Virus record (IMG/VR): IMGVR_UViG_3300021979_000001 | Location: 393,166 to 457,165 of that record | Length of the DNA stretch: 64,000 nt | From: a virus | Lineage: Duplodnaviria; Heunggongvirae; Uroviricota; Caudoviricetes | Direction: 5' to 3' (one strand) | Part shown: positions 1 to 64,000 of the stretch, one piece after another | How the letters are laid out: each line of letters begins with the position of its first letter | Position numbering within the stretch: the stretch's first letter is position 1 | Notes under the pieces: model-generated | Seen by the model: only the letters and a program-made list of their open reading frames with translations | What the model was told of the DNA's origin: nothing | Databases searched by the model: none | Program-made: the position numbers and the translations under genes

Positions 1-700
1 GTGAACTCACCGAATATTCAAAATCACCAATTGCAATAGTTGATCCGTCTTTACTCATAGTTAGAGGATCAAAACTAAATTCAGAATCATTTTCAACAGG
101 GTCTAAGGTCGTCACATATGACCATGTTCCACCCGATTTTGAATACAGTTCTATGGTATATTCGCCAATAGCTTCTCGTGATGACTTCACCGCAATAAGG
201 GTTCCATCTGCCGAAATTTCAACCAGTCTACCAAACCCATCATAATTATGATATGTGGGTGAAACAAGTTCAACCGGCGACGACCATGATGAACCGTTAT
301 ATTCATAAACGAATGCCCCACCAGCGTTTGATCCATGAATATCAAGACGGCTTGCACCAACCACACATACTGTGCCATCTGAATTTAATGCGACTGATTT
401 ACCAAAATCACTTGATGCCTCCAATTGTGGATTATCAAATTCACCAATAATGTTTGATGTCGCACCAGATACATCATAAATGGTAACCGATCCATACGCT
501 TGTGTTAATGCCAGATTTTGTTTACCACCTATTGCGGTAACCAATCCGTTTCCAGAAATGGCCGAGCCATATCCGAACAACTCCCCGGTTATTGCATCGC
601 CCGTATATTCAATTTGTGTTAACGAACGAAGCCACGCTGATAGTTTTACCGTTCGTGTTTTGATACCGCCAACCAGTTTCCCCGAAAATAAAAGACCCAT
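1..700 (-). CDS. FG-GAP repeat beta-propeller protein (3' end runs off window), probable virion/tail protein
   Basis: Not in ORF track. Hand translation from ATG at 700 (AGGAG SD at 711-715): MGLLFSGKLV...FGYGSAISGNG...DFGKSVALNSDGTVCVVGA...GFGRLVEISADG, i.e. repeated FG-x-SVA-x-S-x-DG FG-GAP motifs. Confidence 0.8.
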   Translation of the reverse strand, partial: MGLLFSGKLVGGIKTRTVKLSAWLRSLTQIEYTGDAITGELFGYGSAISGNGLVTAIGGKQNLALTQAYGSVTIYDVSGATSNIIGEFDNPQLEASSDFGKSVALNSDGTVCVVGASRLDIHGSNAGGAFVYEYNGSSWSSPVELVSPTYHNYDGFGRLVEISADGTLIAVKSSREAIGEYTIELYSKSGGTWSYVTTLDPVENDSEFSFDPLTMSKDGSTIAIGDFEYSVSS

Positions 701-788
701 AGTATATATACTCCTATTAGTTAACTATGATACAATATTTATCCATATTTTCTATTATAAAATAAATATGTTTTACACTATAGTATAA

Positions 789-1421
789 CTAAAATATATT
801 TTTTACCATATTAATCAACTTATCGAGTTCATCTTTTCGGACAATTGAATAACCTTGATTTGAAAGTAAATCCAAAATCATTTGTGGTTGATCGGTGTCT
901 ATTTTTTTAAATTTTTCAGGCAATTGATCCCATGTTCTAAGCAAGGGGTGTGTCTTATTTTCAAAATTTATTGTCGTGCCGTAAGTCCACCCATCGTCCT
1001 GGCGTTCCTTCATCCATGTGTCATGCTGTTTTTTCGCCCATGATGCGCATAACTCCATGTAACTATCATTTTCAATATCAATTGTGTTGTTATTCATAAC
1101 GGATACAGGCAGTTCACTTACTTCCAAATCGAAATCCAAATCAATAAATTCTTGTGAAAGCGTATCTGCTACTTTCGTTGATTCTTTAGCACCCAGTGGG
1201 CGAGAGATTGGAATCATATAATAATTTTTGCCATTGATTATCCGATGAACCAGCGACACTCCTTTGAACTCACCATTATCATCGGTTGAATGTGCGATTG
1301 AAAGCACACCAGCCGGACAAACATCATTGACACAATGATAAAATGCTTTCACTAATGATTTGTCCAATGGGGTATCAACGACCAGCGTGATTTTGAAAAG
1401 AATATTAATTGGTGTGTTCAT
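789..1421 (-). CDS. RyR-domain-containing protein
   Basis: C-terminal HDTWMKERQDDGWTYG...KTHPLLRTWDQLPE matches the RyR repeat signature (H..W...K...GW.YG...HP.L.PY..L). Confidence 0.75.
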   Translation of the reverse strand: MNTPINILFKITLVVDTPLDKSLVKAFYHCVNDVCPAGVLSIAHSTDDNGEFKGVSLVHRIINGKNYYMIPISRPLGAKESTKVADTLSQEFIDLDFDLEVSELPVSVMNNNTIDIENDSYMELCASWAKKQHDTWMKERQDDGWTYGTTINFENKTHPLLRTWDQLPEKFKKIDTDQPQMILDLLSNQGYSIVRKDELDKLINMVKNIF

Positions 1422-1433
1422 GTTATATTATCC

Positions 1434-1958
1434 TTATTGCTTCGTGCGTTCCAGTTTTTCCCGCCCACGTGTCCATGCAGCGGCACCGAGAATAGCCCCA
1501 AACGATATGTGAAATAGTCCGCTCTGCTGTAATGTTAACGGTTCCCATGTTCGACTTTGTTCCAGCACTTTTAATGCCTCTACTTGGGCGGTTGGATTAT
1601 CCAGTTGTGCTACTATCTTAACCATTTGATCCGGTGGCATTTTTGTATTAGCCCATTCGTTATAAGATGGCATTAATACAAAATCGAAAACACAAATAAA
1701 CAGGTAAACTGCCGCCGCTACCGGTCGCCAATGGGATGTCAACCAGGTCTCGTTATTTGCGGCTGGGTGAGCGGTAATTACATCACCGCCGTAGGCAGCA
1801 CCATAACCACCATAGCCACTGTAGCCCCCATTATAACCGCTCCCACCACCATTGTAACCACCACCATAACCTTTATTATGTGATGGTCCGTATCGTGAGC
1901 CGTTATCTGGTGGGCAATCGGGATTATCTGGATTATCGGGACGCATAATTTTATACAA
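1434..1958 (-). CDS. Putative 3-TM holin-like membrane protein with Gly/Tyr-rich N-terminus
   Basis: WRPVAAAVYLFICVFDFV...WEPLTLQ..GLFHISFGAILGAAAWTRGREK resembles the GTA-type 3TM holin family; hydrophobic segments present. Confidence 0.55.
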   Translation of the reverse strand: MYKIMRPDNPDNPDCPPDNGSRYGPSHNKGYGGGYNGGGSGYNGGYSGYGGYGAAYGGDVITAHPAANNETWLTSHWRPVAAAVYLFICVFDFVLMPSYNEWANTKMPPDQMVKIVAQLDNPTAQVEALKVLEQSRTWEPLTLQQSGLFHISFGAILGAAAWTRGREKLERTKQ

Positions 1959-3132
1959 TCATAATTTCAACAACGCCAAAACCGTTGTCTGTTTTTTTAT
2001 TTATTGCTCTACCTATTGCAGTATACGGCATTGGATTATCGGATGCCTGTGCATACCCAGGGCAAGCACTTGTCACTAACAATTGTCCCGGATAAACGGT
2101 CCCTACTACTTTGCATGGAACTCTACCTTTAAGGGCAATTGCTGGGAAATAATCGTCAGAACCAGCAGATGCATTTAAAACATGGGCGGGTTCGGTGGAT
2201 ATAACACCCGCAACTGATCTGCTATTTTCATGCGTGCTAATGGTAACTTCTTTATCGCCACCAAGAATCATTACGGTGCCCGGTTCATATATTGCATCGG
2301 CTTCATACCGTTCCGCAATGTCAGCGGCATGCATAGCAAAGGTAGCGGTCCCGACAAAATTTTCTGCATACACCGTAGAAAAACTATTGGTATTTGAGCC
2401 AAGATTAATTGTGTTATTTGCATTTGGGATAACGTTTCCAGAAATCGTGCCACCGGACAATGGTAATTTGTCATCTAATTCTGGGACATCAACTGATAAT
2501 GTAACATTTGACGACCCATCAATCGATACGGTTCCCGATGCGTCACCGGATAATGACAATGAAAATGGATTTGTAAGTTTACTTGCGGTAGATGCATTAC
2601 CTAAAAATGAGGGTGCTGAAATATTTCCGGTAAAATATGCAACCCCGTTTTCTGCATGAATAATCGCATCGGCCCCACCCGTTTCAGAAATCAAAGTTAG
2701 TTTTGTTTTTACTGAAACCCCGGTTGGGTCTACTCCTAACTTGCGTTGTCCCTGGATTGACACTCCAACGAAATCAACACCTGCGTAAATACCTTTAGAC
2801 GGATCGCTATCATATGTAATACTGGGTTGCGATTCGGTTCCATCCGACATATAAAGTTTTGCGTTTTCTTCAAACAGAAGTGATCCGGTGATCGTTCCAC
2901 CGTCGATTTTTAAATAATCATTTAGGAACTCACCCATATATCCGAATGGACGCCATTCAAGATCACCGGCATCATTATGGGTATACGTTTCAATTCGACC
3001 ACTATCGCGACCAAAACGAATTGACCCAAGCATTGGGATTGTTGCATCACTGTTTGTTGACGGTAAAACGATTGACCGTCCTAAAACCACTAAATCACCC
3101 CCGGAGTGCCGAGTATCAATAATTCGCGTCAT
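1951..3132 (-). CDS. Tail fibre/spike protein with C-terminal intramolecular-chaperone (peptidase G2-like) domain
   Basis: ADIAERYEADAIYEPGTVMILGG...GVIST.PA...IALKGRVPCKV signature; LKIDGGTITG and LPLSGGTISG fibre motifs; start set to MTRIID downstream of a TAAATA promoter. Confidence 0.75.
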   Translation of the reverse strand: MTRIIDTRHSGGDLVVLGRSIVLPSTNSDATIPMLGSIRFGRDSGRIETYTHNDAGDLEWRPFGYMGEFLNDYLKIDGGTITGSLLFEENAKLYMSDGTESQPSITYDSDPSKGIYAGVDFVGVSIQGQRKLGVDPTGVSVKTKLTLISETGGADAIIHAENGVAYFTGNISAPSFLGNASTASKLTNPFSLSLSGDASGTVSIDGSSNVTLSVDVPELDDKLPLSGGTISGNVIPNANNTINLGSNTNSFSTVYAENFVGTATFAMHAADIAERYEADAIYEPGTVMILGGDKEVTISTHENSRSVAGVISTEPAHVLNASAGSDDYFPAIALKGRVPCKVVGTVYPGQLLVTSACPGYAQASDNPMPYTAIGRAINKKTDNGFGVVEIMIV

Positions 3133-3175
3133 AACGTAATAAACCTGTTGTTTTAAGTATTTATTCACAAACAAA

Positions 3176-3201
3176 GAAGACGCGGCCTGCGCCGCGTCTT
3201 C
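3176..3201 (-). terminator. Rho-independent terminator
   Basis: GAAGACGCGGC-4 nt loop-GCCGCGTCTTC 11-bp stem followed by a T-run on the minus strand, just after the 825-aa gene. Confidence 0.8.
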
Positions 3202-3238
3202 ATATTGTAGTTATAGTCCATTAGTCGTTATGATTGGA

Positions 3239-5716
3239 TTAACCAGCCAAATATTCAACGATGACTTTACCAGCACCGGTAGTAGCAGTTGATGCATCAG
3301 CAACAAGCTGCGTTGCAGTGTAATCCTGGGCAGCGTCTACAACGTAAATGCCGGTTGTTGCTTCATCAACATCGCTTGCCGAAGCAAGTTCATCGGTGGT
3401 AGCAGCAGAACCAACAGTAACGTCGCCATCAAATGCTGTGGTAACAATCACTTTAACACGCAGAACAGTTCCGGTAACAGTTGCACCAAGATTGACGCTC
3501 GAACCGGCAACCAGATCAACAACACGAGTTTTGACAGAACCAGAAACACTTGCGCTAACAGCGGACGAAACCGCGTCATCAACATAAGTTTTATTGGTAG
3601 CATCACCACCCGATGTTGGAGCAGCAACGTTAACAACACGTGTATCTGAAACATCAACAACACCGTCGCCTTTTGGTGCAAGTGTGAGATTGATGTCTGT
3701 TTCAGTTCCCGCCGCACCCAAAGTAACGGATGTGGTGCCGTTTGTTGCAGTAACATAACCGGTTGCAGAAGCCGAACCCAGGAAAGTCATGACAGCTTGA
3801 CTATCAGCATCCTGAATTTCAACAACGCCATCCGTGCCAGAACCGTTACCACCACGAAGAATGATATTACCTGCATCACCAGCAGCGTTATCACCACCAG
3901 CAAGAGTCAGATCGTAACCGTCTTCGGCCTGAATGAAACCGGCACCGGCATCACCGATAATAACCTGACCAGCACCCTGTGGGACAAGGCGAATATCAAC
4001 GTCATCAGCGGTTCCAGAAATTGCTTCAACTCGGACTTCACCAGCAGTGCCAAGATCAATCTGGAAGTTCGAATCTTGTGTATCACTGGTAACGATGTCA
4101 CCGACTTTAGTTTTGGTTCCGTCTACGTCACCGTAGAACTCAATCGCCCCATCAGCAGCTTTAACACTGGTCAGGGTATCAGCCGAAACGATTTCATCTG
4201 ATGACAAACCGTCCAGACTATCAACAACAGCTTTAATCTGTGTGTCAAGTGCAAGGTCAGCAGCACGGAATGATGTGGTTGAATCAAGGTAGTTCGAACC
4301 AGAAATTGTAGTGTAATCATCACCTGAAACACCAAGAGCAGTGTTCAAGTCGTCAATGCGACCACCAAGTGCGGTATCGGCATCGGCGCGATCAGATGAT
4401 TCTGACAGAATATCCGCAGCATTACCAGATACAGCGGAGTCAAGAGCGGTCAGCGCATCTACGATAGTAGTTGCGGAACCAAGATAATCGGTGCCAGTGA
4501 ACGATGCCAGAGTGCCATCTGTTTCAAGACCAACCGCAGTTTCGATTGCATCGATTTCAGTCTGCAAGCCAGTTGCACTTGAATCTTCTTCGAGAGCAAC
4601 AACACGAGCCTTGAACGCCGCATCAATATCAACGGTGTAACCGGTATCAGAAGAACCAGTAACCGAAACATAATCAGTGGTGCCAAGAACAACGGAGTTG
4701 GTGTTGTCGATAACATCCCAGCCATCACCAGAATTTTTAACAAGACCATCGTTTGCGTTAGCATAAATGCTTACGGTTTCTTCGGACCCGTTAACATACT
4801 TGAAGTAACCAGAAGTAGAAACCTTGTAGTAATCACCGGCATCTTTACCACCAGCAGACAGACCATCAAGATCAAATGCATTTTCTTCATCAACGCCACC
4901 AGCAAGGTTGGAGACATAATTGAATGCATTACCAAGACCATTAATAGCAGTGTCAACATACAATTTGGTTGATGCATCGGCATCGTTTGTTGGGGCAGCA
5001 AGGCCAGTCAGCTTAAAGCCGCCCATATCCTGATCACCAGTAAATGCTACTGATCCGTCTTTCTTAATGACTTCGCCATCAAGAGTATCAATGTTACCCT
5101 GTAATGTGGTATCTGCATCCGCACGGTCTGATGCTTCTGAAAGAATATCAGCAGCATTGCCAGAAACCGCAGTATCAAGGGCAGTCAGCGCATCTACGAT
5201 AGTAGTTGCGGAACCAAGATAATCGGTGCCAGTGAACGATGCCAGGGTGCCGTCTGTTTCGAGACCAACCGCAGTTTCAATTGCATCGATTTCAGTCTGC
5301 AAGCCAGCAGTATCATTACCTTCAAGCGTTGTAACGCGATCCGATACAGCCTGTAATGCGGTATCAAGTAATGTGTCCGCATTGAAAAGTGATGTTGCGG
5401 TATCGATGTAGTTTGCAGATTCCGATGCGGTATACGCACCGTCGGTGCCAAGCCCAGCGCCAGTCTGTGTTGCATCAACTTCACCTTGTAGTGAAGTGAT
5501 AATGCCATCAAGCGTTGAGGTCGCAGTATCAACATAGTCTTTGGTTGATGCATCGTTAGCAGATGTTGGTGTTGCGATCTGAATACGAGCAAATGCACTA
5601 TCTGCCGCATCACGAACCGAGAAAACACCGCCAGTCTGGGTCAGCTTTGCGCCGCCTTTACCAAACTGAACATTACTACCTACACCAACAAGACCAAAAT
5701 TTTTAATATTCGCCAT
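3239..5716 (-). CDS. Acidic virion structural/fibre protein with internal duplication
   Basis: 825 aa rich in D/T/A/G; three DA(S)TK.YVD fibre motifs; ~65-aa segment present twice; late promoter and SD upstream. Confidence 0.7.
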   Translation of the reverse strand: MANIKNFGLVGVGSNVQFGKGGAKLTQTGGVFSVRDAADSAFARIQIATPTSANDASTKDYVDTATSTLDGIITSLQGEVDATQTGAGLGTDGAYTASESANYIDTATSLFNADTLLDTALQAVSDRVTTLEGNDTAGLQTEIDAIETAVGLETDGTLASFTGTDYLGSATTIVDALTALDTAVSGNAADILSEASDRADADTTLQGNIDTLDGEVIKKDGSVAFTGDQDMGGFKLTGLAAPTNDADASTKLYVDTAINGLGNAFNYVSNLAGGVDEENAFDLDGLSAGGKDAGDYYKVSTSGYFKYVNGSEETVSIYANANDGLVKNSGDGWDVIDNTNSVVLGTTDYVSVTGSSDTGYTVDIDAAFKARVVALEEDSSATGLQTEIDAIETAVGLETDGTLASFTGTDYLGSATTIVDALTALDSAVSGNAADILSESSDRADADTALGGRIDDLNTALGVSGDDYTTISGSNYLDSTTSFRAADLALDTQIKAVVDSLDGLSSDEIVSADTLTSVKAADGAIEFYGDVDGTKTKVGDIVTSDTQDSNFQIDLGTAGEVRVEAISGTADDVDIRLVPQGAGQVIIGDAGAGFIQAEDGYDLTLAGGDNAAGDAGNIILRGGNGSGTDGVVEIQDADSQAVMTFLGSASATGYVTATNGTTSVTLGAAGTETDINLTLAPKGDGVVDVSDTRVVNVAAPTSGGDATNKTYVDDAVSSAVSASVSGSVKTRVVDLVAGSSVNLGATVTGTVLRVKVIVTTAFDGDVTVGSAATTDELASASDVDEATTGIYVVDAAQDYTATQLVADASTATTGAGKVIVEYLAG
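4449..5307. repeat. 124-bp intragenic direct repeat (4449-4572 and 5184-5307)
   Basis: Two copies with 4 mismatches counted by eye, all synonymous; both encode GLQTEIDAIETAVGLETDGTLASFTGTDYLGSATTIVDALT. Confidence 0.9.
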
Positions 5717-5868
5717 ACTGTTCTATCTCCTATAGGAACAATTTATTTTTAGAAGGCCACGAGTAAAATGCCACATCTCATAATATACAAGATATGGCAC
5801 TCTAACTCATAATTATTTATTTAGTTATTTAGCGAATAATCTTCATACGTAATTAATAACAATGGTTT

Positions 5869-7833
5869 TTAATTGTAACTAATTGTAATACGAACTTTTC
5901 CACTAGTAGATGATCCAGGATTGAATGAATATTTCAAATAAACATCAGTTCCCGCATCATAAGTATGCGTCGGTGTTGTTGTATACTCGCCGATTACACT
6001 CAAATCATTTTCATCAGCATTCATTAAACGTTCCATGTCATCATCATCACCAACAGTAATAGTTGCATTGTCATCGTTGAATACTTCATCAACAGAAACA
6101 GTAACGAAATTAATTCGTGAACCATTTCCGACTTCACCCAGTGTTCCAACTTCATCAGATGAAATTGTTAAATCAACAAAATATGTATCACTATCCACTT
6201 TTGCTGTTTCTTCGGATGCAATCATTACCCATTCTGATCCATTGTAAAGATACACACCCCATTCATCATCTCCTTTATCAAGAACATATGCTTGATCACC
6301 TAACATTACATCAAGTGCGTCTCTAGATGCAATATTCGCGACAACATATGTTGTTGCTTGTCTGATACCTTGTTCAATATAAAGGGACGCGGCTTTAATA
6401 CCATTCTCTGACGAAAACAGTCCTAGATCAGATAATGTTGTTCCAGTGACATCTACTAAATTAATTGCACGGGCATCATCTGCTTCAAGATGAACATATG
6501 TATTTGTTGATGCTCCGGTGCTTAACGGTAATCCTGATGCCGATCCTGTTCCAGCAAAGGAAGTTCCATTTGTGTCCAATGTTCCGTTAACAATCGTAAT
6601 TGACCCACCACTTGTTTCAGTAATAACCAATTTACCATCACTGGTAGACGCCACAATATTAGGAATATTCGCTGCATTAATATCAACAGCCATGTCTTCC
6701 TCAACGGCCAATTCAATACCATACTGCGAGAAACCGGTAGCAAATGTAGTGAATGTAACCGATACCCCATTGATTGTTGCCGTTGCGTTTGGTCCGGCAG
6801 ATGGTGCATATATTGCCGGTTCCCCATAGGCCATGCTTAATGATGATTCAATTACCGTTGGTGCAACAACAGACGATGCTGTAACACCATGACTCGATGT
6901 TTCCGTGTTAACTGCATTGATAAAATCAAGACTTGACCCACCAGATAATGTAAGTTCAACACCATTGACTGAAAACTTATTTCCACTGGATGTTGTGCCA
7001 CCTGCTACTGATCCGGTTACAGTGGATTTCGTGAAATCACGAATTTTCATCATAACCGGAGTTGGGCCAGGTGTTGTTGTCAGATTACCGGCATTTGCCG
7101 AGTCCGCATAAAGAATATCACCAACATTACCTGGTAAATAATCGTTATTATCGAGAACCTTTTGAATTGGGTTAATCATAAACATGTTCGGACCAAGACC
7201 GGTATAACTAACGGTTCCCACCATTTGTGGGTGATCTGAATCGGTTGCAACAAAAGTATTGGTTTCAGGATCAACCGAAATTACTTGCCCATCGAAAAAC
7301 CCATGATTTTCTTTTTCCAATGTAAAATTGACATCTGCTTCCAAATTTTGAAAACGAGAAGTCAGATTGGCAAAGAATACCGAACTCACACCACTTGATG
7401 GAATTGGGTCAATCACGGGAAGTCCATCTTCATTAACTTCAAAGATAATAACAAATGCCGGAATGGAAAAAATACCTTTACCATTACCTGTCGTATTTCG
7501 GAAAGTATTGTAACGCAATGTATCTTCAACCATGCACTTCAAATGTGTGTCAGATTTTTCAATAACATTGATAATTTTCAGCGCAACACCGGTTGAAATA
7601 TTGGCAACATAATCACCAACATTAACGTCCATGCCGTTAAATGCCTTTGGTTTACGTGTTGTTGTGCTGGAATGTGTCTGTTCGGTCACATCAATATCGA
7701 TTATCCATCGATAATCGGAGGGCGTAGCGCCCCCCGACCAATAAGGTGAACCATCATCGTAGGGCCACGCCCCGGCACCTGCCGAAGCAGACACAGCACC
7801 AGGGATGACTTTTGCAGGAATGTCGATATACAT
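5869..7833 (-). CDS. Virion structural protein (tail/baseplate-associated, hypothetical)
   Basis: 654-aa ORF with beta-rich T/G/S composition; INAANIPNIVAS...GKLVIT sheath/flagellin-like segment; lies within the structural operon. Confidence 0.6.
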   Translation of the reverse strand: MYIDIPAKVIPGAVSASAGAGAWPYDDGSPYWSGGATPSDYRWIIDIDVTEQTHSSTTTRKPKAFNGMDVNVGDYVANISTGVALKIINVIEKSDTHLKCMVEDTLRYNTFRNTTGNGKGIFSIPAFVIIFEVNEDGLPVIDPIPSSGVSSVFFANLTSRFQNLEADVNFTLEKENHGFFDGQVISVDPETNTFVATDSDHPQMVGTVSYTGLGPNMFMINPIQKVLDNNDYLPGNVGDILYADSANAGNLTTTPGPTPVMMKIRDFTKSTVTGSVAGGTTSSGNKFSVNGVELTLSGGSSLDFINAVNTETSSHGVTASSVVAPTVIESSLSMAYGEPAIYAPSAGPNATATINGVSVTFTTFATGFSQYGIELAVEEDMAVDINAANIPNIVASTSDGKLVITETSGGSITIVNGTLDTNGTSFAGTGSASGLPLSTGASTNTYVHLEADDARAINLVDVTGTTLSDLGLFSSENGIKAASLYIEQGIRQATTYVVANIASRDALDVMLGDQAYVLDKGDDEWGVYLYNGSEWVMIASEETAKVDSDTYFVDLTISSDEVGTLGEVGNGSRINFVTVSVDEVFNDDNATITVGDDDDMERLMNADENDLSVIGEYTTTPTHTYDAGTDVYLKYSFNPGSSTSGKVRITISYN

Positions 7834-7845
7834 TTAGTTTCCTTA

Positions 7846-10800
7846 TTAAAATTTAAACATGATCGCACATTGTGCGCGTTGCTGGAAACCAGCACCCGCA
7901 CCAGTATCCATCATACGAAGTTGAATAGTGAACCGTGAGAAGTTACCCATATATGTTGTGTTATCCCATGTTCCACCGGCCAATACTTTACGTGTGTCAA
8001 ACGATGTTGTGACGTTGGTATAAACCAGTTCATTCGTGGCAGTAACATGTCCCATAACCGCGATGGCGATTGGTGGGAATGCATGCCCGGTAAAGTTAAA
8101 TTCTACAATACAATTGGATGCATCGAGAATATTTACTTCAACACCGGATGATGTTGTTAATACTGGATCAGCAACATCAAACGTCCCACCAGCACCAGAT
8201 GAATAACGGAAAACAACAAATTCATTTTGTTCAACGTTTGATGATCCACCCGGAACCGTGACGGTTGTTACACCATCTTCATCGGTGACCGTAACACCGT
8301 TACCAACGAAGTTAAGGGTATCAGCCAATGAAACAACTTCGGTTCCTTCATCCTGAACCGCAATCCCACCAGAACCACCGGTTCCATTTGAAATTTCGGT
8401 TATACGACCTTTACTATCAACCGTAACATTTGCGTTTGTATAAGAACCGGATGTTACGCCGGTTTCGGACAGTGACGTAATAATCGAAGTTGTGCCAGAA
8501 CCAGTAATGTCACCCGAAAGAGTGGTTGTTTGATTTGCAGTCAGGTAACTCACATTGGATGCAGCAGTTACACGACCTTTTGCATCAACCGTAACATTAT
8601 TATAGGTTCCACCAGTAACACCCGTATCCGTAAGACCAATAATAAATGTTCCTTCGGTTGTCACCGGACCACCCGTCACACTAACATCACTTGTTCCAGC
8701 AGCATCAACCGATGTTACCGTTCCCGTGCCCGCTAATCCCGATGCATCGATAGTGATGGTGTTTGTGCCTTCAACCAGGGTGATGTTTTCGCCTGCAACA
8801 AGTGATTTAAATTGCAAATCAACATCAGCTTTTGCTTTGAAAATGCCAGCACCGGTGCCAACATTCGAAGCAGTATTGATTTCACCATAGTTTTCATTTG
8901 TTGCATCGGTAATACGACCATATGGATCAACAGTAACACTGTTGTATGTTCCAGCTTCAACACCGGTTTCGGACAGGCTGATTTCAATTTCACCAGTATC
9001 CGTAATCGGGCTACCGGCAATTTCAATACCATTATACCCAGATGCAGCGACCGAATGAACTGTGCCATAATCAACAAGCGTTGCCGCAGTCACACGACCT
9101 TGTGCATTAACCGTTAAACGATTATATGTTCCAGCAGTAACACCTGTATTAGCAAGACCAATTGATAATGTCCCGCTTTCAGTAATCGGACTACCAACAA
9201 CAGTAATACCATTGCTACCTGTAGCTGCAACCGACGTTACTGTTCCAGTGGCAGAACCAGCAAGTGCATCAATCAAGATAACACCGTTTGATTCCGTAAT
9301 GGTAACACCATCACCACCCGTTAAGGATTTAAATTCCAAATCAGCATCAGTTTTCTGATAAAAGACACCTACCCCGCCAGAAACGTTCGATGCTGTATTA
9401 ACTTCGCCGACACCAGTAACAGTTGCAGTCGATGTAATGGTAATCTCGCCTGTTTCGGAATCTTCTGTAACAGTAATATTATCACCGGCAACAATGGATT
9501 TAAACTGTAATTCATCCAGTTCTTTGCCCGCGTAAATACCAGTGCCATCACCGAGATTGCGACCATTGCTAATATCACCATAAACAACGTTTGTTGCAGA
9601 AATCACACGACCTTGTTGATTAACCGACACTTTATTATATGTGCCCGGCGTAACCGCAGTATCATCCAGTGTAACGGTAAATGTCCCAGTATTAGTGATT
9701 GGTCCACCAGTTACGGAAATACCACCAGCACCTTCTGCATCCACGCTATAAACGGGAGATGGACCAGACGCAGCATATGTAATGCGACCGTAATCATCAA
9801 CAGTGATAGAAGCAATATCATAACTTCCCGCAGTCACCCCGGTTGTTTTTGCATCAATCTCTATGCTGTTTGTTGTTTCTGTTAATTCAATGACATCGCC
9901 ACCCAGTAACGACTTGAAATGTAATTCAGCATTTACTTTGTTTTTGAATACACCAACACCAGACCCGTCATTTACACCGACGTTAACTTCACCCGAATCC
10001 AATGGATTTTCAACAATTTCGGTAATACGACCATACTGATCAACCGTCACCGTTGGGATATTATATGTCCCGGCTGTTACCCCAGACTGATCTAGAGCAA
10101 CGGTGAAATTTGTATCATTATCTTCATCGACACTGGAAACATCCATCCCGGCACCAGCGGTTATCGTGGTTGTATGACCAAGAGATGGTGCGCTAATTGT
10201 AAGTGTGGTTCCATTGTCGGATATACCAATCCCGCTACCAGGAACCAGTGATTTAAACTGTAAATTTGTTCCCGATTTCTGATAATATGTTCCAAATCCA
10301 CCAGTGCCAACATTTGATGCGGTATTTGCTTCACCAATAGGTTGAACGGTAGCCGCAGTCACACGACCTTGTGCATTGACGGTTAAGCTATTATACGTTC
10401 CAGGCGTAACGCCAGTAGAAGACAAACTTACGTTAAAACTACCGGAATCAGTGATGGTTGTATCACCACTAACCGTAATACCATTTGTTCCAGTAACACC
10501 AACCGATGAAACACTCGCGGGAGTTGATATAACAATTTCAGTAACATCTTGTGTTATTTCAATGTTATCACCAGCAACGATGCTGCGTAATTGATATGGT
10601 GTTGTTCCCGTGCGGTATACTGTTGCACCACTACCAACATTTGAAATGGTGTTAGATTGCATCGCAGTTACACGACCATATGAATCAACCGTGACCGATG
10701 GGTAATGATATGTGCCAGATGTTACGCCAGTAGCAGATAATCCAATCGCGAAGTTACCCGTTGTGGTGATTGGACCACCGGAAACAGTAACACCATTCTG

Positions 10801-12279
10801 ACCAGTTGCCGTGACACTTTTAACCGTTCCGGTTGCGCCATTCAGCGTAATTGTTGCAGTCCCATTACTTTCGGTAACAGTTAATGCATCACCAACAATA
10901 TTCAGATTTTTGACATCCGTTCCGACTTGTGTCCCTTCTTCAAGCACAGTCAGTCCCGAAAACTGATTTTCCAGAATTCCGCTTGCATCAATGATAACAT
11001 CCGACTCGGATTCAGTAACATCGATACCACCAGTCCCAACAATACGACGGAATTGTAAATTTTGGCCGCTTTTTCCAAAGAATATATTTGCGGAACCATC
11101 ATCACTTTCAGAAAGATTTTCACCCGCTGTCACAATTGGATTTGGTGCCGCACTAGTAACACGACCTTTATTATCGACAACAATGGTAGGTGCAACATAT
11201 GTTCCAGCCGTAACACCGCTTGTCCCAAGCGCGACATTGAAACTACCACTACCAGTAATTGTGCTTCCCGTAACGACAACACCATCACTGCCGGTCAAAC
11301 CAACGCTCGATACCCCAGCAGACCCGTTAGTAACGGAAATCAACCGTCCTTGTGCGTCAACCGTAACATTTGCATTGGTATAAGACCCGGCAGTAACACC
11401 AGTATCCGTTAATCTGATTGCCAAAGTGCCAGTATCGGTTATTGGACCACCCGTAACAGATACGCCATGACTCCCCTGGGCAGCAACTTCTGTTACCCCG
11501 GTTGTCGAGACTGTAACTTCGTTTGCCGTTGAGGTGATGGTGGTGTTTCCAGAACCTTTAAGGGTCTTGAACTCCAACGCAGTTCCATTTTTAGTTGAGT
11601 ATACACCAACACCAGACCCAACATTTGCCCCCGTATTAATTTCACCAAGGGTGTTTGTTGACGCCGATGTAACGCGACCTTGTGCATCAATGGTAACAGT
11701 TGGTGCTGTGTAAGTTCCTGGGGTTACGCCGGTGCTTGACAGACCAATAGAGAGCGAACCAGACTGGGTAATTGGGCTTCCTGATACAACGACCCCATTC
11801 TGACCAGTTGCGCCAACAGATGTCACTGTTCCGCTTGTTTCTGGTGTCCACTCGAATGACGTTCCGTTCCATTTAAGGACAACATTTGCACTACTTGGTG
11901 CAGTAATAAAATCAAGTTCATCTTCCGACACCCCATAAAGGATTCCCTTCGGAATAATCGAAGCAGGGGCTTCAACAATCGATGAAAAATTAATAGTGTC
12001 TAATCCACCCACCGCTTTAATGGTGATAGTCGATCCATCTTCTGACAAAACGATGCCATCACCAGCGACGACTGATTTAAAATCCAGAACAACGTCGGAT
12101 GATCCGTTTGTTCCCATGAATAGGCCATACCCGACACCTAGATTGTGACCGGTGACTGATTTTACGCTAGGTTTTGCTGTCGTTGTTTCTGTTCCAGTGC
12201 TTGACGAACCCGAAGTTGTTCCTTCATATGTCACTTGTCCTGTCCCAGATGTAATACGACCATTTCCAATAGTTGGCAT
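7846..12279 (-). CDS. Long repeat-rich tail fibre protein
   Basis: 1477 aa built from three interleaved modules: TVTSV.A.G..G..V.G.PIT..G, GVT.GTY...TVD..GRVT.A and GE.NT..NVG.G.G....K....L.FKSL..G. Confidence 0.75.
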   Translation of the reverse strand: MPTIGNGRITSGTGQVTYEGTTSGSSSTGTETTTAKPSVKSVTGHNLGVGYGLFMGTNGSSDVVLDFKSVVAGDGIVLSEDGSTITIKAVGGLDTINFSSIVEAPASIIPKGILYGVSEDELDFITAPSSANVVLKWNGTSFEWTPETSGTVTSVGATGQNGVVVSGSPITQSGSLSIGLSSTGVTPGTYTAPTVTIDAQGRVTSASTNTLGEINTGANVGSGVGVYSTKNGTALEFKTLKGSGNTTITSTANEVTVSTTGVTEVAAQGSHGVSVTGGPITDTGTLAIRLTDTGVTAGSYTNANVTVDAQGRLISVTNGSAGVSSVGLTGSDGVVVTGSTITGSGSFNVALGTSGVTAGTYVAPTIVVDNKGRVTSAAPNPIVTAGENLSESDDGSANIFFGKSGQNLQFRRIVGTGGIDVTESESDVIIDASGILENQFSGLTVLEEGTQVGTDVKNLNIVGDALTVTESNGTATITLNGATGTVKSVTATGQNGVTVSGGPITTTGNFAIGLSATGVTSGTYHYPSVTVDSYGRVTAMQSNTISNVGSGATVYRTGTTPYQLRSIVAGDNIEITQDVTEIVISTPASVSSVGVTGTNGITVSGDTTITDSGSFNVSLSSTGVTPGTYNSLTVNAQGRVTAATVQPIGEANTASNVGTGGFGTYYQKSGTNLQFKSLVPGSGIGISDNGTTLTISAPSLGHTTTITAGAGMDVSSVDEDNDTNFTVALDQSGVTAGTYNIPTVTVDQYGRITEIVENPLDSGEVNVGVNDGSGVGVFKNKVNAELHFKSLLGGDVIELTETTNSIEIDAKTTGVTAGSYDIASITVDDYGRITYAASGPSPVYSVDAEGAGGISVTGGPITNTGTFTVTLDDTAVTPGTYNKVSVNQQGRVISATNVVYGDISNGRNLGDGTGIYAGKELDELQFKSIVAGDNITVTEDSETGEITITSTATVTGVGEVNTASNVSGGVGVFYQKTDADLEFKSLTGGDGVTITESNGVILIDALAGSATGTVTSVAATGSNGITVVGSPITESGTLSIGLANTGVTAGTYNRLTVNAQGRVTAATLVDYGTVHSVAASGYNGIEIAGSPITDTGEIEISLSETGVEAGTYNSVTVDPYGRITDATNENYGEINTASNVGTGAGIFKAKADVDLQFKSLVAGENITLVEGTNTITIDASGLAGTGTVTSVDAAGTSDVSVTGGPVTTEGTFIIGLTDTGVTGGTYNNVTVDAKGRVTAASNVSYLTANQTTTLSGDITGSGTTSIITSLSETGVTSGSYTNANVTVDSKGRITEISNGTGGSGGIAVQDEGTEVVSLADTLNFVGNGVTVTDEDGVTTVTVPGGSSNVEQNEFVVFRYSSGAGGTFDVADPVLTTSSGVEVNILDASNCIVEFNFTGHAFPPIAIAVMGHVTATNELVYTNVTTSFDTRKVLAGGTWDNTTYMGNFSRFTIQLRMMDTGAGAGFQQRAQCAIMFKF

Positions 12280-12333
12280 TTGGTATCCTCCAAATAAATT
12301 ACTTTTGTTCTATTTATTCCCAACCACGTTTAG

Positions 12334-12735
12334 TTAGAAACACAACACAATACGATTAATTGTCCCAAAAAGTGTAACTTCGCGCTCGCCCGCCATATCA
12401 TCCAAAATATATGATCGATCCAAGATTGCCCGCACCCAAAGATATTTTCCTTGGAACGTATATCCAACAGCATGTGTTTCATTCGGGATTGATGGATTTC
12501 TTGGAAATTCAATTGTATGATTGCCATCCAATGGAACGGAAAACCAATCAGTATCTAATGGTTCCAGGGCCAACGATGCTTCGATGCTTATTTTACCGTG
12601 CAACGCATTGGGGTAAATAACAACAGTATGCAATCCGTTGTGTCCATTATACCACCCGCCCGATTTAACAGGTTCGCCAACTACGTTTATTTCGTAGCCT
12701 GTATTGTTCATTAGAATGGAATTTGGTCGCTTCAT
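12334..12735 (-). CDS. Hypothetical late/virion protein
   Basis: 133-aa ORF preceded by TAAATA (12761-12767). Confidence 0.6.
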   Translation of the reverse strand: MKRPNSILMNNTGYEINVVGEPVKSGGWYNGHNGLHTVVIYPNALHGKISIEASLALEPLDTDWFSVPLDGNHTIEFPRNPSIPNETHAVGYTFQGKYLWVRAILDRSYILDDMAGEREVTLFGTINRIVLCF

Positions 12736-12839
12736 GACATCACTTCAAAGGGTTATGTCTTATTTATTATACCTTGACCCTAAATAACGCCTATGATAGC
12801 CTTTTTAAAAATTTTCGTTAACTACAAATTGAGATTGTA

Positions 12840-13577
12840 ATGTCATATGTTCACGAAGAATTACCAGTCCTGGATAATCCATACTTCGAAATTATAAAAT
12901 TTATTGAACCAATCTTGGATATGGAAACCGGGCCTTGGCTTGCCGGGGGTATGATGCGTAGATATTTATGCAATACTGATATATCAGAAGAATTTGATAT
13001 TGATATTTTTTGTGCCAATTCAAATAAAATGAATAGTGCATGTGATAAACTGAATAGTATAATCTGTAAAAATATAGATAATTTTGAAATCACCACATAT
13101 CGACATTTAAGTAAAAGTCATAATGCGTTAAGTCTTAATGTATGTAGTGGTGCATTTTATGAAATGGTCAACAGAACAAGACACAAATCAAATCGCAGAA
13201 AGGTAACCATTCAGTTTATTGATGCAAGCCGTTCATTGCATGATACTGAAAATGATATGGTCCCAAAAATATACGACACGAAGGACATCAACCCAACTCA
13301 TATTTTGGATCGATTTGATTTTACAATTTGTCAGTTTCTTACTGATGGCAAAACGTTGATGTCTGGGAAAACATCAAAACAAGATTTGTCCAATAATATG
13401 CTGGTGTTACACGAAATGAGGTATACCCGACCATCGCTTAATCGTGTTTCAAAATATATGAAAGCAGGATATATTGCACCACCAGGGACATTATCTACTG
13501 TATTTCGTCTGAATACCCCACTTGAAAAGAAGAATATTTATTGTGCTTCTGGTATTATCTTATATGGAAATTACTGA
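12840..13577 (+). CDS. Nucleotidyltransferase (tRNA CCA-adding/poly(A) polymerase head-like)
   Basis: GPWLAGGMMR...DIDIF (GG..R...DxD) and later DRFDFTIC (RDFT-like) motifs. Confidence 0.65.
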   Translation: MSYVHEELPVLDNPYFEIIKFIEPILDMETGPWLAGGMMRRYLCNTDISEEFDIDIFCANSNKMNSACDKLNSIICKNIDNFEITTYRHLSKSHNALSLNVCSGAFYEMVNRTRHKSNRRKVTIQFIDASRSLHDTENDMVPKIYDTKDINPTHILDRFDFTICQFLTDGKTLMSGKTSKQDLSNNMLVLHEMRYTRPSLNRVSKYMKAGYIAPPGTLSTVFRLNTPLEKKNIYCASGIILYGNY

Positions 13578-13578
13578 C

Positions 13579-14136
13579 ATGTTTAAAAATTTGTTCAATA
13601 AAAATCCCATAACAGAAACAGTTGATATTAAAAAATCAACATTACAAGAATACGAAAATAAACCCAAATTTGATTTTAATTGTATTACCTATGATATTAT
13701 TAAACCATATCTTACCATGTCTATTCTGGTTGAGTATCCGATAATAGCGTGTGTTATGCATGATAACATCATTATGCCACTCGTTTTTTCTCGGGGTGTT
13801 GTGGTTACCTACCCAGACTATATCGCGTTGTTATCATACGTCACCGGGCCAGCATCTACTATGAATGAATCGCTAGTTGCTATTGAAAAAATTATTGGTG
13901 TTCAGTCAAAACGTTTGATGTCTATCGCGCTCAACAATAGGCAACTAGCATCACAAATTGGTAACACGAGATTGTTTATCATCAACAAGAATGTTTATGA
14001 CTCGTTGATAAACAATATCAACGAGTCAATTCGTAATAATAAAGATGATAATATAGTTTTAGATAATTTCATTAATTACATTAAACACATCGAAAATCAA
14101 TACAAGATAGCATGGGATGAACCACTAAAAATTTAA
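13579..14136 (+). CDS. Hypothetical protein
   Basis: ATG 1 nt after the previous stop (MFKNLF...); followed by a terminator. Confidence 0.6.
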   Translation: MFKNLFNKNPITETVDIKKSTLQEYENKPKFDFNCITYDIIKPYLTMSILVEYPIIACVMHDNIIMPLVFSRGVVVTYPDYIALLSYVTGPASTMNESLVAIEKIIGVQSKRLMSIALNNRQLASQIGNTRLFIINKNVYDSLINNINESIRNNKDDNIVLDNFINYIKHIENQYKIAWDEPLKI

Positions 14137-14164
14137 GAAGGGGGGTTGCCCCCTCTTTTTTTTT
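14136..14164. terminator. Terminator between convergent genes
   Basis: AAGAAGGGGG-GTTG-CCCCCTCTT hairpin plus long T-run. Confidence 0.7.
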
Positions 14165-15212
14165 AAAATGACGCAACCATTACTTTTTCACTGACCCATT
14201 TTTTAAATGTTCCATCCGAAAACTTAACAGAATGGAATGTTAACGGGTATTGTATAAAAAAATTACCAAGATGTGATGTTTTGAATACTACCGAGTTAAC
14301 TGCGGAAAAATAACTTCCATCAGCAAAATCAAAATGGATGATACCTTCAAGGCCGATCATGTTGTTGTTTACTTTATTTAACTTGGCAGATACCAGATTA
14401 TTTTTTTTATCAATAATCCCAACCAATTTCTTCAAATTTTTCAAAATAAATTTATTGCGAATATCATCTGCCACTTCACTAGCAAACTTGTTAACAATGT
14501 CATCAACATCCGACTTAATTGTGATGTCGCTATTCATTGTATAGCCAACCCGAGTGGTAACTTTACTGACTATAATAAGCGCTATCTGGTTCGAAGATTT
14601 TCCTTCCGGTCCATACATCATCTGTGGCGTAAATGATTTCCCAGTCGTATTTTTTTCCTGGGTATATTCATTTTTCCATGTGCTGATATACTGGTTCAAT
14701 TGGAAAATTAACGATTTAACAATATTATCGTAACTTTCTTCTGTGATCTGGTTAAGTAGGTCTTTAACCATTTTCATATCACCAGACCGACTAACCGGTG
14801 CCAATGCCGCTTGTGCTGCCTTAGACATCGGTTTGGGTTTCGCCCCAACAAGTGGTTTGACTTCCTCGGCCAGAACGAAATATGGAATGAAAATCGAAAA
14901 AAAATCAGCAATAATATTGCGTGCTTCAACTGGAATGTCCAAGTTATCGATAGTTTTTTTCTTCGATTTATAATGGGCAACCGTTGGGCGGGCCATCGCC
15001 ACTGTAAACGAGTGATTTCCAAGAAGGTTATACATGTCATACTTATCAAACATGGCGGTCCATGCTCGATCAACAATATTATCGATATTTTTCTTGTTTT
15101 CCTGGTAATGAGCCTTGATAATCGTTTCGTCAACTTTTGCCTGTTCTAATTTGGCACGAGCCGCGCCCAACTTTTCGATTTGAAGATCAGAAATGAGATC
15201 AGTAATAAGCAT
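14163..15212 (-). CDS. Hypothetical phage protein
   Basis: 349-aa ORF; AATAACTA late-promoter variant upstream; no recognisable catalytic motif. Confidence 0.65.
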   Translation of the reverse strand: MLITDLISDLQIEKLGAARAKLEQAKVDETIIKAHYQENKKNIDNIVDRAWTAMFDKYDMYNLLGNHSFTVAMARPTVAHYKSKKKTIDNLDIPVEARNIIADFFSIFIPYFVLAEEVKPLVGAKPKPMSKAAQAALAPVSRSGDMKMVKDLLNQITEESYDNIVKSLIFQLNQYISTWKNEYTQEKNTTGKSFTPQMMYGPEGKSSNQIALIIVSKVTTRVGYTMNSDITIKSDVDDIVNKFASEVADDIRNKFILKNLKKLVGIIDKKNNLVSAKLNKVNNNMIGLEGIIHFDFADGSYFSAVNSVVFKTSHLGNFFIQYPLTFHSVKFSDGTFKKWVSEKVMVASF

Positions 15213-15279
15213 TTTATAATACCCATAATATTATAGTTATTAAAATATAGTGGTCATGTTTAATTTAATCAACAAAAAA

Positions 15280-15308
15280 ACGATAGAGATCGTTAAATCT
15301 CTATCGTG
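15280..15308 (-). terminator. Rho-independent terminator
   Basis: ACGATAGAGAT/ATCTCTATCGT stem with an A-run on its left (T-run on minus), immediately after the 15314 stop. Confidence 0.75.
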
Positions 15309-15313
15309 TTTAT

Positions 15314-16144
15314 TTAAGCCAATACAATCGAAGCGTCTGAATCACTTTCGACTGTTCCATTTTCATTCCATACATAACTCACGTCATCGAACGTATACAG
15401 ACGAAATGTATGAATCATGCGAACAGCTTTGACAATTGATGCACCAGTAATTGTAACTGTTGGAATAGAAGTATACCCACTACCGGCATTGGTAACAGTA
15501 ATGCTATCAACCATTCCTTCTTCACGAGAAGATGTTGCGGTTGCATTACCACTAACCGTAACAGCAGGATTGGATGCATAGCCATCCCCACCATTATCAA
15601 CTACAATACGCACCACTTCCCAGGCAGTCGCCGTGACTGTTGCGCCAGTTCCGGTGCCCGATGTTGCATTTACTGCATCTTCTGGGTCTGTTAAAACGCC
15701 ATACATGCCCGCTTGCGTGACTTCCAGCCCGGTGATAGCACCAGACCCGTCAACGCTTGTCACGGTCAATATAACGGCCTGCAAACCACTACCTGTGCTG
15801 AATGACAGGGTATCACTTACATCATAACCAACACCACCAGAAACAACACTAACCGCAGTAACCCCCATCAGGGCATGCGCGGTAGCCCCATTGCCTTCCT
15901 TGGTAAATAATGTTGCTTCAATTACGGCATCCCCAGCATCGGAAACTTCTGGTTTCAAAGTCACGATGCCTGATGCTTCGGTTGATGTGTTAACCACTTT
16001 ATACGTCGCCACACCCATCTGTTGAATGATGATTGACGTTGTATTCGATTCTTCTTCGCCTGGAATCCAGCATTCGGTTATCTTAACCTGTTTTCCGGCA
16101 TCTGTTGTTGAACCAAAGTAACGAGTATTTAACGGTCGCCCCAT
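15314..16144 (-). CDS. Virion structural protein with V.SITVTN.GSGY...PTVT repeats
   Basis: Repeats VSVVSGGVGY, LEVTQAGMY, IVVDNGGDGYASNPAVTV, ITVTNAGSGYTSIPTVTI, typical of large-phage tail/baseplate proteins; SD and TAAATA upstream. Confidence 0.7.
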   Translation of the reverse strand: MGRPLNTRYFGSTTDAGKQVKITECWIPGEEESNTTSIIIQQMGVATYKVVNTSTEASGIVTLKPEVSDAGDAVIEATLFTKEGNGATAHALMGVTAVSVVSGGVGYDVSDTLSFSTGSGLQAVILTVTSVDGSGAITGLEVTQAGMYGVLTDPEDAVNATSGTGTGATVTATAWEVVRIVVDNGGDGYASNPAVTVSGNATATSSREEGMVDSITVTNAGSGYTSIPTVTITGASIVKAVRMIHTFRLYTFDDVSYVWNENGTVESDSDASIVLA

Positions 16145-16209
16145 TGATTTTCTCCTTAAAGAAAGTATTTATCTGATTTATCATTTTCTTAAGGACAACC
16201 GTTTAATTG

Positions 16210-16689
16210 TTAATTCTGCAATAAAAACAGAACAAGGTCTTCATTTGATACTGGTAATTTTAACACGTTGTTAAGGGATCGTGATCTAACTGTTTTTTTA
16301 CTAGGTCTGGTCCGTGATTTTTCAGATATTGAAATCGCAATTAACCCACTTGGGTATATAGTTACGACCTTTCCGATAATCGATATGATTGGCCCGGACG
16401 TTCCACTTTTATATGAATAATATACCATGTCACCAACCCATACGGACCGTTTCATAGCATCTTGCACATCATCTTCGACTATTTCACCATTCACATACGG
16501 ATATATATATTTCATATCCATCTTACAAGAGGGTATGTTTGTATCATCAGGGGTAAAATATACTTTAGAATCAAACGTTTCACGCTTACATTTACCCAAC
16601 AATCCATCATGATTGTGTCCATCATGAACAATAATAAATGTAGTATGCGGATCACGTTCAATGATATTTTTAAATTTTGTTAATAACAC
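16210..16689 (-). CDS. Hypothetical protein
   Basis: 159-aa ORF in a minus-strand run. Confidence 0.55.
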   Translation of the reverse strand: MLLTKFKNIIERDPHTTFIIVHDGHNHDGLLGKCKRETFDSKVYFTPDDTNIPSCKMDMKYIYPYVNGEIVEDDVQDAMKRSVWVGDMVYYSYKSGTSGPIISIIGKVVTIYPSGLIAISISEKSRTRPSKKTVRSRSLNNVLKLPVSNEDLVLFLLQN

Positions 16690-16702
16690 GTTGCTGTTTA
16701 TC

Positions 16703-16972
16703 CTATTCCGGCAATTTTGATTTTAACTCGGCAATGGATTTTTCTGCATCACGCAATCGATCAATTGCAATTTTTACCGTAGTTTCCAAATCGGCTAACT
16801 GCAATTTTAACAAATTGTTAACACCATCAACCGAATTTTGGTTTTGTTTAGATAACTCATATAATCGTTTATACTCCGAAGCTACGTTATTCGCAGCTTG
16901 CAACTTTTCTTCGTATTCACGTGTTATTTTTTTAACGAACTGGTTTCCACCCATATCATAAATATCAGCCAT
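16703..16972 (-). CDS. Small coiled-coil hypothetical protein
   Basis: Start reassigned to MADIYDMGG, overlapping the end of the upstream gene; heptad-like helix. Confidence 0.55.
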   Translation of the reverse strand: MADIYDMGGNQFVKKITREYEEKLQAANNVASEYKRLYELSKQNQNSVDGVNNLLKLQLADLETTVKIAIDRLRDAEKSIAELKSKLPE

Positions 16973-17342
16973 TTTTTGCCGCCCGCAATTGTTTTTTACG
17001 ACCAGGACGACGACCACGGCGACGACCCGATGACAATGCATCACCCGAGACATTAAGATTGTATACTGCCGCGAACCGATCTAAATCCATACCATCAATG
17101 GCAACAATTGCATCATTAATAATACGTCTGTGCTTCCCGGTATCAACATCGGAGACATCCAGGATATATCTGTTGTTTGTATGATCTTCGGTGATACGCA
17201 GTAAGTTGAAATTACCAACCGACTTAAAATTGATCATGCCACTCATATCGACTGCTCGATAATGTGCGCTAATTTCAATCACCCGGTTAAATACGTCTTT
17301 ACTAATTAACTTTTTCATCAATTTTGCATTCATAGAAATCAT
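16965..17342 (-). CDS. Hypothetical protein with basic C-terminal tail (GRRRGRRPGRKK)
   Basis: 125 aa; AIDGMDLDRFAAVYNL followed by an AT-hook-like RGRRP tail. Confidence 0.6.
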   Translation of the reverse strand: MISMNAKLMKKLISKDVFNRVIEISAHYRAVDMSGMINFKSVGNFNLLRITEDHTNNRYILDVSDVDTGKHRRIINDAIVAIDGMDLDRFAAVYNLNVSGDALSSGRRRGRRPGRKKQLRAAKNG

Positions 17343-17527
17343 CCATTATTTTAAAAGTGTGACTTCCATGATTTTGAACATTATTTTTTTCCGCATTCAT
17401 CGTTTTACCGATATGTAAACTACTATAGTAGTTAGTGGGACCATATTACTGAAAAAATAAATAATATCCAAACCATGAAATTAGTTTTAATTTTGAAATG
17501 TTTACGATCTGTTCTTTTTCAGACCGG

Positions 17528-17560
17528 TTAAAAGGCCGGGAACGATACCCGGCCTTTTAA
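17528..17560 (-). terminator. Terminator after clpA
   Basis: TTAAAAGGCCGGG/CCCGGCCTTTTAA 13-bp inverted repeat. Confidence 0.8.
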
Positions 17561-17570
17561 TTCATGTCAT

Positions 17571-19832
17571 TTAGACGAGGATAATATCCCCATCTTTAAC
17601 ATCAACCGTGCAATCACCGCCATGTTCCAGATTTCCCATGATCATTTTCCGTGCCAACGGCGTTTTGATCGCATCGTTGATGACACGGGACATCGGACGC
17701 GCACCATAATCTGGATCAAACCCTTTGTCCGAAAGCCATTTCTTCGCATCCGGGGTGATTGTCAAATTGACATCGTTTTCTTTTGCATGGGCAACAACCT
17801 TAGCAAAAAACTTATCAACAATCATCAGCATCGTATCTTTTTCCAGACGATTGAAGACGATCACCTTATCAATCCGGTTGCGGAACTCCGGTGCATATTT
17901 CTTTTCAATCGCCGACTTTGCCGCTGTTGCCACATCAATTTGATGTCCCGAGCCGAATCCCAAGGGTTTCTTGCTCATTTCAAACGCACCGGTGTTGGTG
18001 GTCATGACAAGCACGGTATGTGAAAAGTCAATCGTTTTACCTTTTGTATTGGTAAGACGACCACCGTCCATCACCTGCAACAACAGGGTGAAAATATCGG
18101 GATGGGCTTTTTCAATTTCATCAAGGAGGATGACGCAGTGTGGGTTTTTTTCAACCTCACTGGTAAGTTTTCCACTCCCACTTGCTTCATCATACCCGAC
18201 GTAGCCAGGCGGAACACCGATCAACCGCGAAATTGAATGTTTTTCTTGGTATTCGGACATATCAAACCGCAACAGTTTAAGCCCAAGTGTTTCGGCAAGC
18301 TGTTTGGTTGCTTCTGTTTTCCCAACACCGGTGGGGCCAGCAAACATGAAACAACCCAAGGGTTGGTCATGGTCCCGCAACCCAGCACGGGCAACAATCG
18401 TTGCATCAACAAGATTTGAGATTGCGGTGTCTTGCCCGAAAACGACTTTTTTCAAGTCATCTTCCAACGTTAAGATTTTCTCCCGTTCACCTTCTGTGAT
18501 CATCTTTGCAGGAATGTTGGCAATTCGCGCAACTTCTGCCTGGATGTCGGCCAACGTGATTACTTTATCTGACCGATCAGACAGAGAAATTTCAGCCCCG
18601 ACTTCATCCATAACGTCAATGGCCTTATCAGGCAAATGTTTATTGACAATATGTCGGGTTGCCAATGACACCGCCGCATGAACCGCCTCGTCCGAATATT
18701 TGACATTGTGGAAATCCTCATAGTAGGGTTTAAGCCCCATCAGGATTTCAACCGTGTCGTCATAGTTCGTTTCTTCAATGGTCAGTTTCTTGAACCGACG
18801 AGCCAGCGCGGCGTCTTTTTCAACATGAAGGGTATATTCATCATGCGTCGTTGCACCGATACAACGGATCGTGCCATTGGCAAGGCCAGGTTTCAAGATA
18901 TTGGCAACGTCAAGTGCTGATCCGCCGCCAGACCCGGCACCAAGCATCGTGTGAATTTCATCAATGAAGATAATCGAATCGGGTAGAATTGCCAATGACT
19001 CTGCAATCTGCTTGACACGTTCCTCCATTTCACCACGATATTTTGTTCCGGCAATCAACGAACCCATGTCCAGCGACCAGATTTGTTTGGTTGATATGCT
19101 GCTTGGCACATCACCATTCACGATCTTCATCGCCAATCCTTCTGCTACCGCAGTTTTACCCACGCCCGGTTCACCAACCAACATAACATTGGATTTCTTT
19201 TTCAGGTGGAGGATTTTAACCAGCCGGTCAATTTCGGTTGAACGACCGATCAATGGATCGATCTTTCCAACGGGCATTTCATTCAGATTTTTGCAATATT
19301 TACGCAGACATTTGTCAGCTTCATCCGGCGATGTGATACTTTTCGCCGCACCACCGATACCTTCGGCCAGTTCTTTTTCGCGACGATCCAGATTCAACGC
19401 AGACTGCATTGCCGCAAGATCAATCCCCATATCCGATAGCATTTTCATGCCGACTTCATCGGAGATCATATGTGGCGTTTGATCAATGATATAGGTGATG
19501 CCCAAGATCAAGTCTGCGCCAGTGCAATCGGAACGACCCCGCAGCGCCCCATTTCCAACAACATATTGGATAAGGTCTTTCGCGCCCTTGTTTTGTTTCA
19601 CTTCACCGTAATGGGAAGTGGGAATTTGACAATAATGATCATCAATATTCGAGATCATCTCGTCGATGTCGTCATCCGTGATTTCGGGATTTGCCGCTTT
19701 AATGCTGGCACGAGCATCGTCATCATCCAATGCTGACAGCAAAAAATGATCGAGATTCACGAACTTAGATTTATAATGTGCTGCATATTTAAATGCAGCG
19801 TCCACCAATCCTTGAATTTTTTCGTGCGACAT
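17571..19832 (-). CDS. clpA: ATP-dependent Clp protease ATP-binding subunit ClpA-like (Hsp100)
   Basis: Clp-N domain; two AAA+ modules (GEPGVGKT/IFIDEIH and GPTGVGKT/LLDEIEKAHP); no ClpB middle domain; LGF ClpP-docking loop; GARP sensor. Confidence 0.92.
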   Translation of the reverse strand: MSHEKIQGLVDAAFKYAAHYKSKFVNLDHFLLSALDDDDARASIKAANPEITDDDIDEMISNIDDHYCQIPTSHYGEVKQNKGAKDLIQYVVGNGALRGRSDCTGADLILGITYIIDQTPHMISDEVGMKMLSDMGIDLAAMQSALNLDRREKELAEGIGGAAKSITSPDEADKCLRKYCKNLNEMPVGKIDPLIGRSTEIDRLVKILHLKKKSNVMLVGEPGVGKTAVAEGLAMKIVNGDVPSSISTKQIWSLDMGSLIAGTKYRGEMEERVKQIAESLAILPDSIIFIDEIHTMLGAGSGGGSALDVANILKPGLANGTIRCIGATTHDEYTLHVEKDAALARRFKKLTIEETNYDDTVEILMGLKPYYEDFHNVKYSDEAVHAAVSLATRHIVNKHLPDKAIDVMDEVGAEISLSDRSDKVITLADIQAEVARIANIPAKMITEGEREKILTLEDDLKKVVFGQDTAISNLVDATIVARAGLRDHDQPLGCFMFAGPTGVGKTEATKQLAETLGLKLLRFDMSEYQEKHSISRLIGVPPGYVGYDEASGSGKLTSEVEKNPHCVILLDEIEKAHPDIFTLLLQVMDGGRLTNTKGKTIDFSHTVLVMTTNTGAFEMSKKPLGFGSGHQIDVATAAKSAIEKKYAPEFRNRIDKVIVFNRLEKDTMLMIVDKFFAKVVAHAKENDVNLTITPDAKKWLSDKGFDPDYGARPMSRVINDAIKTPLARKMIMGNLEHGGDCTVDVKDGDIILV

Positions 19833-19923
19833 TGGTTATCCTTTAATTAACGATAATTAACGATGCTATTCTAGCACAAAATCACCAGCACACAATAGAT
19901 AAATGATTAATTATTGTGTGCTA

Positions 19924-20364
19924 CTATTTTTCAGGATGCCATCCCATTCCCTTGCGAACGATGTCATTGACTTTTTCAATACCATCGTTCTTGACTTTTT
20001 GGCATAAGGCAACATCCGCATCCGCCACATGATAGGCAAGATATTCAGAATACCAATACAATTCAATATCGATTTTATTCCGAATAGCTTCTGCTTCGGA
20101 CCATTCCAAAACCCCACCAATTGATTTTTCTTGATCAAACAGATAAGCATTGGCCGCCGAGATGTAACGACCAAGTTCGTTATATGTTTCGGCACATACA
20201 TCGCGTCCCTGAATATCTACAGGCTTGCGATTAATGGGAGCAACATCGGTGCTTGCCATCGCATCAGAAACGCAAAACATCCCCATCACGATACCAAGTG
20301 AGAGGACACGAAGGACCGGTTTCATGCGCAACACTTTTGAAAAAGTCATTTCACATTTTGTCAT
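19924..20364 (-). CDS. Hypothetical exported protein
   Basis: Signal-peptide-like N-terminus (VLSLGIVMGMFCVSDAMA). Confidence 0.55.
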   Translation of the reverse strand: MTKCEMTFSKVLRMKPVLRVLSLGIVMGMFCVSDAMASTDVAPINRKPVDIQGRDVCAETYNELGRYISAANAYLFDQEKSIGGVLEWSEAEAIRNKIDIELYWYSEYLAYHVADADVALCQKVKNDGIEKVNDIVRKGMGWHPEK

Positions 20365-20451
20365 ACCGTCCTCCTAAATTTTGGTCGTCTATATTTTCTA
20401 GTTCATTCATACCCGTTTTACGACGATTTGACAAGCAGAAAAACACAAAAA

Positions 20452-21231
20452 CTATTCGGATGGCGGATAAATTTCGTTTCGTATGCTTTGCAATTTACGT
20501 TTGTGTTTCTCCGACACCATCTTTGGTATTTCCAGTTCGATTATGACATAAAAATCACCTGGAATAGTTGCCGGTATCCCTTGGTTCTTCAAACGAACCA
20601 TATCATTGTGTCCCGAGCCGGATGGTATTGATACTTTTAGCTTTTTATTAGTCGGAGTGTTAACAATGATGTCACATCCAATCATAGCGTCGAACACATT
20701 GATCGTTCGAAGACAGAATACATCCTTTCCGCGAACAGTAAACCCATTATCAGGGGTAACATGTATCTTAAGGTTAATCGAACCATGTTGTTCGTTTGCC
20801 GGATAGTATAATACCTGACCATGAAACACGCCCTTTGGTATAGGGACACAGATGTCTTGGCCGTAGCAATTTATCAATATAGTATTTTCATTATAGCATT
20901 CAGACAATGGTATTGAATGCACCATATTTATTGGACGGGATTTTGCTTTTCGCAAAATATCATCCCATTCTCGCTGTTCTCTCTTATGTATATCATTCAG
21001 ATCGAAATCCATTTTCCATTTGTAATTTTCATATACTTTGGTTTTTGGATGGATTTTTTCATGGTTCTTAACGATAGCTTCATATGCATCATTAATTTCG
21101 CGAAATTTTGTTGCTGCGTCATCTGAACTATTATGATCTGGATGATATTTTTTTGCCATACGATAGTATGCTTTTTTTACATCATCGGGTGATGCATGTG
21201 GTAATAGACCAAGAACTGCATAATGATTCAT
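20452..21231 (-). CDS. DnaJ/CbpA-like co-chaperone
   Basis: J domain with HPD (YHPD); DnaJ C-terminal domain (LKVSIPSGSGHNDMVRLKNQGIP...GDFYV); no zinc finger. Confidence 0.88.
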   Translation of the reverse strand: MNHYAVLGLLPHASPDDVKKAYYRMAKKYHPDHNSSDDAATKFREINDAYEAIVKNHEKIHPKTKVYENYKWKMDFDLNDIHKREQREWDDILRKAKSRPINMVHSIPLSECYNENTILINCYGQDICVPIPKGVFHGQVLYYPANEQHGSINLKIHVTPDNGFTVRGKDVFCLRTINVFDAMIGCDIIVNTPTNKKLKVSIPSGSGHNDMVRLKNQGIPATIPGDFYVIIELEIPKMVSEKHKRKLQSIRNEIYPPSE

Positions 21232-21593
21232 TTTTGTGATCCAGATGCTCTATCTTTGATTGCACCAATCAAGAAATCATTAATATGCTTTTGTTCTTTT
21301 ATATATCGAGTGATTTCAGCCATATTGAGTGACAATTTTTCATATCCATCGGTTGTTAATGCAAAAATAACAAAATTAGTTTGACCGGATTTTTCCACAT
21401 TATCAATGAGTTTCTGTAATTCATCAAAGTTTAATACCAACCACGTTATGTCATTATTAAGTTGCATTGGTTGTGCTTTAGGAATAACCAACGGAAGTGT
21501 GGGCGGTGTTTGAATCTGAACCGGGGTATAATCTTCGGTAGTTGAACATGCTGTTAATAGCAACACCCATAATATAATAAAAAATTTATTCAC
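21228..21593 (-). CDS. Rz1/o-spanin-like lipoprotein
   Basis: Lipobox LLTA-C followed by a Pro-rich segment; overlaps the i-spanin-like gene. Confidence 0.65.
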   Translation of the reverse strand: MNKFFIILWVLLLTACSTTEDYTPVQIQTPPTLPLVIPKAQPMQLNNDITWLVLNFDELQKLIDNVEKSGQTNFVIFALTTDGYEKLSLNMAEITRYIKEQKHINDFLIGAIKDRASGSQK

Positions 21594-22008
21594 GGCTTAT
21601 TTTCTCCAAATCATTGATTGCATTTTTGGTCGCAGTATTAACGCGTTTTTCGATCAATCCTGGCTTATGCTGTGCAAGATCAGATAGGTTATGTTTTCGC
21701 AATAACAATTCAAGATTTTTTGAGTGTGATCGTTCCGTAGATAATTGACTATCTAGATTTTCAAGTCGGGCTGTGTCTTTTTTCGATAACTCAATGAGAT
21801 TCTTAATATTATTGTTAAGTGATTCATTTGATACTTTAAGTGATTTGTTTTCATCGCTTAATGTAGTCACGTTAGTAGTAAGAGAAGAAATTTTGCTTTG
21901 TGACCAGAAGAAATATGTGGCAGCAGAACCAATAAGAATAATTAATGCAAGGACACCAATACCGATAATCCATTTAGTGGGAATAATTTTAGAAATGAAA
22001 CCAAACAT
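21586..22008 (-). CDS. Rz/i-spanin-like protein
   Basis: Single N-terminal TM helix plus coiled coil, KPGLIEKRVN motif; late promoter TATAAATA at 22038-22045. Confidence 0.65.
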   Translation of the reverse strand: MFGFISKIIPTKWIIGIGVLALIILIGSAATYFFWSQSKISSLTTNVTTLSDENKSLKVSNESLNNNIKNLIELSKKDTARLENLDSQLSTERSHSKNLELLLRKHNLSDLAQHKPGLIEKRVNTATKNAINDLEKISRE

Positions 22009-22037
22009 ATTCTTCCTGCCATATTACTGTGTTTTGT

Positions 22038-22045
22038 TATTTATA
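22038..22045 (-). promoter_or_regulatory. T4-type late promoter TATAAATA (ATAAATA core also at 736, 3158, 5814, 12311, 12761 and 16166 on minus; 26867, 28793 and 32363 on plus)
   Basis: Same motif recurs ~20-40 nt (once ~100 nt) upstream of start codons, on the coding strand. Confidence 0.7.
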
Positions 22046-22069
22046 CGATCATAAACTATTATAGTTCGT

Positions 22070-23025
22070 GGCGTGAAACCACATTCGTATTACCTTGCGG
22101 TAATACTCATGCTGGTTCCCCACCCGTTTCACTTCGTAATGAACAATCATTGCTCTTACATCGCAATGACAGTTCATTACGAAGTGAAAAGTTTTTTACA
22201 GGAATTATTAGTTAGTAATGAATGATCATCAGTATGTGATAAAGAATTATCATTTGAATAATCGTTACTAACTTATGATATTTGATTTATAATTTTTATA
22301 TATGCATCCTAGATTTGTGTCATCTTTTTATCCCCCCTGTTGGCCCAATAATATCGTGTTCATCCTATAAGACATGGTTATACATAATCCTATAGGATGC
22401 CAACACGATATTATTAGACCAACAAAGAGGATAAATTTAGTGGGAAAAAATACTTCCTGAGTTCTTAGCCACTCTCAATAAAGCGACGTAACCACATTAC
22501 ATGGTTGCTGGCGGTTTTCCGAAACCAGCTTGTTGCCGCCCTTATCCGGTCAGTTAATCACACCCATATAGAGACAGTTCGGGGATTTACCTTGCCTGTC
22601 AGGTTGATTATCTATCGACCAAAACGGTTATGAAAATAATTTATGATTTTCAAGCGCATGCACCTGGCACAATTGAGGGACCGGTGCATGTGTATAGTTG
22701 TCAAAGATGTCTAGACATAGCTATACTCTTTCATCGTGCCTTTTTCCACAACGCAATGTGTGGCAAGCGGCTGTTTACATAATCGCGCCACCGTAAGTGT
22801 GGACTATGTAACCGGCTTGTTGCTCGTTCTTGCAGGTAAACCCCGGTCAGATGATCCCGGATGGACTTACTTTGGGACGAAAGTGGCCCCGATTACTTTC
22901 TGAACGTTATGAGGGTATCGTCGATACCAAAATTAATATATGACATATCGTCGATTTGGGTCAATATAAATGTTGACGACATAACCCATCCTGGATTAGC
23001 GTTTGCAGATTACGATTTTTGCCTG
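22070..23025. ncRNA. Candidate large structured non-coding element (ncRNA and/or origin)
   Basis: ~950 bp without a credible ORF; more than 10 helices, including an 18-bp perfect arm (22127-22189), a ~40-bp imperfect arm (22327-22435) and a long-range helix 22581-22595/22832-22844. Confidence 0.55.
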
Positions 23026-23045
23026 GATCACATGGAATGGAAGAT

Positions 23046-23675
23046 ATGACATTACGCAAATATATACGTAGTCTTGAAATAGCGAAGAATATGGGATGTT
23101 TCTTTGTTTCTTTCATCAATATGGCAAAAAACTCTGACAATATTGATCGGTTTGAGACGCGCATATTTATGTCAGCATCAAAAAACATATCGCGAAAACA
23201 TTGGGAAGTGAAATACAAGGTGGCCGATATGGCTAATATGATTACGATTGTCGTATACGAAAACAAGGTAAGTATATCTGGTCCACAAACATTATTTTCA
23301 ACAAGTAGATATTGGTCACGGCGTTTGTCCAAAACGATTAACCGCATTCATGGTATGAAAACAAACAACGGCCCACAAGTAGATATTGATATTAATAATA
23401 AAACCAATCTAGTTCAAGAATTTGTTGAAAAGTATAAAGCAAATATTAGCAATAACCGGATAACAGAACTATCATATAATCGATTTCCTTATTCGGTGAT
23501 CATCACGGCACCGGAATATGGCACGGTAGATTTTTTAATAGGCATTTCATCACAATTTGTTGGTGATTTCATGTATGCACGAAAAAATGATCAACATCAT
23601 CATATTGTCTATTTTGAAAAAAACGAGGATTTCACCTTAGCTAAACTATCATTAGATCGATTAAACAGAAATTAA
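23046..23675 (+). CDS. Hypothetical protein, paralogue family A copy 1
   Basis: Shares YWSRRL, ISSQF.G.FM and VYFEK.ED motifs with the next gene. Confidence 0.7.
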   Translation: MTLRKYIRSLEIAKNMGCFFVSFINMAKNSDNIDRFETRIFMSASKNISRKHWEVKYKVADMANMITIVVYENKVSISGPQTLFSTSRYWSRRLSKTINRIHGMKTNNGPQVDIDINNKTNLVQEFVEKYKANISNNRITELSYNRFPYSVIITAPEYGTVDFLIGISSQFVGDFMYARKNDQHHHIVYFEKNEDFTLAKLSLDRLNRN

Positions 23676-23751
23676 TAAAAACGTTGATGTAATTTTTAGT
23701 TAATGGATATTGGTGATCCGTTACGTGTGGTTTTTTGAAGGGGGCTGTTTC

Positions 23752-24357
23752 ATGCATTTCGATCAATTCAATAATTATTTCAATAGTCTGAAAATGTGTC
23801 GTAGCGTAGGTCGTTTTTTTGAACATTTTATTAAAATGACAAAAAACACTGACAACCTGCGAATGTTCACCAAAGTGGGACCGACTAAAAGCCCCCGAGA
23901 TGAATGGACAATTCAGTATTTGATTTCCGGTATAAACATCAAAATTGTTGTTTGTAACGATAACGTTTCGGTGTATGGAACCGAAAACATTGAATCAGAT
24001 AGTAAATATTGGTCACGGCGCTTGCGGCGGGTTATTAAACGCGTTTACGAACAACAAATCAAGAAATCTGATACTGAAATCATTCATAAAAATATGTTGC
24101 TTGATTTTGTCAATAAACATCACATTCGTGTCACGAATGATCTATTATTGAACCTTGCTAACTCGCCATTAGAATATAGTCACTGTTTGTCGGGTGGTAA
24201 ACGAGATGTCTGTGCGTATTTGTTTTCAATTTCATCGCAGTTTACCGGTAATTTTATGTTTTATCATAAAGATAGTTTGTCAACCATGGTTTATTTCGAA
24301 AAGGAGGAGGATGCCGTGTTAACGAAAATAGCTGTTGATAGGATGAATGGTAGTTAA
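23752..24357 (+). CDS. Hypothetical protein, paralogue family A copy 2
   Basis: GAAGGGGG SD before ATG 23752; motifs as in copy 1. Confidence 0.7.
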   Translation: MHFDQFNNYFNSLKMCRSVGRFFEHFIKMTKNTDNLRMFTKVGPTKSPRDEWTIQYLISGINIKIVVCNDNVSVYGTENIESDSKYWSRRLRRVIKRVYEQQIKKSDTEIIHKNMLLDFVNKHHIRVTNDLLLNLANSPLEYSHCLSGGKRDVCAYLFSISSQFTGNFMFYHKDSLSTMVYFEKEEDAVLTKIAVDRMNGS

Positions 24358-24414
24358 AATTGGATGTGATTTTATTATCGATGCAATTGGCATATATCAG
24401 GATCAAATTATAAT

Positions 24415-25017
24415 ATGACATGGAAACTTCGTATCAAACTTATTAATGCAAACATAAAATATAATATAACTAAACAGTTATTTTGTATCAAACTGTATTT
24501 TTTTATGTTATTTCGTCCAAAATTGTTTGAAGTAGTAGTCGGTCATCTTAACAAATATATGACGGGTGATTCGGGAATTAGTGTTTCTAATAGTAAAACT
24601 GGTAATATATTATTGCCTAATACCAAATTGTATATTTCCCATCATAGATACGGAATTATACAATATATAATTTTTGAATATAAAGTTTATAATATATATT
24701 CATTATTTTGGTATAAACGATTTAATAAAATTGGGATGAAATATACCAGTGACCCGGATAAATTAAATACTGAAACCACTACCCAAACAACTGAAAAAAT
24801 TGAATCGTTAACACGTTGTTCAAAATCATTTATTAATGCGATAACACTGCCTGCATTTTCGTATCATGTTGCCTGCAAACCAAATATTGACCCTAATGAG
24901 TTTGATTACAGTTCTATTCGTGGAAAGTATTTTATTTCGAGAGGAAATGATAATATTGATCAGGTTAGCTTTGAGTATGAGGAAGATGCTGTTTTGTTCA
25001 ATATAATGATGAATTAA
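24415..25017 (+). CDS. Hypothetical protein, divergent family A copy 3
   Basis: FWYKRF and C-terminal VSFEYEEDAVLF. Confidence 0.6.
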   Translation: MTWKLRIKLINANIKYNITKQLFCIKLYFFMLFRPKLFEVVVGHLNKYMTGDSGISVSNSKTGNILLPNTKLYISHHRYGIIQYIIFEYKVYNIYSLFWYKRFNKIGMKYTSDPDKLNTETTTQTTEKIESLTRCSKSFINAITLPAFSYHVACKPNIDPNEFDYSSIRGKYFISRGNDNIDQVSFEYEEDAVLFNIMMN

Positions 25018-25026
25018 AAACGGGGA

Positions 25027-25503
25027 TCAAAATTGATCCCCTTCATTTCCCCAAAATTGTGTATCGCATAATTTTTCGAGGTTATGCAGTTTGGTGAGAC
25101 CATACCGACCATCATCACCATTGATAAAATCTAAAAATATGCGTTCCTGGATGGTAGTCAATGTCTGTTTTTGAATGGCTTTGCGTCGGTTGGCTATATT
25201 GGTAGTATATTGAGGGATCAATTCGGTCATAGTATTTTCGAGAATGGTAAACTTGATGGCAGCGGCTTTGGCGCTTACTTTGTTATCAAATGCCACATCG
25301 CCATCATCCAGTGTCATTAATGATGCGGATGCATGTAATCGAAAAATTGTGGCATAAACGCCCTGGCACACACTGATTTTTTTCATATTATCTAGCGTTG
25401 GCTGTAAATTCAGCGTTTTTTTGTTTTGCTGGGCGAATGATGAAAAGGTCATGCAGGATAGAATAATACCGAAAATTGCACCGTATTTTATGGTTGTTAT
25501 CAT
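25027..25503 (-). CDS. Hypothetical exported protein
   Basis: Start reassigned to MITTIKYGAIFGIILSCMTFSSFA (signal peptide), which removes the overlap with the divergent gene. Confidence 0.6.
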   Translation of the reverse strand: MITTIKYGAIFGIILSCMTFSSFAQQNKKTLNLQPTLDNMKKISVCQGVYATIFRLHASASLMTLDDGDVAFDNKVSAKAAAIKFTILENTMTELIPQYTTNIANRRKAIQKQTLTTIQERIFLDFINGDDGRYGLTKLHNLEKLCDTQFWGNEGDQF

Positions 25504-25585
25504 TAAAAAGGTATCCCCAAAAATATATAATACTTTATGATACAATAAATTGACGTAGAACACTAGTTTTTTGTATACTGTTTTC

Positions 25586-26728
25586 ATGAAAAAAATTATC
25601 CCTCGCCATAGTCTGTTATTGACAATTGGAACAAGCAAACCCGATCTGGATGTTGTTGCGGCCATGTTTGCGCCGCATGAAGTTGTGTGTATCGAAACCA
25701 TATCAATGATGTTGACTGGCGGATTATCGCCATCGATCATGGTGGATCATATCAGAAACCATATCACATCGGTGATCAAAACCAAGTTAGCATTGGGTGA
25801 ACGTGTCTTAGTAAAGGATTTCCATCAGACACGAGATGATCGGCTACGATATGCCAACCTGGCAGTTGCCGTTGGTGCCCCGGTATTTTATCTGTTAACG
25901 GAAAACCGGGATTGGAACTTATTGCGCGGTGATGGGTTTGCCGAAGTCATTGATATGCGTTATGCCAAATTATCATTGGTGAACAAACACATTACCCTTG
26001 ATGATATTCGCAACAATTATAATGGTATAACGGTGATGGGTGATGTTCATGGCATGCACCAAACTCTTTTATCTGCACTGACCTGGGCACGTTCACGCAA
26101 CCATTACATCATTTTTGTTGGGGATATTATTGATTATGGACCAGGCACATTGTCCGTTATGGATGAAGTGTATCAAATGGTTATGCGTGGTTCGGCGGCA
26201 TTGGTGTTAGGAAACCATGAACGTAAGATTTTCAGATGGTTGGATACATCCGGCGCGAATAATCGGGTTCGATTGAGTGACGGAAATCGGGTAACAACGG
26301 ATGCCATTGAAATACTTGATGCGGTATCCCGGTCTAAGTGGACTGGAAAAATGACTGCATTAGTCGCGCATTCTCACATTATACTTAATTATGATACGGT
26401 TACTATTGCACATGCTGCAATTGCATCTGGATATTGGTTGGGAAATAGCGACTATTTGGAAAAAACTGCGTTATTTGGTGAGTTCAGGGTAGAAAACAAT
26501 TCCCCGGTTTATACGTATGGGTGGATTAATGATATACCAATGGGCGAAACGGTGATTGTGGGCCATCAAATAATGTCGCGAAAATCACCGACTGTTCGCA
26601 CCAATGCGAATAATGGTTCTGCTATATTTTTGGATACCGGATGCGGTAAAGGCGGTCAATTATCAACGGTTGATATTAGATTTGATGATCGTGGTGGGTT
26701 GAAGGTGGAAAATTTTAATATGTTTTGA
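25586..26728 (+). CDS. Pnkp-like protein: degenerate kinase domain plus calcineurin-like metallophosphoesterase
   Basis: GDVHG, GDIIDYGP, LGNHE, AHA, VGH and LDTG motifs; N-terminal AAA_33-like region lacks an intact GxxGxGKS P-loop. Confidence 0.78.
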   Translation: MKKIIPRHSLLLTIGTSKPDLDVVAAMFAPHEVVCIETISMMLTGGLSPSIMVDHIRNHITSVIKTKLALGERVLVKDFHQTRDDRLRYANLAVAVGAPVFYLLTENRDWNLLRGDGFAEVIDMRYAKLSLVNKHITLDDIRNNYNGITVMGDVHGMHQTLLSALTWARSRNHYIIFVGDIIDYGPGTLSVMDEVYQMVMRGSAALVLGNHERKIFRWLDTSGANNRVRLSDGNRVTTDAIEILDAVSRSKWTGKMTALVAHSHIILNYDTVTIAHAAIASGYWLGNSDYLEKTALFGEFRVENNSPVYTYGWINDIPMGETVIVGHQIMSRKSPTVRTNANNGSAIFLDTGCGKGGQLSTVDIRFDDRGGLKVENFNMF

Positions 26729-26902
26729 AATGTTATGTTGAGTTTATCCTAAAAATAATTTATTGAAGCATTGTCATTCAACCTTAACCCATTGGAAAAG
26801 CATTTTGCCAACTCCAAAAATCGTCAGGTGTGGGTAAAAAATCATTAACACCGATTTTTTTCCTGCATAAATAAAAAACAGGATACAGAAAAATACGGTG
26901 TT

Positions 26903-27466
26903 ATGATGACTGATACGCTAATATTAAATAGCGACGGGATGCCCATTCGGTTTTTTACCCCAGCCATTAACTGGCGTGATGCAATCAAGATGGTATATCT
27001 TGATGAAGTATCTGTTCTTGATGTGTATGATGATTGGGAAGTTCATAGCCCATCGACAACCATCAAAGTGCCAGCGGTGGTTATGGTTCGTGAATATGTT
27101 ACCGTCAAAAATACGGTTAAGTTTTCCCGCGACATGATTTTCCTTCGTGACCGTTATATTTGTCAATATTGCGGGGAACGTTTCATGCCAGATCATTTGA
27201 CGCTGGATCATGTCATGCCGCGTTGTTTTGGTGGTAGGACCAGTTGGGACAACCTGTCATCCGCATGTGAAAAGTGCAATGGCGAACGTGGTCATAACAT
27301 CAAAATTCAACCGATGAAAAAGCCCTGGGTTCCGTCGTTATGGGAAATGGTTAAACTTCGAAAGGAGTTCCCACTTTACATCCCGCACGAATCATGGGGA
27401 TCATACCTGGATTGGCCGAAAGAAAATTTGGTGATGCGTGAAAAACCAAAAATTATGGTCAACTAA
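26903..27466 (+). CDS. HNH endonuclease (McrA-like)
   Basis: FSRDMIFLRDRYICQYCG...TLDHVMPR..GG.TSWDNL..AC.KCN. Confidence 0.88.
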   Translation: MMTDTLILNSDGMPIRFFTPAINWRDAIKMVYLDEVSVLDVYDDWEVHSPSTTIKVPAVVMVREYVTVKNTVKFSRDMIFLRDRYICQYCGERFMPDHLTLDHVMPRCFGGRTSWDNLSSACEKCNGERGHNIKIQPMKKPWVPSLWEMVKLRKEFPLYIPHESWGSYLDWPKENLVMREKPKIMVN

Positions 27467-27561
27467 AATTTGACTTTGGGGGAATAGATATGCGAATATC
27501 TATTCTCTCGAATGAACATTTATCACGACACAACAATTATACAATCAGACAAGGATACAAG

Positions 27562-27840
27562 ATGAACGAAACCACCAGCAATACTGTTGAAACCCCTACC
27601 GCCGAAACCACCACGGAAAACGCAACATTGGCGATTGCTGACATCGAAAACGCGGTGAAGGTAATTGATCATGCCTGCAATGAAGGTGCATTTAAAGGGT
27701 GGAATCTGATCGGCGAAGTTCATGTTATTCGTTCGCGGTTGGCAGCATTCGTTGAGGCAACAAAAACGGCTAAAGAAAATGCCGACAAAAATGCCGAAGA
27801 AAATACCGAAGAACCCACCAAAGAAACCCGCACTGAATAA
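27562..27840 (+). CDS. Small acidic hypothetical protein
   Basis: AAGGA SD; LAIADIENAVKVIDHAC.EGAFKG core. Confidence 0.65.
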   Translation: MNETTSNTVETPTAETTTENATLAIADIENAVKVIDHACNEGAFKGWNLIGEVHVIRSRLAAFVEATKTAKENADKNAEENTEEPTKETRTE

Positions 27841-27866
27841 TACAAATAATCGTAAAGGATTTTTTA

Positions 27867-28724
27867 ATGAGACATATTGGGCGCATTGCGCAAACTGATC
27901 AGAAAGCTGTAATATTATATATGCAGTTGCCGGATGAACCGGAACAAACACTTTTGGTTACAACAACCAACCTGCCCCACCGGTTGGAAGATCAATTAAT
28001 GAGCGTTCTGGAAAAGACAGAAGGCCAAAGTTCGTATAATTTTGCAGACATTTTGAGCAGAACCCGGTCTACCGATTCCGGTATCTCAATTTTGGAAGAA
28101 TTGCACCGTGGGAAATACATTTTCAAACAGTCTATTGACAACGTGGTAATGCTACCACGGCCCAATTATCCGATTCCATTGCGCGAAGTATTGGAATCGA
28201 TGGGTAAAATACCAAATCGGGATATTGTGAATGACTTGACCCCGGCTGAAAAGTATAACAACCATTCACGCAATAACGGCATCACTAAGCAGGAAGAACG
28301 TGACTCGGTTGCGAATAATCTGCTTCGTGAAGCATCACTGCTTGAACACGAAGCGGCAACCAAGCGCAACCAGGCATATCAGATTTCGCCGCATCTGAAC
28401 CCGAATAATAAACGTAAACAGGTGCCAACTGAACCGGCGGCGGTGCCTGTGGCAGAACAATCAGTTAATGCTGAAACCCCGCCTGTTGTTTCTAATACGG
28501 TTTCTACAGTAGCGGGAACCAGTGATGTTGATTCGGATACTGGCAATGGTAATTTTCTAACCAGTAAGCCGGATGATTATGTGCCACCAACGATTAAGAC
28601 GTTGGAAGAATTTGCAAATGCTATGGTCGTAGACGAGGCATTTCTTTCAGCACAAGAAGTGTTTCCTGATGTTGATTCATCGGGAACCGATTCATCGGAT
28701 ACTAGCGCATCCAATAACGGATAA
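27867..28724 (+). CDS. Hypothetical phage protein
   Basis: 285-aa ORF followed by a terminator hairpin at 28732-28763. Confidence 0.7.
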   Translation: MRHIGRIAQTDQKAVILYMQLPDEPEQTLLVTTTNLPHRLEDQLMSVLEKTEGQSSYNFADILSRTRSTDSGISILEELHRGKYIFKQSIDNVVMLPRPNYPIPLREVLESMGKIPNRDIVNDLTPAEKYNNHSRNNGITKQEERDSVANNLLREASLLEHEAATKRNQAYQISPHLNPNNKRKQVPTEPAAVPVAEQSVNAETPPVVSNTVSTVAGTSDVDSDTGNGNFLTSKPDDYVPPTIKTLEEFANAMVVDEAFLSAQEVFPDVDSSGTDSSDTSASNNG

Positions 28725-28826
28725 CGATAACAAGGGTCATATCAAATTTGATATGGCCCTTTTATTGGTTGCAAACAATAATTTGTCATGGCATAAATAG
28801 TTATGTCGCTTGAAAAGGGTTGAAAA

Positions 28827-29090
28827 ATGAAAAATGAAATGATTAATTCAATAATTGCAAACATGGCGAGTTCTGGTGATAACTTCGATCCGGCATATAT
28901 CAAATATGCCACTGTCCTTACTGATGAAGGTCAGGAAATCGATATTACAGGATGGGAATTACGTGATCTATTGGCAGGTGGTCAACATAAAATCATTAAA
29001 ATGTCGGTTCGTTGCGATGCAGAAAAGTTGCGAGAAGACACGAATGAACAAGTGAATATGCTGTTCAACAATGCAAAGCAATATTACTAA
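28827..29090 (+). CDS. Hypothetical protein
   Basis: 87 aa; TAAATA upstream and terminator downstream. Confidence 0.6.
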   Translation: MKNEMINSIIANMASSGDNFDPAYIKYATVLTDEGQEIDITGWELRDLLAGGQHKIIKMSVRCDAEKLREDTNEQVNMLFNNAKQYY

Positions 29091-29113
29091 CCAACCGTCA
29101 ACATCCTGCGATT

Positions 29114-29159
29114 AAAATAAAAAAGAGACACAACTTAGTTTGTGTCTCTTTTTTATTTT
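29114..29159. terminator. Bidirectional-type terminator hairpin
   Basis: AAATAAAAAAGAGACACA/TGTGTCTCTTTTTTATTT long inverted repeat. Confidence 0.75.
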
Positions 29160-29252
29160 AGTGACTGATATTAATGGACATATTCACCCGGATCGTGGTA
29201 AAAAGACCATACAAACAAAATATCACTAACTTGGATAAGGTTTTATAAAAAT

Positions 29253-30236
29253 ATGACGAAACAAAGCGAAGTTGTAAATAATACAAAATACAAATGCGTT
29301 CATGAACATGGATTTGTTGGTCTGGTTGACCATATGGGATCAGACACCGCCGTATGTGATGCGGCAAGAACATCATACGGTGCTGGAACAAAAACGGTTC
29401 GTGAAAATCGTGGGTTGATTCGTCACCTAATGCGCGAAAGACACACTTCACCATTTGAAATGTGTGAAATTAAAATTCACGTAAAACTACCAATTTTTGT
29501 CATGAGGCAGTGGGTGCGGCATCGCACTGCCAGCCTAAATGAATATTCCGGGCGATATTCGGTCATGTCGGATGAAATGTATATTCCGGCAGAGGATTAT
29601 ATTCAGCCGCAATCAGCATCAAACAAACAGGGCCGTGCTGGTGAAATGTCACCACATGACAAAAAGGGTGTGAAATTTTTGATGGATGCATCGTTTGATC
29701 ATACCAATCAAATTTATCAGGCCCTTTTAACAGCGGCAGATGATTACGAAACCGATCTGGATAAACGGAATGTCATCTATGATGTGTATCAGTCAGATGA
29801 CACAATCTCACAGGAACTTACCGATGAATATCCAGGACTGACCCGCGAACTCGCACGTATTGTCATGCCCGTTTCAAATTATACAGAAATGTATTGGAAA
29901 CAGAATTTGCACAATATGTTACATTTGCTGAAACTTCGTGCTGACTCGCATGCCCAGCGTGAAATTCAGGATTACGCAAATGCACTTTACGAAATTATCA
30001 AACCGTTGTTTCCTTTGACCATTGAAGCATGGGAAGATTACGTTCGTGATTCTCGCAATAGTAGCCGAATGGAGCGAAACATTCTTCAAGACCTTATTTC
30101 GGCAGATGTTCCGGCGAGAGTAAAGTTTAATGACTTTCTTGAAAAACACGGATCAGTCAAATTTATTGGTGAATATTATGGTTTGTCTATTCGTGAAATG
30201 AATGAATTTATGAGTGCATGGGGTTTTGACAAATAA
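29253..30236 (+). CDS. thyX: Flavin-dependent thymidylate synthase
   Basis: HTSPFE, RQWVRHRTASLNEYSGRY ThyX motif, RELAR, HAQREI. Confidence 0.95.
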   Translation: MTKQSEVVNNTKYKCVHEHGFVGLVDHMGSDTAVCDAARTSYGAGTKTVRENRGLIRHLMRERHTSPFEMCEIKIHVKLPIFVMRQWVRHRTASLNEYSGRYSVMSDEMYIPAEDYIQPQSASNKQGRAGEMSPHDKKGVKFLMDASFDHTNQIYQALLTAADDYETDLDKRNVIYDVYQSDDTISQELTDEYPGLTRELARIVMPVSNYTEMYWKQNLHNMLHLLKLRADSHAQREIQDYANALYEIIKPLFPLTIEAWEDYVRDSRNSSRMERNILQDLISADVPARVKFNDFLEKHGSVKFIGEYYGLSIREMNEFMSAWGFDK

Positions 30237-31126
30237 TGGAACATTTCAAATATATTTCCAAAAAGACTAATTCGGTGTTCGATCCGCTTTTTACAAAAGC
30301 ACAAACGCATGTTCCTTGGAAGGAATGGTTTGAAAATTCTGATCGTCCGTTAGATTGTCGGGAAGAATATTTGAAAACCATTCATGAGTGGATCGGTAAG
30401 ACACAGCGCAATTGCGTGTTTGGTCTGGATCGTTTTACTGAACGTCACCTAATAAATGGAACAACCCAAACATTTGATGAAACGTATATGAAATATGCCG
30501 GGAAAAGATTACGGTTTTTTCCTGGAGAATATGCATATCATCGCCGGGTATTCTCAAATTATGCTTTCATCGATGATGATAACCCAACATTGGAAGATGG
30601 TGATTGGGTTATCGTTTCTGCCCCACATTGCACATTGGGTGACACTCACCCTAAAATGTGGGAAATGATGGATCGGGCATTAGAAAAAAATGTTCCGGTT
30701 ATTGTTGATTGTGCATATTTTGGCACATGTTCCGGGGTTATTATTGATGTTACCCATCCTGCTATTGAAAGTGTGTCCTTCTCTCTTACAAAGGGCCTGG
30801 GGATGGGTGACATTCGTTCTGGTATCCGGTATTCCAATATTCGGGATACCAACCCCATTTGCCAGCAAAATGAATATAATCACACTATTCTATCTGCGGC
30901 AAAAATTGGTTTATGGATGATGAGTCATTTTGGCCCAGATTTCATCCCAAACAAATATATAGATATGCAGAAATCGTTGTGTTCAGAGGTAGGTATTCAA
31001 CCCACAAAATGTATGCATTTGGCGCTAGGGGATGCTTCGAGATGGCCGGATCACATCATTGATGGAAAATATTACCGTCTTGGTATTCGGGAATTGATCA
31101 AAGCCCGGAGAAAGGGTGAGATATGA
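30236..31126 (+). CDS. PLP-dependent (fold type I) aminotransferase/decarboxylase-like enzyme
   Basis: NGTTQTFD, VIVDCAY (PLP Asp) and SFSLTKGLG...RSG (Schiff-base Lys); TAATG-coupled to thyX. Confidence 0.65.
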   Translation: MEHFKYISKKTNSVFDPLFTKAQTHVPWKEWFENSDRPLDCREEYLKTIHEWIGKTQRNCVFGLDRFTERHLINGTTQTFDETYMKYAGKRLRFFPGEYAYHRRVFSNYAFIDDDNPTLEDGDWVIVSAPHCTLGDTHPKMWEMMDRALEKNVPVIVDCAYFGTCSGVIIDVTHPAIESVSFSLTKGLGMGDIRSGIRYSNIRDTNPICQQNEYNHTILSAAKIGLWMMSHFGPDFIPNKYIDMQKSLCSEVGIQPTKCMHLALGDASRWPDHIIDGKYYRLGIRELIKARRKGEI

Positions 31127-32244
31127 GCGAAGATTTGAAATTTTCTGAATATGATTTCACAAAAATTCCGTTTGACAAAATTGTTAGTTTTGGTCAACGG
31201 ACCATGCTCTATCGTGACACGTTCACGGTTTCATGGTTATTGGGGCGGTATTGCAACTACAACTGTTCATACTGTTGGCCGTATGCCCGTAGTGACACAA
31301 AAGACCACCGCCCAACCGGGCTGGTGATCAAAACGATTGATGAAATAAAAAGACAGGCCCGTGATAATGGGTTTAATAGTTTCCATTTCTCTTTTTCCGG
31401 TGGTGAACCGACACTGCATCCGGGCTTTCTTGAAATTTTGTCGCATTATTCCTCCGATATGGAAAACTGCAATAATCAAACCACACATATTACATCAAAT
31501 ATCTCACGCGGTATGCGATGGTTTGAAAAATACGTTACTGCAACCAAAGATTTGAACCGGGTATCAGTAACGGCATCCTGGCATCGGGAACATGGCATCA
31601 AAAAAGGTGACATAGAAGGTCATAAAATCAGTTTTGCCGATAAGTTGGTCTATTTGCAGGAACACGATGTGCAAGTAACGATCAATATGGTCATGGTCCC
31701 AGACATGTTTGAAGAACTATGGGGCGAGGCAGTGTATTTTCATGAACGTGGCATAAATGTAACGTTAAAACCGCAAAGCGATCCAACTGCAAGCGTTATC
31801 GTATCTGGTTATACCGATGATCAAATGAATCGTCTTCACAATGGTATGCCCCAGCGTGATTTTACTGGTATTAAGGCCAAAGTGAAACACCCGACTGGCA
31901 ATAACATGTATGCAGTAGCAAAGGCTCGTGGTGCCGATTTATCGGTTCCCCTGTCAATGCAGGTTGAGTTCAAGGATGAAGATGGAACGGTCTGGTATAT
32001 GGATCAGGCCGAACGGTTTAATGCGTTTGGATTTAACAAATTCACCGGATGGAAATGCAATGCCGGGTATCAAAGCATTATTATCCGTGAACCGGATGGC
32101 TCGATTAAACGTAGTTATTCGTGTCATGATCAGCCACTTGGTAACATTGCTACCGGGTTTAATTTGTTCCCAGGCCCCAAAGAATGCATTACTCCATCGT
32201 GCGTTAGTAGTGCAGACAGCAAAATTCCGAAATACAAACTATGA
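31123..32244 (+). CDS. Radical SAM enzyme with C-terminal Cys-rich auxiliary cluster domain
   Basis: CNYNCSYC, FSGGEPTLHP, C-terminal CNAG...SC...C...C. Confidence 0.88.
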   Translation: MSEDLKFSEYDFTKIPFDKIVSFGQRTMLYRDTFTVSWLLGRYCNYNCSYCWPYARSDTKDHRPTGLVIKTIDEIKRQARDNGFNSFHFSFSGGEPTLHPGFLEILSHYSSDMENCNNQTTHITSNISRGMRWFEKYVTATKDLNRVSVTASWHREHGIKKGDIEGHKISFADKLVYLQEHDVQVTINMVMVPDMFEELWGEAVYFHERGINVTLKPQSDPTASVIVSGYTDDQMNRLHNGMPQRDFTGIKAKVKHPTGNNMYAVAKARGADLSVPLSMQVEFKDEDGTVWYMDQAERFNAFGFNKFTGWKCNAGYQSIIIREPDGSIKRSYSCHDQPLGNIATGFNLFPGPKECITPSCVSSADSKIPKYKL

Positions 32245-32328
32245 AAAAATACCGTATTTATTCCAAAAATTAGTTGGGATAACCTACTGATATACCTATA
32301 TATCGTCAAAATATTGATTGAACAAAAT

Positions 32329-32361
32329 AAAATCCCACCATTGTTTGATGGTGGGATTTTT
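32329..32361 (+). terminator. Terminator after the thyX operon
   Basis: AAAATCCCACCAT/ATGGTGGGATTTT inverted repeat. Confidence 0.75.
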
Positions 32362-32400
32362 AATAAATATAAGTATTAGAAATTGCATGGATTGCACATA

Positions 32401-33906
32401 ATGAAAAAAACAACAATTTTATCCGAGCGGTATTCAAAAGAATTAATGGGTTTTTTGAAATATATGAAACAACCGATTGATCATTATGTAGTATGGGAAT
32501 ATTTCGCAGATTGGTTTGAAAATAATTATGCGGATGATGACGACGCTATAGAATGGCTTGATGTGGCAACGGATGGGATGGTATCAAGTGAAGGTGTCGA
32601 ACCTGCTTTAGATGAAATTCGTTATAATCAAAATCCAGAACTTTTTGATACCCTACCTGACTATATACAAAATGATTTCAAAGGCGATATTTCTGAATTA
32701 ATCACACGGAAATTACAAGATGATCCGGTAAACACAGATACTCGTGCATACATGACATTGAATGATATGAAACCATTGAACCGAAATACCTGGTTGGTTC
32801 ATTTCACCGAATATGCTGATTATATTGCGGTTGAAGGGTTCACGCGGGCGGTTACAAACGTTGATAAACTTGGTTTGACAAAACAGGGTTTGTCCGATTA
32901 TGAATATTCGGATGATGGATATTCATTTGCATTTGAAGCCGCATCTAGGGATGCAATATATGTAGCGCATGATGAAAAATATGGTGATGAATGCGTAGTA
33001 TTTCAGAATAGTGGTGTTAGTGCATGGCATAATGGCGACGATGAAAATCAAGTTATATTTCATTCGAAAGACGTTGACCCAAAAAATATTATTCGCATGA
33101 AAAAAGTTGATGGTGACTGGGTAGTGTTACCTCACCCCAAAAAAGAAAATCGATATGGTAGACATGATCTGGACGGGGGATTAATTGCAGGGTCTTATGA
33201 GAAAATGATTGAATGGATTAAAACTAATAATAGACAATACTCAAAAGCATTATTTGAAAATACCAAATTAGAGGAAAATGGAAATACAATGCGAGATTTA
33301 ATGCGATTATGCGAAACACACGAACTTTCCGTGGGCGATAGCTGGGTGTATAAAGAAAATCCAGTAGTCAAAAAAACCATTGTTGGAATTGAACAGCGGA
33401 ACGGCCAGGACATTTATCTTGTTCAAGTAGATGGTGAACGTTCGGCTGATTTATTATCGGCGGAAATGGTAATGAAAATGCGCGAAGTCGATGCCGCGAA
33501 TTTGATCACACGTCGTGAAACCAATAAAAAAGAACAAATGCAAATGATGCGCCAACTGGAACAGGAACGTGAGCGCAATGATGTTGATGGATTTGATGCA
33601 GGTATGTCTGCTTTACAGCGTGGTAAGGTTCTCTCCGCCTTGAATACAAAAGTCATGTATCATAATATTCCGATTAGTCGTCGTGATCTTATTCGAAAAA
33701 AAGTGAAAGATGGTGCATATATTGATTCCGTAGCAAATAAACCAGTATTGATGATGCCAGATGATACTTTTTTACCGCAAGCAGCACTAACTAAAATTGG
33801 TATGGATTATGCTCGATATTTAATGTCTATGACGAATACTGATCAATCGAGTATATCTGATGATATTATTTCCGACATGGAAATAGATGCATTATTCGGT
33901 AAATGA
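32401..33906 (+). CDS. Multidomain late protein, possibly ART-fold N-terminal part
   Basis: TAAATA upstream; WLVHFT...YSFAF...ENQVIF pattern; internal MRDLMRLCE resembles a fused gene start. Confidence 0.55.
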   Translation: MKKTTILSERYSKELMGFLKYMKQPIDHYVVWEYFADWFENNYADDDDAIEWLDVATDGMVSSEGVEPALDEIRYNQNPELFDTLPDYIQNDFKGDISELITRKLQDDPVNTDTRAYMTLNDMKPLNRNTWLVHFTEYADYIAVEGFTRAVTNVDKLGLTKQGLSDYEYSDDGYSFAFEAASRDAIYVAHDEKYGDECVVFQNSGVSAWHNGDDENQVIFHSKDVDPKNIIRMKKVDGDWVVLPHPKKENRYGRHDLDGGLIAGSYEKMIEWIKTNNRQYSKALFENTKLEENGNTMRDLMRLCETHELSVGDSWVYKENPVVKKTIVGIEQRNGQDIYLVQVDGERSADLLSAEMVMKMREVDAANLITRRETNKKEQMQMMRQLEQERERNDVDGFDAGMSALQRGKVLSALNTKVMYHNIPISRRDLIRKKVKDGAYIDSVANKPVLMMPDDTFLPQAALTKIGMDYARYLMSMTNTDQSSISDDIISDMEIDALFGK

Positions 33907-33907
33907 T

Positions 33908-34672
33908 ATGAGATATTCAGATATTATAGAAGACGTTGCATTTCCGGCATCAATGACTGGAACAAAATTTTATCATGGTAGTGCTAGTGTCATTTATGCT
34001 CGCAAAATCATGAAAAATGGGATTCAACCACCAGAAATTACAACGAATACAAACATGTCTCCGGTGAAAGGCAAAGTGTATATAACACCGAGTCTTGATT
34101 ATGCTGTGACATATGCAGTTGGTGGTGTATTTTTTGACAATGAACTTTATCGGGTTCCATATAAAACAAATATAGATACATTCCGACATATGTTTTCTGA
34201 TGATAAAAACAGCAAACATTATGGACGGTATGGATATTTATTTGTTATTTCTGGTGACGAATTAAATCTAGTGCAACCAGACGAAGATTCAATCGGTGAA
34301 TTATTGAGTGAAATATTGAATAATGGTTCTGGGGTTGAATATTATTCATCTAGCATGACTGGTGCATATAAAAAAGCATTGGCAGATACCTATTTAACCC
34401 AGGAAATTCGGAGAATTGCTACCAGAAAATATTCACCTAAGACGCTAAACCGCATCAAAGACGGAGATTATGGTTGGATCGCCCGTGTTGGCAAAGGGAT
34501 TGTTAAGGAATTATCAGATATTTCAAAAGCAAAAATGGTGGAATATGGGTTCCATATCGCGCATACCGGGGCCATTATACCAGATGAAGTGTGGAAAATT
34601 GATAAAACAAAAGTTGGTTGGATAAAAAAGGATTGTAGCAATTTCTTTGAAATAGCAAAACGCGTCCGATAA
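33908..34672 (+). CDS. ADP-ribosyltransferase-fold protein (putative)
   Basis: FYHGS...IMKNGIQP...KVYITPSLDYAVTYA, an H-Y-type ART signature. Confidence 0.55.
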   Translation: MRYSDIIEDVAFPASMTGTKFYHGSASVIYARKIMKNGIQPPEITTNTNMSPVKGKVYITPSLDYAVTYAVGGVFFDNELYRVPYKTNIDTFRHMFSDDKNSKHYGRYGYLFVISGDELNLVQPDEDSIGELLSEILNNGSGVEYYSSSMTGAYKKALADTYLTQEIRRIATRKYSPKTLNRIKDGDYGWIARVGKGIVKELSDISKAKMVEYGFHIAHTGAIIPDEVWKIDKTKVGWIKKDCSNFFEIAKRVR

Positions 34673-34737
34673 TATTGCATTCGTAACAGATATTTAGTAA
34701 GATATACCGAGATATTTATGAATTAGGTAAGACATAA

Positions 34738-35145
34738 ATGAGACGGTTTATTAAAAAAATCACGGCTTTTGTGATCGTCATTCCTATAGTGATGATTGCA
34801 TATTCTGTTATTATTGCGGCCCAAGTTTCAAATGATTTGCCATCATATAAATTGCTGACACAGCGATGCAACAAGTCATATGGCGTTGTGGTGTTCGACC
34901 TAAAAGAACCATATGCCGGTAAAATATTGTCTGATTTGAAATTTGCAACCGATGGTTCCTGGATTGCATGTTCTGATATGAAATCTGAAATGAAAATCAT
35001 TCCACTATCTGATACCATTCTATGTATTGATGATGTAGTTTATACATATGAGAAGAAAATGAATTCAACGATGAATGGAATTATAGGCATACGTGATAAA
35101 AACGGTAATATAAAAACCGGATGCACCAAAAAGGGACATGAATAA
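34738..35145 (+). CDS. Hypothetical membrane-anchored protein
   Basis: N-terminal TM helix. Confidence 0.55.
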   Translation: MRRFIKKITAFVIVIPIVMIAYSVIIAAQVSNDLPSYKLLTQRCNKSYGVVVFDLKEPYAGKILSDLKFATDGSWIACSDMKSEMKIIPLSDTILCIDDVVYTYEKKMNSTMNGIIGIRDKNGNIKTGCTKKGHE

Positions 35146-35148
35146 ACA

Positions 35149-36651
35149 ATGCTTGATATGTTATTGGTAAGTGTTCCCAGATTGACTATTGATGTTCCAC
35201 CGTTATCTATTGCTGCATTAAAATCATGCGTGGTTAATGCTGGATACACCGCAAAATGTCAGGATATGAATATATCATTGTATCATCATTTGACTTTTGA
35301 AGAATGGTTGGAAATCGATGATTATTTTCAGACTGATTTGAGATATACTAATTCAACCGAAGATGGGGCCGGGACACGCGATATTGATTTCACAACGATG
35401 CATCAAACTCGACTTGGTGGATTGTCGGTTCGTGAAAAATATCTGGATTTTTTAAGAAATTATGCGATTGACGTGCTGAAACAAAAACCAAGATGGTTGG
35501 GCGTATCGGTGTTTTCGGTTAATTCAATATTAGCAACTATTGATTTTTGTTCATTGATTAAAGAACTTAATCCACATCAAAAAATTATTTTAGGTGGTTG
35601 TGGGGTATCTTCGTTTGGTATTGCAAGTAAATCCAATTTCGGGACATTTATGTTGGACCGAGGATTAGCTGATAAGTATATCGCGGGGGAAGGTGAATAC
35701 GCGATTACCGAATTACTTGATACCGATGATACACTTCACACGCATCAACCGCAAATAGATGACTTGGATGCGTTACCGTATGGCGATTATTCTGATTTTG
35801 ACTTTAGCAAATACCCTGGCACTAACAATTTGATATATTTGACGGGATCGAGAGGATGTATTCGATCATGCACTTTCTGTGATATTAATTCATTATGGGC
35901 AAAATTTCGGTTTCGCACTGGGAAAAGCCTTGCTGGTGAAATTATGAATGCCCATGAAAAATATGGTTCGACTGAATTTTATTTTACTGATAGCCTGATC
36001 AATGGAAATGTTCGGGAATTGCGCGAATTGTGCAAATATTTAATTGAATTAAAAGAGCAGGGGAAATTACCACAACATTCGCATTTCGGTGGACAATGGA
36101 TTGCACGTCCAAAAAACCAAACACCTGATGATTTTTTTGATCTATGCTCACGTGCTGGATTATATAACATTAGTATCGGCGTTGAGAGTGGTAGTGACAA
36201 AGTATTGCAGGATATGCAAAAAGGTGTCACGCGAGTGGATATGGACTATACAATGGAAATGTTGTCCAAATACGGGATTCGTGCTAATATGTTGATGTTG
36301 GTTGGTTATCCAACGGAAACAGAAGAAGATTTTCAAAATACACTGAATATGTTCACTGATTATCAGATATATTCTGATGCCGGTATTATTTGGGGAGTTA
36401 ATCTTGGCAAAACCATGGTCATATTACCTGGGGCACCAATTGGCAAAACCCCGCCCGAAGAATGGGGAATGTCTTTTGACAAAGATGGAAATTGGGTTAT
36501 GGGTGATAATGATTATAATACTCGCGTCACTCGCCGCATCCGGGCACAGTATCATTGTGAAAATCTCGGATATGTTGTTAAGTCAACGGTGGTTAACATT
36601 AATTCACTCCATCAAATTATGAACAAGGGTGGATACGATTCATTGGGGTAA
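35149..36651 (+). CDS. B12-binding (class B) radical SAM enzyme
   Basis: PPLSIAALKS...GVSVFS...IILGG...GEGE cobalamin domain; GSRGCIRSCTFC; FTDSLING; IGVESGS; VGYPTET. Confidence 0.88.
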   Translation: MLDMLLVSVPRLTIDVPPLSIAALKSCVVNAGYTAKCQDMNISLYHHLTFEEWLEIDDYFQTDLRYTNSTEDGAGTRDIDFTTMHQTRLGGLSVREKYLDFLRNYAIDVLKQKPRWLGVSVFSVNSILATIDFCSLIKELNPHQKIILGGCGVSSFGIASKSNFGTFMLDRGLADKYIAGEGEYAITELLDTDDTLHTHQPQIDDLDALPYGDYSDFDFSKYPGTNNLIYLTGSRGCIRSCTFCDINSLWAKFRFRTGKSLAGEIMNAHEKYGSTEFYFTDSLINGNVRELRELCKYLIELKEQGKLPQHSHFGGQWIARPKNQTPDDFFDLCSRAGLYNISIGVESGSDKVLQDMQKGVTRVDMDYTMEMLSKYGIRANMLMLVGYPTETEEDFQNTLNMFTDYQIYSDAGIIWGVNLGKTMVILPGAPIGKTPPEEWGMSFDKDGNWVMGDNDYNTRVTRRIRAQYHCENLGYVVKSTVVNINSLHQIMNKGGYDSLG

Positions 36652-36688
36652 CATACGTCGGTAGTTTTCCGGGGATAAGTGGTATTAA

Positions 36689-37051
36689 ATGACTGATATT
36701 TTGATTTATCTATTTAACGGTGCGCAACCAATTGCATATTGGACATGCGTCATTATGTTTTGGTGGTTGATTGGGTTGGTAATTCCATTACTGACAATAC
36801 CGAGAAAAAAACATTTAGTCATTTTAATTGTAATGTTAAGTATCATGATCGGTGGTGGATTTTTGACTTGGATATTTACCCCAGAAACGATGAAACCGGG
36901 TAGATATTGTGAACCGATAACGATTAAATATTCAGATAATGATATTTCGTTCATTATGCATGCGAAAAAATGTCGAAGCAAAATTATCGGCGATCAAAAA
37001 TTGAGTGATTGGGGTATTACCAAAAATGGTAGGATCGAGTTCATTCATTAA
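36689..37051 (+). CDS. Hypothetical 2-TM membrane protein
   Basis: Two hydrophobic helices. Confidence 0.55.
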   Translation: MTDILIYLFNGAQPIAYWTCVIMFWWLIGLVIPLLTIPRKKHLVILIVMLSIMIGGGFLTWIFTPETMKPGRYCEPITIKYSDNDISFIMHAKKCRSKIIGDQKLSDWGITKNGRIEFIH

Positions 37052-37151
37052 CACTGAAACTCGGCACGGATGACATTAGCTAACAACAAATCGCCAAATG
37101 ACAGCTCATTAATGTAATGGGTGGTTATTTTTGATAAAGGAAAACCCGATA

Positions 37152-38696
37152 ATGCTTAAACGTATTAAATATATCGAACTATTAGAAGACTTCATCGAAT
37201 GTAATTCAACGATAGCCGAAATTATGAAATTTCGGGATGATAGCTTTAAAACGGTAGATGAAGAAAAATTTACCATCGATCAATATTTGGTATGGTCAGG
37301 GATTGCCCGTCAAGTAATACAGATTCCGAGAACACATGGTTTTGATTTTGCTGCGTTTATGGATAAAACCAAAGATTTACCCGATTTCCTTTTTGTATTA
37401 TTAGTTACGACCATATTTAGAAATGAGAGATTGTTTAAACGTAATTATTATCGACATAAATCTAACTATATGTTTACTTATTTAGAAACCAATGAAAACT
37501 ATGAACCCAATCAAATTATCGTTACATTTTATATTTGTGGTCTATTTAAAGCATTTAATAAACCATACCAGTTCATGTTAGATTTTGTCGATACCATCGG
37601 AAAAAATAATATAAATGAACGCGAATTTTCTAAATTTGTCGATGCATTGCTACAATTTGATATATCAAAAGTAAATTATGATGCTGACTTTGAGTCTAAT
37701 GCAACCAGCACCATGGTTATACCTGATTGGGTATTTGTAAATTACGTATTAATGCGGCTGGCATCGTATATCAACTATAATAAAATCGATTATACATCAT
37801 CTTCTAGTCAAGTGTTTAAATTGTATTCGCTAATGTTTAATAATAAGAAATTTGTGAACATTATCGAAAAGATTCGTAGTCTTAATTGTGAGGATTATGA
37901 TTATACCGGTTTCCCATATGCCGAGGATTTTGTTGACGTTGCACATTATAAAGAACTGAATCATTTTTTAGATAATACTACTTTATCATTAATTAAGTGT
38001 TTAAATTTCCAGATACATCCAGACACCTTATTCCATACGTTGGAACAGTTGATAATATATTCACCGGTTATTGATTATTCCTGCTTAACTACATTGGAGA
38101 ATATAACTAAAATAAATCAAGCTAAATCAATATATGATATTACTTTTGGTCGCATCGATTTAATAACATTGACTAAATTATTTAATATATTAAAAGATCG
38201 ATTTAATAAATATAAATTTATATCACCTTGGTCAAGTCGATTATTATCATTAGATAACGATATTATATTAATTTCGAAAATGGCAAATATTAGTAATCCA
38301 TTAACTGATATATATGATTATTATATCGCATTCAAAACTATATCTAATAATCCAAGTCAGTTCGTTTATATGAATGAATACCAACGATATACTACGATGT
38401 TGTGGAACAATATTAATAAATCACCGCGCATGATAGATATATGGTGCGAAAGTTTATCCGTATTTGAATTGCATGAGCCTGATGCTGGTATTGATTCTAG
38501 TGATATTTTCGTATTGCCAATAAACAACATTCCTGATACCGTATTTGTTGCGGCAATGATTGCTACTTTAAATATCCACATGTTCGATCCTAATGATTTG
38601 AATGTTATTATGGATCGGTTATCATCAAACGAAACCTTTGCATCTATACGCAACCAGGTAAATCAATTTGACCTCACCCGGTTCGGGATAAGCTAA
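37152..38696 (+). CDS. Hypothetical protein, paralogue family B copy 1
   Basis: Shared motifs PDFLFV, KPY.F..D, FVYM.EYQRY, WCESL, LPI..PDTVFVAAMI, DL.RFG. Confidence 0.75.
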   Translation: MLKRIKYIELLEDFIECNSTIAEIMKFRDDSFKTVDEEKFTIDQYLVWSGIARQVIQIPRTHGFDFAAFMDKTKDLPDFLFVLLVTTIFRNERLFKRNYYRHKSNYMFTYLETNENYEPNQIIVTFYICGLFKAFNKPYQFMLDFVDTIGKNNINEREFSKFVDALLQFDISKVNYDADFESNATSTMVIPDWVFVNYVLMRLASYINYNKIDYTSSSSQVFKLYSLMFNNKKFVNIIEKIRSLNCEDYDYTGFPYAEDFVDVAHYKELNHFLDNTTLSLIKCLNFQIHPDTLFHTLEQLIIYSPVIDYSCLTTLENITKINQAKSIYDITFGRIDLITLTKLFNILKDRFNKYKFISPWSSRLLSLDNDIILISKMANISNPLTDIYDYYIAFKTISNNPSQFVYMNEYQRYTTMLWNNINKSPRMIDIWCESLSVFELHEPDAGIDSSDIFVLPINNIPDTVFVAAMIATLNIHMFDPNDLNVIMDRLSSNETFASIRNQVNQFDLTRFGIS

Positions 38697-38722
38697 GACA
38701 CAATTTCACAGGGGATTTTCTA

Positions 38723-40330
38723 ATGACAGCAAATGCCGCCATTCGCAAACAATATATGCATATGATTAACGATTGCATGGAACACAAATGCGATATGGTG
38801 GAAGTTGTTGCCTTTCGTAATGAAAATTTCACCGAAATGCGTGACGATAAACTTACATATGGCGAATTAAAACAATATATCGAGTTGTATAAAGAACATG
38901 TTATACCATTTATTATTGGTGACGTAAACACACTGACGTTTGATATTGTAAACATGTTCCCGGATTTTTTGTTCGTGGATATTATGCATAATTATGGAAA
39001 AGTAAACGAAGATTTTCTTTTATCGTATGATAAAACCGGTTATTTTCATATTAACATGTTAATGTTTGGTAGTCAAAACTATGTTATTGATATGATGGAA
39101 AACCTGTTTGCTGACGGTGTGTTAGCACAAGTTAAATGCAAACCATATCATTTCATTATGGATGTTTGTTATAATTTAATTGAGCGGAAAGAAGAATTTC
39201 CACGGGTTGTAGAATTTCTGAATAAAATGGATTTTATTAATACTAATCATGCGACCGATGATCTTGTATTATTACCAAATCCTGAAATTTCAGATTTGGA
39301 TTTTATCAACGTGGTTATTTACATTTTGGCAAATCATGTTGCGCGCAAATCTGATATTGTGTCATCATCATGTAATCGGTTGCAGGCATATTCAATTATG
39401 TCAAATAATAAAACATTTATGGAATTGATTGAAAAACTTCGCAAACTTGATTTGCCGAAACGGTCAAGCATTAATGGAAAGACGGACGATCTCGATCTTC
39501 TTCCACACATGGAGGATAAAGTAGCATCGTCTCTTACGGTTCCATATATTATTTATGATAACATTATTAATAACGCAATAAAATACATGAATTTTGAAAT
39601 CAGTGTTGAAACTTTTTTATCCGATTGGAAGACATTGATGTCACTACACAAACCAGAATTTGATGATATGATATTCATGAATTGTGTTGCGCATATCAAT
39701 CGAGTGAAGACAATCGATGATGTTATTCGTTTCCTCACCAACAATAAGGTTAATCCTGTTTTAAACAAAACGTTGCATTATGTGGTGCCGGTGATAGCAC
39801 AAATATCTGCTGTGCTGATCAAACATACTGAAAAACGGAATAATGGTTTTAGTTGGACCCACCACACGTTTGCGGACCCGAACATTCCTTTTTTAATAAT
39901 GTTGTCCGAAGCTGGTCGGGAATTGAAAACGGCAAAGGACTATGCAACATCGTTGGGTGTGGTGGCGACAAATCTGGAATGTTTTGTGTATATGCCGGAA
40001 CATCAAAAATATTCATTGTTGCACTGGAATATGGTCGGGAAACTAAAACAATCCATAGCCGATTGGTGTAATAGTCTGTTATCATTTTCATTGGATGTTG
40101 TTTCGGATGATTTATCAGCCGAAGACATGTCATTCTTGCCAATTAGTTCGGTGCCGGATACTGTTTTTGTTGCAGCAATGATTGCGGCGCTCAAACATAA
40201 GCATGACCCGTATGCCCTGAAAACGATAATGGGCCAATTGAAAGCCAATGAGGTATTCATGAATACGGTGGATACCCTGGCTGAAAATGACTTGTCTCGG
40301 TTCGGCATCGATACCCTAAATCTCATTTAG
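38723..40330 (+). CDS. Hypothetical protein, paralogue family B copy 2
   Basis: Same motif set as copy 1. Confidence 0.75.
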   Translation: MTANAAIRKQYMHMINDCMEHKCDMVEVVAFRNENFTEMRDDKLTYGELKQYIELYKEHVIPFIIGDVNTLTFDIVNMFPDFLFVDIMHNYGKVNEDFLLSYDKTGYFHINMLMFGSQNYVIDMMENLFADGVLAQVKCKPYHFIMDVCYNLIERKEEFPRVVEFLNKMDFINTNHATDDLVLLPNPEISDLDFINVVIYILANHVARKSDIVSSSCNRLQAYSIMSNNKTFMELIEKLRKLDLPKRSSINGKTDDLDLLPHMEDKVASSLTVPYIIYDNIINNAIKYMNFEISVETFLSDWKTLMSLHKPEFDDMIFMNCVAHINRVKTIDDVIRFLTNNKVNPVLNKTLHYVVPVIAQISAVLIKHTEKRNNGFSWTHHTFADPNIPFLIMLSEAGRELKTAKDYATSLGVVATNLECFVYMPEHQKYSLLHWNMVGKLKQSIADWCNSLLSFSLDVVSDDLSAEDMSFLPISSVPDTVFVAAMIAALKHKHDPYALKTIMGQLKANEVFMNTVDTLAENDLSRFGIDTLNLI

Positions 40331-40343
40331 GATAGGTAAGATC

Positions 40344-41897
40344 ATGAATGCCCGTCTTGAATATGCAAATATGGTCGTGAAACATTATTGTGATGAAGTG
40401 ACACAAACTGAACTTGACGAGTTTTGTGTCACCCATTTCACAAAGCTGAAAGATGTTCCCATCAACCTATATGATATAATGAAATGGAACCTCAATATTA
40501 TTGATGGTGTTAGCGGCACGTATGGCAGCTTAAATGTTGAAAGAGTGATTAAACATACCAATGATTGCCCGGATGCAATTTATTTGTCTGCTATTCATGA
40601 GCATGTTTATAGCATATATGTAATCAATAATAAAAATGTATGCAACATTAAACAATATTACACCGGACCGGCTGAATATGAAAATATTCAGAATTATTTA
40701 TATGGTAAATCTGATTGTCAAGGATTGCTTAATGTTTTATTCGTTAATGGGTGTTTTAAAAATTCAACGCGTCCGTATCATTATTTAATGGATGTTGGGC
40801 TGAACCTGGATAAAAATATCAATGAAATTGACAATTTTATTCAGGTGTTAAAAACCTTTGATTTATCAACTAAGGTGAGATGGCCGCAAAACTATTCGAT
40901 TAATCCATCATTTGAAATACCAGATATAATATTTGTGGTGATGTTGTTTGATGAAATGTCACATAAACTGGATAAAAAAGATCAGAATTGTGTTATATAT
41001 GAACAATATGATATGTATAAAGCGATTTTTAATCATACCGAATTGGTAAAATTTATTGATGAAATTCGGTTAATTAAACCATTTTTAATGTCGAACAAGT
41101 TCCCGAACTTACCAACATCTGCGGATTATATTGATTACAGTAGAGTTAAAAATATAGGCAATGATCGGGTTCTTTGGGAAACATGCCTATATCTAAATCA
41201 TGTAACACCAGTTAATCAGTTACAACGCAGTTTATCTGCGAGTGTTAATGGTAACCTGGATGATACCAATTTGAAAATTCTTGATGGCATAACAAAGATT
41301 TCAAGTGTCGAGGATATATACCAAATATCCGAAATGACCATTGATGATCCTATAATTAAAGTTGCTTGCATTTCAAATATGCTGGAAAAATATAGTAATA
41401 GAAAAAACAGTAAGGCAATAATATGGAAAACACAGTATCTATATCGCAGTATGATTGAAAAAATAATCGAAATTTCAAATACCTGTGTGTATCTATATGA
41501 GTTGAAACACTATCGATATGCATTTAATGCAATCATATCATATCCACAATTTTTTCAGTATATGCCTGAATATCAGCGATACTCATTATCCTTTATCAAT
41601 GACATCGAACATAATCTAATGAGTTTGGAAGCATGGTGCGAAAGTATTGATCGGTTTAATATTGAAACCCCGGACCCGAATATCGTCCGTTCTGATATGA
41701 CATTCCTTCCAATTAGCACGGTTCCCGATTCCATTATGGTTTCTGCGATGATTCATTGTGTGATCGGTGATATTAATGCCCACGGAAATATGGAAATAAA
41801 AAAAACATTAAAAAATAATCATATATTCTGTCAGGCAATTGATAAATTATCTCATATCGATCTTATCCGATTTGGGTTATTTAAAATCATAATTTAA
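40344..41897 (+). CDS. Hypothetical protein, paralogue family B copy 3
   Basis: Same motif set as copy 1. Confidence 0.75.
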   Translation: MNARLEYANMVVKHYCDEVTQTELDEFCVTHFTKLKDVPINLYDIMKWNLNIIDGVSGTYGSLNVERVIKHTNDCPDAIYLSAIHEHVYSIYVINNKNVCNIKQYYTGPAEYENIQNYLYGKSDCQGLLNVLFVNGCFKNSTRPYHYLMDVGLNLDKNINEIDNFIQVLKTFDLSTKVRWPQNYSINPSFEIPDIIFVVMLFDEMSHKLDKKDQNCVIYEQYDMYKAIFNHTELVKFIDEIRLIKPFLMSNKFPNLPTSADYIDYSRVKNIGNDRVLWETCLYLNHVTPVNQLQRSLSASVNGNLDDTNLKILDGITKISSVEDIYQISEMTIDDPIIKVACISNMLEKYSNRKNSKAIIWKTQYLYRSMIEKIIEISNTCVYLYELKHYRYAFNAIISYPQFFQYMPEYQRYSLSFINDIEHNLMSLEAWCESIDRFNIETPDPNIVRSDMTFLPISTVPDSIMVSAMIHCVIGDINAHGNMEIKKTLKNNHIFCQAIDKLSHIDLIRFGLFKIII

Positions 41898-41964
41898 CCA
41901 TTTTAATATGGCATTGAAATCATCGCATCTGGTATTATTCATTGAATATTGAAATAGGTGCCAT

Positions 41965-42441
41965 ATGATACCAGATGTAAAACCACGTATGACGTTGCGT
42001 GATGTCCAGAAAATTCCCCATATAAGCGACCATTATCGACAACAATGCAAGATCGCATTCATTAATGCAATCGTCGAAACGTATAATCAGGGTAATTCCG
42101 GGGTAATCGATTTGACAAAATCATATATCGATACCGATACCTTGATATGGCATATTGAATGGGAAACAGAACATGGTGCCAGGTCAATAGGACAGATCGT
42201 TGAACAGGTATTATCATTAACATATTTCAACAATTTTGCAAAAAACGAAAACGTTTATTTTTATCGATACCTGAACGTGTTTCTAAACAAATTTGGTCAT
42301 AGAGACGAAATTTTGTCACACTTGAAATCGACAACTGATACTATTTTGCTTGGTAACGTGATGGAATATGTTGATTATCGGCAAAAAACCGACGAGTTGG
42401 CTAATATGTTAGGGGTAACAAATGTTTTTGAAACCAAGTGA
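41965..42441 (+). CDS. Hypothetical protein
   Basis: 158 aa; AGGTG SD; overlaps the radical SAM start. Confidence 0.55.
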   Translation: MIPDVKPRMTLRDVQKIPHISDHYRQQCKIAFINAIVETYNQGNSGVIDLTKSYIDTDTLIWHIEWETEHGARSIGQIVEQVLSLTYFNNFAKNENVYFYRYLNVFLNKFGHRDEILSHLKSTTDTILLGNVMEYVDYRQKTDELANMLGVTNVFETK

Positions 42442-43447
42442 AATAACGGGCATCCATTTAGAACTCACTAGTAGATGTCCATTATTGTGTTATCAGTGTG
42501 CCCGTGTTCATGAAGACGGGGTTAATCCTGTATTGCCCATTGGCGATCTTGAACCCATCTATATCGAAAAAATGTTAAGTGAGTTTGAAGGTTCCGGTGC
42601 AAAAATCACCGAACTGCATGTTTGTGGCAACTACGGCGATTATCTAGCATATCAATATCATACCGGGTTTCTCGACATTATAAAATCAAGAAAAATATTC
42701 ACCAGATTGTATTCTAATGGTTCCGGGCGATCTAAAGCGTTTTGGCAGCAAACCGCTACCGCATTGGGCGATAACGGAGAAATGGTGTTTTCAATTGATG
42801 GGTTAGCTGATACGAACCATCTTTATCGTCGGAATGCGATATGGTCAAAAGTTATGGATTCTGCCCAATGGTTTATTGCTGCCGGTGGCAAAGCAATCTG
42901 GGAAATGCTGGTATTTGCCCATAACCAACATCAGGTAGACGATGCCCGGAAACTATCAGAAACGATGGGGTTTCATTCCTTTCGGGTAAAAAAAGCATCC
43001 CGTTTTACACCATTCGATGATACTCTAGAAAATGTCCAGGTAAGCACAAATAATAAGTTTGTGGATACAAAAGGGATACACCTATCAGCTATACCGGTTA
43101 ACCCTGATATTTCGTGTCAATATCGTGCCCGGAAATGGGCATATGTGAGTTTTGAAGGTGATTTGCTACCGTGCTGTTGGATTGGTGGAGATAAGCACAA
43201 GAAGACAAAAAAACGGGTTGCCACCAAAGAATTGTTTTCAAAATACGGCCATGATTTTGTGTCAATTAAAAATCATACGGTATCTGAAATATTGTCGAAT
43301 GATTGGTATCAACATGGGCTGGATGAAAGTTGGGCAAATTCCCCGGATAGTGATACGTTACCGAAAATGCAACCATGCATTAAACAGTGCAACACCTGCA
43401 CTCTCCAAGCAACAGAATTGAAAAACAAATATGTGGTTTATCCATGA
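42422..43447 (+). CDS. Radical SAM enzyme with SPASM/twitch-like domain
   Basis: CPLLCYQC, FSIDG, and C-terminal C...GDLLPCC...C...C..C. Confidence 0.88.
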   Translation: MFLKPSEITGIHLELTSRCPLLCYQCARVHEDGVNPVLPIGDLEPIYIEKMLSEFEGSGAKITELHVCGNYGDYLAYQYHTGFLDIIKSRKIFTRLYSNGSGRSKAFWQQTATALGDNGEMVFSIDGLADTNHLYRRNAIWSKVMDSAQWFIAAGGKAIWEMLVFAHNQHQVDDARKLSETMGFHSFRVKKASRFTPFDDTLENVQVSTNNKFVDTKGIHLSAIPVNPDISCQYRARKWAYVSFEGDLLPCCWIGGDKHKKTKKRVATKELFSKYGHDFVSIKNHTVSEILSNDWYQHGLDESWANSPDSDTLPKMQPCIKQCNTCTLQATELKNKYVVYP

Positions 43448-44118
43448 CATATACATTAATTGATTTGAAGGCCACCCAGGATCAACGGGCATTTGATAAA
43501 TTAGTCAAACTTGAACAAGAAATTTCAAAAGATACGCACCGAAATGCGGGTAACTATCGAAATATTGATAAAAAAGTGGACGAATTTATCAGTTTCGAAG
43601 TTCTCATTCATGATGATACCGAAGAATTGGTTGCAATATCAGGGCTTTATAATAATGGTTGGTATCCGTCGGACCATGCGCGGGTATCAACAAGAACATA
43701 TTATGTGCCAAAATTTCGTAATTCTCCGCTGACATCATTTAGAGGAAATGGCGCACAAAATGCCTGGGCAGAAGAATACTTCATACCGTATGAGGTCGTG
43801 AAATGCCGTGAAACAGGCATCACAGTTCCGTTTATCAGTATCGAGTATCTGTCACGTAGGAAAGCGATAACAGCGCTGTGTGACCGTTTAAACCACCTAC
43901 ACGGACATCGTTGGCAAATCAATGATGCTATGTATAACACATGTCGTCAACACAATGATGATGGCAAATACATTGGTATTAACCCAGCGGCAACATGTTG
44001 GCAAAATTGTTGTTATTATTTGTTGGACAATAATGCGACGTTTTCATTACCGGAAATGTCGGATGATGAATGGTTTAAAAAATTTAAGGATAATCAAAAT
44101 GACAGAATACACACATAA
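43444..44118 (+). CDS. Hypothetical enzyme, possibly GNAT-like fold
   Basis: ATGA-coupled to the rSAM; LVAISGL...RVSTRTYYVPKFR resembles GNAT motif A. Confidence 0.4.
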   Translation: MTYTLIDLKATQDQRAFDKLVKLEQEISKDTHRNAGNYRNIDKKVDEFISFEVLIHDDTEELVAISGLYNNGWYPSDHARVSTRTYYVPKFRNSPLTSFRGNGAQNAWAEEYFIPYEVVKCRETGITVPFISIEYLSRRKAITALCDRLNHLHGHRWQINDAMYNTCRQHNDDGKYIGINPAATCWQNCCYYLLDNNATFSLPEMSDDEWFKKFKDNQNDRIHT

Positions 44119-44875
44119 ACAGAGATTACGACTATTTCAGGTTGGTAAGGTATCCGCTCAAATTTCCGTCCCTGATAGATCAAAAACATATGACAAGGTG
44201 GTTATCATTTGTCATGGGTCCGGTGGCATTGGTGATGCAGAACAACAGTTGGCCGACAAATTATCCCCTAAAGTCCCGGTCGTTATGATCGATCATTTCA
44301 CTGGCCGGGGCGTATTCTCTCATTGGTGGGATAAAGTAGAATTCACACCTTCGTTTCATGACCGGCTGGATGATGTATTGATGACCTATAAAACGCTAGG
44401 GTTAATCAATAATCTAATCAAACTACAACCTGATTTTTCTGTTGATATTATTGGTTTTAGTGCTGGGGGAACGGTTGCGATCCTGGCATCCCAATATGAG
44501 TGGGTTAATAATGTTACCGCGTTTTATCCGGCATTATGGCCCTTGCTGAACGATTTTGATAAAATGAAACAGGAAAAGATCGAAATCGTAACAGGCGAGA
44601 ATGATGATTGGACGCCATTAAAACATGCAAATATGTTTGCCAAACAATATGCTGATGTAACAATGCATATTCTATCTGACACCAAACATGGTTTCATGAA
44701 AATGGGAACTGGGTTTATGGAAAATTCAATTTCGTTTCGGGATACTGAATTTAACGGGCCGATCAATGATGTTGGTGATTTGGTTGGATTGCCGTTCACA
44801 CGTGGGATTCATGTGGAATATCACGAGGAACATGCAAAGGATTGGCATAATTTATTGTATGTGGAATATTGTTAA
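44099..44875 (+). CDS. Alpha/beta hydrolase, dienelactone hydrolase family
   Basis: HGSGG oxyanion motif, GFSAGG nucleophile elbow, GENDDWTP Asp, HGF His. Confidence 0.82.
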   Translation: MTEYTHKQRLRLFQVGKVSAQISVPDRSKTYDKVVIICHGSGGIGDAEQQLADKLSPKVPVVMIDHFTGRGVFSHWWDKVEFTPSFHDRLDDVLMTYKTLGLINNLIKLQPDFSVDIIGFSAGGTVAILASQYEWVNNVTAFYPALWPLLNDFDKMKQEKIEIVTGENDDWTPLKHANMFAKQYADVTMHILSDTKHGFMKMGTGFMENSISFRDTEFNGPINDVGDLVGLPFTRGIHVEYHEEHAKDWHNLLYVEYC

Positions 44876-44884
44876 CCGAATTAA

Positions 44885-44921
44885 AATAAAAAAGGGGATC
44901 AACATGATCCCCTTTTTTATT
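44885..44921. terminator. Bidirectional terminator between convergent operons
   Basis: AATAAAAAAGGGGATC/GATCCCCTTTTTTATT. Confidence 0.8.
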
Positions 44922-45264
44922 CGATCCAATCTCGGATAGGCGGGATTAACCAACATATTCCGATACCAACGAACAATACGGAAAACACTACTACTAACAA
45001 AACGATGCAAATCCGTATGAAAATATTTTCAAAATAGTCATTTTGCGTCGATGATAATGAGCGTTCATATCCAAACAGTATTATGTGCGTTAACATACCC
45101 GCAGCAAAAAAATAGAATAGATACATAACGGGAAATAAAGACATGCAGTAAAACGTAAATGCACTTATTACGATAATGATGCATATAAATATCGTGACCT
45201 TTAGTGTTCTAATGGAAAAGAAATCTTCTAATATCATCATCACTCCTTTATTATAATCAGACAT
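44917..45264 (-). CDS. Small multi-TM membrane protein, family C
   Basis: 3 hydrophobic helices; G..H motif and C-terminal W. Confidence 0.6.
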   Translation of the reverse strand: MSDYNKGVMMILEDFFSIRTLKVTIFICIIIVISAFTFYCMSLFPVMYLFYFFAAGMLTHIILFGYERSLSSTQNDYFENIFIRICIVLLVVVFSVLFVGIGICWLIPPIRDWIE

Positions 45265-45719
45265 ATGCTACTGAATATAACATAAATCGGCCAATACAAA
45301 CATAGTAACATCGATAGCATGAAGAAATTGATATGTGATCCATTATTACCATCATATGCAATGTTAATATCTAATCTGGGAATATAGGCACCACGTATGA
45401 GTGGTAGCTGTGTATTTAATATTCCATGAAAACTTCCTGATACGAACAAATAGATTATGAACAATGCCGGAGATAATATGGCATACATTATGTCTAGTTG
45501 AACTGCAATGGTAATGATAAACAATATAGACCAAGATGCCTTCGTCATGTCCTGCTTATTAATGTTAAAATAATAAGAAGTATAACATAGATTTGAAATA
45601 AAACAATATGTATAAAAAATAAAACCAGAAAACAAATAATTGATCAGTAATAGTTCTACTATTTTGATTAACATTAATGAATATACGTTTATATGCATGA
45701 TATTATTCCAACCGAGCAA
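45240..45719 (-). CDS. Multi-TM membrane protein, family C
   Basis: IVE, ISN, SG.FH, INFF and LYWP motifs. Confidence 0.65.
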   Translation of the reverse strand: MLGWNNIMHINVYSLMLIKIVELLLINYLFSGFIFYTYCFISNLCYTSYYFNINKQDMTKASWSILFIITIAVQLDIMYAILSPALFIIYLFVSGSFHGILNTQLPLIRGAYIPRLDINIAYDGNNGSHINFFMLSMLLCLYWPIYVIFSSICLIIIKE

Positions 45720-46143
45720 GATAATATATAAATGAAATCGTTATAAAGATCGGCCAGAATAATGCAAATCCTATCGATGCATTAAACATATTTATTTCGT
45801 TGCAGCTTTGTATGTTTAATTCAGTTAGGAAATTTTTATAATATATTTTATGGGCCATTCCTGATAAAAACAAATGTATTATAAGTCCGATTGAAGACAA
45901 AATGGTGTATAATACATACAATTCAATGAATATTGTCATTGCGCATAATAATAAATAAATTGGCGGGGATGGCAATTTGGCAGATGTGAGTATTGATAAT
46001 ATATAGATCGTGTGGCCGCAGTTTGATAATGTAAGATATATTATTATCTCATACCCTGAAAAAAAATGAAACACGAATGCGGTTTCGATTATTCGTATTA
46101 CCAATAAAAAACATAACCACATTATATTAATCTCAACCAACAC
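45703..46143 (-). CDS. Multi-TM membrane protein, family C
   Basis: RIIE, SN..HT, SGMAHK, INMF and LFWP motifs. Confidence 0.65.
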   Translation of the reverse strand: MLVEINIMWLCFLLVIRIIETAFVFHFFSGYEIIIYLTLSNCGHTIYILSILTSAKLPSPPIYLLLCAMTIFIELYVLYTILSSIGLIIHLFLSGMAHKIYYKNFLTELNIQSCNEINMFNASIGFALFWPIFITISFIYYLARLE

Positions 46144-46558
46144 ACAATAATAACGGCCAGTTCAAAGATACCCCCATTGCTAACGTGAACATATTTATTT
46201 TTGTCCCGGTTGTAATGTCGATAGCGACAACGTGCCCAGATGGCAACTTTATTGTGTGGTCTGATTTCGATAGTTCAAGCAATATTTTGTGAACAAATCC
46301 TGATATTACCAAGTATATGATAAGATAGGTTAATGAAAAAGTCATATATATAACATAAATGTGAAGAATAATAGTTACTAAAACGAATAATGAATAAATT
46401 ATATGTGACGGAAAATTATCGATTGCGTAAACAGATTGAATAACAGTATGAATTAAATTAGAAATAAAAAGATATACGACTAATCCCATTCCTGATAATA
46501 AATAAAACGATGCTGATATTTCAATAATACGAAAACATATCAGAAAAACTAATGTCAT
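46133..46558 (-). CDS. Multi-TM membrane protein, family C
   Basis: RIIE, SN..HT, SGFVHK, INMF and LNWP motifs. Confidence 0.65.
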   Translation of the reverse strand: MTLVFLICFRIIEISASFYLLSGMGLVVYLFISNLIHTVIQSVYAIDNFPSHIIYSLFVLVTIILHIYVIYMTFSLTYLIIYLVISGFVHKILLELSKSDHTIKLPSGHVVAIDITTGTKINMFTLAMGVSLNWPLLLCVG

Positions 46559-46564
46559 ATCGGA

Positions 46565-46894
46565 TTAATTCCTTGGTAGTATCTTTCGTAATATACAAAC
46601 CATGATACACCACACAGATACGTATATGATCCAATTGCATCCGATCATGAGCGATAACACATAAAATTTCAGTGTTGAACCTTCATTATTCTGTTTCATC
46701 CATATTGTAAAATGACATATAAATGCAATCACGGTGTATGCGATTGCATAATTATATGGCAAATATAACCAAGCGGAATAGAGTGCTAAAAATGACAATA
46801 AAATCATTAATGCAATCAGTCCAGCCAATCCCAAACATTTTTTGGTGATCGCAAACGCAACATTTATATTGTCTGAATATTTAATCATGATCAC
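46565..46894 (-). CDS. Small multi-TM membrane protein, divergent family C
   Basis: 3 helices; FICH and GCNW. Confidence 0.55.
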   Translation of the reverse strand: MIMIKYSDNINVAFAITKKCLGLAGLIALMILLSFLALYSAWLYLPYNYAIAYTVIAFICHFTIWMKQNNEGSTLKFYVLSLMIGCNWIIYVSVWCIMVCILRKILPRN

Positions 46895-46940
46895 TTATTG
46901 AATGAGGTTGTGATACGCCGCCTGAATAACGATAATACAA

Positions 46941-47480
46941 TCACGATATTTTCAGGTTCATTACCAAATGTGTGCGAATATTGTTTGGATCGAAATTCAC
47001 GGCTGAATGACGTTTATCCGCGTTAATGACATAAAGCTGTCCGTCTGCCGGGATATGGATCAGTTGATTGTTTTCTGCATAGGCAATATACGCATATTCA
47101 TTCGTTTTCAATGCAAGATGCACCCGGTATTCGCCAGGACCATCAATGTGCATTGAATAGCATCGTTTAGGCGGGATTTGCATCAACCGCATCCGGGTGA
47201 CGGGTAGAAGATGGCGAACTGCTTCCAATGCGGTTCCTTTGATCATCGAATGCATGACCGTAAAGTCATCTTCATTCAACCCAGACATAGGGTATCCTGT
47301 TGCATATCGGTTCCCAATACCCTGATATGGGTCGTCGCGATCATGATCCGGGGTATTCAGCAAACAAAGCTGGTTATGCTTGTTAAAAGGAAATTGTTTG
47401 ATGAACTCAAATGCAATCCGTTTAATATCATCAAAATTCTGAACCATAATCCCGGTAGCATCAACAAATTCTGATTTCAT
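46941..47480 (-). CDS. Asp/Asn beta-hydroxylase-like 2OG-Fe(II) oxygenase
   Basis: RMRLM...YSMHID (HxD)...RVHLAL...HSAVN...RTHLV; ATGA-coupled to the upstream B12 rSAM. Confidence 0.7.
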   Translation of the reverse strand: MKSEFVDATGIMVQNFDDIKRIAFEFIKQFPFNKHNQLCLLNTPDHDRDDPYQGIGNRYATGYPMSGLNEDDFTVMHSMIKGTALEAVRHLLPVTRMRLMQIPPKRCYSMHIDGPGEYRVHLALKTNEYAYIAYAENNQLIHIPADGQLYVINADKRHSAVNFDPNNIRTHLVMNLKIS

Positions 47481-49000
47481 TTTGTGCGTCCTTCATAAAC
47501 AAATTCAATAATTTCCTTCATTTCGGAAGAAATATTATCGCCTTTGATAAGATAATAATCTTTTCGAAACGCCCCGCCATCGCCCCCGGCGTAGGACTGT
47601 GATAATCCATTTTCGATTAATCGTTTATGAAATCGAAAATATCGTTCAATTCTGGTTGCATAATCATTATCACCACATGCCCAGGATTTTGTGAAATCAT
47701 CATTTGTAACCAACGCGGTATACGAGATGCCATAATGTTCAGGATCGTCACCTACTGGACTACCTGGTAAAACACGCATTGGGTTGTTCAAATTGATGTC
47801 AACTAATGTTTTATATTGTGGCAAACGATCAATAAAATCAAGTGTTTTTACAAAATCATCTTCTGTTTCGGTTGGATACCCCACAATCATTAACGGGACG
47901 AATTTGATGCCGGTTCGTTCAAAATTATCAAGCATATTGAATAAACTAACATCATCGAATGGTTTGAGCATATCTGCCCGAACCCGTTCTGAACCGGATT
48001 CAATCCCGATTGAAACCAGATCAACCCCGGCATCTTTCATCTGATCAAATAATTCTGGTGGCATTTGTTTGTGATGTCGGCATATGAATTGACCGTGCCA
48101 AATAAGTTTTTTTCCGTATCCTCGTTTGACTAGAGTTTCACATTGTTCTCTAAACACTTTCGGGTTGCCGTTAAGCAACGAATCGGTAAACCGGAATTTA
48201 TCCACCCCATAGGTATCGTAAAGATGAATCATTTCATTTGCGATGTCGGTTCCGGTTTTGGTCTTGAATGTCGGCCAAATGCTGGCAACGTCACAGAAGG
48301 TGCATGATCTAACACATCCGCGTGATCCCGCCATATAAACCCATTTGTTGGGACCAGGATTGTTTTCAGTGACCGAGGTGTGTTTTTTTGGATATTGTGT
48401 GAAGTCAAAATCAGAATAATCTGGTGGTATATGACGAAATTCGGAATCAAAATTACTTACGGTGAAACTGTTTGTTGTTGTCAGTGTTCCTGACAGATAT
48501 TGACCAATCGCTGACTCACAATTTCCATAAATATAGTCATCAAACAGGTTTCCAATTTTTGAAAATTCCTGTTCACAAAATTCTTTATTGCGAATAGATA
48601 TACCAGGTCCACCCAACACGATCTTTGTTGATGGGAAATATTCGCGCAATAACCCCAGCATAATAGGTAAAGGTTGGAAGGTAAGAACTGAAAATAGACT
48701 AATCCCGATAACCTTCGGGTTATACGGAACTATTTCTTCCCTAATCGCTTGGTGTAATAAACTGTGAACATCATTCATATTGGCGTCAATGGTATTTCGA
48801 TCAAACCACATGCTGTCATTATATGACCACCAATGACCTAATCCCATGACAACGAGTTTGCGCCATAACCAAATGTTCAAGTCAAAAGCCCTGGTGGTAA
48901 AGCCATCATGTTCTGCACATGCTTTTAATTGCGCCAGGGCCAATGATGGTGCGCGCAAATCAACTTTAGGCAGGTTCAATACAAACAAATCAACCATCAT
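47477..49000 (-). CDS. B12-binding (class B) radical SAM enzyme
   Basis: APSLALAQLKA...GISLFS...VLGGPG; GSRGCVRSCTFC; FTDSLLNG; IGIESGS; VGYPTET; paralogous to 35149-36651. Confidence 0.88.
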   Translation of the reverse strand: MMVDLFVLNLPKVDLRAPSLALAQLKACAEHDGFTTRAFDLNIWLWRKLVVMGLGHWWSYNDSMWFDRNTIDANMNDVHSLLHQAIREEIVPYNPKVIGISLFSVLTFQPLPIMLGLLREYFPSTKIVLGGPGISIRNKEFCEQEFSKIGNLFDDYIYGNCESAIGQYLSGTLTTTNSFTVSNFDSEFRHIPPDYSDFDFTQYPKKHTSVTENNPGPNKWVYMAGSRGCVRSCTFCDVASIWPTFKTKTGTDIANEMIHLYDTYGVDKFRFTDSLLNGNPKVFREQCETLVKRGYGKKLIWHGQFICRHHKQMPPELFDQMKDAGVDLVSIGIESGSERVRADMLKPFDDVSLFNMLDNFERTGIKFVPLMIVGYPTETEDDFVKTLDFIDRLPQYKTLVDINLNNPMRVLPGSPVGDDPEHYGISYTALVTNDDFTKSWACGDNDYATRIERYFRFHKRLIENGLSQSYAGGDGGAFRKDYYLIKGDNISSEMKEIIEFVYEGRTK

Positions 49001-50073
49001 TGTTTGAGACGCGCCAGGGTTTGTTCATTAAGGTCAATTCCCGTTGGATTTTTTATCATAAATATTGCCTCGTTATATCCGTTATTATACGATCTATATA
49101 TCTGGCGACGTGTTGGACATTCAATCAAGGTAATTGCCGTTGGTTTCAAATCTAACAGTTTGTTTATCACATTTTTAGATACCATATTACTGTTAACTAT
49201 TTTTTTTGCTACCGAATTTGAGTGCGGAACATTATATATACCAACACATACGTTATTTAAATATAACCCAAGGATGATTTTTAATTGTGTGGTTGATGAA
49301 AGTTGTGGTTTAAGGGTGTTAAACAATTCGAATATTTTGTTTTTATCGGCATGATACATGGATTCAAGTATCGCGATCATTTTTAATTGCTGTGATGATT
49401 TCTTCATATACAAGATCAAATCTGGATAATGTTCGATAAGTATAGTTAATTCAATATTTGTGAAAAGATTTATATTTTCAGCAAATAATTCGAACATTCG
49501 TTTTTTGTATTTATTGCATAATTTGAGCGAATATATCGACGTGTTTTCTGGGTAATTAAACTCTAAAAATCGCAACCGATGAATGATCATGGTAATAATA
49601 TATTTGTTTTTGATGCCCATATCATTTAATTCAAACGCGATTTTAAAAACTTCTTCACTCGTATAATCTTTACAGTTTCTTTCATTAAAATAACGAAATA
49701 ATAATAATAATGCGTTATTGTCAATATTTTTTATATTGAAAATATTACGTGGATTTCTTTCAAATAATATGACTAATATTAAAGAACTAACGGTTTGATA
49801 ATGCATATAAATATCAGGGAAAATATGCATAATTGCTAACTGGGTGTGATTTGTGATTCTTTTGTTAGTCACGTATGTGGCGAACAGTTTATACAATTGA
49901 TCCATCACGTCTGGATGATGTGATTTTAGTTTTTCGATTGAACAGTTTGGATGCTTGCTATATTTTAAAAATTTATTGGATAACTCACTTGCTGTAATGT
50001 GCCCGCGTTTAATCGCAAGTTCTGCGGATGTAATGAACTTGATTTCCACCTTGTGCAATTGAATAAATTCCAT
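48997..50073 (-). CDS. Helical-repeat protein, family D
   Basis: P.LI.Y...P repeats; C-terminal YNNGY..AIF.I.NPT..D.N.Q.LA.L. Confidence 0.7.
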   Translation of the reverse strand: MEFIQLHKVEIKFITSAELAIKRGHITASELSNKFLKYSKHPNCSIEKLKSHHPDVMDQLYKLFATYVTNKRITNHTQLAIMHIFPDIYMHYQTVSSLILVILFERNPRNIFNIKNIDNNALLLLFRYFNERNCKDYTSEEVFKIAFELNDMGIKNKYIITMIIHRLRFLEFNYPENTSIYSLKLCNKYKKRMFELFAENINLFTNIELTILIEHYPDLILYMKKSSQQLKMIAILESMYHADKNKIFELFNTLKPQLSSTTQLKIILGLYLNNVCVGIYNVPHSNSVAKKIVNSNMVSKNVINKLLDLKPTAITLIECPTRRQIYRSYNNGYNEAIFMIKNPTGIDLNEQTLARLKQ

Positions 50074-50078
50074 GGTTT

Positions 50079-51041
50079 TTATTCTCGCAATTTTGCCAAT
50101 GTTTGGTTGATTTTATCATTGTCATCAGGGTTAGTAATGAGCCAAATGGCAGGATCATAACCTGCGTCAAAAGATACATATATTAATTTCTTGCTGGGGT
50201 TTTTTATATACATTATTGCTTTAGGGTTTTCTTGCAAATAAGATATAACAGTATCCTGTGTTATTAACGGATTATTTAGATAATTATAATTTAACGATAA
50301 TGCAAATTTCTGGTTTTCGGGTGAAAGTGATTGCACGTTTTTTAAACCAGTAAACATCTCTTGTGAATTAAATATTGCGACTCTTATCAAATAATCAGAT
50401 GGATTGTCTATATATTCGACAAAACATGGGTTAACTTTCGCTAACATTATTATTTGATCAGTAGAATAATTGCGTGCTAATATTTTATTAGCAATCCGGG
50501 TTTCGTTACGTTTAACGATTTTGGATGATTTATTGGTTCTTAACAGTAATAATACCGCAGTATCTAACAATATTGTTGATTGATCTAATAACAAGTAAAA
50601 ATTGAACAATTTCGTCAATTTGACCGATTTGGGTTGTGATAATTGTCCTGCGAGAATTACGTTTGCTAAAACATCAAGAACCTCTGTTGTTACTGACAGA
50701 CTGTTAATCTTAATAATCTTGGTTGGGTCGTTTTGTAAATATTCTTTAATTACAATGGGATGAATTTTATTGCACTTGTTAATGTATGATTCATCGAATT
50801 TAACCAATTCGATTTGGCATTCAACTGATAACTCAACATGTTTCACGATTATGTCGAGTTTATCTTCGAATGATTGTAATGACAAACTCGCCGCATACAA
50901 TGAGTTGCTGGATTTTAACGAATTTAAACCACTCAAAACGTGGTATAATTTTAATTGGTTTAAATTTTCAATTGGACATTGAATAATGTGCGTAAAGTCA
51001 GGGTAAATATGATTGGATACTAAATCTGACACTGCGAACAT
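50079..51041 (-). CDS. Helical-repeat protein, family D
   Basis: Same C-terminal module. Confidence 0.7.
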   Translation of the reverse strand: MFAVSDLVSNHIYPDFTHIIQCPIENLNQLKLYHVLSGLNSLKSSNSLYAASLSLQSFEDKLDIIVKHVELSVECQIELVKFDESYINKCNKIHPIVIKEYLQNDPTKIIKINSLSVTTEVLDVLANVILAGQLSQPKSVKLTKLFNFYLLLDQSTILLDTAVLLLLRTNKSSKIVKRNETRIANKILARNYSTDQIIMLAKVNPCFVEYIDNPSDYLIRVAIFNSQEMFTGLKNVQSLSPENQKFALSLNYNYLNNPLITQDTVISYLQENPKAIMYIKNPSKKLIYVSFDAGYDPAIWLITNPDDNDKINQTLAKLRE

Positions 51042-51046
51042 TAATT

Positions 51047-52027
51047 TTAGTCCTGTTTTAATTTGGTCATAATCTGCTTATTTATATCTTGTTTTGTTGG
51101 ATTGGTCAATAAAAAGATAGCATCACGATACCCGTTATTATACGCAGCATACACTTGGCTACGGGTTGGGTTGGTTATATGAATAATCAATTCGGGGTTA
51201 TGTTTAATAATTTTTGTTTTAACCGCATTTGAAATTAAGTTTGTTTTTAAAAACAGAGGACACTGTGATCCAATTTGGTATTGTGAACCAGTGGGCAGCG
51301 TTTTTAGTGATAATGCTGTTTCAGGAATATTATAATATGCATCAATGATATTCTGAATGCTTGGATGTTTAATATACATAATAAATTCTGGGGATAATCT
51401 TAAAATTTTGGTATATAGATGCCGATCAGTGCTATTAATGGTTTTTGCAGCAATTTCCATTAATTTATGTTTAGAATCGTCATCGTAGTTACCTGTATAA
51501 CCACAACACTTACTTAATAGTGATATAGTAACACTGTTGTCATAAAACCCGTATGACAAATATGTTTCTATTACCTGACTGATATTGGCGTGATTACCAT
51601 TCAAAATCGTATAAAAATAATAGAATAATTGTTCTTTGGTTGGGTTGGTAAACAATTTAATGACGGACAGTTCTTTTCTGATTGCGATACAAAAATTTTC
51701 TGATGTGAGATTTGATATACTGCCCGCCAAATGTGGAAATTCAGATACTAACCGTTTTTGATATAGCGCGTTGATTGACATGTTTACCAACATATCACTA
51801 ATATATTCCTGGAATGAAATATATAGTTTATCTTGATCCGTAAGGTTCGAGTCCAGCGTCTTTTTGTCATTCCATATAAGATTGATATTAAACGATGTTA
51901 TCTGTGTTACTACATCAATAACATGCTCAATATTTTTGTTGTCCGGTGACCGCAAAATTGTTTTAATATTATTGATAATATTGTTATCATATTGTTTAAG
52001 AACAGAAAAATTTTTCATTGCCATCAA
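51047..52027 (-). CDS. Helical-repeat protein, family D
   Basis: Close paralogue of 52080-53093 (LKTLP.GSQY, VKTKIIK..PELI.HI). Confidence 0.72.
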   Translation of the reverse strand: MMAMKNFSVLKQYDNNIINNIKTILRSPDNKNIEHVIDVVTQITSFNINLIWNDKKTLDSNLTDQDKLYISFQEYISDMLVNMSINALYQKRLVSEFPHLAGSISNLTSENFCIAIRKELSVIKLFTNPTKEQLFYYFYTILNGNHANISQVIETYLSYGFYDNSVTISLLSKCCGYTGNYDDDSKHKLMEIAAKTINSTDRHLYTKILRLSPEFIMYIKHPSIQNIIDAYYNIPETALSLKTLPTGSQYQIGSQCPLFLKTNLISNAVKTKIIKHNPELIIHITNPTRSQVYAAYNNGYRDAIFLLTNPTKQDINKQIMTKLKQD

Positions 52028-52079
52028 TCCTTCTTCACCATGTTATCTTGATTTATATCAAACATTTGGTGCTGCCATT

Positions 52080-53093
52080 TTATCGTTGCAATTTAGTTAA
52101 AACCTGTAAATTAATGTCGTGTTTTGTTGGATTGGTCAACAAAAAAATAGCATCATGATACCCGCTATTATATGCGGCATATATTTGATTACGGGATGGC
52201 TTGTTTATATGATTAATCAATTCAGGGTCGTTCTTGATTATTTTTGTTTTAACAGAATCAGAAATCAAACTTGTTTCTAATAATCGGTGACATGTTGAAC
52301 CCAGTAAATATTGTGATCCAGCCGGTAATGTTTTTAGTTGCAAAGGCATTGTTGAATTTATAAAATACGAAGAAATAATATGTTTAGTTGTTGGTTTTTT
52401 GACATATAAAATGATTTCTGGGTATAACGATATGATAGAATCAATATATTGGGTATCCGTGGGTTTAATCGTTTTCGCGGCAACCGATAATAACTGGTGT
52501 GGTATATCACCATATCTATTATACGTATAACACGTTTTTAATAAGAGGCATGTTATTTTTGTGTCATAATAACCATATGATAAGTATACATCACATATAT
52601 GCCTAAATTCTTTACGATTAATACTGGTATTAATTATAGAATAAAACTCCGATAATTGTGCTTTGGTAGGTTTATTGAAAGTTTTGATACGCGTTATATC
52701 GCCACGTATCAGGGTCTCAAATTCAGTTATTGACAAATTATTTATATAACAAGCCAGAGAAGGAAATTCAGTTAATACCACTTTTCGTTGTGATTTTGAT
52801 AATTTTGCATTCACCAAATTAACACGTATATATTCTTCGAACTGACTATATGTTTTATTGTAAACATCCAATTTAACATCCACAAACATTATGTGTTTTT
52901 TAGACAACTCGTTAAAACAAGTTATCTGATCTATCACAGAAATGATTTGGTTTATATTATCACTTCTGTTATGATTTATAACTTCATTGATATTATCAAT
53001 GATATAATTTTGATATTTTTTAAATACCCGATTGGTGGATTTGTAACAATCATACGTTATAATACTTGCAGATACGTTTTTCATTGAAAACAA
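52080..53093 (-). CDS. Helical-repeat protein, family D
   Basis: Close paralogue of 51047-52027. Confidence 0.72.
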   Translation of the reverse strand: MFSMKNVSASIITYDCYKSTNRVFKKYQNYIIDNINEVINHNRSDNINQIISVIDQITCFNELSKKHIMFVDVKLDVYNKTYSQFEEYIRVNLVNAKLSKSQRKVVLTEFPSLACYINNLSITEFETLIRGDITRIKTFNKPTKAQLSEFYSIINTSINRKEFRHICDVYLSYGYYDTKITCLLLKTCYTYNRYGDIPHQLLSVAAKTIKPTDTQYIDSIISLYPEIILYVKKPTTKHIISSYFINSTMPLQLKTLPAGSQYLLGSTCHRLLETSLISDSVKTKIIKNDPELINHINKPSRNQIYAAYNSGYHDAIFLLTNPTKHDINLQVLTKLQR

Positions 53094-54339
53094 TTCCTTT
53101 CAACTGGGCTAAGCACCATAAATGATAATGTTCTTTGGTTGGGGATTTGATTAAGTTATATGCCGGGGTGAAACCATTTTTTAATGCAACAACACACATT
53201 TCTTCGGTTGGTTCTGCAATATAAGATAATATGCATGGTGATATTGCAAGTTGTTCTAAAGTGGTATCAACATCAATCCATTCTGAATCAAACATATAAC
53301 TTGGTGTATCAATAAATTCATCTATTAATGTTTTATCCATTAACTCAACATTAACAAAACGTTGTAAGATACATGAGCATATTATTTTTTTATTGTCATT
53401 ATGTATTTTGCTGATCTTATATAACAAGTCGTCATCATATAATATGGCATCAATAACAGGCTCAAGACTCGTATATCCTAATCCTTCATTTACGGGCAAA
53501 CGCTCTTGTGATGACGACGCATCATATGTATATACAACGATTGTAGTTAAATTATCGTAGATTGTAATAAATGCACTACCATCATATAGACCTGGGGTAA
53601 GTAAATAATTCGTTATAATTTCACAAAGTTCTTTACTAAAGTCTGTGTGCGGTATTTCTTTTTCCTCTATTATGTCGTTAAAAATAGCTAATATTGACGT
53701 ATGTCCCGCATCTATCATTTGATTAAATATACGGATAAGGTAATTGTTTAAAGCTGGCATTCCACCTGCATCAAAAATTTTATTACAATAATCAGATAGG
53801 TTTGTTGATACAATGTATGCTGAAGTTTTATAACCAATCTCGTCGGTATCACTACCATCATCTATTATGTTTGATGCATTTATTAAAGCATATGATCGAA
53901 TTAACCATTTATTATCACTTCGCATATAATCGCAATAGTGTTTCACATATCTGAAAAATGCGGGGGCAATTTTTACGAGTTCAATTATTGGGTTAATTAA
54001 ATCCTTTTTAAAGGAAAACCCATCGTCATTCTTTATGAATATGTTGAATTTGTTCTGTGTGGTTTGATATATAATTCCACCAATAACATAATTAATATGT
54101 TGTTTATACTTTACAATATTGGTCAATAACGGTTGATTGATTGAATCAATATCGTAAAATATGGTAAATTGTTCAGTGATCAAATTAAAACACTTTGCCA
54201 TTATTATAACAGATGACATATCATATTTTTTTGTGAATGGTTTACTAATCATATTTCCATTTTGATCAAATGAAATATTGATCATTTTACATAAAACAGA
54301 TGCGTATTTATGGTAATGTAATAATTCGAGTTTTTTCAT
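53050..54339 (-). CDS. Hypothetical protein with family D-type C-terminus
   Basis: YIAEPTEEMCVVALKNG...LIKSPT...LAQL (DUF4116-like repeat). Confidence 0.65.
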   Translation of the reverse strand: MKKLELLHYHKYASVLCKMINISFDQNGNMISKPFTKKYDMSSVIIMAKCFNLITEQFTIFYDIDSINQPLLTNIVKYKQHINYVIGGIIYQTTQNKFNIFIKNDDGFSFKKDLINPIIELVKIAPAFFRYVKHYCDYMRSDNKWLIRSYALINASNIIDDGSDTDEIGYKTSAYIVSTNLSDYCNKIFDAGGMPALNNYLIRIFNQMIDAGHTSILAIFNDIIEEKEIPHTDFSKELCEIITNYLLTPGLYDGSAFITIYDNLTTIVVYTYDASSSQERLPVNEGLGYTSLEPVIDAILYDDDLLYKISKIHNDNKKIICSCILQRFVNVELMDKTLIDEFIDTPSYMFDSEWIDVDTTLEQLAISPCILSYIAEPTEEMCVVALKNGFTPAYNLIKSPTKEHYHLWCLAQLKGIVFNEKRICKYYNV

Positions 54340-54706
54340 TTGGTAGTTTCCATTCCGGCACATTAATATTCAAATGGTTTTCAAACCACAACGCTACAAT
54401 ATGGCGATGACAAAAATCACCAGGCTTTTCAAAACATAGCAAGGCAATATCTGGGCCATATAACGATATTAGGTTGTTATATACTTGATGCGGGTCTAAT
54501 TTGTTTAGAATTTCATCTTGAAAAAGAAGGATATATTCTTCATCGTTAATAATATCATCCTTTGCTGCAATCAAAATTTCTTTGGTAGGTGCCAGTGTTT
54601 TAAACACTGGCCCTCTATACCATTTTGGCGGGAATATTGAGATTGCGACATGCGGTATCTTCAATACATCGAGATATTTACACATCGCATAGTAAGATGT
54701 AACCAT
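54308..54706 (-). CDS. DUF488-family protein
   Basis: TSYY...AIS..PP.WY.G...LAP...ALLCFEKPGDFCHRHIVA.W. Confidence 0.7.
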   Translation of the reverse strand: MVTSYYAMCKYLDVLKIPHVAISIFPPKWYRGPVFKTLAPTKEILIAAKDDIINDEEYILLFQDEILNKLDPHQVYNNLISLYGPDIALLCFEKPGDFCHRHIVALWFENHLNINVPEWKLPNEKTRIITLP

Positions 54707-56100
54707 CAGTCAAATATTGCGTTCATTTCTGGGAAAATGGTTTTCCAATTAGTTCCTCGAACTTTATCTGCCTGTTCCAAAAACTCTTTCATTTCTGGTA
54801 GCCGGTTTGACCAGTCTTCGGATTTCATGAATTTGATCATACCTTTTAACCGGGAAATTCCGTATTTGTGTTCCAACCATTCATCTTTTGTCGCATTCCC
54901 AATATTGGTGGTTTGGCTCCAATTAAGTTCCAACCATTTATAAAATTCGTTATATTTGGCTTCGGTTTTTTCTTTGAACCACGTTGGTAGAATTTTAACA
55001 TTAAGATGTGGCGGATGATAAACGAAATGGTAATTGATCATTCCACTACCGAGAGGCCACGGATTGATTTTTTTGAAATTCTGTTCGAGTTTCCACCGAA
55101 TGAAATCGGGCAAATAATAGATGTTGAGTGCCTGGACCGCACACGCAATTGTAACTTCGATATGATCTGGTGTATCATCCAGTAACCGAAATTGCTTTTC
55201 GATATGACTCCAATCGGAAGGATACCGAATATAATTGTTCATTTCTTCAATACTATCGATTGAAAAATGAAAACGCACACGTTTGAATTTTTCCCAAATT
55301 GCAAACAATCGATCAGGTAGTTCAATACCATTTGAATTATACCGTAATTCGATTTGACTGGCATATCCCCGACGAATCACTTCTTCAAGCAAGGTGTAAT
55401 GTTCTTCGATGATCGTGGATTCTCCACCCGCAAAATATAATTGACGCATATGCGGGATTTGATCATAAAGCTGATCCCAGAAATCCGGGTTCTGTTTGTG
55501 CCAATTGTAACTGGCACCATGCAATTTGCCTTTATTTTCCCATTGCATGGTTTCTTTAAGATTGGAGTTCGTGATTTCAGGAAACATTTTTTGCCAGTCG
55601 GGCACCCATTGTGATGAATCATGCGGACTACACATGATACATGCCAGGTTACATTTCGTTCCCATACGAAGATCAATGTATTGTATTTTTGGGGGGATGC
55701 TACCATCCTCGGCGGTTTCATCAACCAATTTTTGGACATCAACTTCCATTTGTTTCATCCAATAATTAGTTTCCCACATCCGTTTACTGATATGTCCCGA
55801 TTCTTCTTCACGAAAACATTTAAGACACGATGGGGGTTTTTCACCCTTTAACATTTGGGTGCGAACATTGCGCATATATTGATTGTTCCACGAATCCATC
55901 AAGGTTGTCGTATTCAAATTTGCAGGTTTTCCATCTGCATTTTTAAGAACACCAACTTGACCGCCATGCTCTTTATCATTGGTGGGACCAACACTTGATG
56001 CATTGGCCGTGCAACAAACTCGCATCGACCCATCAGGTCTGGTTGAAAGATGAATCCAGGGAAGAATACAAAAAGTGTCTCTCGGTATTTCACGTGACAT
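54706..56100 (-). CDS. Radical SAM enzyme with N-terminal twitch/SPASM-like Cys domain
   Basis: FCILPW...RVCC...C.KC N-terminal cluster; CNLACIMC; FAGGE; YNSNG; FSID. Confidence 0.9.
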   Translation of the reverse strand: MSREIPRDTFCILPWIHLSTRPDGSMRVCCTANASSVGPTNDKEHGGQVGVLKNADGKPANLNTTTLMDSWNNQYMRNVRTQMLKGEKPPSCLKCFREEESGHISKRMWETNYWMKQMEVDVQKLVDETAEDGSIPPKIQYIDLRMGTKCNLACIMCSPHDSSQWVPDWQKMFPEITNSNLKETMQWENKGKLHGASYNWHKQNPDFWDQLYDQIPHMRQLYFAGGESTIIEEHYTLLEEVIRRGYASQIELRYNSNGIELPDRLFAIWEKFKRVRFHFSIDSIEEMNNYIRYPSDWSHIEKQFRLLDDTPDHIEVTIACAVQALNIYYLPDFIRWKLEQNFKKINPWPLGSGMINYHFVYHPPHLNVKILPTWFKEKTEAKYNEFYKWLELNWSQTTNIGNATKDEWLEHKYGISRLKGMIKFMKSEDWSNRLPEMKEFLEQADKVRGTNWKTIFPEMNAIFD

Positions 56101-56422
56101 TTTCGTTTGTCCTTTAAATTATTGTAAACCATTTTTATCATAAGGTATGGTTATGATGCAATAAATTTCGTCCCCGAATTAATGACCAGTGGTTCTCGCA
56201 ACAAAATCAACTTTGCACCATAAACATTAGAATGTGCCGGTTGATGCCATTATTTAATCCCCGTTAAAACAATATCGTTCGGTTGCAATGGTGTAAGTGT
56301 CTGATCATATTTAATTTCAATTGACATGATAATAGAATTGTGTTGTTGTTGTAATATATTAAACGGTATACCATCCCTGAACTATTTACTATTTCCACAA
56401 ATCGAACTCGTGTTATATTATG

Positions 56423-56719
56423 TTATCGATAAATAGTAATACCCTTGCCATTTCCGTGCCCATAACCTAATCCCATTCCGATCCCGAACCCAGAATCATA
56501 TCCATGAGCAACAGAAAAACCCTGACCAATGCCCGCCCCATCGGCATATTCATAGTTTGAGTATTCACCACTATAACTAGTGCCATCACCCTCCATAAAC
56601 GTATGATTTCTGCTACTGCCACAATAATATGGGCCATTACTATGCAAACATAAATTAGAGTTATGTAACCGTATTGTCATGGTTAAACTTTTTGTTTGAT
56701 CATCATTAATAACTGACAT
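56423..56719 (-). CDS. Gly-Xaa array peptide (diverged)
   Basis: MTIRLH-type leader; GAGIGQG...GFGIGMGLGYGHGNGKG. Confidence 0.65.
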   Translation of the reverse strand: MSVINDDQTKSLTMTIRLHNSNLCLHSNGPYYCGSSRNHTFMEGDGTSYSGEYSNYEYADGAGIGQGFSVAHGYDSGFGIGMGLGYGHGNGKGITIYR

Positions 56720-56745
56720 ATGGTTATAACTTGGTTCAATGCATA

Positions 56746-56922
56746 TTAGGGGTAACCGGCTCCGGCACCGAAATCATCACCATAACCAACACCATATCCC
56801 ACACTATAACCTTTTTCGGAACCGCACCCATCGTTGGAATTGTGACCATAGCCGAAACCCTGGTCCTCACTCATACCATAATCATACGAAAAATGGTTTA
56901 CCTTTGTTCTAAATAAGGTCAT
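56746..56922 (-). CDS. Gly-Xaa array peptide (58 aa, below ORF-track cutoff)
   Basis: Hand translation MTLFRTKVNHFSYDYGMSEDQGFGYGHNSNDGCGSEKGYSVGYGVGYGDDFGAGAGYP. Confidence 0.65.
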   Translation of the reverse strand: MTLFRTKVNHFSYDYGMSEDQGFGYGHNSNDGCGSEKGYSVGYGVGYGDDFGAGAGYP

Positions 56923-56950
56923 TTATTAAATCGGTTCATGACTGATTGTT

Positions 56951-57250
56951 TTATCTGGCATATGCAATAATACTACTACCGCAATCTTCACCATAGCCCT
57001 CACTACCCCCTAATCCAGAACTATCGCCGCATCTCATTCCTTTACCACACCCGATCCCACGAGCAATAACCATATAATATCTAAAATCACAAATTTTACT
57101 AATACCAAAACAATCTCCTTCGCATTCTCCTTCGCCGTGCCCATAATTATGAGTTTGTATATCATCACTGGGTGCGTTAACAAAATCACCAACATGATGA
57201 TGACCGTGGCTATAATTTATATTACTATATGTGGTTTCAATTGTCATCAT
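56951..57250 (-). CDS. Gly-Xaa array peptide (diverged)
   Basis: YGHGEGECEG...GIGCGKG...GYGEDCG. Confidence 0.6.
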   Translation of the reverse strand: MMTIETTYSNINYSHGHHHVGDFVNAPSDDIQTHNYGHGEGECEGDCFGISKICDFRYYMVIARGIGCGKGMRCGDSSGLGGSEGYGEDCGSSIIAYAR

Positions 57251-57330
57251 AAGCTGTAACTGACCATCTTTACATGGATTTGTTTATTTGAATAAAACAA
57301 TAAAAAGGTATAACCATTTATTTCATTATG

Positions 57331-57576
57331 TTAATCCTCGGAACCATTATTATACCCATATCCATAACCAGACCCTTTCAGGTAACCATCCTGGTTCTTA
57401 TATAATCCACCAGCCCCGGTTCCATAACCATACTCATGTAGTCCATCTACCGTAGGTTGGGTATAACCATTACCCATGCCAACGCCGCCACCATCGGCAT
57501 GTATTAATATACCATTCTCGATCTTATTCCGAATATCACACCCAATATGGTATTTTAGCATAATGCATATATACAT
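57331..57576 (-). CDS. Gly-Xaa array peptide (diverged)
   Basis: MYICIMLKYH leader; GVGMGNGY...GSGYGYGYNNG. Confidence 0.65.
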   Translation of the reverse strand: MYICIMLKYHIGCDIRNKIENGILIHADGGGVGMGNGYTQPTVDGLHEYGYGTGAGGLYKNQDGYLKGSGYGYGYNNGSED

Positions 57577-57653
57577 AATTGCATTGTCCAGTGTTAATCA
57601 TTATGATTTTAATATATATTATTCGGAACCATTAATTATTTCATCCAAATAAC

Positions 57654-57851
57654 CTAATCAAAATCACCTAATCCTGCCCCATCCCCATTATTATAACCGG
57701 CGGTGTCGTAAACTCCTTGACCAAAACCAACCCCGGATGCAATGCCCGAACCATACCCTTCACCGTCGCCGTAGTAATCATCGCGGTAAGAATGAATATC
57801 GTGAATATCACCAGAATTGGCACAAAATAGCAAACGCATTGAACTATTCAT
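57654..57851 (-). CDS. Gly-Xaa array peptide (diverged)
   Basis: MNSSMRLLFC leader; YGDGEGYGSG...GDGAGLGDFD. Confidence 0.6.
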   Translation of the reverse strand: MNSSMRLLFCANSGDIHDIHSYRDDYYGDGEGYGSGIASGVGFGQGVYDTAGYNNGDGAGLGDFD

Positions 57852-57907
57852 TTCGGTATTCAACATTGGGTTACTATACCATACCATTAGTTGATGATAC
57901 CATACCT

Positions 57908-58066
57908 TTAATCAAACCCAGACCCATGCCCATAAATGTTGCCACCGCCATAGCTGTGATCCTCTCCCCATACTATCGCCGAACGCATATCATACCCATG
58001 ATCACAACTACAACCTTCGCCTAGGTCATTATCACAGATAAGTTTGCTGGTAAACCCCCACACCAT
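57908..58066 (-). pseudogene. Degenerate array copy
   Basis: MVWGFTSKLICDNDLGEG...YGHGSGFD; the central Gly-Xaa pattern (YAFGDSMGRGS) lies in a different frame. Confidence 0.45.
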
Positions 58067-58101
58067 TTACTAATTTTATTTCCCCTGGATCATAGTAATG
58101 G

Positions 58102-58293
58102 CTAGTTTTCACTCGCCAAGTCCAGATAGCGATACCCAGACCCATCCCCGGAGCCATACCACCCCCCGTAACCATGACCATCTCCGCGACCAGCATCATC
58201 ACCATAACCTTCGCCTTCGCCAAATCTATTCTCATATTCATCGACATAATCAGTAACGTTTGTTTTATTAAAATAAAATAAAAGTATCGTCAT
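58102..58293 (-). CDS. Gly-Xaa array peptide
   Basis: MTILLFYFN leader; FGEGEGYGDDAGRGDGHGYG. Confidence 0.7.
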   Translation of the reverse strand: MTILLFYFNKTNVTDYVDEYENRFGEGEGYGDDAGRGDGHGYGGWYGSGDGSGYRYLDLASEN

Positions 58294-58294
58294 T

Positions 58295-58513
58295 TTAACA
58301 AGAACTCCCTTTCACGGAACCAGCACCATATATTGCGCCATAACTGTTTCCCCTGCTGGAAGTTCGACCATACCCAAACGTTCCTCCATTAATTTGTCCG
58401 ATGGCATCTCCTTTTCCACTACCACAAGTGTTATTAAGGTTGTCTCCGAGATTAATATTATCATACTCATATGATTGATCTGCACAATAATATAACGCAA
58501 TAGGTGTTTTCAT
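58295..58513 (-). CDS. Gly-Xaa array peptide
   Basis: MKTPIALYYC leader; Gly-periodic core. Confidence 0.65.
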   Translation of the reverse strand: MKTPIALYYCADQSYEYDNINLGDNLNNTCGSGKGDAIGQINGGTFGYGRTSSRGNSYGAIYGAGSVKGSSC

Positions 58514-58561
58514 TATGGTGTTGTCTATAAAATTCGTTGTGTATTTTTATTATCAATGGTG

Positions 58562-58801
58562 TCAGTTATAGACATCATGTCCATACCCATCCCCGGAACC
58601 ATAACAATCCCCATAACGACAACCATGACCGAAACAACCACCATTATTGCCATTGCCATAACTATATCCATAGATACCCCCGACACTACAGTTACTACCC
58701 GCACCAGATATAAAATTATTTCCGCTTCCCTCGGTAGAACCAACACAATACGATAATGTAATTAGACTAATATTCCAAGTTAATTTACCAGAATTATACA
58801 T
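58562..58801 (-). CDS. Gly-Xaa array peptide
   Basis: Start reassigned to MYNSG; core YGYSYGNGNNG...YGSGDGYGHD. Confidence 0.6.
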   Translation of the reverse strand: MYNSGKLTWNISLITLSYCVGSTEGSGNNFISGAGSNCSVGGIYGYSYGNGNNGGCFGHGCRYGDCYGSGDGYGHDVYN

Positions 58802-58814
58802 CCGCTTAGTTTCA

Positions 58815-59006
58815 TTATTCACGACCGTCTCCATATCCCTGACTATCTCCATAATCATTACCAGCACCATCACTATTACCATCACCCTTACCATAACTAT
58901 AACCAGTATTATCGCCAGAGCTATACAACCAACCTCGCCCCCAGATATTATTATTATTAGTTAGGTTCAATTCATTGTTATGGTATAAATTTATTGATAT
59001 GGTCAT
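58815..59006 (-). CDS. Gly-Xaa array peptide
   Basis: MTISINLYHN leader; ends GDGRE. Confidence 0.72.
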   Translation of the reverse strand: MTISINLYHNNELNLTNNNNIWGRGWLYSSGDNTGYSYGKGDGNSDGAGNDYGDSQGYGDGRE

Positions 59007-59135
59007 TTTCAGTTTTTCCCGATGCAAAATATTCAATTTATTTGACTGGACCTTTGAATAAAACTAGAGTGATGACAAATTGTTATGTGGTAGTATCAAT
59101 ACCATATAGTCGAACAATACATGAATAATAAGTTG

Positions 59136-59402
59136 TTATGTATATGCTGACCCATTTCCCGAACCATTTCCCGAACCATTATTAAACCCATGCCCGGTTC
59201 GTCTGATCAAACCATGTATATAGCTTGGATTGCTAGTCGGACTGTTATCGGAATTATTCGGCGAACCATAACCATTCCCACCACCTTTGATGTATCCAAA
59301 ACCATCACTGAAACCATCGCCGAAACCAGAGCCATTCATCTCCGTAAAGACATCGGAAAGAAAATCATGAGATAATAATATGTTTTGGTTCATTGGTGTC
59401 AT
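59136..59402 (-). CDS. Gly-Xaa array peptide
   Basis: MNQNILLSH leader; GSGFGDGFSDGFGY. Confidence 0.68.
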   Translation of the reverse strand: MTPMNQNILLSHDFLSDVFTEMNGSGFGDGFSDGFGYIKGGGNGYGSPNNSDNSPTSNPSYIHGLIRRTGHGFNNGSGNGSGNGSAYT

Positions 59403-59533
59403 TCCCTAACGAAAATCAGCATGGATCGTGTGACATCCGGTATAGCAATTATTATTGTTGTCCAGGCCCGTCCCTCACCTCGCGCACATGGATTGAAACG
59501 TTCCATAATGCCATATAAATTATCACATTATTT

Positions 59534-59812
59534 TTAAAGGTCACCAATCCCAATACCATCCCCATCACCAAATCCATGGCTATCACCTGTAGTATATCCA
59601 TTTCCCCAACCATTTCCATCACCACCGTCATCCTCATTTGAACGGGTAAATTTCCGCCGAGGATGAACATATCCATGCCCATAATTCAAAGTTGCTTCAT
59701 AACCAGCACCATTGCCACGACCGAACCCGGTGCCATTATCACGATTATAGTCAACTTGGTTAGTATTGTCATAACATGTTGTTATTTGTAAATTCAGCAT
59801 CATAGCATCCAT
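59534..59812 (-). CDS. Gly-Xaa array peptide
   Basis: MNLQITTCY-type leader; GDGNGWGNGY...GFGDGDGIGIG. Confidence 0.7.
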   Translation of the reverse strand: MDAMMLNLQITTCYDNTNQVDYNRDNGTGFGRGNGAGYEATLNYGHGYVHPRRKFTRSNEDDGGDGNGWGNGYTTGDSHGFGDGDGIGIGDL

Positions 59813-59849
59813 TAATAAATGTGGTAATCAATAATTAAACACACCCAGT

Positions 59850-60003
59850 CTATATTCTTCGAGTAGTATTGAACTCTGCGCCGTTCCCAAAACCATCAGA
59901 ACACCCATACGGTAACGTAGAACCGTGACCATATATATTCACCATATTCGTTCGATTTTGAAACAGAAATATTATGGTAATACAATTGCATGTTTATATC
60001 CAT
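59850..60003 (-). pseudogene. Frameshifted array copy
   Basis: MDINMQLYYHNISVSKSNEYGEY, then a frameshift at the (AT)4 run ~59931-59938; the other frame continues YGHGSTLPYGCSDGFGNG. Confidence 0.65.
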
Positions 60004-60215
60004 TAATTGTTGCACCAATTTTCATAACCACGACCATAACCATAACCACAACTTTCACCATCTCCATTCTCATTCCCACTGCCATTGCCGGAACCACTAT
60101 CGGATTTACAAGCGGAATCACACGCGGACCCATATACATATTCATTATACTAATAATGTTCATTCACATGTGATGCCGAAACGTTATAATAATATAATCA
60201 TATGCGTTTAGTCAT
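60003..60215 (-). pseudogene. Array copy with two in-frame stops
   Basis: MTKRI*LYYYNVSASHVNEHY*YNEYVYGSACD...GSGNGSGNENGDGESCGYGYGRGYENWCNN. Confidence 0.68.
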
Positions 60216-60359
60216 TATATGTTAATTCCATCGCTACCACCATCACTTGAACAATAGCCTTCATTATTACCATTGCCATGACTGCTACCAACACTACTAA
60301 TCTGACCAGCGATAGAATAATCTTCGTTGATATAATAATATTGGTTTATATATGGTCAC
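60215..60359 (-). pseudogene. Frameshifted array copy
   Basis: GTG ACC ATA TAT, then a frameshift to NQYYYINEDYSIAG...HGNGNNEGY; preceded by a diverged copy of the array spacer. Confidence 0.55.
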
Positions 60360-60438
60360 ACTAGTTCCCACCAGGTAATAAAACTAAGTTAGACCACAAA
60401 CGTTTCAAGTGCTGCATCATTAGACCACATACATTGTA

Positions 60439-60705
60439 TCATGTTGATTGACCACCACAAGACCCTTTACCGAAACCAATCCCACCCCCTTGAATAAATC
60501 CATCCCCAAACCCATCCCCCGAACCATAACCCCGACCTTGACCGTCGTCGCACTTATTACCGGAAACAGAACCATTTCCATTACTAAAATTATGGTTATA
60601 CACAAAACTAGAATCGGAACCAGAACCAGAACCAGAACCATACCCAAAAGTGGTTTCATTATTACATGCATTGAGACAAAACATATTGTTTATGGATGTA
60701 TTCAT
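60439..60705 (-). CDS. Gly-Xaa array peptide
   Basis: MNTSINNMFCLNACNNET leader. Confidence 0.78.
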   Translation of the reverse strand: MNTSINNMFCLNACNNETTFGYGSGSGSGSDSSFVYNHNFSNGNGSVSGNKCDDGQGRGYGSGDGFGDGFIQGGGIGFGKGSCGGQST

Positions 60706-60765
60706 AATTATCACATCAGGTAAAAATAAATTAAATCAGAAAACTGTTTCAAATAGTAATATCAA

Positions 60766-61071
60766 TTACGTGTAACCATTGTTATAACTAGCGCCATAAC
60801 CATATCCAAACCCATTACTACCCCCATACTCATCTCCATTCCCATCTCCATACCCATCACCATGCCCATAATGATAATCAAAACCATTAGCAGAACCATT
60901 ATCACTACCATAACCATGACCGGAACCAGAGCCATCCGCATCACCATCCGGTTCGCCATCCCAGGTAAGGGCAACGTCTCCCCAACCATTACCATACCTA
61001 CAATCATGCCCCGGAATGGTTTCATTATTACAGGCATTATTATAAAAAAAATTAGCTATAGATATATTCAT
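60766..61071 (-). CDS. Gly-Xaa array peptide
   Basis: MNISIANFFYNNACNNET leader. Confidence 0.8.
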   Translation of the reverse strand: MNISIANFFYNNACNNETIPGHDCRYGNGWGDVALTWDGEPDGDADGSGSGHGYGSDNGSANGFDYHYGHGDGYGDGNGDEYGGSNGFGYGYGASYNNGYT

Positions 61072-61101
61072 AATTCACGCACCTGGTGAAAATAAGTTAA
61101 A

Positions 61102-61266
61102 TCAGTCACAACCACGACCACCGCTATGACTAAAGCCAGAGCCAGAGCCAGAGCCAGAGCCATGTCTATAGCCGGTGCCATCATCGTTGCCATGTTCAGA
61201 ACCACAATTATAAACCTTTTTGGGTAGATTAGGTTCGTTATAATGCAAATTTATGGATGTATTCAT
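61102..61266 (-). CDS. Gly-Xaa array peptide (54 aa, below ORF-track cutoff)
   Basis: MNTSINLHYNEPNLPKKVYNCGSEHGNDDGTGYRHGSGSGSGSGFSHSGGRGCD. Confidence 0.78.
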   Translation of the reverse strand: MNTSINLHYNEPNLPKKVYNCGSEHGNDDGTGYRHGSGSGSGSGFSHSGGRGCD

Positions 61267-61318
61267 AATTGATCATTACCAGATAAAAAACAAATCACTC
61301 ATATTATAACTTGGGTTA

Positions 61319-61579
61319 TTACCCATTACTAGAAACCTTCCCCTTCCCAAATCCATAACCAAACCCACAACCACCGCCATGATTAACACCGGTGCCAGAG
61401 CCAGAACCATGCCCAGAACCATCCTCAATGCCATAACCATTACCATAACTATCCCCATAACTATCACCATAGCTATCCCCAAAACCATCCCCAAAACCAT
61501 CCCCATTCATATCACCGGACACATAACCATCATGTTGTGACCAGTATTTGATATAATTTAATTTTATGGATATATTCAT
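61319..61579 (-). CDS. Gly-Xaa array peptide
   Basis: MNISIKLNYIKYWSQHD leader. Confidence 0.82.
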   Translation of the reverse strand: MNISIKLNYIKYWSQHDGYVSGDMNGDGFGDGFGDSYGDSYGDSYGNGYGIEDGSGHGSGSGTGVNHGGGCGFGYGFGKGKVSSNG

Positions 61580-61609
61580 AATTCCCACACCGGATGAAAA
61601 TAAATTAAA

Positions 61610-61828
61610 TCAATCTGAAACACTACCACGACCATGACTAGAGCCAGAGTCAGAGCCAAATCCAGACCCATAACCAGACCCAATACCATAGCCACAATTA
61701 TCCCCGTCACCAGAACTTTGGCCCCATCCATAACCGGTTCCATCATAACTGCCAGGTTCAGAACCATAAGTATAAACCTTATTGGGAAAATTGGGTGCTT
61801 TATAATGCAATTTTATGGATATATTCAT
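61610..61828 (-). CDS. Gly-Xaa array peptide
   Basis: MNISIKLHYKAPNFPNKVY leader. Confidence 0.82.
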   Translation of the reverse strand: MNISIKLHYKAPNFPNKVYTYGSEPGSYDGTGYGWGQSSGDGDNCGYGIGSGYGSGFGSDSGSSHGRGSVSD

Positions 61829-61869
61829 AATTGGTCATACCAGGTAAAAAACAAATAGATTATATTAAA

Positions 61870-62118
61870 TTATAACTTTGGGTATTGCCCATTACTAGAA
61901 ACCTTCCCCTTCCCAAATCCATAACCAAACCCACGATCATTCCCATGACCATGACCATTCCCATCACCATGTCCATCCAAATAACTATAACTATACATAT
62001 TCGCACCATCCCCATCACCATAACCATAACCATAATCATCATTATTCACATCGCAAGACACATAATCATCATGGTGTGACCAGGCTTTGATATAATTTAA
62101 TTTTATGGATATATTCAT
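61870..62118 (-). CDS. Gly-Xaa array peptide
   Basis: MNISIKLNYIKAWSHHD leader. Confidence 0.82.
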   Translation of the reverse strand: MNISIKLNYIKAWSHHDDYVSCDVNNDDYGYGYGDGDGANMYSYSYLDGHGDGNGHGHGNDRGFGYGFGKGKVSSNGQYPKL

Positions 62119-62148
62119 AATTCACGCAACGGGCTAAAATAAGTTAAA

Positions 62149-62397
62149 TCAGTCACAACCATGACCGCGACCACGACCAACACCGGTGCCAGAGCCGTAA
62201 CCCGGACCATAACCATGACCATAGCCAGTGCCATGAGCAAAACCAGAACCATCCCCATTACCGTCCCCATCACCATAACCATCTCCATAACCATAACCAT
62301 AACCATCCCCATAACCGGAGCCATAACCATCACTAAACACATAACCATCATTGTATGAACTGGATTTGATATAATTTAATTTTATGTATATATTCAT
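62149..62397 (-). CDS. Gly-Xaa array peptide
   Basis: [12 protein letters not shown] leader; ends GHGCD. Confidence 0.82.
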
Positions 62398-62427
62398 AAT
62401 TCGCGCACTGGGTGAAAATAAGTTAAA

Positions 62428-62637
62428 TTATTCACACCCATTACCATCACCATGACCATAACCATCACCAGACACATAACCATGACCATAACCATCTCCA
62501 TAACCATAACCATAACCATCCCCATAACTATCACCATCGTTATCACCATAACCATGACCATAACCATCACCAGACACATAATCATCATCATCGTGTGACC
62601 AGGATTTGATATAATTTAATTTTATGGATATATTCAT
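62428..62637 (-). CDS. Gly-Xaa array peptide
   Basis: GGAGAGG SD; [17 protein letters not shown] leader; ends GCE. Confidence 0.82.
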   Translation of the reverse strand: MNISIKLNYIKSWSHDDDDYVSGDGYGHGYGDNDGDSYGDGYGYGYGDGYGHGYVSGDGYGHGDGNGCE

Positions 62638-62667
62638 GATACACCTCTCCGGTAACAATAATTTAAA

Positions 62668-62856
62668 TCATTCACAACCACTACCATACTCAATGCCATA
62701 ACCATTACCATCCCCATCATTATCCCCATAACCGGAGCCATTACCCTGACCATATTCATTACCATAACCGGAGCCATTACCATTCACATCACCAGACATA
62801 TAATCATCATGGTGTGACCCGTATTTGATATAATTCAAGTTTATGGATATAGTCAT
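62668..62856 (-). CDS. Gly-Xaa array peptide
   Basis: GGAG SD; MTISINLNYIKYGSHHD leader; ends GCE. Confidence 0.82.
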   Translation of the reverse strand: MTISINLNYIKYGSHHDDYMSGDVNGNGSGYGNEYGQGNGSGYGDNDGDGNGYGIEYGSGCE

Positions 62857-62886
62857 GATATGTCGCTCCGGTAAAAATAAGTTAAA

Positions 62887-62985
62887 TCATTTACAACCAC
62901 TACCATAACCATAACCATACCCATCCCCATCACCATTCACATCGCCAAACACATATTCATCATGGTGTGACATGGATATATTCAT
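62887..62985 (-). CDS. Minimal Gly-Xaa array peptide (32 aa) with in-frame leader deletion
   Basis: [32 protein letters not shown]. Confidence 0.7.
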   Translation of the reverse strand: MNISMSHHDEYVFGDVNGDGDGYGYGYGSGCK

Positions 62986-63015
62986 AATTCACGCAACGGG
63001 ATAAAATAAGTTAAA

Positions 63016-63252
63016 TCAGTCACAACCATGACCACGACCACGACCAACACCGGTGCCAGAGCCATAACCCGGACCATAACCATGACCATAGCCAGAGCCA
63101 TCACCATAACCATCTCCATCACCGTCCCCATCCCCATCATCATCGCCATAACCATCTCCATCACCTTCCCCATCACCATAACCATCACTAAACACATAAC
63201 CATCATCGTGTGACCAGGCTTTGATATAATTTAATTTTATGGATATATTCAT
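63016..63252 (-). CDS. Gly-Xaa array peptide
   Basis: MNISIKLNYIKAWSHDD leader; ends GHGCD. Confidence 0.82.
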   Translation of the reverse strand: MNISIKLNYIKAWSHDDGYVFSDGYGDGEGDGDGYGDDDGDGDGDGDGYGDGSGYGHGYGPGYGSGTGVGRGRGHGCD

Positions 63253-63282
63253 AATTGGCGCGCCGGGTGAAAATAAGTTAAC

Positions 63283-63531
63283 TCATTCACGACCACAACC
63301 ATAACCACCGCCATGACTAACACCAGAGCCAGAACCATCACCATTACTATAACCATCCCCCAAACCAGTCCCCGAACCATCCCCATTACCAGCCCCATCC
63401 CCATCACCATAACCATCCCCATTACCAGCCCCATCACCATAACCATAACCATTCCCATCCCCATCCCAATCATCATCGCCATCATGGTGTGACCAGGATT
63501 TGATATAATTTAATTTTATGGATATATTCAT
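63283..63531 (-). CDS. Gly-Xaa array peptide
   Basis: [17 protein letters not shown] leader; ends GCGRE. Confidence 0.82.
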   Translation of the reverse strand: MNISIKLNYIKSWSHHDGDDDWDGDGNGYGYGDGAGNGDGYGDGDGAGNGDGSGTGLGDGYSNGDGSGSGVSHGGGYGCGRE

Positions 63532-63561
63532 AATTCGCGCACTGGATGAAAATAAGTTAAA

Positions 63562-63828
63562 TTATTCACACCCATGACCACGACCATAACCATAACCATA
63601 ACTATCCTCAAATCCATTCCCATTCCCAAGCCCTCTCCCAAAAACATGACCGTCACCATTCCCCGAACCATACCCATTACCAGCCCCATTCCCATAATAT
63701 GAGACATAACCAGAACCAAAACCATCACCATTCCCAATACCAGAACCATTCCCATCCCCATCCCAATCATCATCGCCATCATGGTGTGACCAGGATTTGA
63801 TATAATTTAATTTTATGGATATATTCAT
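63562..63828 (-). CDS. Gly-Xaa array peptide
   Basis: [17 protein letters not shown] leader; ends GHGCE. Confidence 0.82.
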   Translation of the reverse strand: MNISIKLNYIKSWSHHDGDDDWDGDGNGSGIGNGDGFGSGYVSYYGNGAGNGYGSGNGDGHVFGRGLGNGNGFEDSYGYGYGRGHGCE

Positions 63829-63858
63829 AATTCGCGCACTGGGTGAAAATAAGTTAAA

Positions 63859-64000
63859 TTATTCACACCCACTACCATACTCAATACCAAAACCAGTCCC
63901 AAAACCAGTCCCCGAACCATCCCCATTACCAGCCCCATCCCCATCACCATCCCCATACCCATTACCGGCCCCATCACCATAACTATAATCATAACCATCC
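63859..64000 (-). CDS. Gly-Xaa array peptide (5' end outside window)
   Basis: ...DGYDYSYGDGAGNGYGDGDGDGAGNGDGSGTGFGTGFGIEYGSGCE* followed by the conserved spacer. Confidence 0.8.
   Translation of the reverse strand, partial: DGYDYSYGDGAGNGYGDGDGDGAGNGDGSGTGFGTGFGIEYGSGCE

Follow-up and report, generated by a model that had tools for sequence, protein, structure and literature searches.

The locus and the RNA on its minus strand

The window, the 64,000-nt stretch of DNA analysed here, forms the final 64 kb of a 457,165-base virus record (G000). This record includes a T4-type major capsid gene along with 20 tRNAs and a permuted tmRNA. The nearest relative of its ClpA is that of Sinorhizobium phage Phosso, with Agrobacterium phage Atu_ph07 among the next matches; we infer an alphaproteobacterial host. 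The RNA element described below occupies a 1-kb gap between leftward spanin, dnaJ and clpA genes on one side and rightward ORFs of unknown function on the other (Table 1). The phage DnaJ and ClpA genes adjoin the spanins at 17571–21231; the same spanin/DnaJ/ClpA order is found in Phosso and Atu_ph07, neither of which has the RNA at that position. Two neighbouring ORFs of ~215 aa (23019–23675 and 23710–24357) are alike at their N-termini, have no Pfam or PHROG match and are possibly paralogues. Elsewhere in the record, the tmRNA lies at 160209–160554, far from an SmpB-like gene (200082–200510, near RNA copy B), and a single TnpB/Cas12f-like gene (164198–164398, in a 436-aa open frame) is unlinked to any copy of the RNA. 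The left end of the record (1–14000) is strongly skewed, and its right end (window 56400–64000) contains many short minus-strand ORFs.

A preliminary description had proposed a large non-coding RNA of ~550 nt on the plus strand at 22480–23025. This interval indeed has no credible ORF and is richer in GC than its surroundings (0.43–0.44 versus 0.29–0.37); the listed stem arms exist, with the long-range pair located exactly at 22581–22595/22832–22844. The proposal was right in that the locus holds a real structured RNA, and wrong about strand and ends. The gene-free stretch is predicted to encode an intricately folded RNA of ~620 nt on the minus strand, from ~22928 to 22307, and the whole unit, from promoter to downstream hairpins, spans ~22964 down to ~22075. 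The 3′ part that had been missed (22463–22075), with its twin tags, G-run hairpin, AT-rich stretch and primosome-site-like hairpins, is the part that carries the functional clues.

Table 1. Features of the RNA unit and adjoining genes (window coordinates)
Feature	Position	Strand	Remark
Sigma-70-type promoter, TTGACC-18-TATATT	22935..22964	−	Position conserved in copies
Predicted transcript, ~620 nt up to tag 2	22307..22928	−	Start placed from the promoter
5′ H-type pseudoknot	22875..22900	−	Both stems covary among full-length copies
Central conserved domain	22624..22765	−	Covariation
AAAGGCAC motif, central domain	22736–22745	−
Interrupted hairpin with invariant UUUGA, central domain	22699–22705	−
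Invariant UAACCG, central domain	22624–22632	−
Other central-domain parts: variable hairpin; 7-bp hairpin		−	Loop of the 7-bp hairpin may pair weakly with GGC
Three-way junction	22478..22541	−	Covariation
GNRA-capped stem in the three-way junction	22507–22529	−
Hairpin with YRUARA loop in the three-way junction	22490–22505	−
Tag 1, RACUC and copy-specific tail	22455..22463	−
3′ hairpin, C/U-rich 5′ arm and G-rich 3′ arm	22327..22435	−
G6 run of the 3′ hairpin	22332–22337	−
Tag 2, RAUCU and tail identical to that of tag 1	22307..22315	−
AT-rich stretch directly after tag 2	22195..22305		Candidate unwinding element
Two DNA hairpins	22127–22189 and 22075–22118	−
Two spanins, dnaJ, 146-aa ORF, clpA (downstream)	17571..22008	−

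The plus strand had been argued from a G–U bias; this bias does not hold across the family, where strand-neutral helices have 22 G–U against 21 A–C cells. We assign the RNA to the minus strand because of its promoter, its GNRA and UNCG tetraloops and its 3′ hairpin. The promoter lies inside the right end of the interval first proposed, and one stem of the preliminary description (22961–22977) overlaps the −35 box, outside the transcript. A TTGAC box with a properly spaced −10 box occurs at the same place in nine of 13 full-length copies by a strict pattern (background ~0.01 per 60 nt) and also in the held-out G041 copy; three further full-length copies have TTGAC at this position with a variant −10. 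Across the family, stems capped by GNRA or UNCG number 26 on the minus strand versus nine on the plus strand. The conserved loop of the stem at 22507–22529 is GNRA on the minus strand only, in ~14 of 17 copies and in several variants, and the 3′ hairpin loops of homologues E and F read UUCG and GCAA on that strand. The consensus fold energy is −35.4 for the minus strand versus −29.1 for the plus strand.

Proof of the structure comes from covariation, not from folding energy. The interval 22480–23025 alone folds only modestly better than its shuffles (z −2.05 plus, −2.10 minus), and the z of −7.4 for 22300–22930 is mostly due to the 3′ hairpin. Among 16–17 homologues, 31 of the 43 tested pairs (named helices, tool alignments) have changed on both sides, 12 of 17 in the three-way-junction alignment and 19 of 26 in the central-domain alignment, counts that carry no kinship correction. 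Chance covariation is unlikely, since column identity in the two alignments is 64% and 58%, with several pair types per column. The central-domain alignment is 88.8% paired, while slid controls reach only 28–53%; the covariation score was attained by none of 500 shuffles, and the alifold energy of −35.4 compares with −3.5 ± 2.3 for column shuffles. The 5′ pseudoknot covaries, as does a long-range helix 5′ of it.

Several stems of the preliminary description are backed by the homologues (22657–22690, 22692–22726, 22746–22763 and 22490–22505). Its long-range pair, present in the window, is kept only partly in homologues when read by eye. The bases of its GGCGG/CCGCC stem belong instead to the GNRA-capped stem at 22507–22529, and the arms of GGTTGAT/ATCGACC appear by eye to pair with 22540–22570. 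Copies H, I and P have an extra hairpin, with a loop resembling that of a tRNA T-arm, inserted in the variable arm of the RNA.

Members of the family and their 3′ module

Three further copies of the RNA were found in G000, at 126, 199 and 306 kb. Further members came from model and pattern searches: three copies in G001 (608 kb), four in G040 (complete, 578 kb), two in G041 (a 415-kb fragment), one in G042 and four distinct metagenome copies. The family thus has 18 members, from five jumbo phages and metagenomes, plus a divergent partial copy in G004; G000, G001 and G040 each carry three or four widely spaced, diverged copies. The divergent copy (G004 108.3–109.2 kb, minus strand) keeps the core and the downstream GAGCG hairpins, has lost the standard tags and has TATAAAT in place of the TTGAC promoter. 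At 351.67–352.16 kb of G001 there is a reduced copy; its tags are intact, and it is missing the domain that lies between UAACCG and the three-way junction. Copies are orthologous in place: the window copy and that at 389.6 kb of G040 both precede dnaJ, and in G000, G001 and G040 alike one copy is flanked by a HAD-like gene and an exonuclease gene. The element was therefore inherited in place. One metagenome copy is on a bacterial contig, after a DUF6538 (integrase-type) gene, a position that the Rep-free replicon of a mobile island might have.

Searches of seven complete records of related phages, and of Phosso, GAP32, XbC2 and PA5oct, detected no member. The synteny search via spanin and ClpA gave no close relatives, BLAST against phages and plasmids gave no match, three pattern scans gave chance matches or none, and a scan of bacterial genomes gave 37 chance matches and no members. 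Searching Rfam with the window copy and two homologues returned nothing relevant at the gathering threshold or at E 10. The preliminary description had not recognised a tRNA, tmRNA, RNase P RNA or group I/II intron, and the catalytic-core and family models of tmRNA, RNase P and group I/II introns did not match; the models of GOLLD, ROOL, OLE, HEARO, ARRPOF and raiA gave no match even at E 10. The RNA is an uncatalogued family of large multi-helix non-coding RNAs.

Behind the core, the copies share a 3′ module of fixed order: RACUC with a tail (tag 1), a G-run hairpin of variable length (70–150 nt) and RAUCU with the same tail (tag 2). The two tails share on average 5.8 nt within a copy versus 2.3 nt between copies (permutation p < 5e-5, conservative since one copy was mis-parsed as zero). 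Searched without the core, the tag–hairpin–tag pattern retrieves, in G000, G001 and G040, the 11 copies and nothing else; in G041 it finds both copies and two imperfect extra matches. Promoter, tags and hairpin are all present at the held-out copy of G041. Since no part of the RNA shows covariation with the tail, the simplest common partner of the tails would be the template DNA strand. The best candidate for an internal guide, the loop at 22706–22716, was rejected: copies F and H share the loop and differ in their tails.

Tag 2 is followed by an AT-rich stretch, above the local mean in all 15 of 15 copies (AT 0.93 versus 0.63 locally in the window copy). Most copies have, 50–130 nt further downstream, an AGCG/GCGA-rich DNA hairpin on the transcript strand; such hairpins are kept behind the divergent G004 copy as well. 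Likeness to primosome sites is clear in most GC-rich homologues, while in three of the four G000 copies, including that of the window, the words are weak, degenerate or absent. The window hairpins (22075..22189), degenerate as they are, match the primosome-site-like hairpins of the homologues in position and in a GCGA/GAGC core.

The word GAGCG-N1-3-AGCGA, derived from these phage loci, lies just downstream of five of nine copies in G001, G040 and G041, among 21 genome-wide matches. In ColE1, where its position is independent of that derivation, it occurs once, at 1332, on the RNA II strand and ~135 nt past the origin. The best local ColE1 match of three copies is 1303–1355, each alone not significant; this interval is downstream of the ColE1 origin, where ssiA lies. 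The layout of the origin is given in PMC3167613.

RNA-primed replication as the proposed function

We propose, with a probability of about 0.6, that each copy is an RNA-primed, ColE1-like origin of DNA replication with an ornate pre-primer RNA. Evidence comes from the fold, strand, promoter conservation, tags and downstream motif described above, as well as from the spacing of copies and base skew in three genomes.

Copies are spaced more widely or evenly than random in G040 (p 0.005, gaps of 121–172 kb) and G000 (p 0.047), with p 0.10 in G001. Skew was taken as G+T at four-fold sites, with codon-box and coding-strand effects removed, at scales of 30 and 15 kb and excluding the left end of G000. 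At 30 kb the corrected skew rises across 11 of 11 copies in G000, G001 and G040, sites that are not independent because these phages are related. The joint rotation test of the skew step gave p 1e-4 at 30 kb, or 3e-5 when stratified by gene strand, and a weaker p 0.002–0.008 at 15 kb. The G000 profile has four interior peaks, and these coincide with the four copies of that genome. The sign of the skew is independent of RNA direction and therefore fits net bidirectional replication. Peaks lacking an RNA copy are also seen (G001 110–140 kb and 250–270 kb, G040 30–50 kb) and are candidates for other origins. In the held-out G041, a 72%-complete fragment with one copy 32 kb from its end, the test was null at both copies (−0.005 and −0.002, percentile ~0.6), and this failure caps our confidence in the origin reading.

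The scheme that we envisage presumes transcription, a hybrid, trimming and the use of PriA. RNA polymerase with sigma-70 would transcribe ~620 nt leftward from 22928, from the promoter recognised by its conservation. The transcript would fold into the pseudoknotted core and 3′ G-run hairpin that covariation shows, and the hairpin would place tag 1 beside tag 2. Since the two tails are identical, tag 1 could base-pair, at tag 2, with the DNA template while the polymerase advances; this pairing would nucleate a lasting RNA–DNA hybrid in the AT-rich stretch, with tag 2 as its proposed start. By analogy with ColE1, RNase H would trim the hybrid to a 3′-OH primer for extension. The displaced strand would expose the downstream hairpin, where likeness to ColE1 ssiA suggests helicase loading, probably by host PriA, leading to lagging-strand or bidirectional synthesis. 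Three or four spaced origins would shorten the replication of a 450–600 kb genome. All carriers tested encode a DnaB-type helicase; PriA was undetected in them, as was gp59 in a search run without a positive control. RNase H was found in two of four carriers, and the host enzyme could serve.

In ColE1 the RNA made from a promoter 550 bp upstream enters a persistent hybrid. RNase H spares a few hybridised bases, which serve as primer, and the helicase is loaded onto the displaced strand (PMC5043065) through PriA and a primosome assembly site, pas (PMC5778457, PMC3167613). Promoter, RNA of 600–680 nt, G-run hairpin, AT-rich stretch and hairpin match in order and strand (PMC5043065, PMC3167613). 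With ColE1/pMB1 (NC_001371) the phage unit shares its own sigma-70 promoter ~550–680 nt upstream, a structured non-coding transcript, a 3′ hairpin that carries a G6 run and closely precedes the switch, an AGCG/GCGA hairpin downstream on the transcript strand and the lack of an adjoining Rep gene.

The differences are also considerable. The phage RNA has no sequence homology to RNA II; a distant relationship was rejected, with no HMM match and profile z of −0.2 to −0.7. Not being its homologue, the phage RNA could at most work like RNA II. Unlike RNA II, it has a heavily pseudoknotted core with invariant bases, and these invariant unpaired bases exceed what a ColE1-type primer is known to need. 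Primer formation in ColE1 uses G-run pairing; instead of a repeated G run the phage copies have copy-specific twin tags. They also differ in the AT-rich stretch and in number, with several copies per genome. No RNA I or Rop partner was seen with the phage RNA, and the Rfam RNAI model gave no match.

Phage T4 likewise has more than one origin, such as oriF and oriG, at which transcription primes replication through an R-loop next to an unwinding element; these use middle promoters and gp59 loading. The arrangement proposed here for T4-like phages, multiple transcription-primed origins with an unwinding element, is similar; it differs in the undetected gp59 and in the conserved RNA fold, T4 origin transcripts not being known to have one. 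Structured RNA motifs of regions needed or predicted for plasmid replication are also known, ARRPOF and PAGEV (PMC5737381). They are likewise tied to replication, which is proposed here, but are shorter (223–349 nt), plasmid-borne and without an Rfam match to the phage RNA.

The literature searched gives no established account of how replication starts in T4-like jumbo phages of 450–600 kb, and the RNA family supplies named, testable candidates. If the origin reading holds, the RNA would be one of the earliest cases of a large ornate RNA from bacteria or phages to which a function is assigned, its copy-specific twin tags would offer a sharp means of studying template capture by nascent RNA, and a Rep-free origin with programmable tags could be useful as a replicon part.

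Other readings and a related unit in Atu_ph07

The RNA could instead act in trans, as a scaffold, cage or protein sponge in the manner of GOLLD or ROOL, with the downstream hairpins as transcription-end or unrelated signals. Like GOLLD, ROOL and OLE, it is large, multi-junction and pseudoknotted, and GOLLD and ROOL are phage-associated; its size, pseudoknots and T-loop-like inserts resemble those of ornate RNAs (bioRxiv 10.1101/2024.12.08.627333), it has its own promoter, and the genes flanking different copies are unrelated. We still consider a trans-acting role unlikely. It leaves unexplained the even spacing, the skew switches, the twin tags and the ssiA-like hairpin on the transcript strand, and the phage RNA differs from those RNAs in having a fixed downstream DNA module and no tRNA linkage, its copies not being near tRNA clusters.

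Many invariant unpaired bases, together with two junction-like sites that have identical tails and flank a hairpin of free length (70–150 nt), would suit a ribozyme acting at the tags, one that excises or circularises the 3′ hairpin, makes its own 3′-OH primer or nicks DNA at tag 2. Such activity would be compatible with an origin, yet no internal guide covaries with the tail, the models of group I and group II introns and of small ribozymes do not match and no domain-V-like triad was seen by eye; we judge it distinctly improbable. A long shot of about the same order is that the ornate core serves origin firing as a catalyst or an active clamp and that the twin tags hand the RNA 3′ end to the template DNA, where it would cut itself or the displaced strand for a priming 3′-OH without RNase H or primase. 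If this were true, the core would make a ribozyme-driven replication origin, and the tags, hairpin, AT-rich stretch and pas could make up an origin module general to phages and supplied by more than one RNA fold (compare Atu_ph07 below).

A non-autonomous mobile element, or an RNA of an RNA-guided or reverse-transcriptase system (IS110 bridge RNA, TnpB/IscB RNA, retron), is very improbable. Multiple copies, a direct repeat between the RNA and adjacent DNA, and the bacterial-contig copy beside an integrase-type gene would be expected of it, but positions are orthologous between phages, G000 has no RVT_1 and the four carriers no IS110, and TnpB is present in one carrier only, distant from the copies. 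No retron, DRT, IS110 or TnpB partner gene linked to the RNA was found. Three other candidates were rejected: a miniature 16S/23S rRNA mimic (short look-alike words on both strands; pairwise and profile tests not above shuffles, z −1.4 to 2.0 in 16 tests), resemblances by eye to hammerhead, RNase P and group II domain V/VI words (not kept across the alignment) and a retron-like use of the hairpin as cDNA (no RT, and the entire unit on one strand).

The proposed origin module also has a counterpart in the cultured phage Atu_ph07 (MF403008.1). On its minus strand, from ~155 across the record end to 489850, lies an unannotated non-coding unit of ~440 nt which does not match the core model and has both tags, at ~490096 and ~490016 and with a common 6-nt tail that is new, a G6 hairpin, an AT-rich stretch and two AGCG-repeat hairpins, so the downstream hairpins are kept there too. 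Because Atu_ph07 has the module behind a different RNA, the module may be older or wider in distribution than this RNA fold, and its presence in a cultured phage makes the origin reading testable. A second Atu_ph07 match, to R2 at 53 kb, falls within an ORF and was discarded as chance. Just upstream of the ~440-nt unit we observed a TATAAATA-type promoter word.

Follow-up and report, generated by a model that had tools for sequence, protein, structure and literature searches.

A tandem array of about 100 Gly-X micro-protein genes in a jumbo phage, tentatively interpreted as expanded partners of a Sm-fold DUF6948 protein

Jumbo phages and large DNA viruses carry tandem rows of paralogues, known as gene accordions, which undergo birth and death by unequal recombination; among Sm proteins, SmD1 and SmD3 carry RG repeats. 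Sm/LSm/Hfq proteins with glycine-rich tails include Acinetobacter baumannii Hfq, whose Gly-rich tail is acidic (PMC11617691), and the LSm-like GoF family of T4 demonstrates that phage-encoded LSm-like folds exist (PMC12152347). Prochlorosin and SyncA systems comprise tens to more than 100 leader-plus-variable-core peptide genes per genome, with 79–143 copies in SyncA precursor libraries (PMC10783134). Phages encoding a DUF6948 protein (PF22253) possess the same Gly-X partner as the locus described here, with a Gly-(Tyr/Asp/Ser/Asn) core and in the same order and strand. A literature search on DUF6948, GDGYG and glycine-rich jumbo-phage arrays, which covered few subscription papers, retrieved nothing relevant; DUF6948 plus Gly-X is a widespread phage module for which we found no literature.

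The window, i.e. the whole analysed stretch of 64,000 nucleotides, is the terminal part of a 457-kb jumbo-phage contig which breaks within the peptide-gene array. Positions 56423–64000 contain 29 co-oriented minus-strand units, consisting of 26 open frames (31–101 aa), two start-less remnants and a last unit truncated where the contig stops. The features are as follows.

61319..64000, minus strand: young block of 11 Gly-X peptide genes, most with a MNISIKLNY-type leader and 30-nt spacers, having 20-mers in common with other copies (63859-64000, cut by the contig end; 63562-63828, 63283-63531, 63016-63252, 62887-62985, 62668-62856, 62428-62637, 62149-62397, 61870-62118, 61610-61828, 61319-61579)
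63532..63561, minus strand: example of the repeated spacer, with a U-rich tract at -24..-18 and a G-rich patch in Shine-Dalgarno position at -13..-9 before each start
60439..61266, minus strand: three intermediate copies, present in independent assemblies (61102-61266, 60766-61071, 60439-60705)
60003..60354, minus strand: two broken units without start codon (~60218-60354 and 60003-60149)
56423..59945, minus strand: old diverged block of 13 open Gly-rich frames, identical in the Logan SRR7168050/51 and ENA assemblies (59850-59945, 59534-59812, 59136-59402, 58815-59006, 58562-58801, 58295-58513, 58102-58293, 57908-58066, 57654-57851, 57331-57576, 56951-57247, 56746-56922, 56423-56719)
54706..56100, minus strand: SPASM/twitch and radical SAM gene (Pfam PF13186/PF04055), the downstream neighbour

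Copies of the old block, where several start codons are uncertain, have no 20-mer in common with any other copy. In the spacers, the G fraction at -13..-9 is 0.35–0.48 compared to 0.03–0.15 at most other positions, and the patch occupies the same position as in the long ORFs of the genome; Shine-Dalgarno energies are uninformative here owing to the G-rich cores. The opposite contig end (G000:C1:13-21538) carries ~75 further units, giving ~104 units (~95 intact) in 29 kb, a count for this contig as broken inside the array, or ~6% of the phage genome. The earlier note, written from the sequence alone, had described at least 29 genes reaching past the window edge and proposed to extend the window and count copies; the array proved real and far larger. 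It had also named an assembly artefact as a possible refutation; C1:611-12479, C1:17429-21586 and window positions 56423-61887 recur at 99.9–100% in ENA, JGI and Logan assemblies. Window positions 61888-64000 and C1:12480-17428 are present only in this contig among the assemblies compared, and one independent assembly is short of exactly one 236-bp unit. The array is not an assembly invention; most of it is matched by other assemblies of the sample reads.

Several observations indicate that the array frames are kept open by selection. The Gly tracts contain a single interrupting stop where ~90–130 would be expected, and 636 Tyr codons face this one stop, whereas E/D, K/N and Q/H ratios are 0.14–0.21. 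GGNNATGG occurs in the Gly frame 840 of 841 times, and different phages encode the same amino-acid pattern with different Gly codons. The finding that 42 of 64 gaps are multiples of three is suggestive only, as the alignments are noisy. Off-frame Met-Val ORFs and antisense Thr-Ile ORFs were dismissed as shadows of the Gly frame. We are confident that the units are coding and that they are Gly-X genes of the DUF6948 module. Exact core tracts of at least 30 nt are common to 34 gene pairs, 19 of which span leader families (null 0); core tracts have been shuffled between these families. New units are generated when repeated spacer/leader cassettes and GGN-NAT hexamer tracts recombine unequally. 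As the youngest copies lie mid-array, old copies at both ends, and ~8% (~8 units) are dead, the units evidently undergo birth and death.

The near-invariant 17-aa leader reported earlier was recovered in 8 of the 25 window genes with a start (13–17 of 17 residues) but not in the remainder, and at least seven leader families exist array-wide. Overall leader pN/pS is 0.92, and only Ile5 and an aromatic residue near position 9 persist beyond recent duplicates, so that the leader cannot be called constant. Its constancy seems to reflect mostly recent duplication, with constraint confined to few positions: Ile5 plus an aromatic residue at 8–10 is kept with synonymous variation in 73 of 91 array genes and in 21 of 33 old ones, against 14 of 367 other ORFs. 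The exact leader DNA was not found in IMG/VR, and a leader profile, searched against 1.84 billion representatives as had been suggested, returned only seven copies, all from this genome; the leader family is therefore private. The pN/pS value and the dead units would fit a near-neutral runaway duplication, in which hexamer repeats and repeated cassettes are hot spots of recombination, selection does no more than keep translation from doing harm, and a genome packaged by the headful carries most copies as filler that it could do without. The assembly lacking one unit points the same way, as do other paralogue rows present in this phage genome. This explanation is nevertheless quite unlikely, given that old copies without common 20-mers are still open, Gly-periodic and often equipped with the leader motif, that stops are strongly depleted and that 29 kb are retained. 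Neutrality, named beforehand as a possible refutation, is suggested by the leader pN/pS and argued against by the missing stops.

The peptides are all different (0 identical pairs among 91). The claim that about every second core residue is Gly was confirmed, the probability of Gly being 0.73 at i+2 and 0.03 at i+1 after a Gly (shuffles ~0.36 for both). A core acidic first and basic last is not typical: the second half is net basic in 13 of 91 peptides, and 89 of 91 peptides are net acidic with a median net charge of -7. Likewise, the G-C-E/D/K or G-R-E end occurs in 9 of 25 window genes and is minor overall (10/91). A structure model of the peptide is disordered (pLDDT 36 / 0.39). Pfam matches to TrAA12 and KRTAP were rejected as compositional.

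Asp, Tyr and Gly are known radical SAM substrates, and the radical SAM gene is co-oriented and lies 322 bp downstream of the array. A RiPP precursor library matured by this SPASM enzyme would also account for a leader followed by a variable core in ~100 copies, a number comparable to SyncA libraries (PMC10783134). We regard this as very improbable. A Gly-X ORF was found in none of 37 loci homologous to the radical SAM locus and a radical SAM motif in none of 59 other Gly-X arrays; the neighbour is one of 15 radical SAM genes scattered through the genome, and probably stands outside the Gly-X system. Profile searches of the genome detected no YcaO, C39 (PF03412) or PqqD (PF05402) domain; LanC (PF05147) gave no match either, in this genome or in control genomes, so that the apparent lack of a LanM-type or other maturase, in contrast to prochlorosin/SyncA systems, must be read with this in mind. 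A double-Gly follows the leader in 4 of 91 peptides, Cys is absent from 28 of 91, and the leader of ~17 aa is not of the long Nif11 type. Short leaders without double-Gly, low-complexity cores, a single tandem array and a phage location also set the locus apart from those systems, and the prochlorosin analogy is not supported. No PF00078 reverse transcriptase of a diversity-generating retroelement was found in the genome, although control genomes were positive.

The only DUF6948 gene of the genome (PF22253, E 2e-12; G000:C1:22216-22611) lies ~0.7 kb upstream of the first array unit on the same strand. Its AF2 model (pLDDT 84.8) consists of a helix and a five-stranded Sm fold, and nearly all top Foldseek and VIA matches were Sm/LSm proteins (best Z 8.0, rmsd 2.0 over 66 residues; Foldseek E ~0.02, a moderate match). 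The model gives moderate support to a Sm/LSm-like (RNA-chaperone-like) fold, a similarity which does not in itself show RNA binding. Among 43 viral DUF6948 loci with enough room downstream, 40 are followed by a Gly-X ORF at no more than 500 bp (upstream control 4/54); seen from the Gly-X side, DUF6948 is upstream in 41 of 75 loci. The usual state elsewhere is one Gly-X copy (34/43) whose start overlaps the DUF6948 stop, as in Iodobacter phage PhiPLPE, where phiPLPE_84 has an unannotated partner; Ralstonia phage NK-7 is another cultured phage with a single copy. Here, by contrast, this translational coupling is absent, a terminator-like hairpin and a gene of 151–161 aa intervene, and ~104 free-standing copies have longer leaders and their own ribosome-binding-type spacers. 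An in-frame DUF6948–Gly-X fusion was seen once among 221 loci, and a search for longer fusions found none, both weak evidence. In G013, the partner missed by Pfam proved to be DUF6948-like in the ESM Atlas (29 of 30 matches, TM 0.76) but was not linked to DUF6948 by hhalign. Judged by ClpA, the nearest cultured phages are Phosso, Atu_ph07, XbC2 and GAP32; the repeat was found in none of them, and tblastn of one peptide against cultured phages, with the low-complexity filter on, gave no match either.

Gly-X genes are amplified in many phages, up to ~24 copies, with a leader peculiar to each array and, in many arrays, a fixed end; the present array is ~4 times larger than the next largest found. 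This recurrence suggests that copy number is a selected trait, and together with the variety of peptides and the shared core tracts it would suit a diversified library of decoys or inhibitors, in which the individual peptides titrate RNA chaperones, proteases or anti-phage sensors of the host and host range selects for variety. We consider such a library unlikely: the core alphabet is narrow, mostly one mutation from NAT codons, composition is equal in all phages, no positive-selection signal was obtained and there is no known target. The restricted, phage-independent alphabet appears to favour composition over sequence. In another explanation the peptides, with their Asp-Gly and His-Gly runs, would act without the Sm-fold protein, either as a polyanion binding metals or cations in bulk or as a structural matrix. 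This is consistent with the net charge, with Asp and His contents of 11.5% and 4.7% of the cores and with a low-confidence resemblance to RTX calcium-binding repeats. It leaves the tight DUF6948 linkage unexplained, the peptide model has a pLDDT of 0.39, no signal peptide was seen, and ATAAATA late boxes are not enriched (3 in 29 kb, coding strand), making it even less probable.

As a whole, the locus is best explained, with a probability of about 0.4, as an array of accordion-expanded Gly-X partners of the Sm-fold DUF6948 protein. The DUF6948 linkage, the Sm fold, stop depletion, the kept Ile5 and aromatic residue and the disordered model support this reading. Somewhat more doubtfully, the mechanism would be one of dosage: the products of this amplified second gene of the module would be acidic, Tyr/Phe-studded disordered polypeptides that form a low-complexity arm of the Sm-fold protein while being detached from it. 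The short hydrophobic N-terminus would dock on the Sm-fold protein, whereas multivalent stickers and an acidic charge that competes with RNA would come from the core. A higher copy number would mainly raise the dose available for handling phage RNA or for forming RNP condensates. The acidic Hfq tail of A. baumannii (PMC11617691) and the F/YGG motif (PMC9067507) serve as analogies. Both the tails of Sm/LSm/Hfq proteins and the chains predicted here combine a Sm-like fold with a disordered segment that is acidic, aromatic and rich in Gly, whereas in the phage this segment has a separate gene, multiplied hundredfold with strict Gly-X alternation. Against the partner reading count the lost coupling, the odd stoichiometry of one Sm gene to ~100 peptide genes, the moderate fold match (Foldseek E ~0.02, Z ≤8), the leader pN/pS of 0.92, leaders unlike those of the closest homologues' partners (K[IV] start in 2/91 versus 54/80) and the 24-copy array of G002 (genome 41% complete), in which no DUF6948 was detected.

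As frames are apparently selected, core tracts shuffled and a specific partner gene exists, the array can be regarded as maintained and diversifying. The proposal of a peptide library recognised by one partner survives to this extent, with predicted translation and DUF6948 as candidate partner, and not, by the tests applied, as a RiPP system. It shares with gene accordions birth and death by unequal recombination and differs in scale (~100 genes) and in its disordered micro-protein products. One may speculate, though we think it rather unlikely, that the number and variety of separate disordered Gly-X chains, from 1 to ~100, set the capacity of a phage RNP condensate or of a decoy pool taking over host RNA control or defence, an undescribed Sm-protein system tuned by a gene accordion, of which this jumbo phage would be the extreme case. 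The locus is the largest expansion found in this analysis of a widespread phage module, with ~100 predicted disordered micro-protein genes apparently held open by selection, and it accounts for such regions being left unannotated and for assemblies breaking there. If the Sm-partner reading is true, phages would gain a system of RNA chaperones or condensates whose dose they can tune.

The Gly-X array is real and extends beyond the window, the final 64 kb of a viral contig of 457,165 bp. At least 29 peptide genes had been claimed; positions 56423-64000 carry 29 minus-strand units (26 open, two without a start, one cut by the edge), and counting beyond the window, as the earlier note advised, revealed ~75 more at the contig start (G000:C1, whole-contig coordinates, 13-21538). 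The whole array comprises ~104 units, ~95 of them intact, over 29 kb or 6% of the genome. Because the contig has no terminal repeat and both its ends fall within the array, the phage genome is most simply circular with the contig break inside the array. A T4-type Gp23 capsid gene is present, and the ClpA is nearest to those of Sinorhizobium phage Phosso, Atu_ph07 and GAP32-like jumbo phages (identity <52%). An assembly artefact is contradicted by ENA, JGI and Logan assemblies (second run included), which match the old array ends and C1:611-12479 at 99.9-100%, support that does not reach the eight youngest copies in the window. In one JGI contig precisely one unit of 236 bp is missing, as a natural variant or through collapse.

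The peptides (median 81 aa) have cores composed of Gly (36%), Asp (11.5%), Tyr (11.5%), Ser (9%), Asn (7%) and His (5%), and the predicted Gly at about every second residue was borne out by a recurrence probability of 0.73 at i+2 versus 0.03 at i+1. The near-invariant leader described previously holds for the youngest family but not for the array overall, which has at least seven leader families; GC(E/D) ends and basic tails occur in some peptides as minority features. No two of the 91 catalogued peptides are identical, as might suit a decoy library, a doubtful reading.

The array frames are selected to stay open. From the equivalent third-position changes at Asp, Asn and His codons (ratios 0.14-0.21), ~90-130 stops would be expected; with 636 Tyr codons in the cores, just one interrupts a Gly tract, and this deficit stays large even with all broken units (~8) counted. 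Of 841 occurrences of the motif GGNNATGG, 840 are in the Gly frame, and upstream of the unit starts lie a U-rich stretch and, at -13 to -9, a patch rich in G, positioned as in the genome's long genes. Near-neutral expansion, with which a leader pN/pS of 0.92 (on the spanning tree) would agree, is unlikely beside these open frames. Given this pN/pS, leader constancy mainly reflects recent origin, yet Ile5 and an aromatic at 8-10 are kept in the face of synonymous changes, in old copies too (73 of 91 array genes versus 14 of 367 control ORFs).

On its opposite strand, the youngest leader DNA carries sigma-70-like TTGATA-17-TATATT sequences (window 61548-63825, plus strand, e.g. 63797-63825) and a perfect extended -10 (TGATATAAT), of which the plus strand of the genome has 27 copies, 16 of them in the array. 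These promoter-like sequences may reflect hitch-hiking of AT-rich codons or antisense transcription.

Copies at both array ends have no 20-mer in common with any other copy, while central copies have up to 94% of theirs in common with others. Exact core tracts of 30-72 nt are common to 34 gene pairs (shuffles: 0), 19 of which cross leader families, and many are far apart. This pattern fits growth by unequal recombination and segment exchange; no reverse transcriptase was found in the genome. Some core mosaics could be assembler joins; most exact tracts fall in regions reproduced by other assemblies.

A SPASM radical SAM gene, one of 15 radical SAM genes genome-wide, adjoins the array and would accord with the RiPP precursor library suggested earlier. 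None of 37 loci homologous to this gene contains a Gly-X gene, however, and profile searches found no YcaO, C39 or PqqD in the genome, making such a library very unlikely. The LanC profile (PF05147) had no match here, nor in the control genomes. SyncA libraries (PMC10783134) resemble the array in scale alone. Window 30236-56100 contains several radical SAM genes accompanied by partner enzymes:

43922-44875, hydrolase, radical SAM partner enzyme
46941-47480, hydroxylase-like radical SAM partner enzyme
47477-49000, B12-binding radical SAM partner enzyme
54308-54706, DUF488-N3a radical SAM partner enzyme

A second paralogue row (48997-54363, minus strand) comprises five genes of 320-437 aa with a common C-terminal motif and no Pfam match, two of them 45% identical.

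The sole DUF6948 (PF22253) gene of the genome (G000:C1:22216-22611) lies ~0.7 kb upstream of the first array unit, from which it is separated by a terminator-like hairpin and one gene. On L002, the stretch with the array head, its surroundings include:

2774-3160, minus strand, putative zinc-binding gene (128 aa, Cys-rich), inserted between array units one and two
3609-4094, minus strand, 151-161-aa gene without known identity, between DUF6948 and the array
11245-12718, genes for an NYN-domain nuclease and an EcoRV-like restriction endonuclease, ~7 kb upstream of DUF6948

In viral loci of DUF6948 homologues, a Gly-X gene follows within 500 bp in 40 of 43 cases, in most of them as a lone gene and overlapping the DUF6948 stop; from the Gly-X side, DUF6948 is upstream in 41 of 75 loci. 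In the cultured Iodobacter phage PhiPLPE, an unannotated Gly-X gene (L317:1170-1410) overlaps the end of the DUF6948-like phiPLPE_84. The sole fusion among 221 loci (L060:4912-5620) has DUF6948 running in frame into a Gly-X tract, with a second, free copy behind it. In some Gly-X partners the chain is extended, either at the N-terminus by a further domain bearing a G-A-C motif or at the C-terminus by a long domain (L067, L100, L135, L147; L075, L099). Nearly all top structure matches of the DUF6948 AlphaFold2 model (pLDDT 84.8) are Sm/LSm proteins, with moderate scores. The array peptides are disordered in structure models; that they form a polyanion or matrix, as their Asp might allow, is distinctly unlikely.

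Gly-X gene amplification is recurrent among phages. A search for further arrays and co-occurring genes, as the earlier note had proposed, used a DNA pattern of tandem Gly-X genes and yielded 67 loci in IMG/VR, redundant samples included (at least two genes in 59, at least five in 28); 25 contain DUF6948 and none of those surveyed a radical SAM motif. As the DNA pattern was tuned to AT-rich arrays, this survey is incomplete, and within it the present array is ~4x the next largest. Other arrays reach ~24 genes (whole-record counts ~19, 17 and 22-24), each with a private leader and often a fixed end, as in the 10-24-gene arrays L375 (G002), L353, L346 (G004), L323, L380 (G006) and L379. The partner gene lies within the array in L323 and G004. 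At the array head of G013, a small gene is DUF6948-like though Pfam gave no DUF6948, and small genes judged by eye to look similar adjoin the G004 and G006 arrays.

A literature search found no paper on DUF6948 or such Gly-X arrays; what is new is the scale of the array, the loss of its coupling to the partner gene, its gradient of copy age and the survey of arrays. The data establish the peptide identity, DUF6948 linkage, partner fold, open-frame selection and expansion mode. Acinetobacter Hfq has an acidic Gly-rich tail (PMC11617691), and Tyr/Gly motifs are involved in nucleic acid binding and phase separation (PMC9067507). By this analogy, we tentatively propose (probability about 0.4) that the Gly-X peptides would work with the Sm-fold protein as its detached low-complexity arm, a higher copy number raising the peptide dose.
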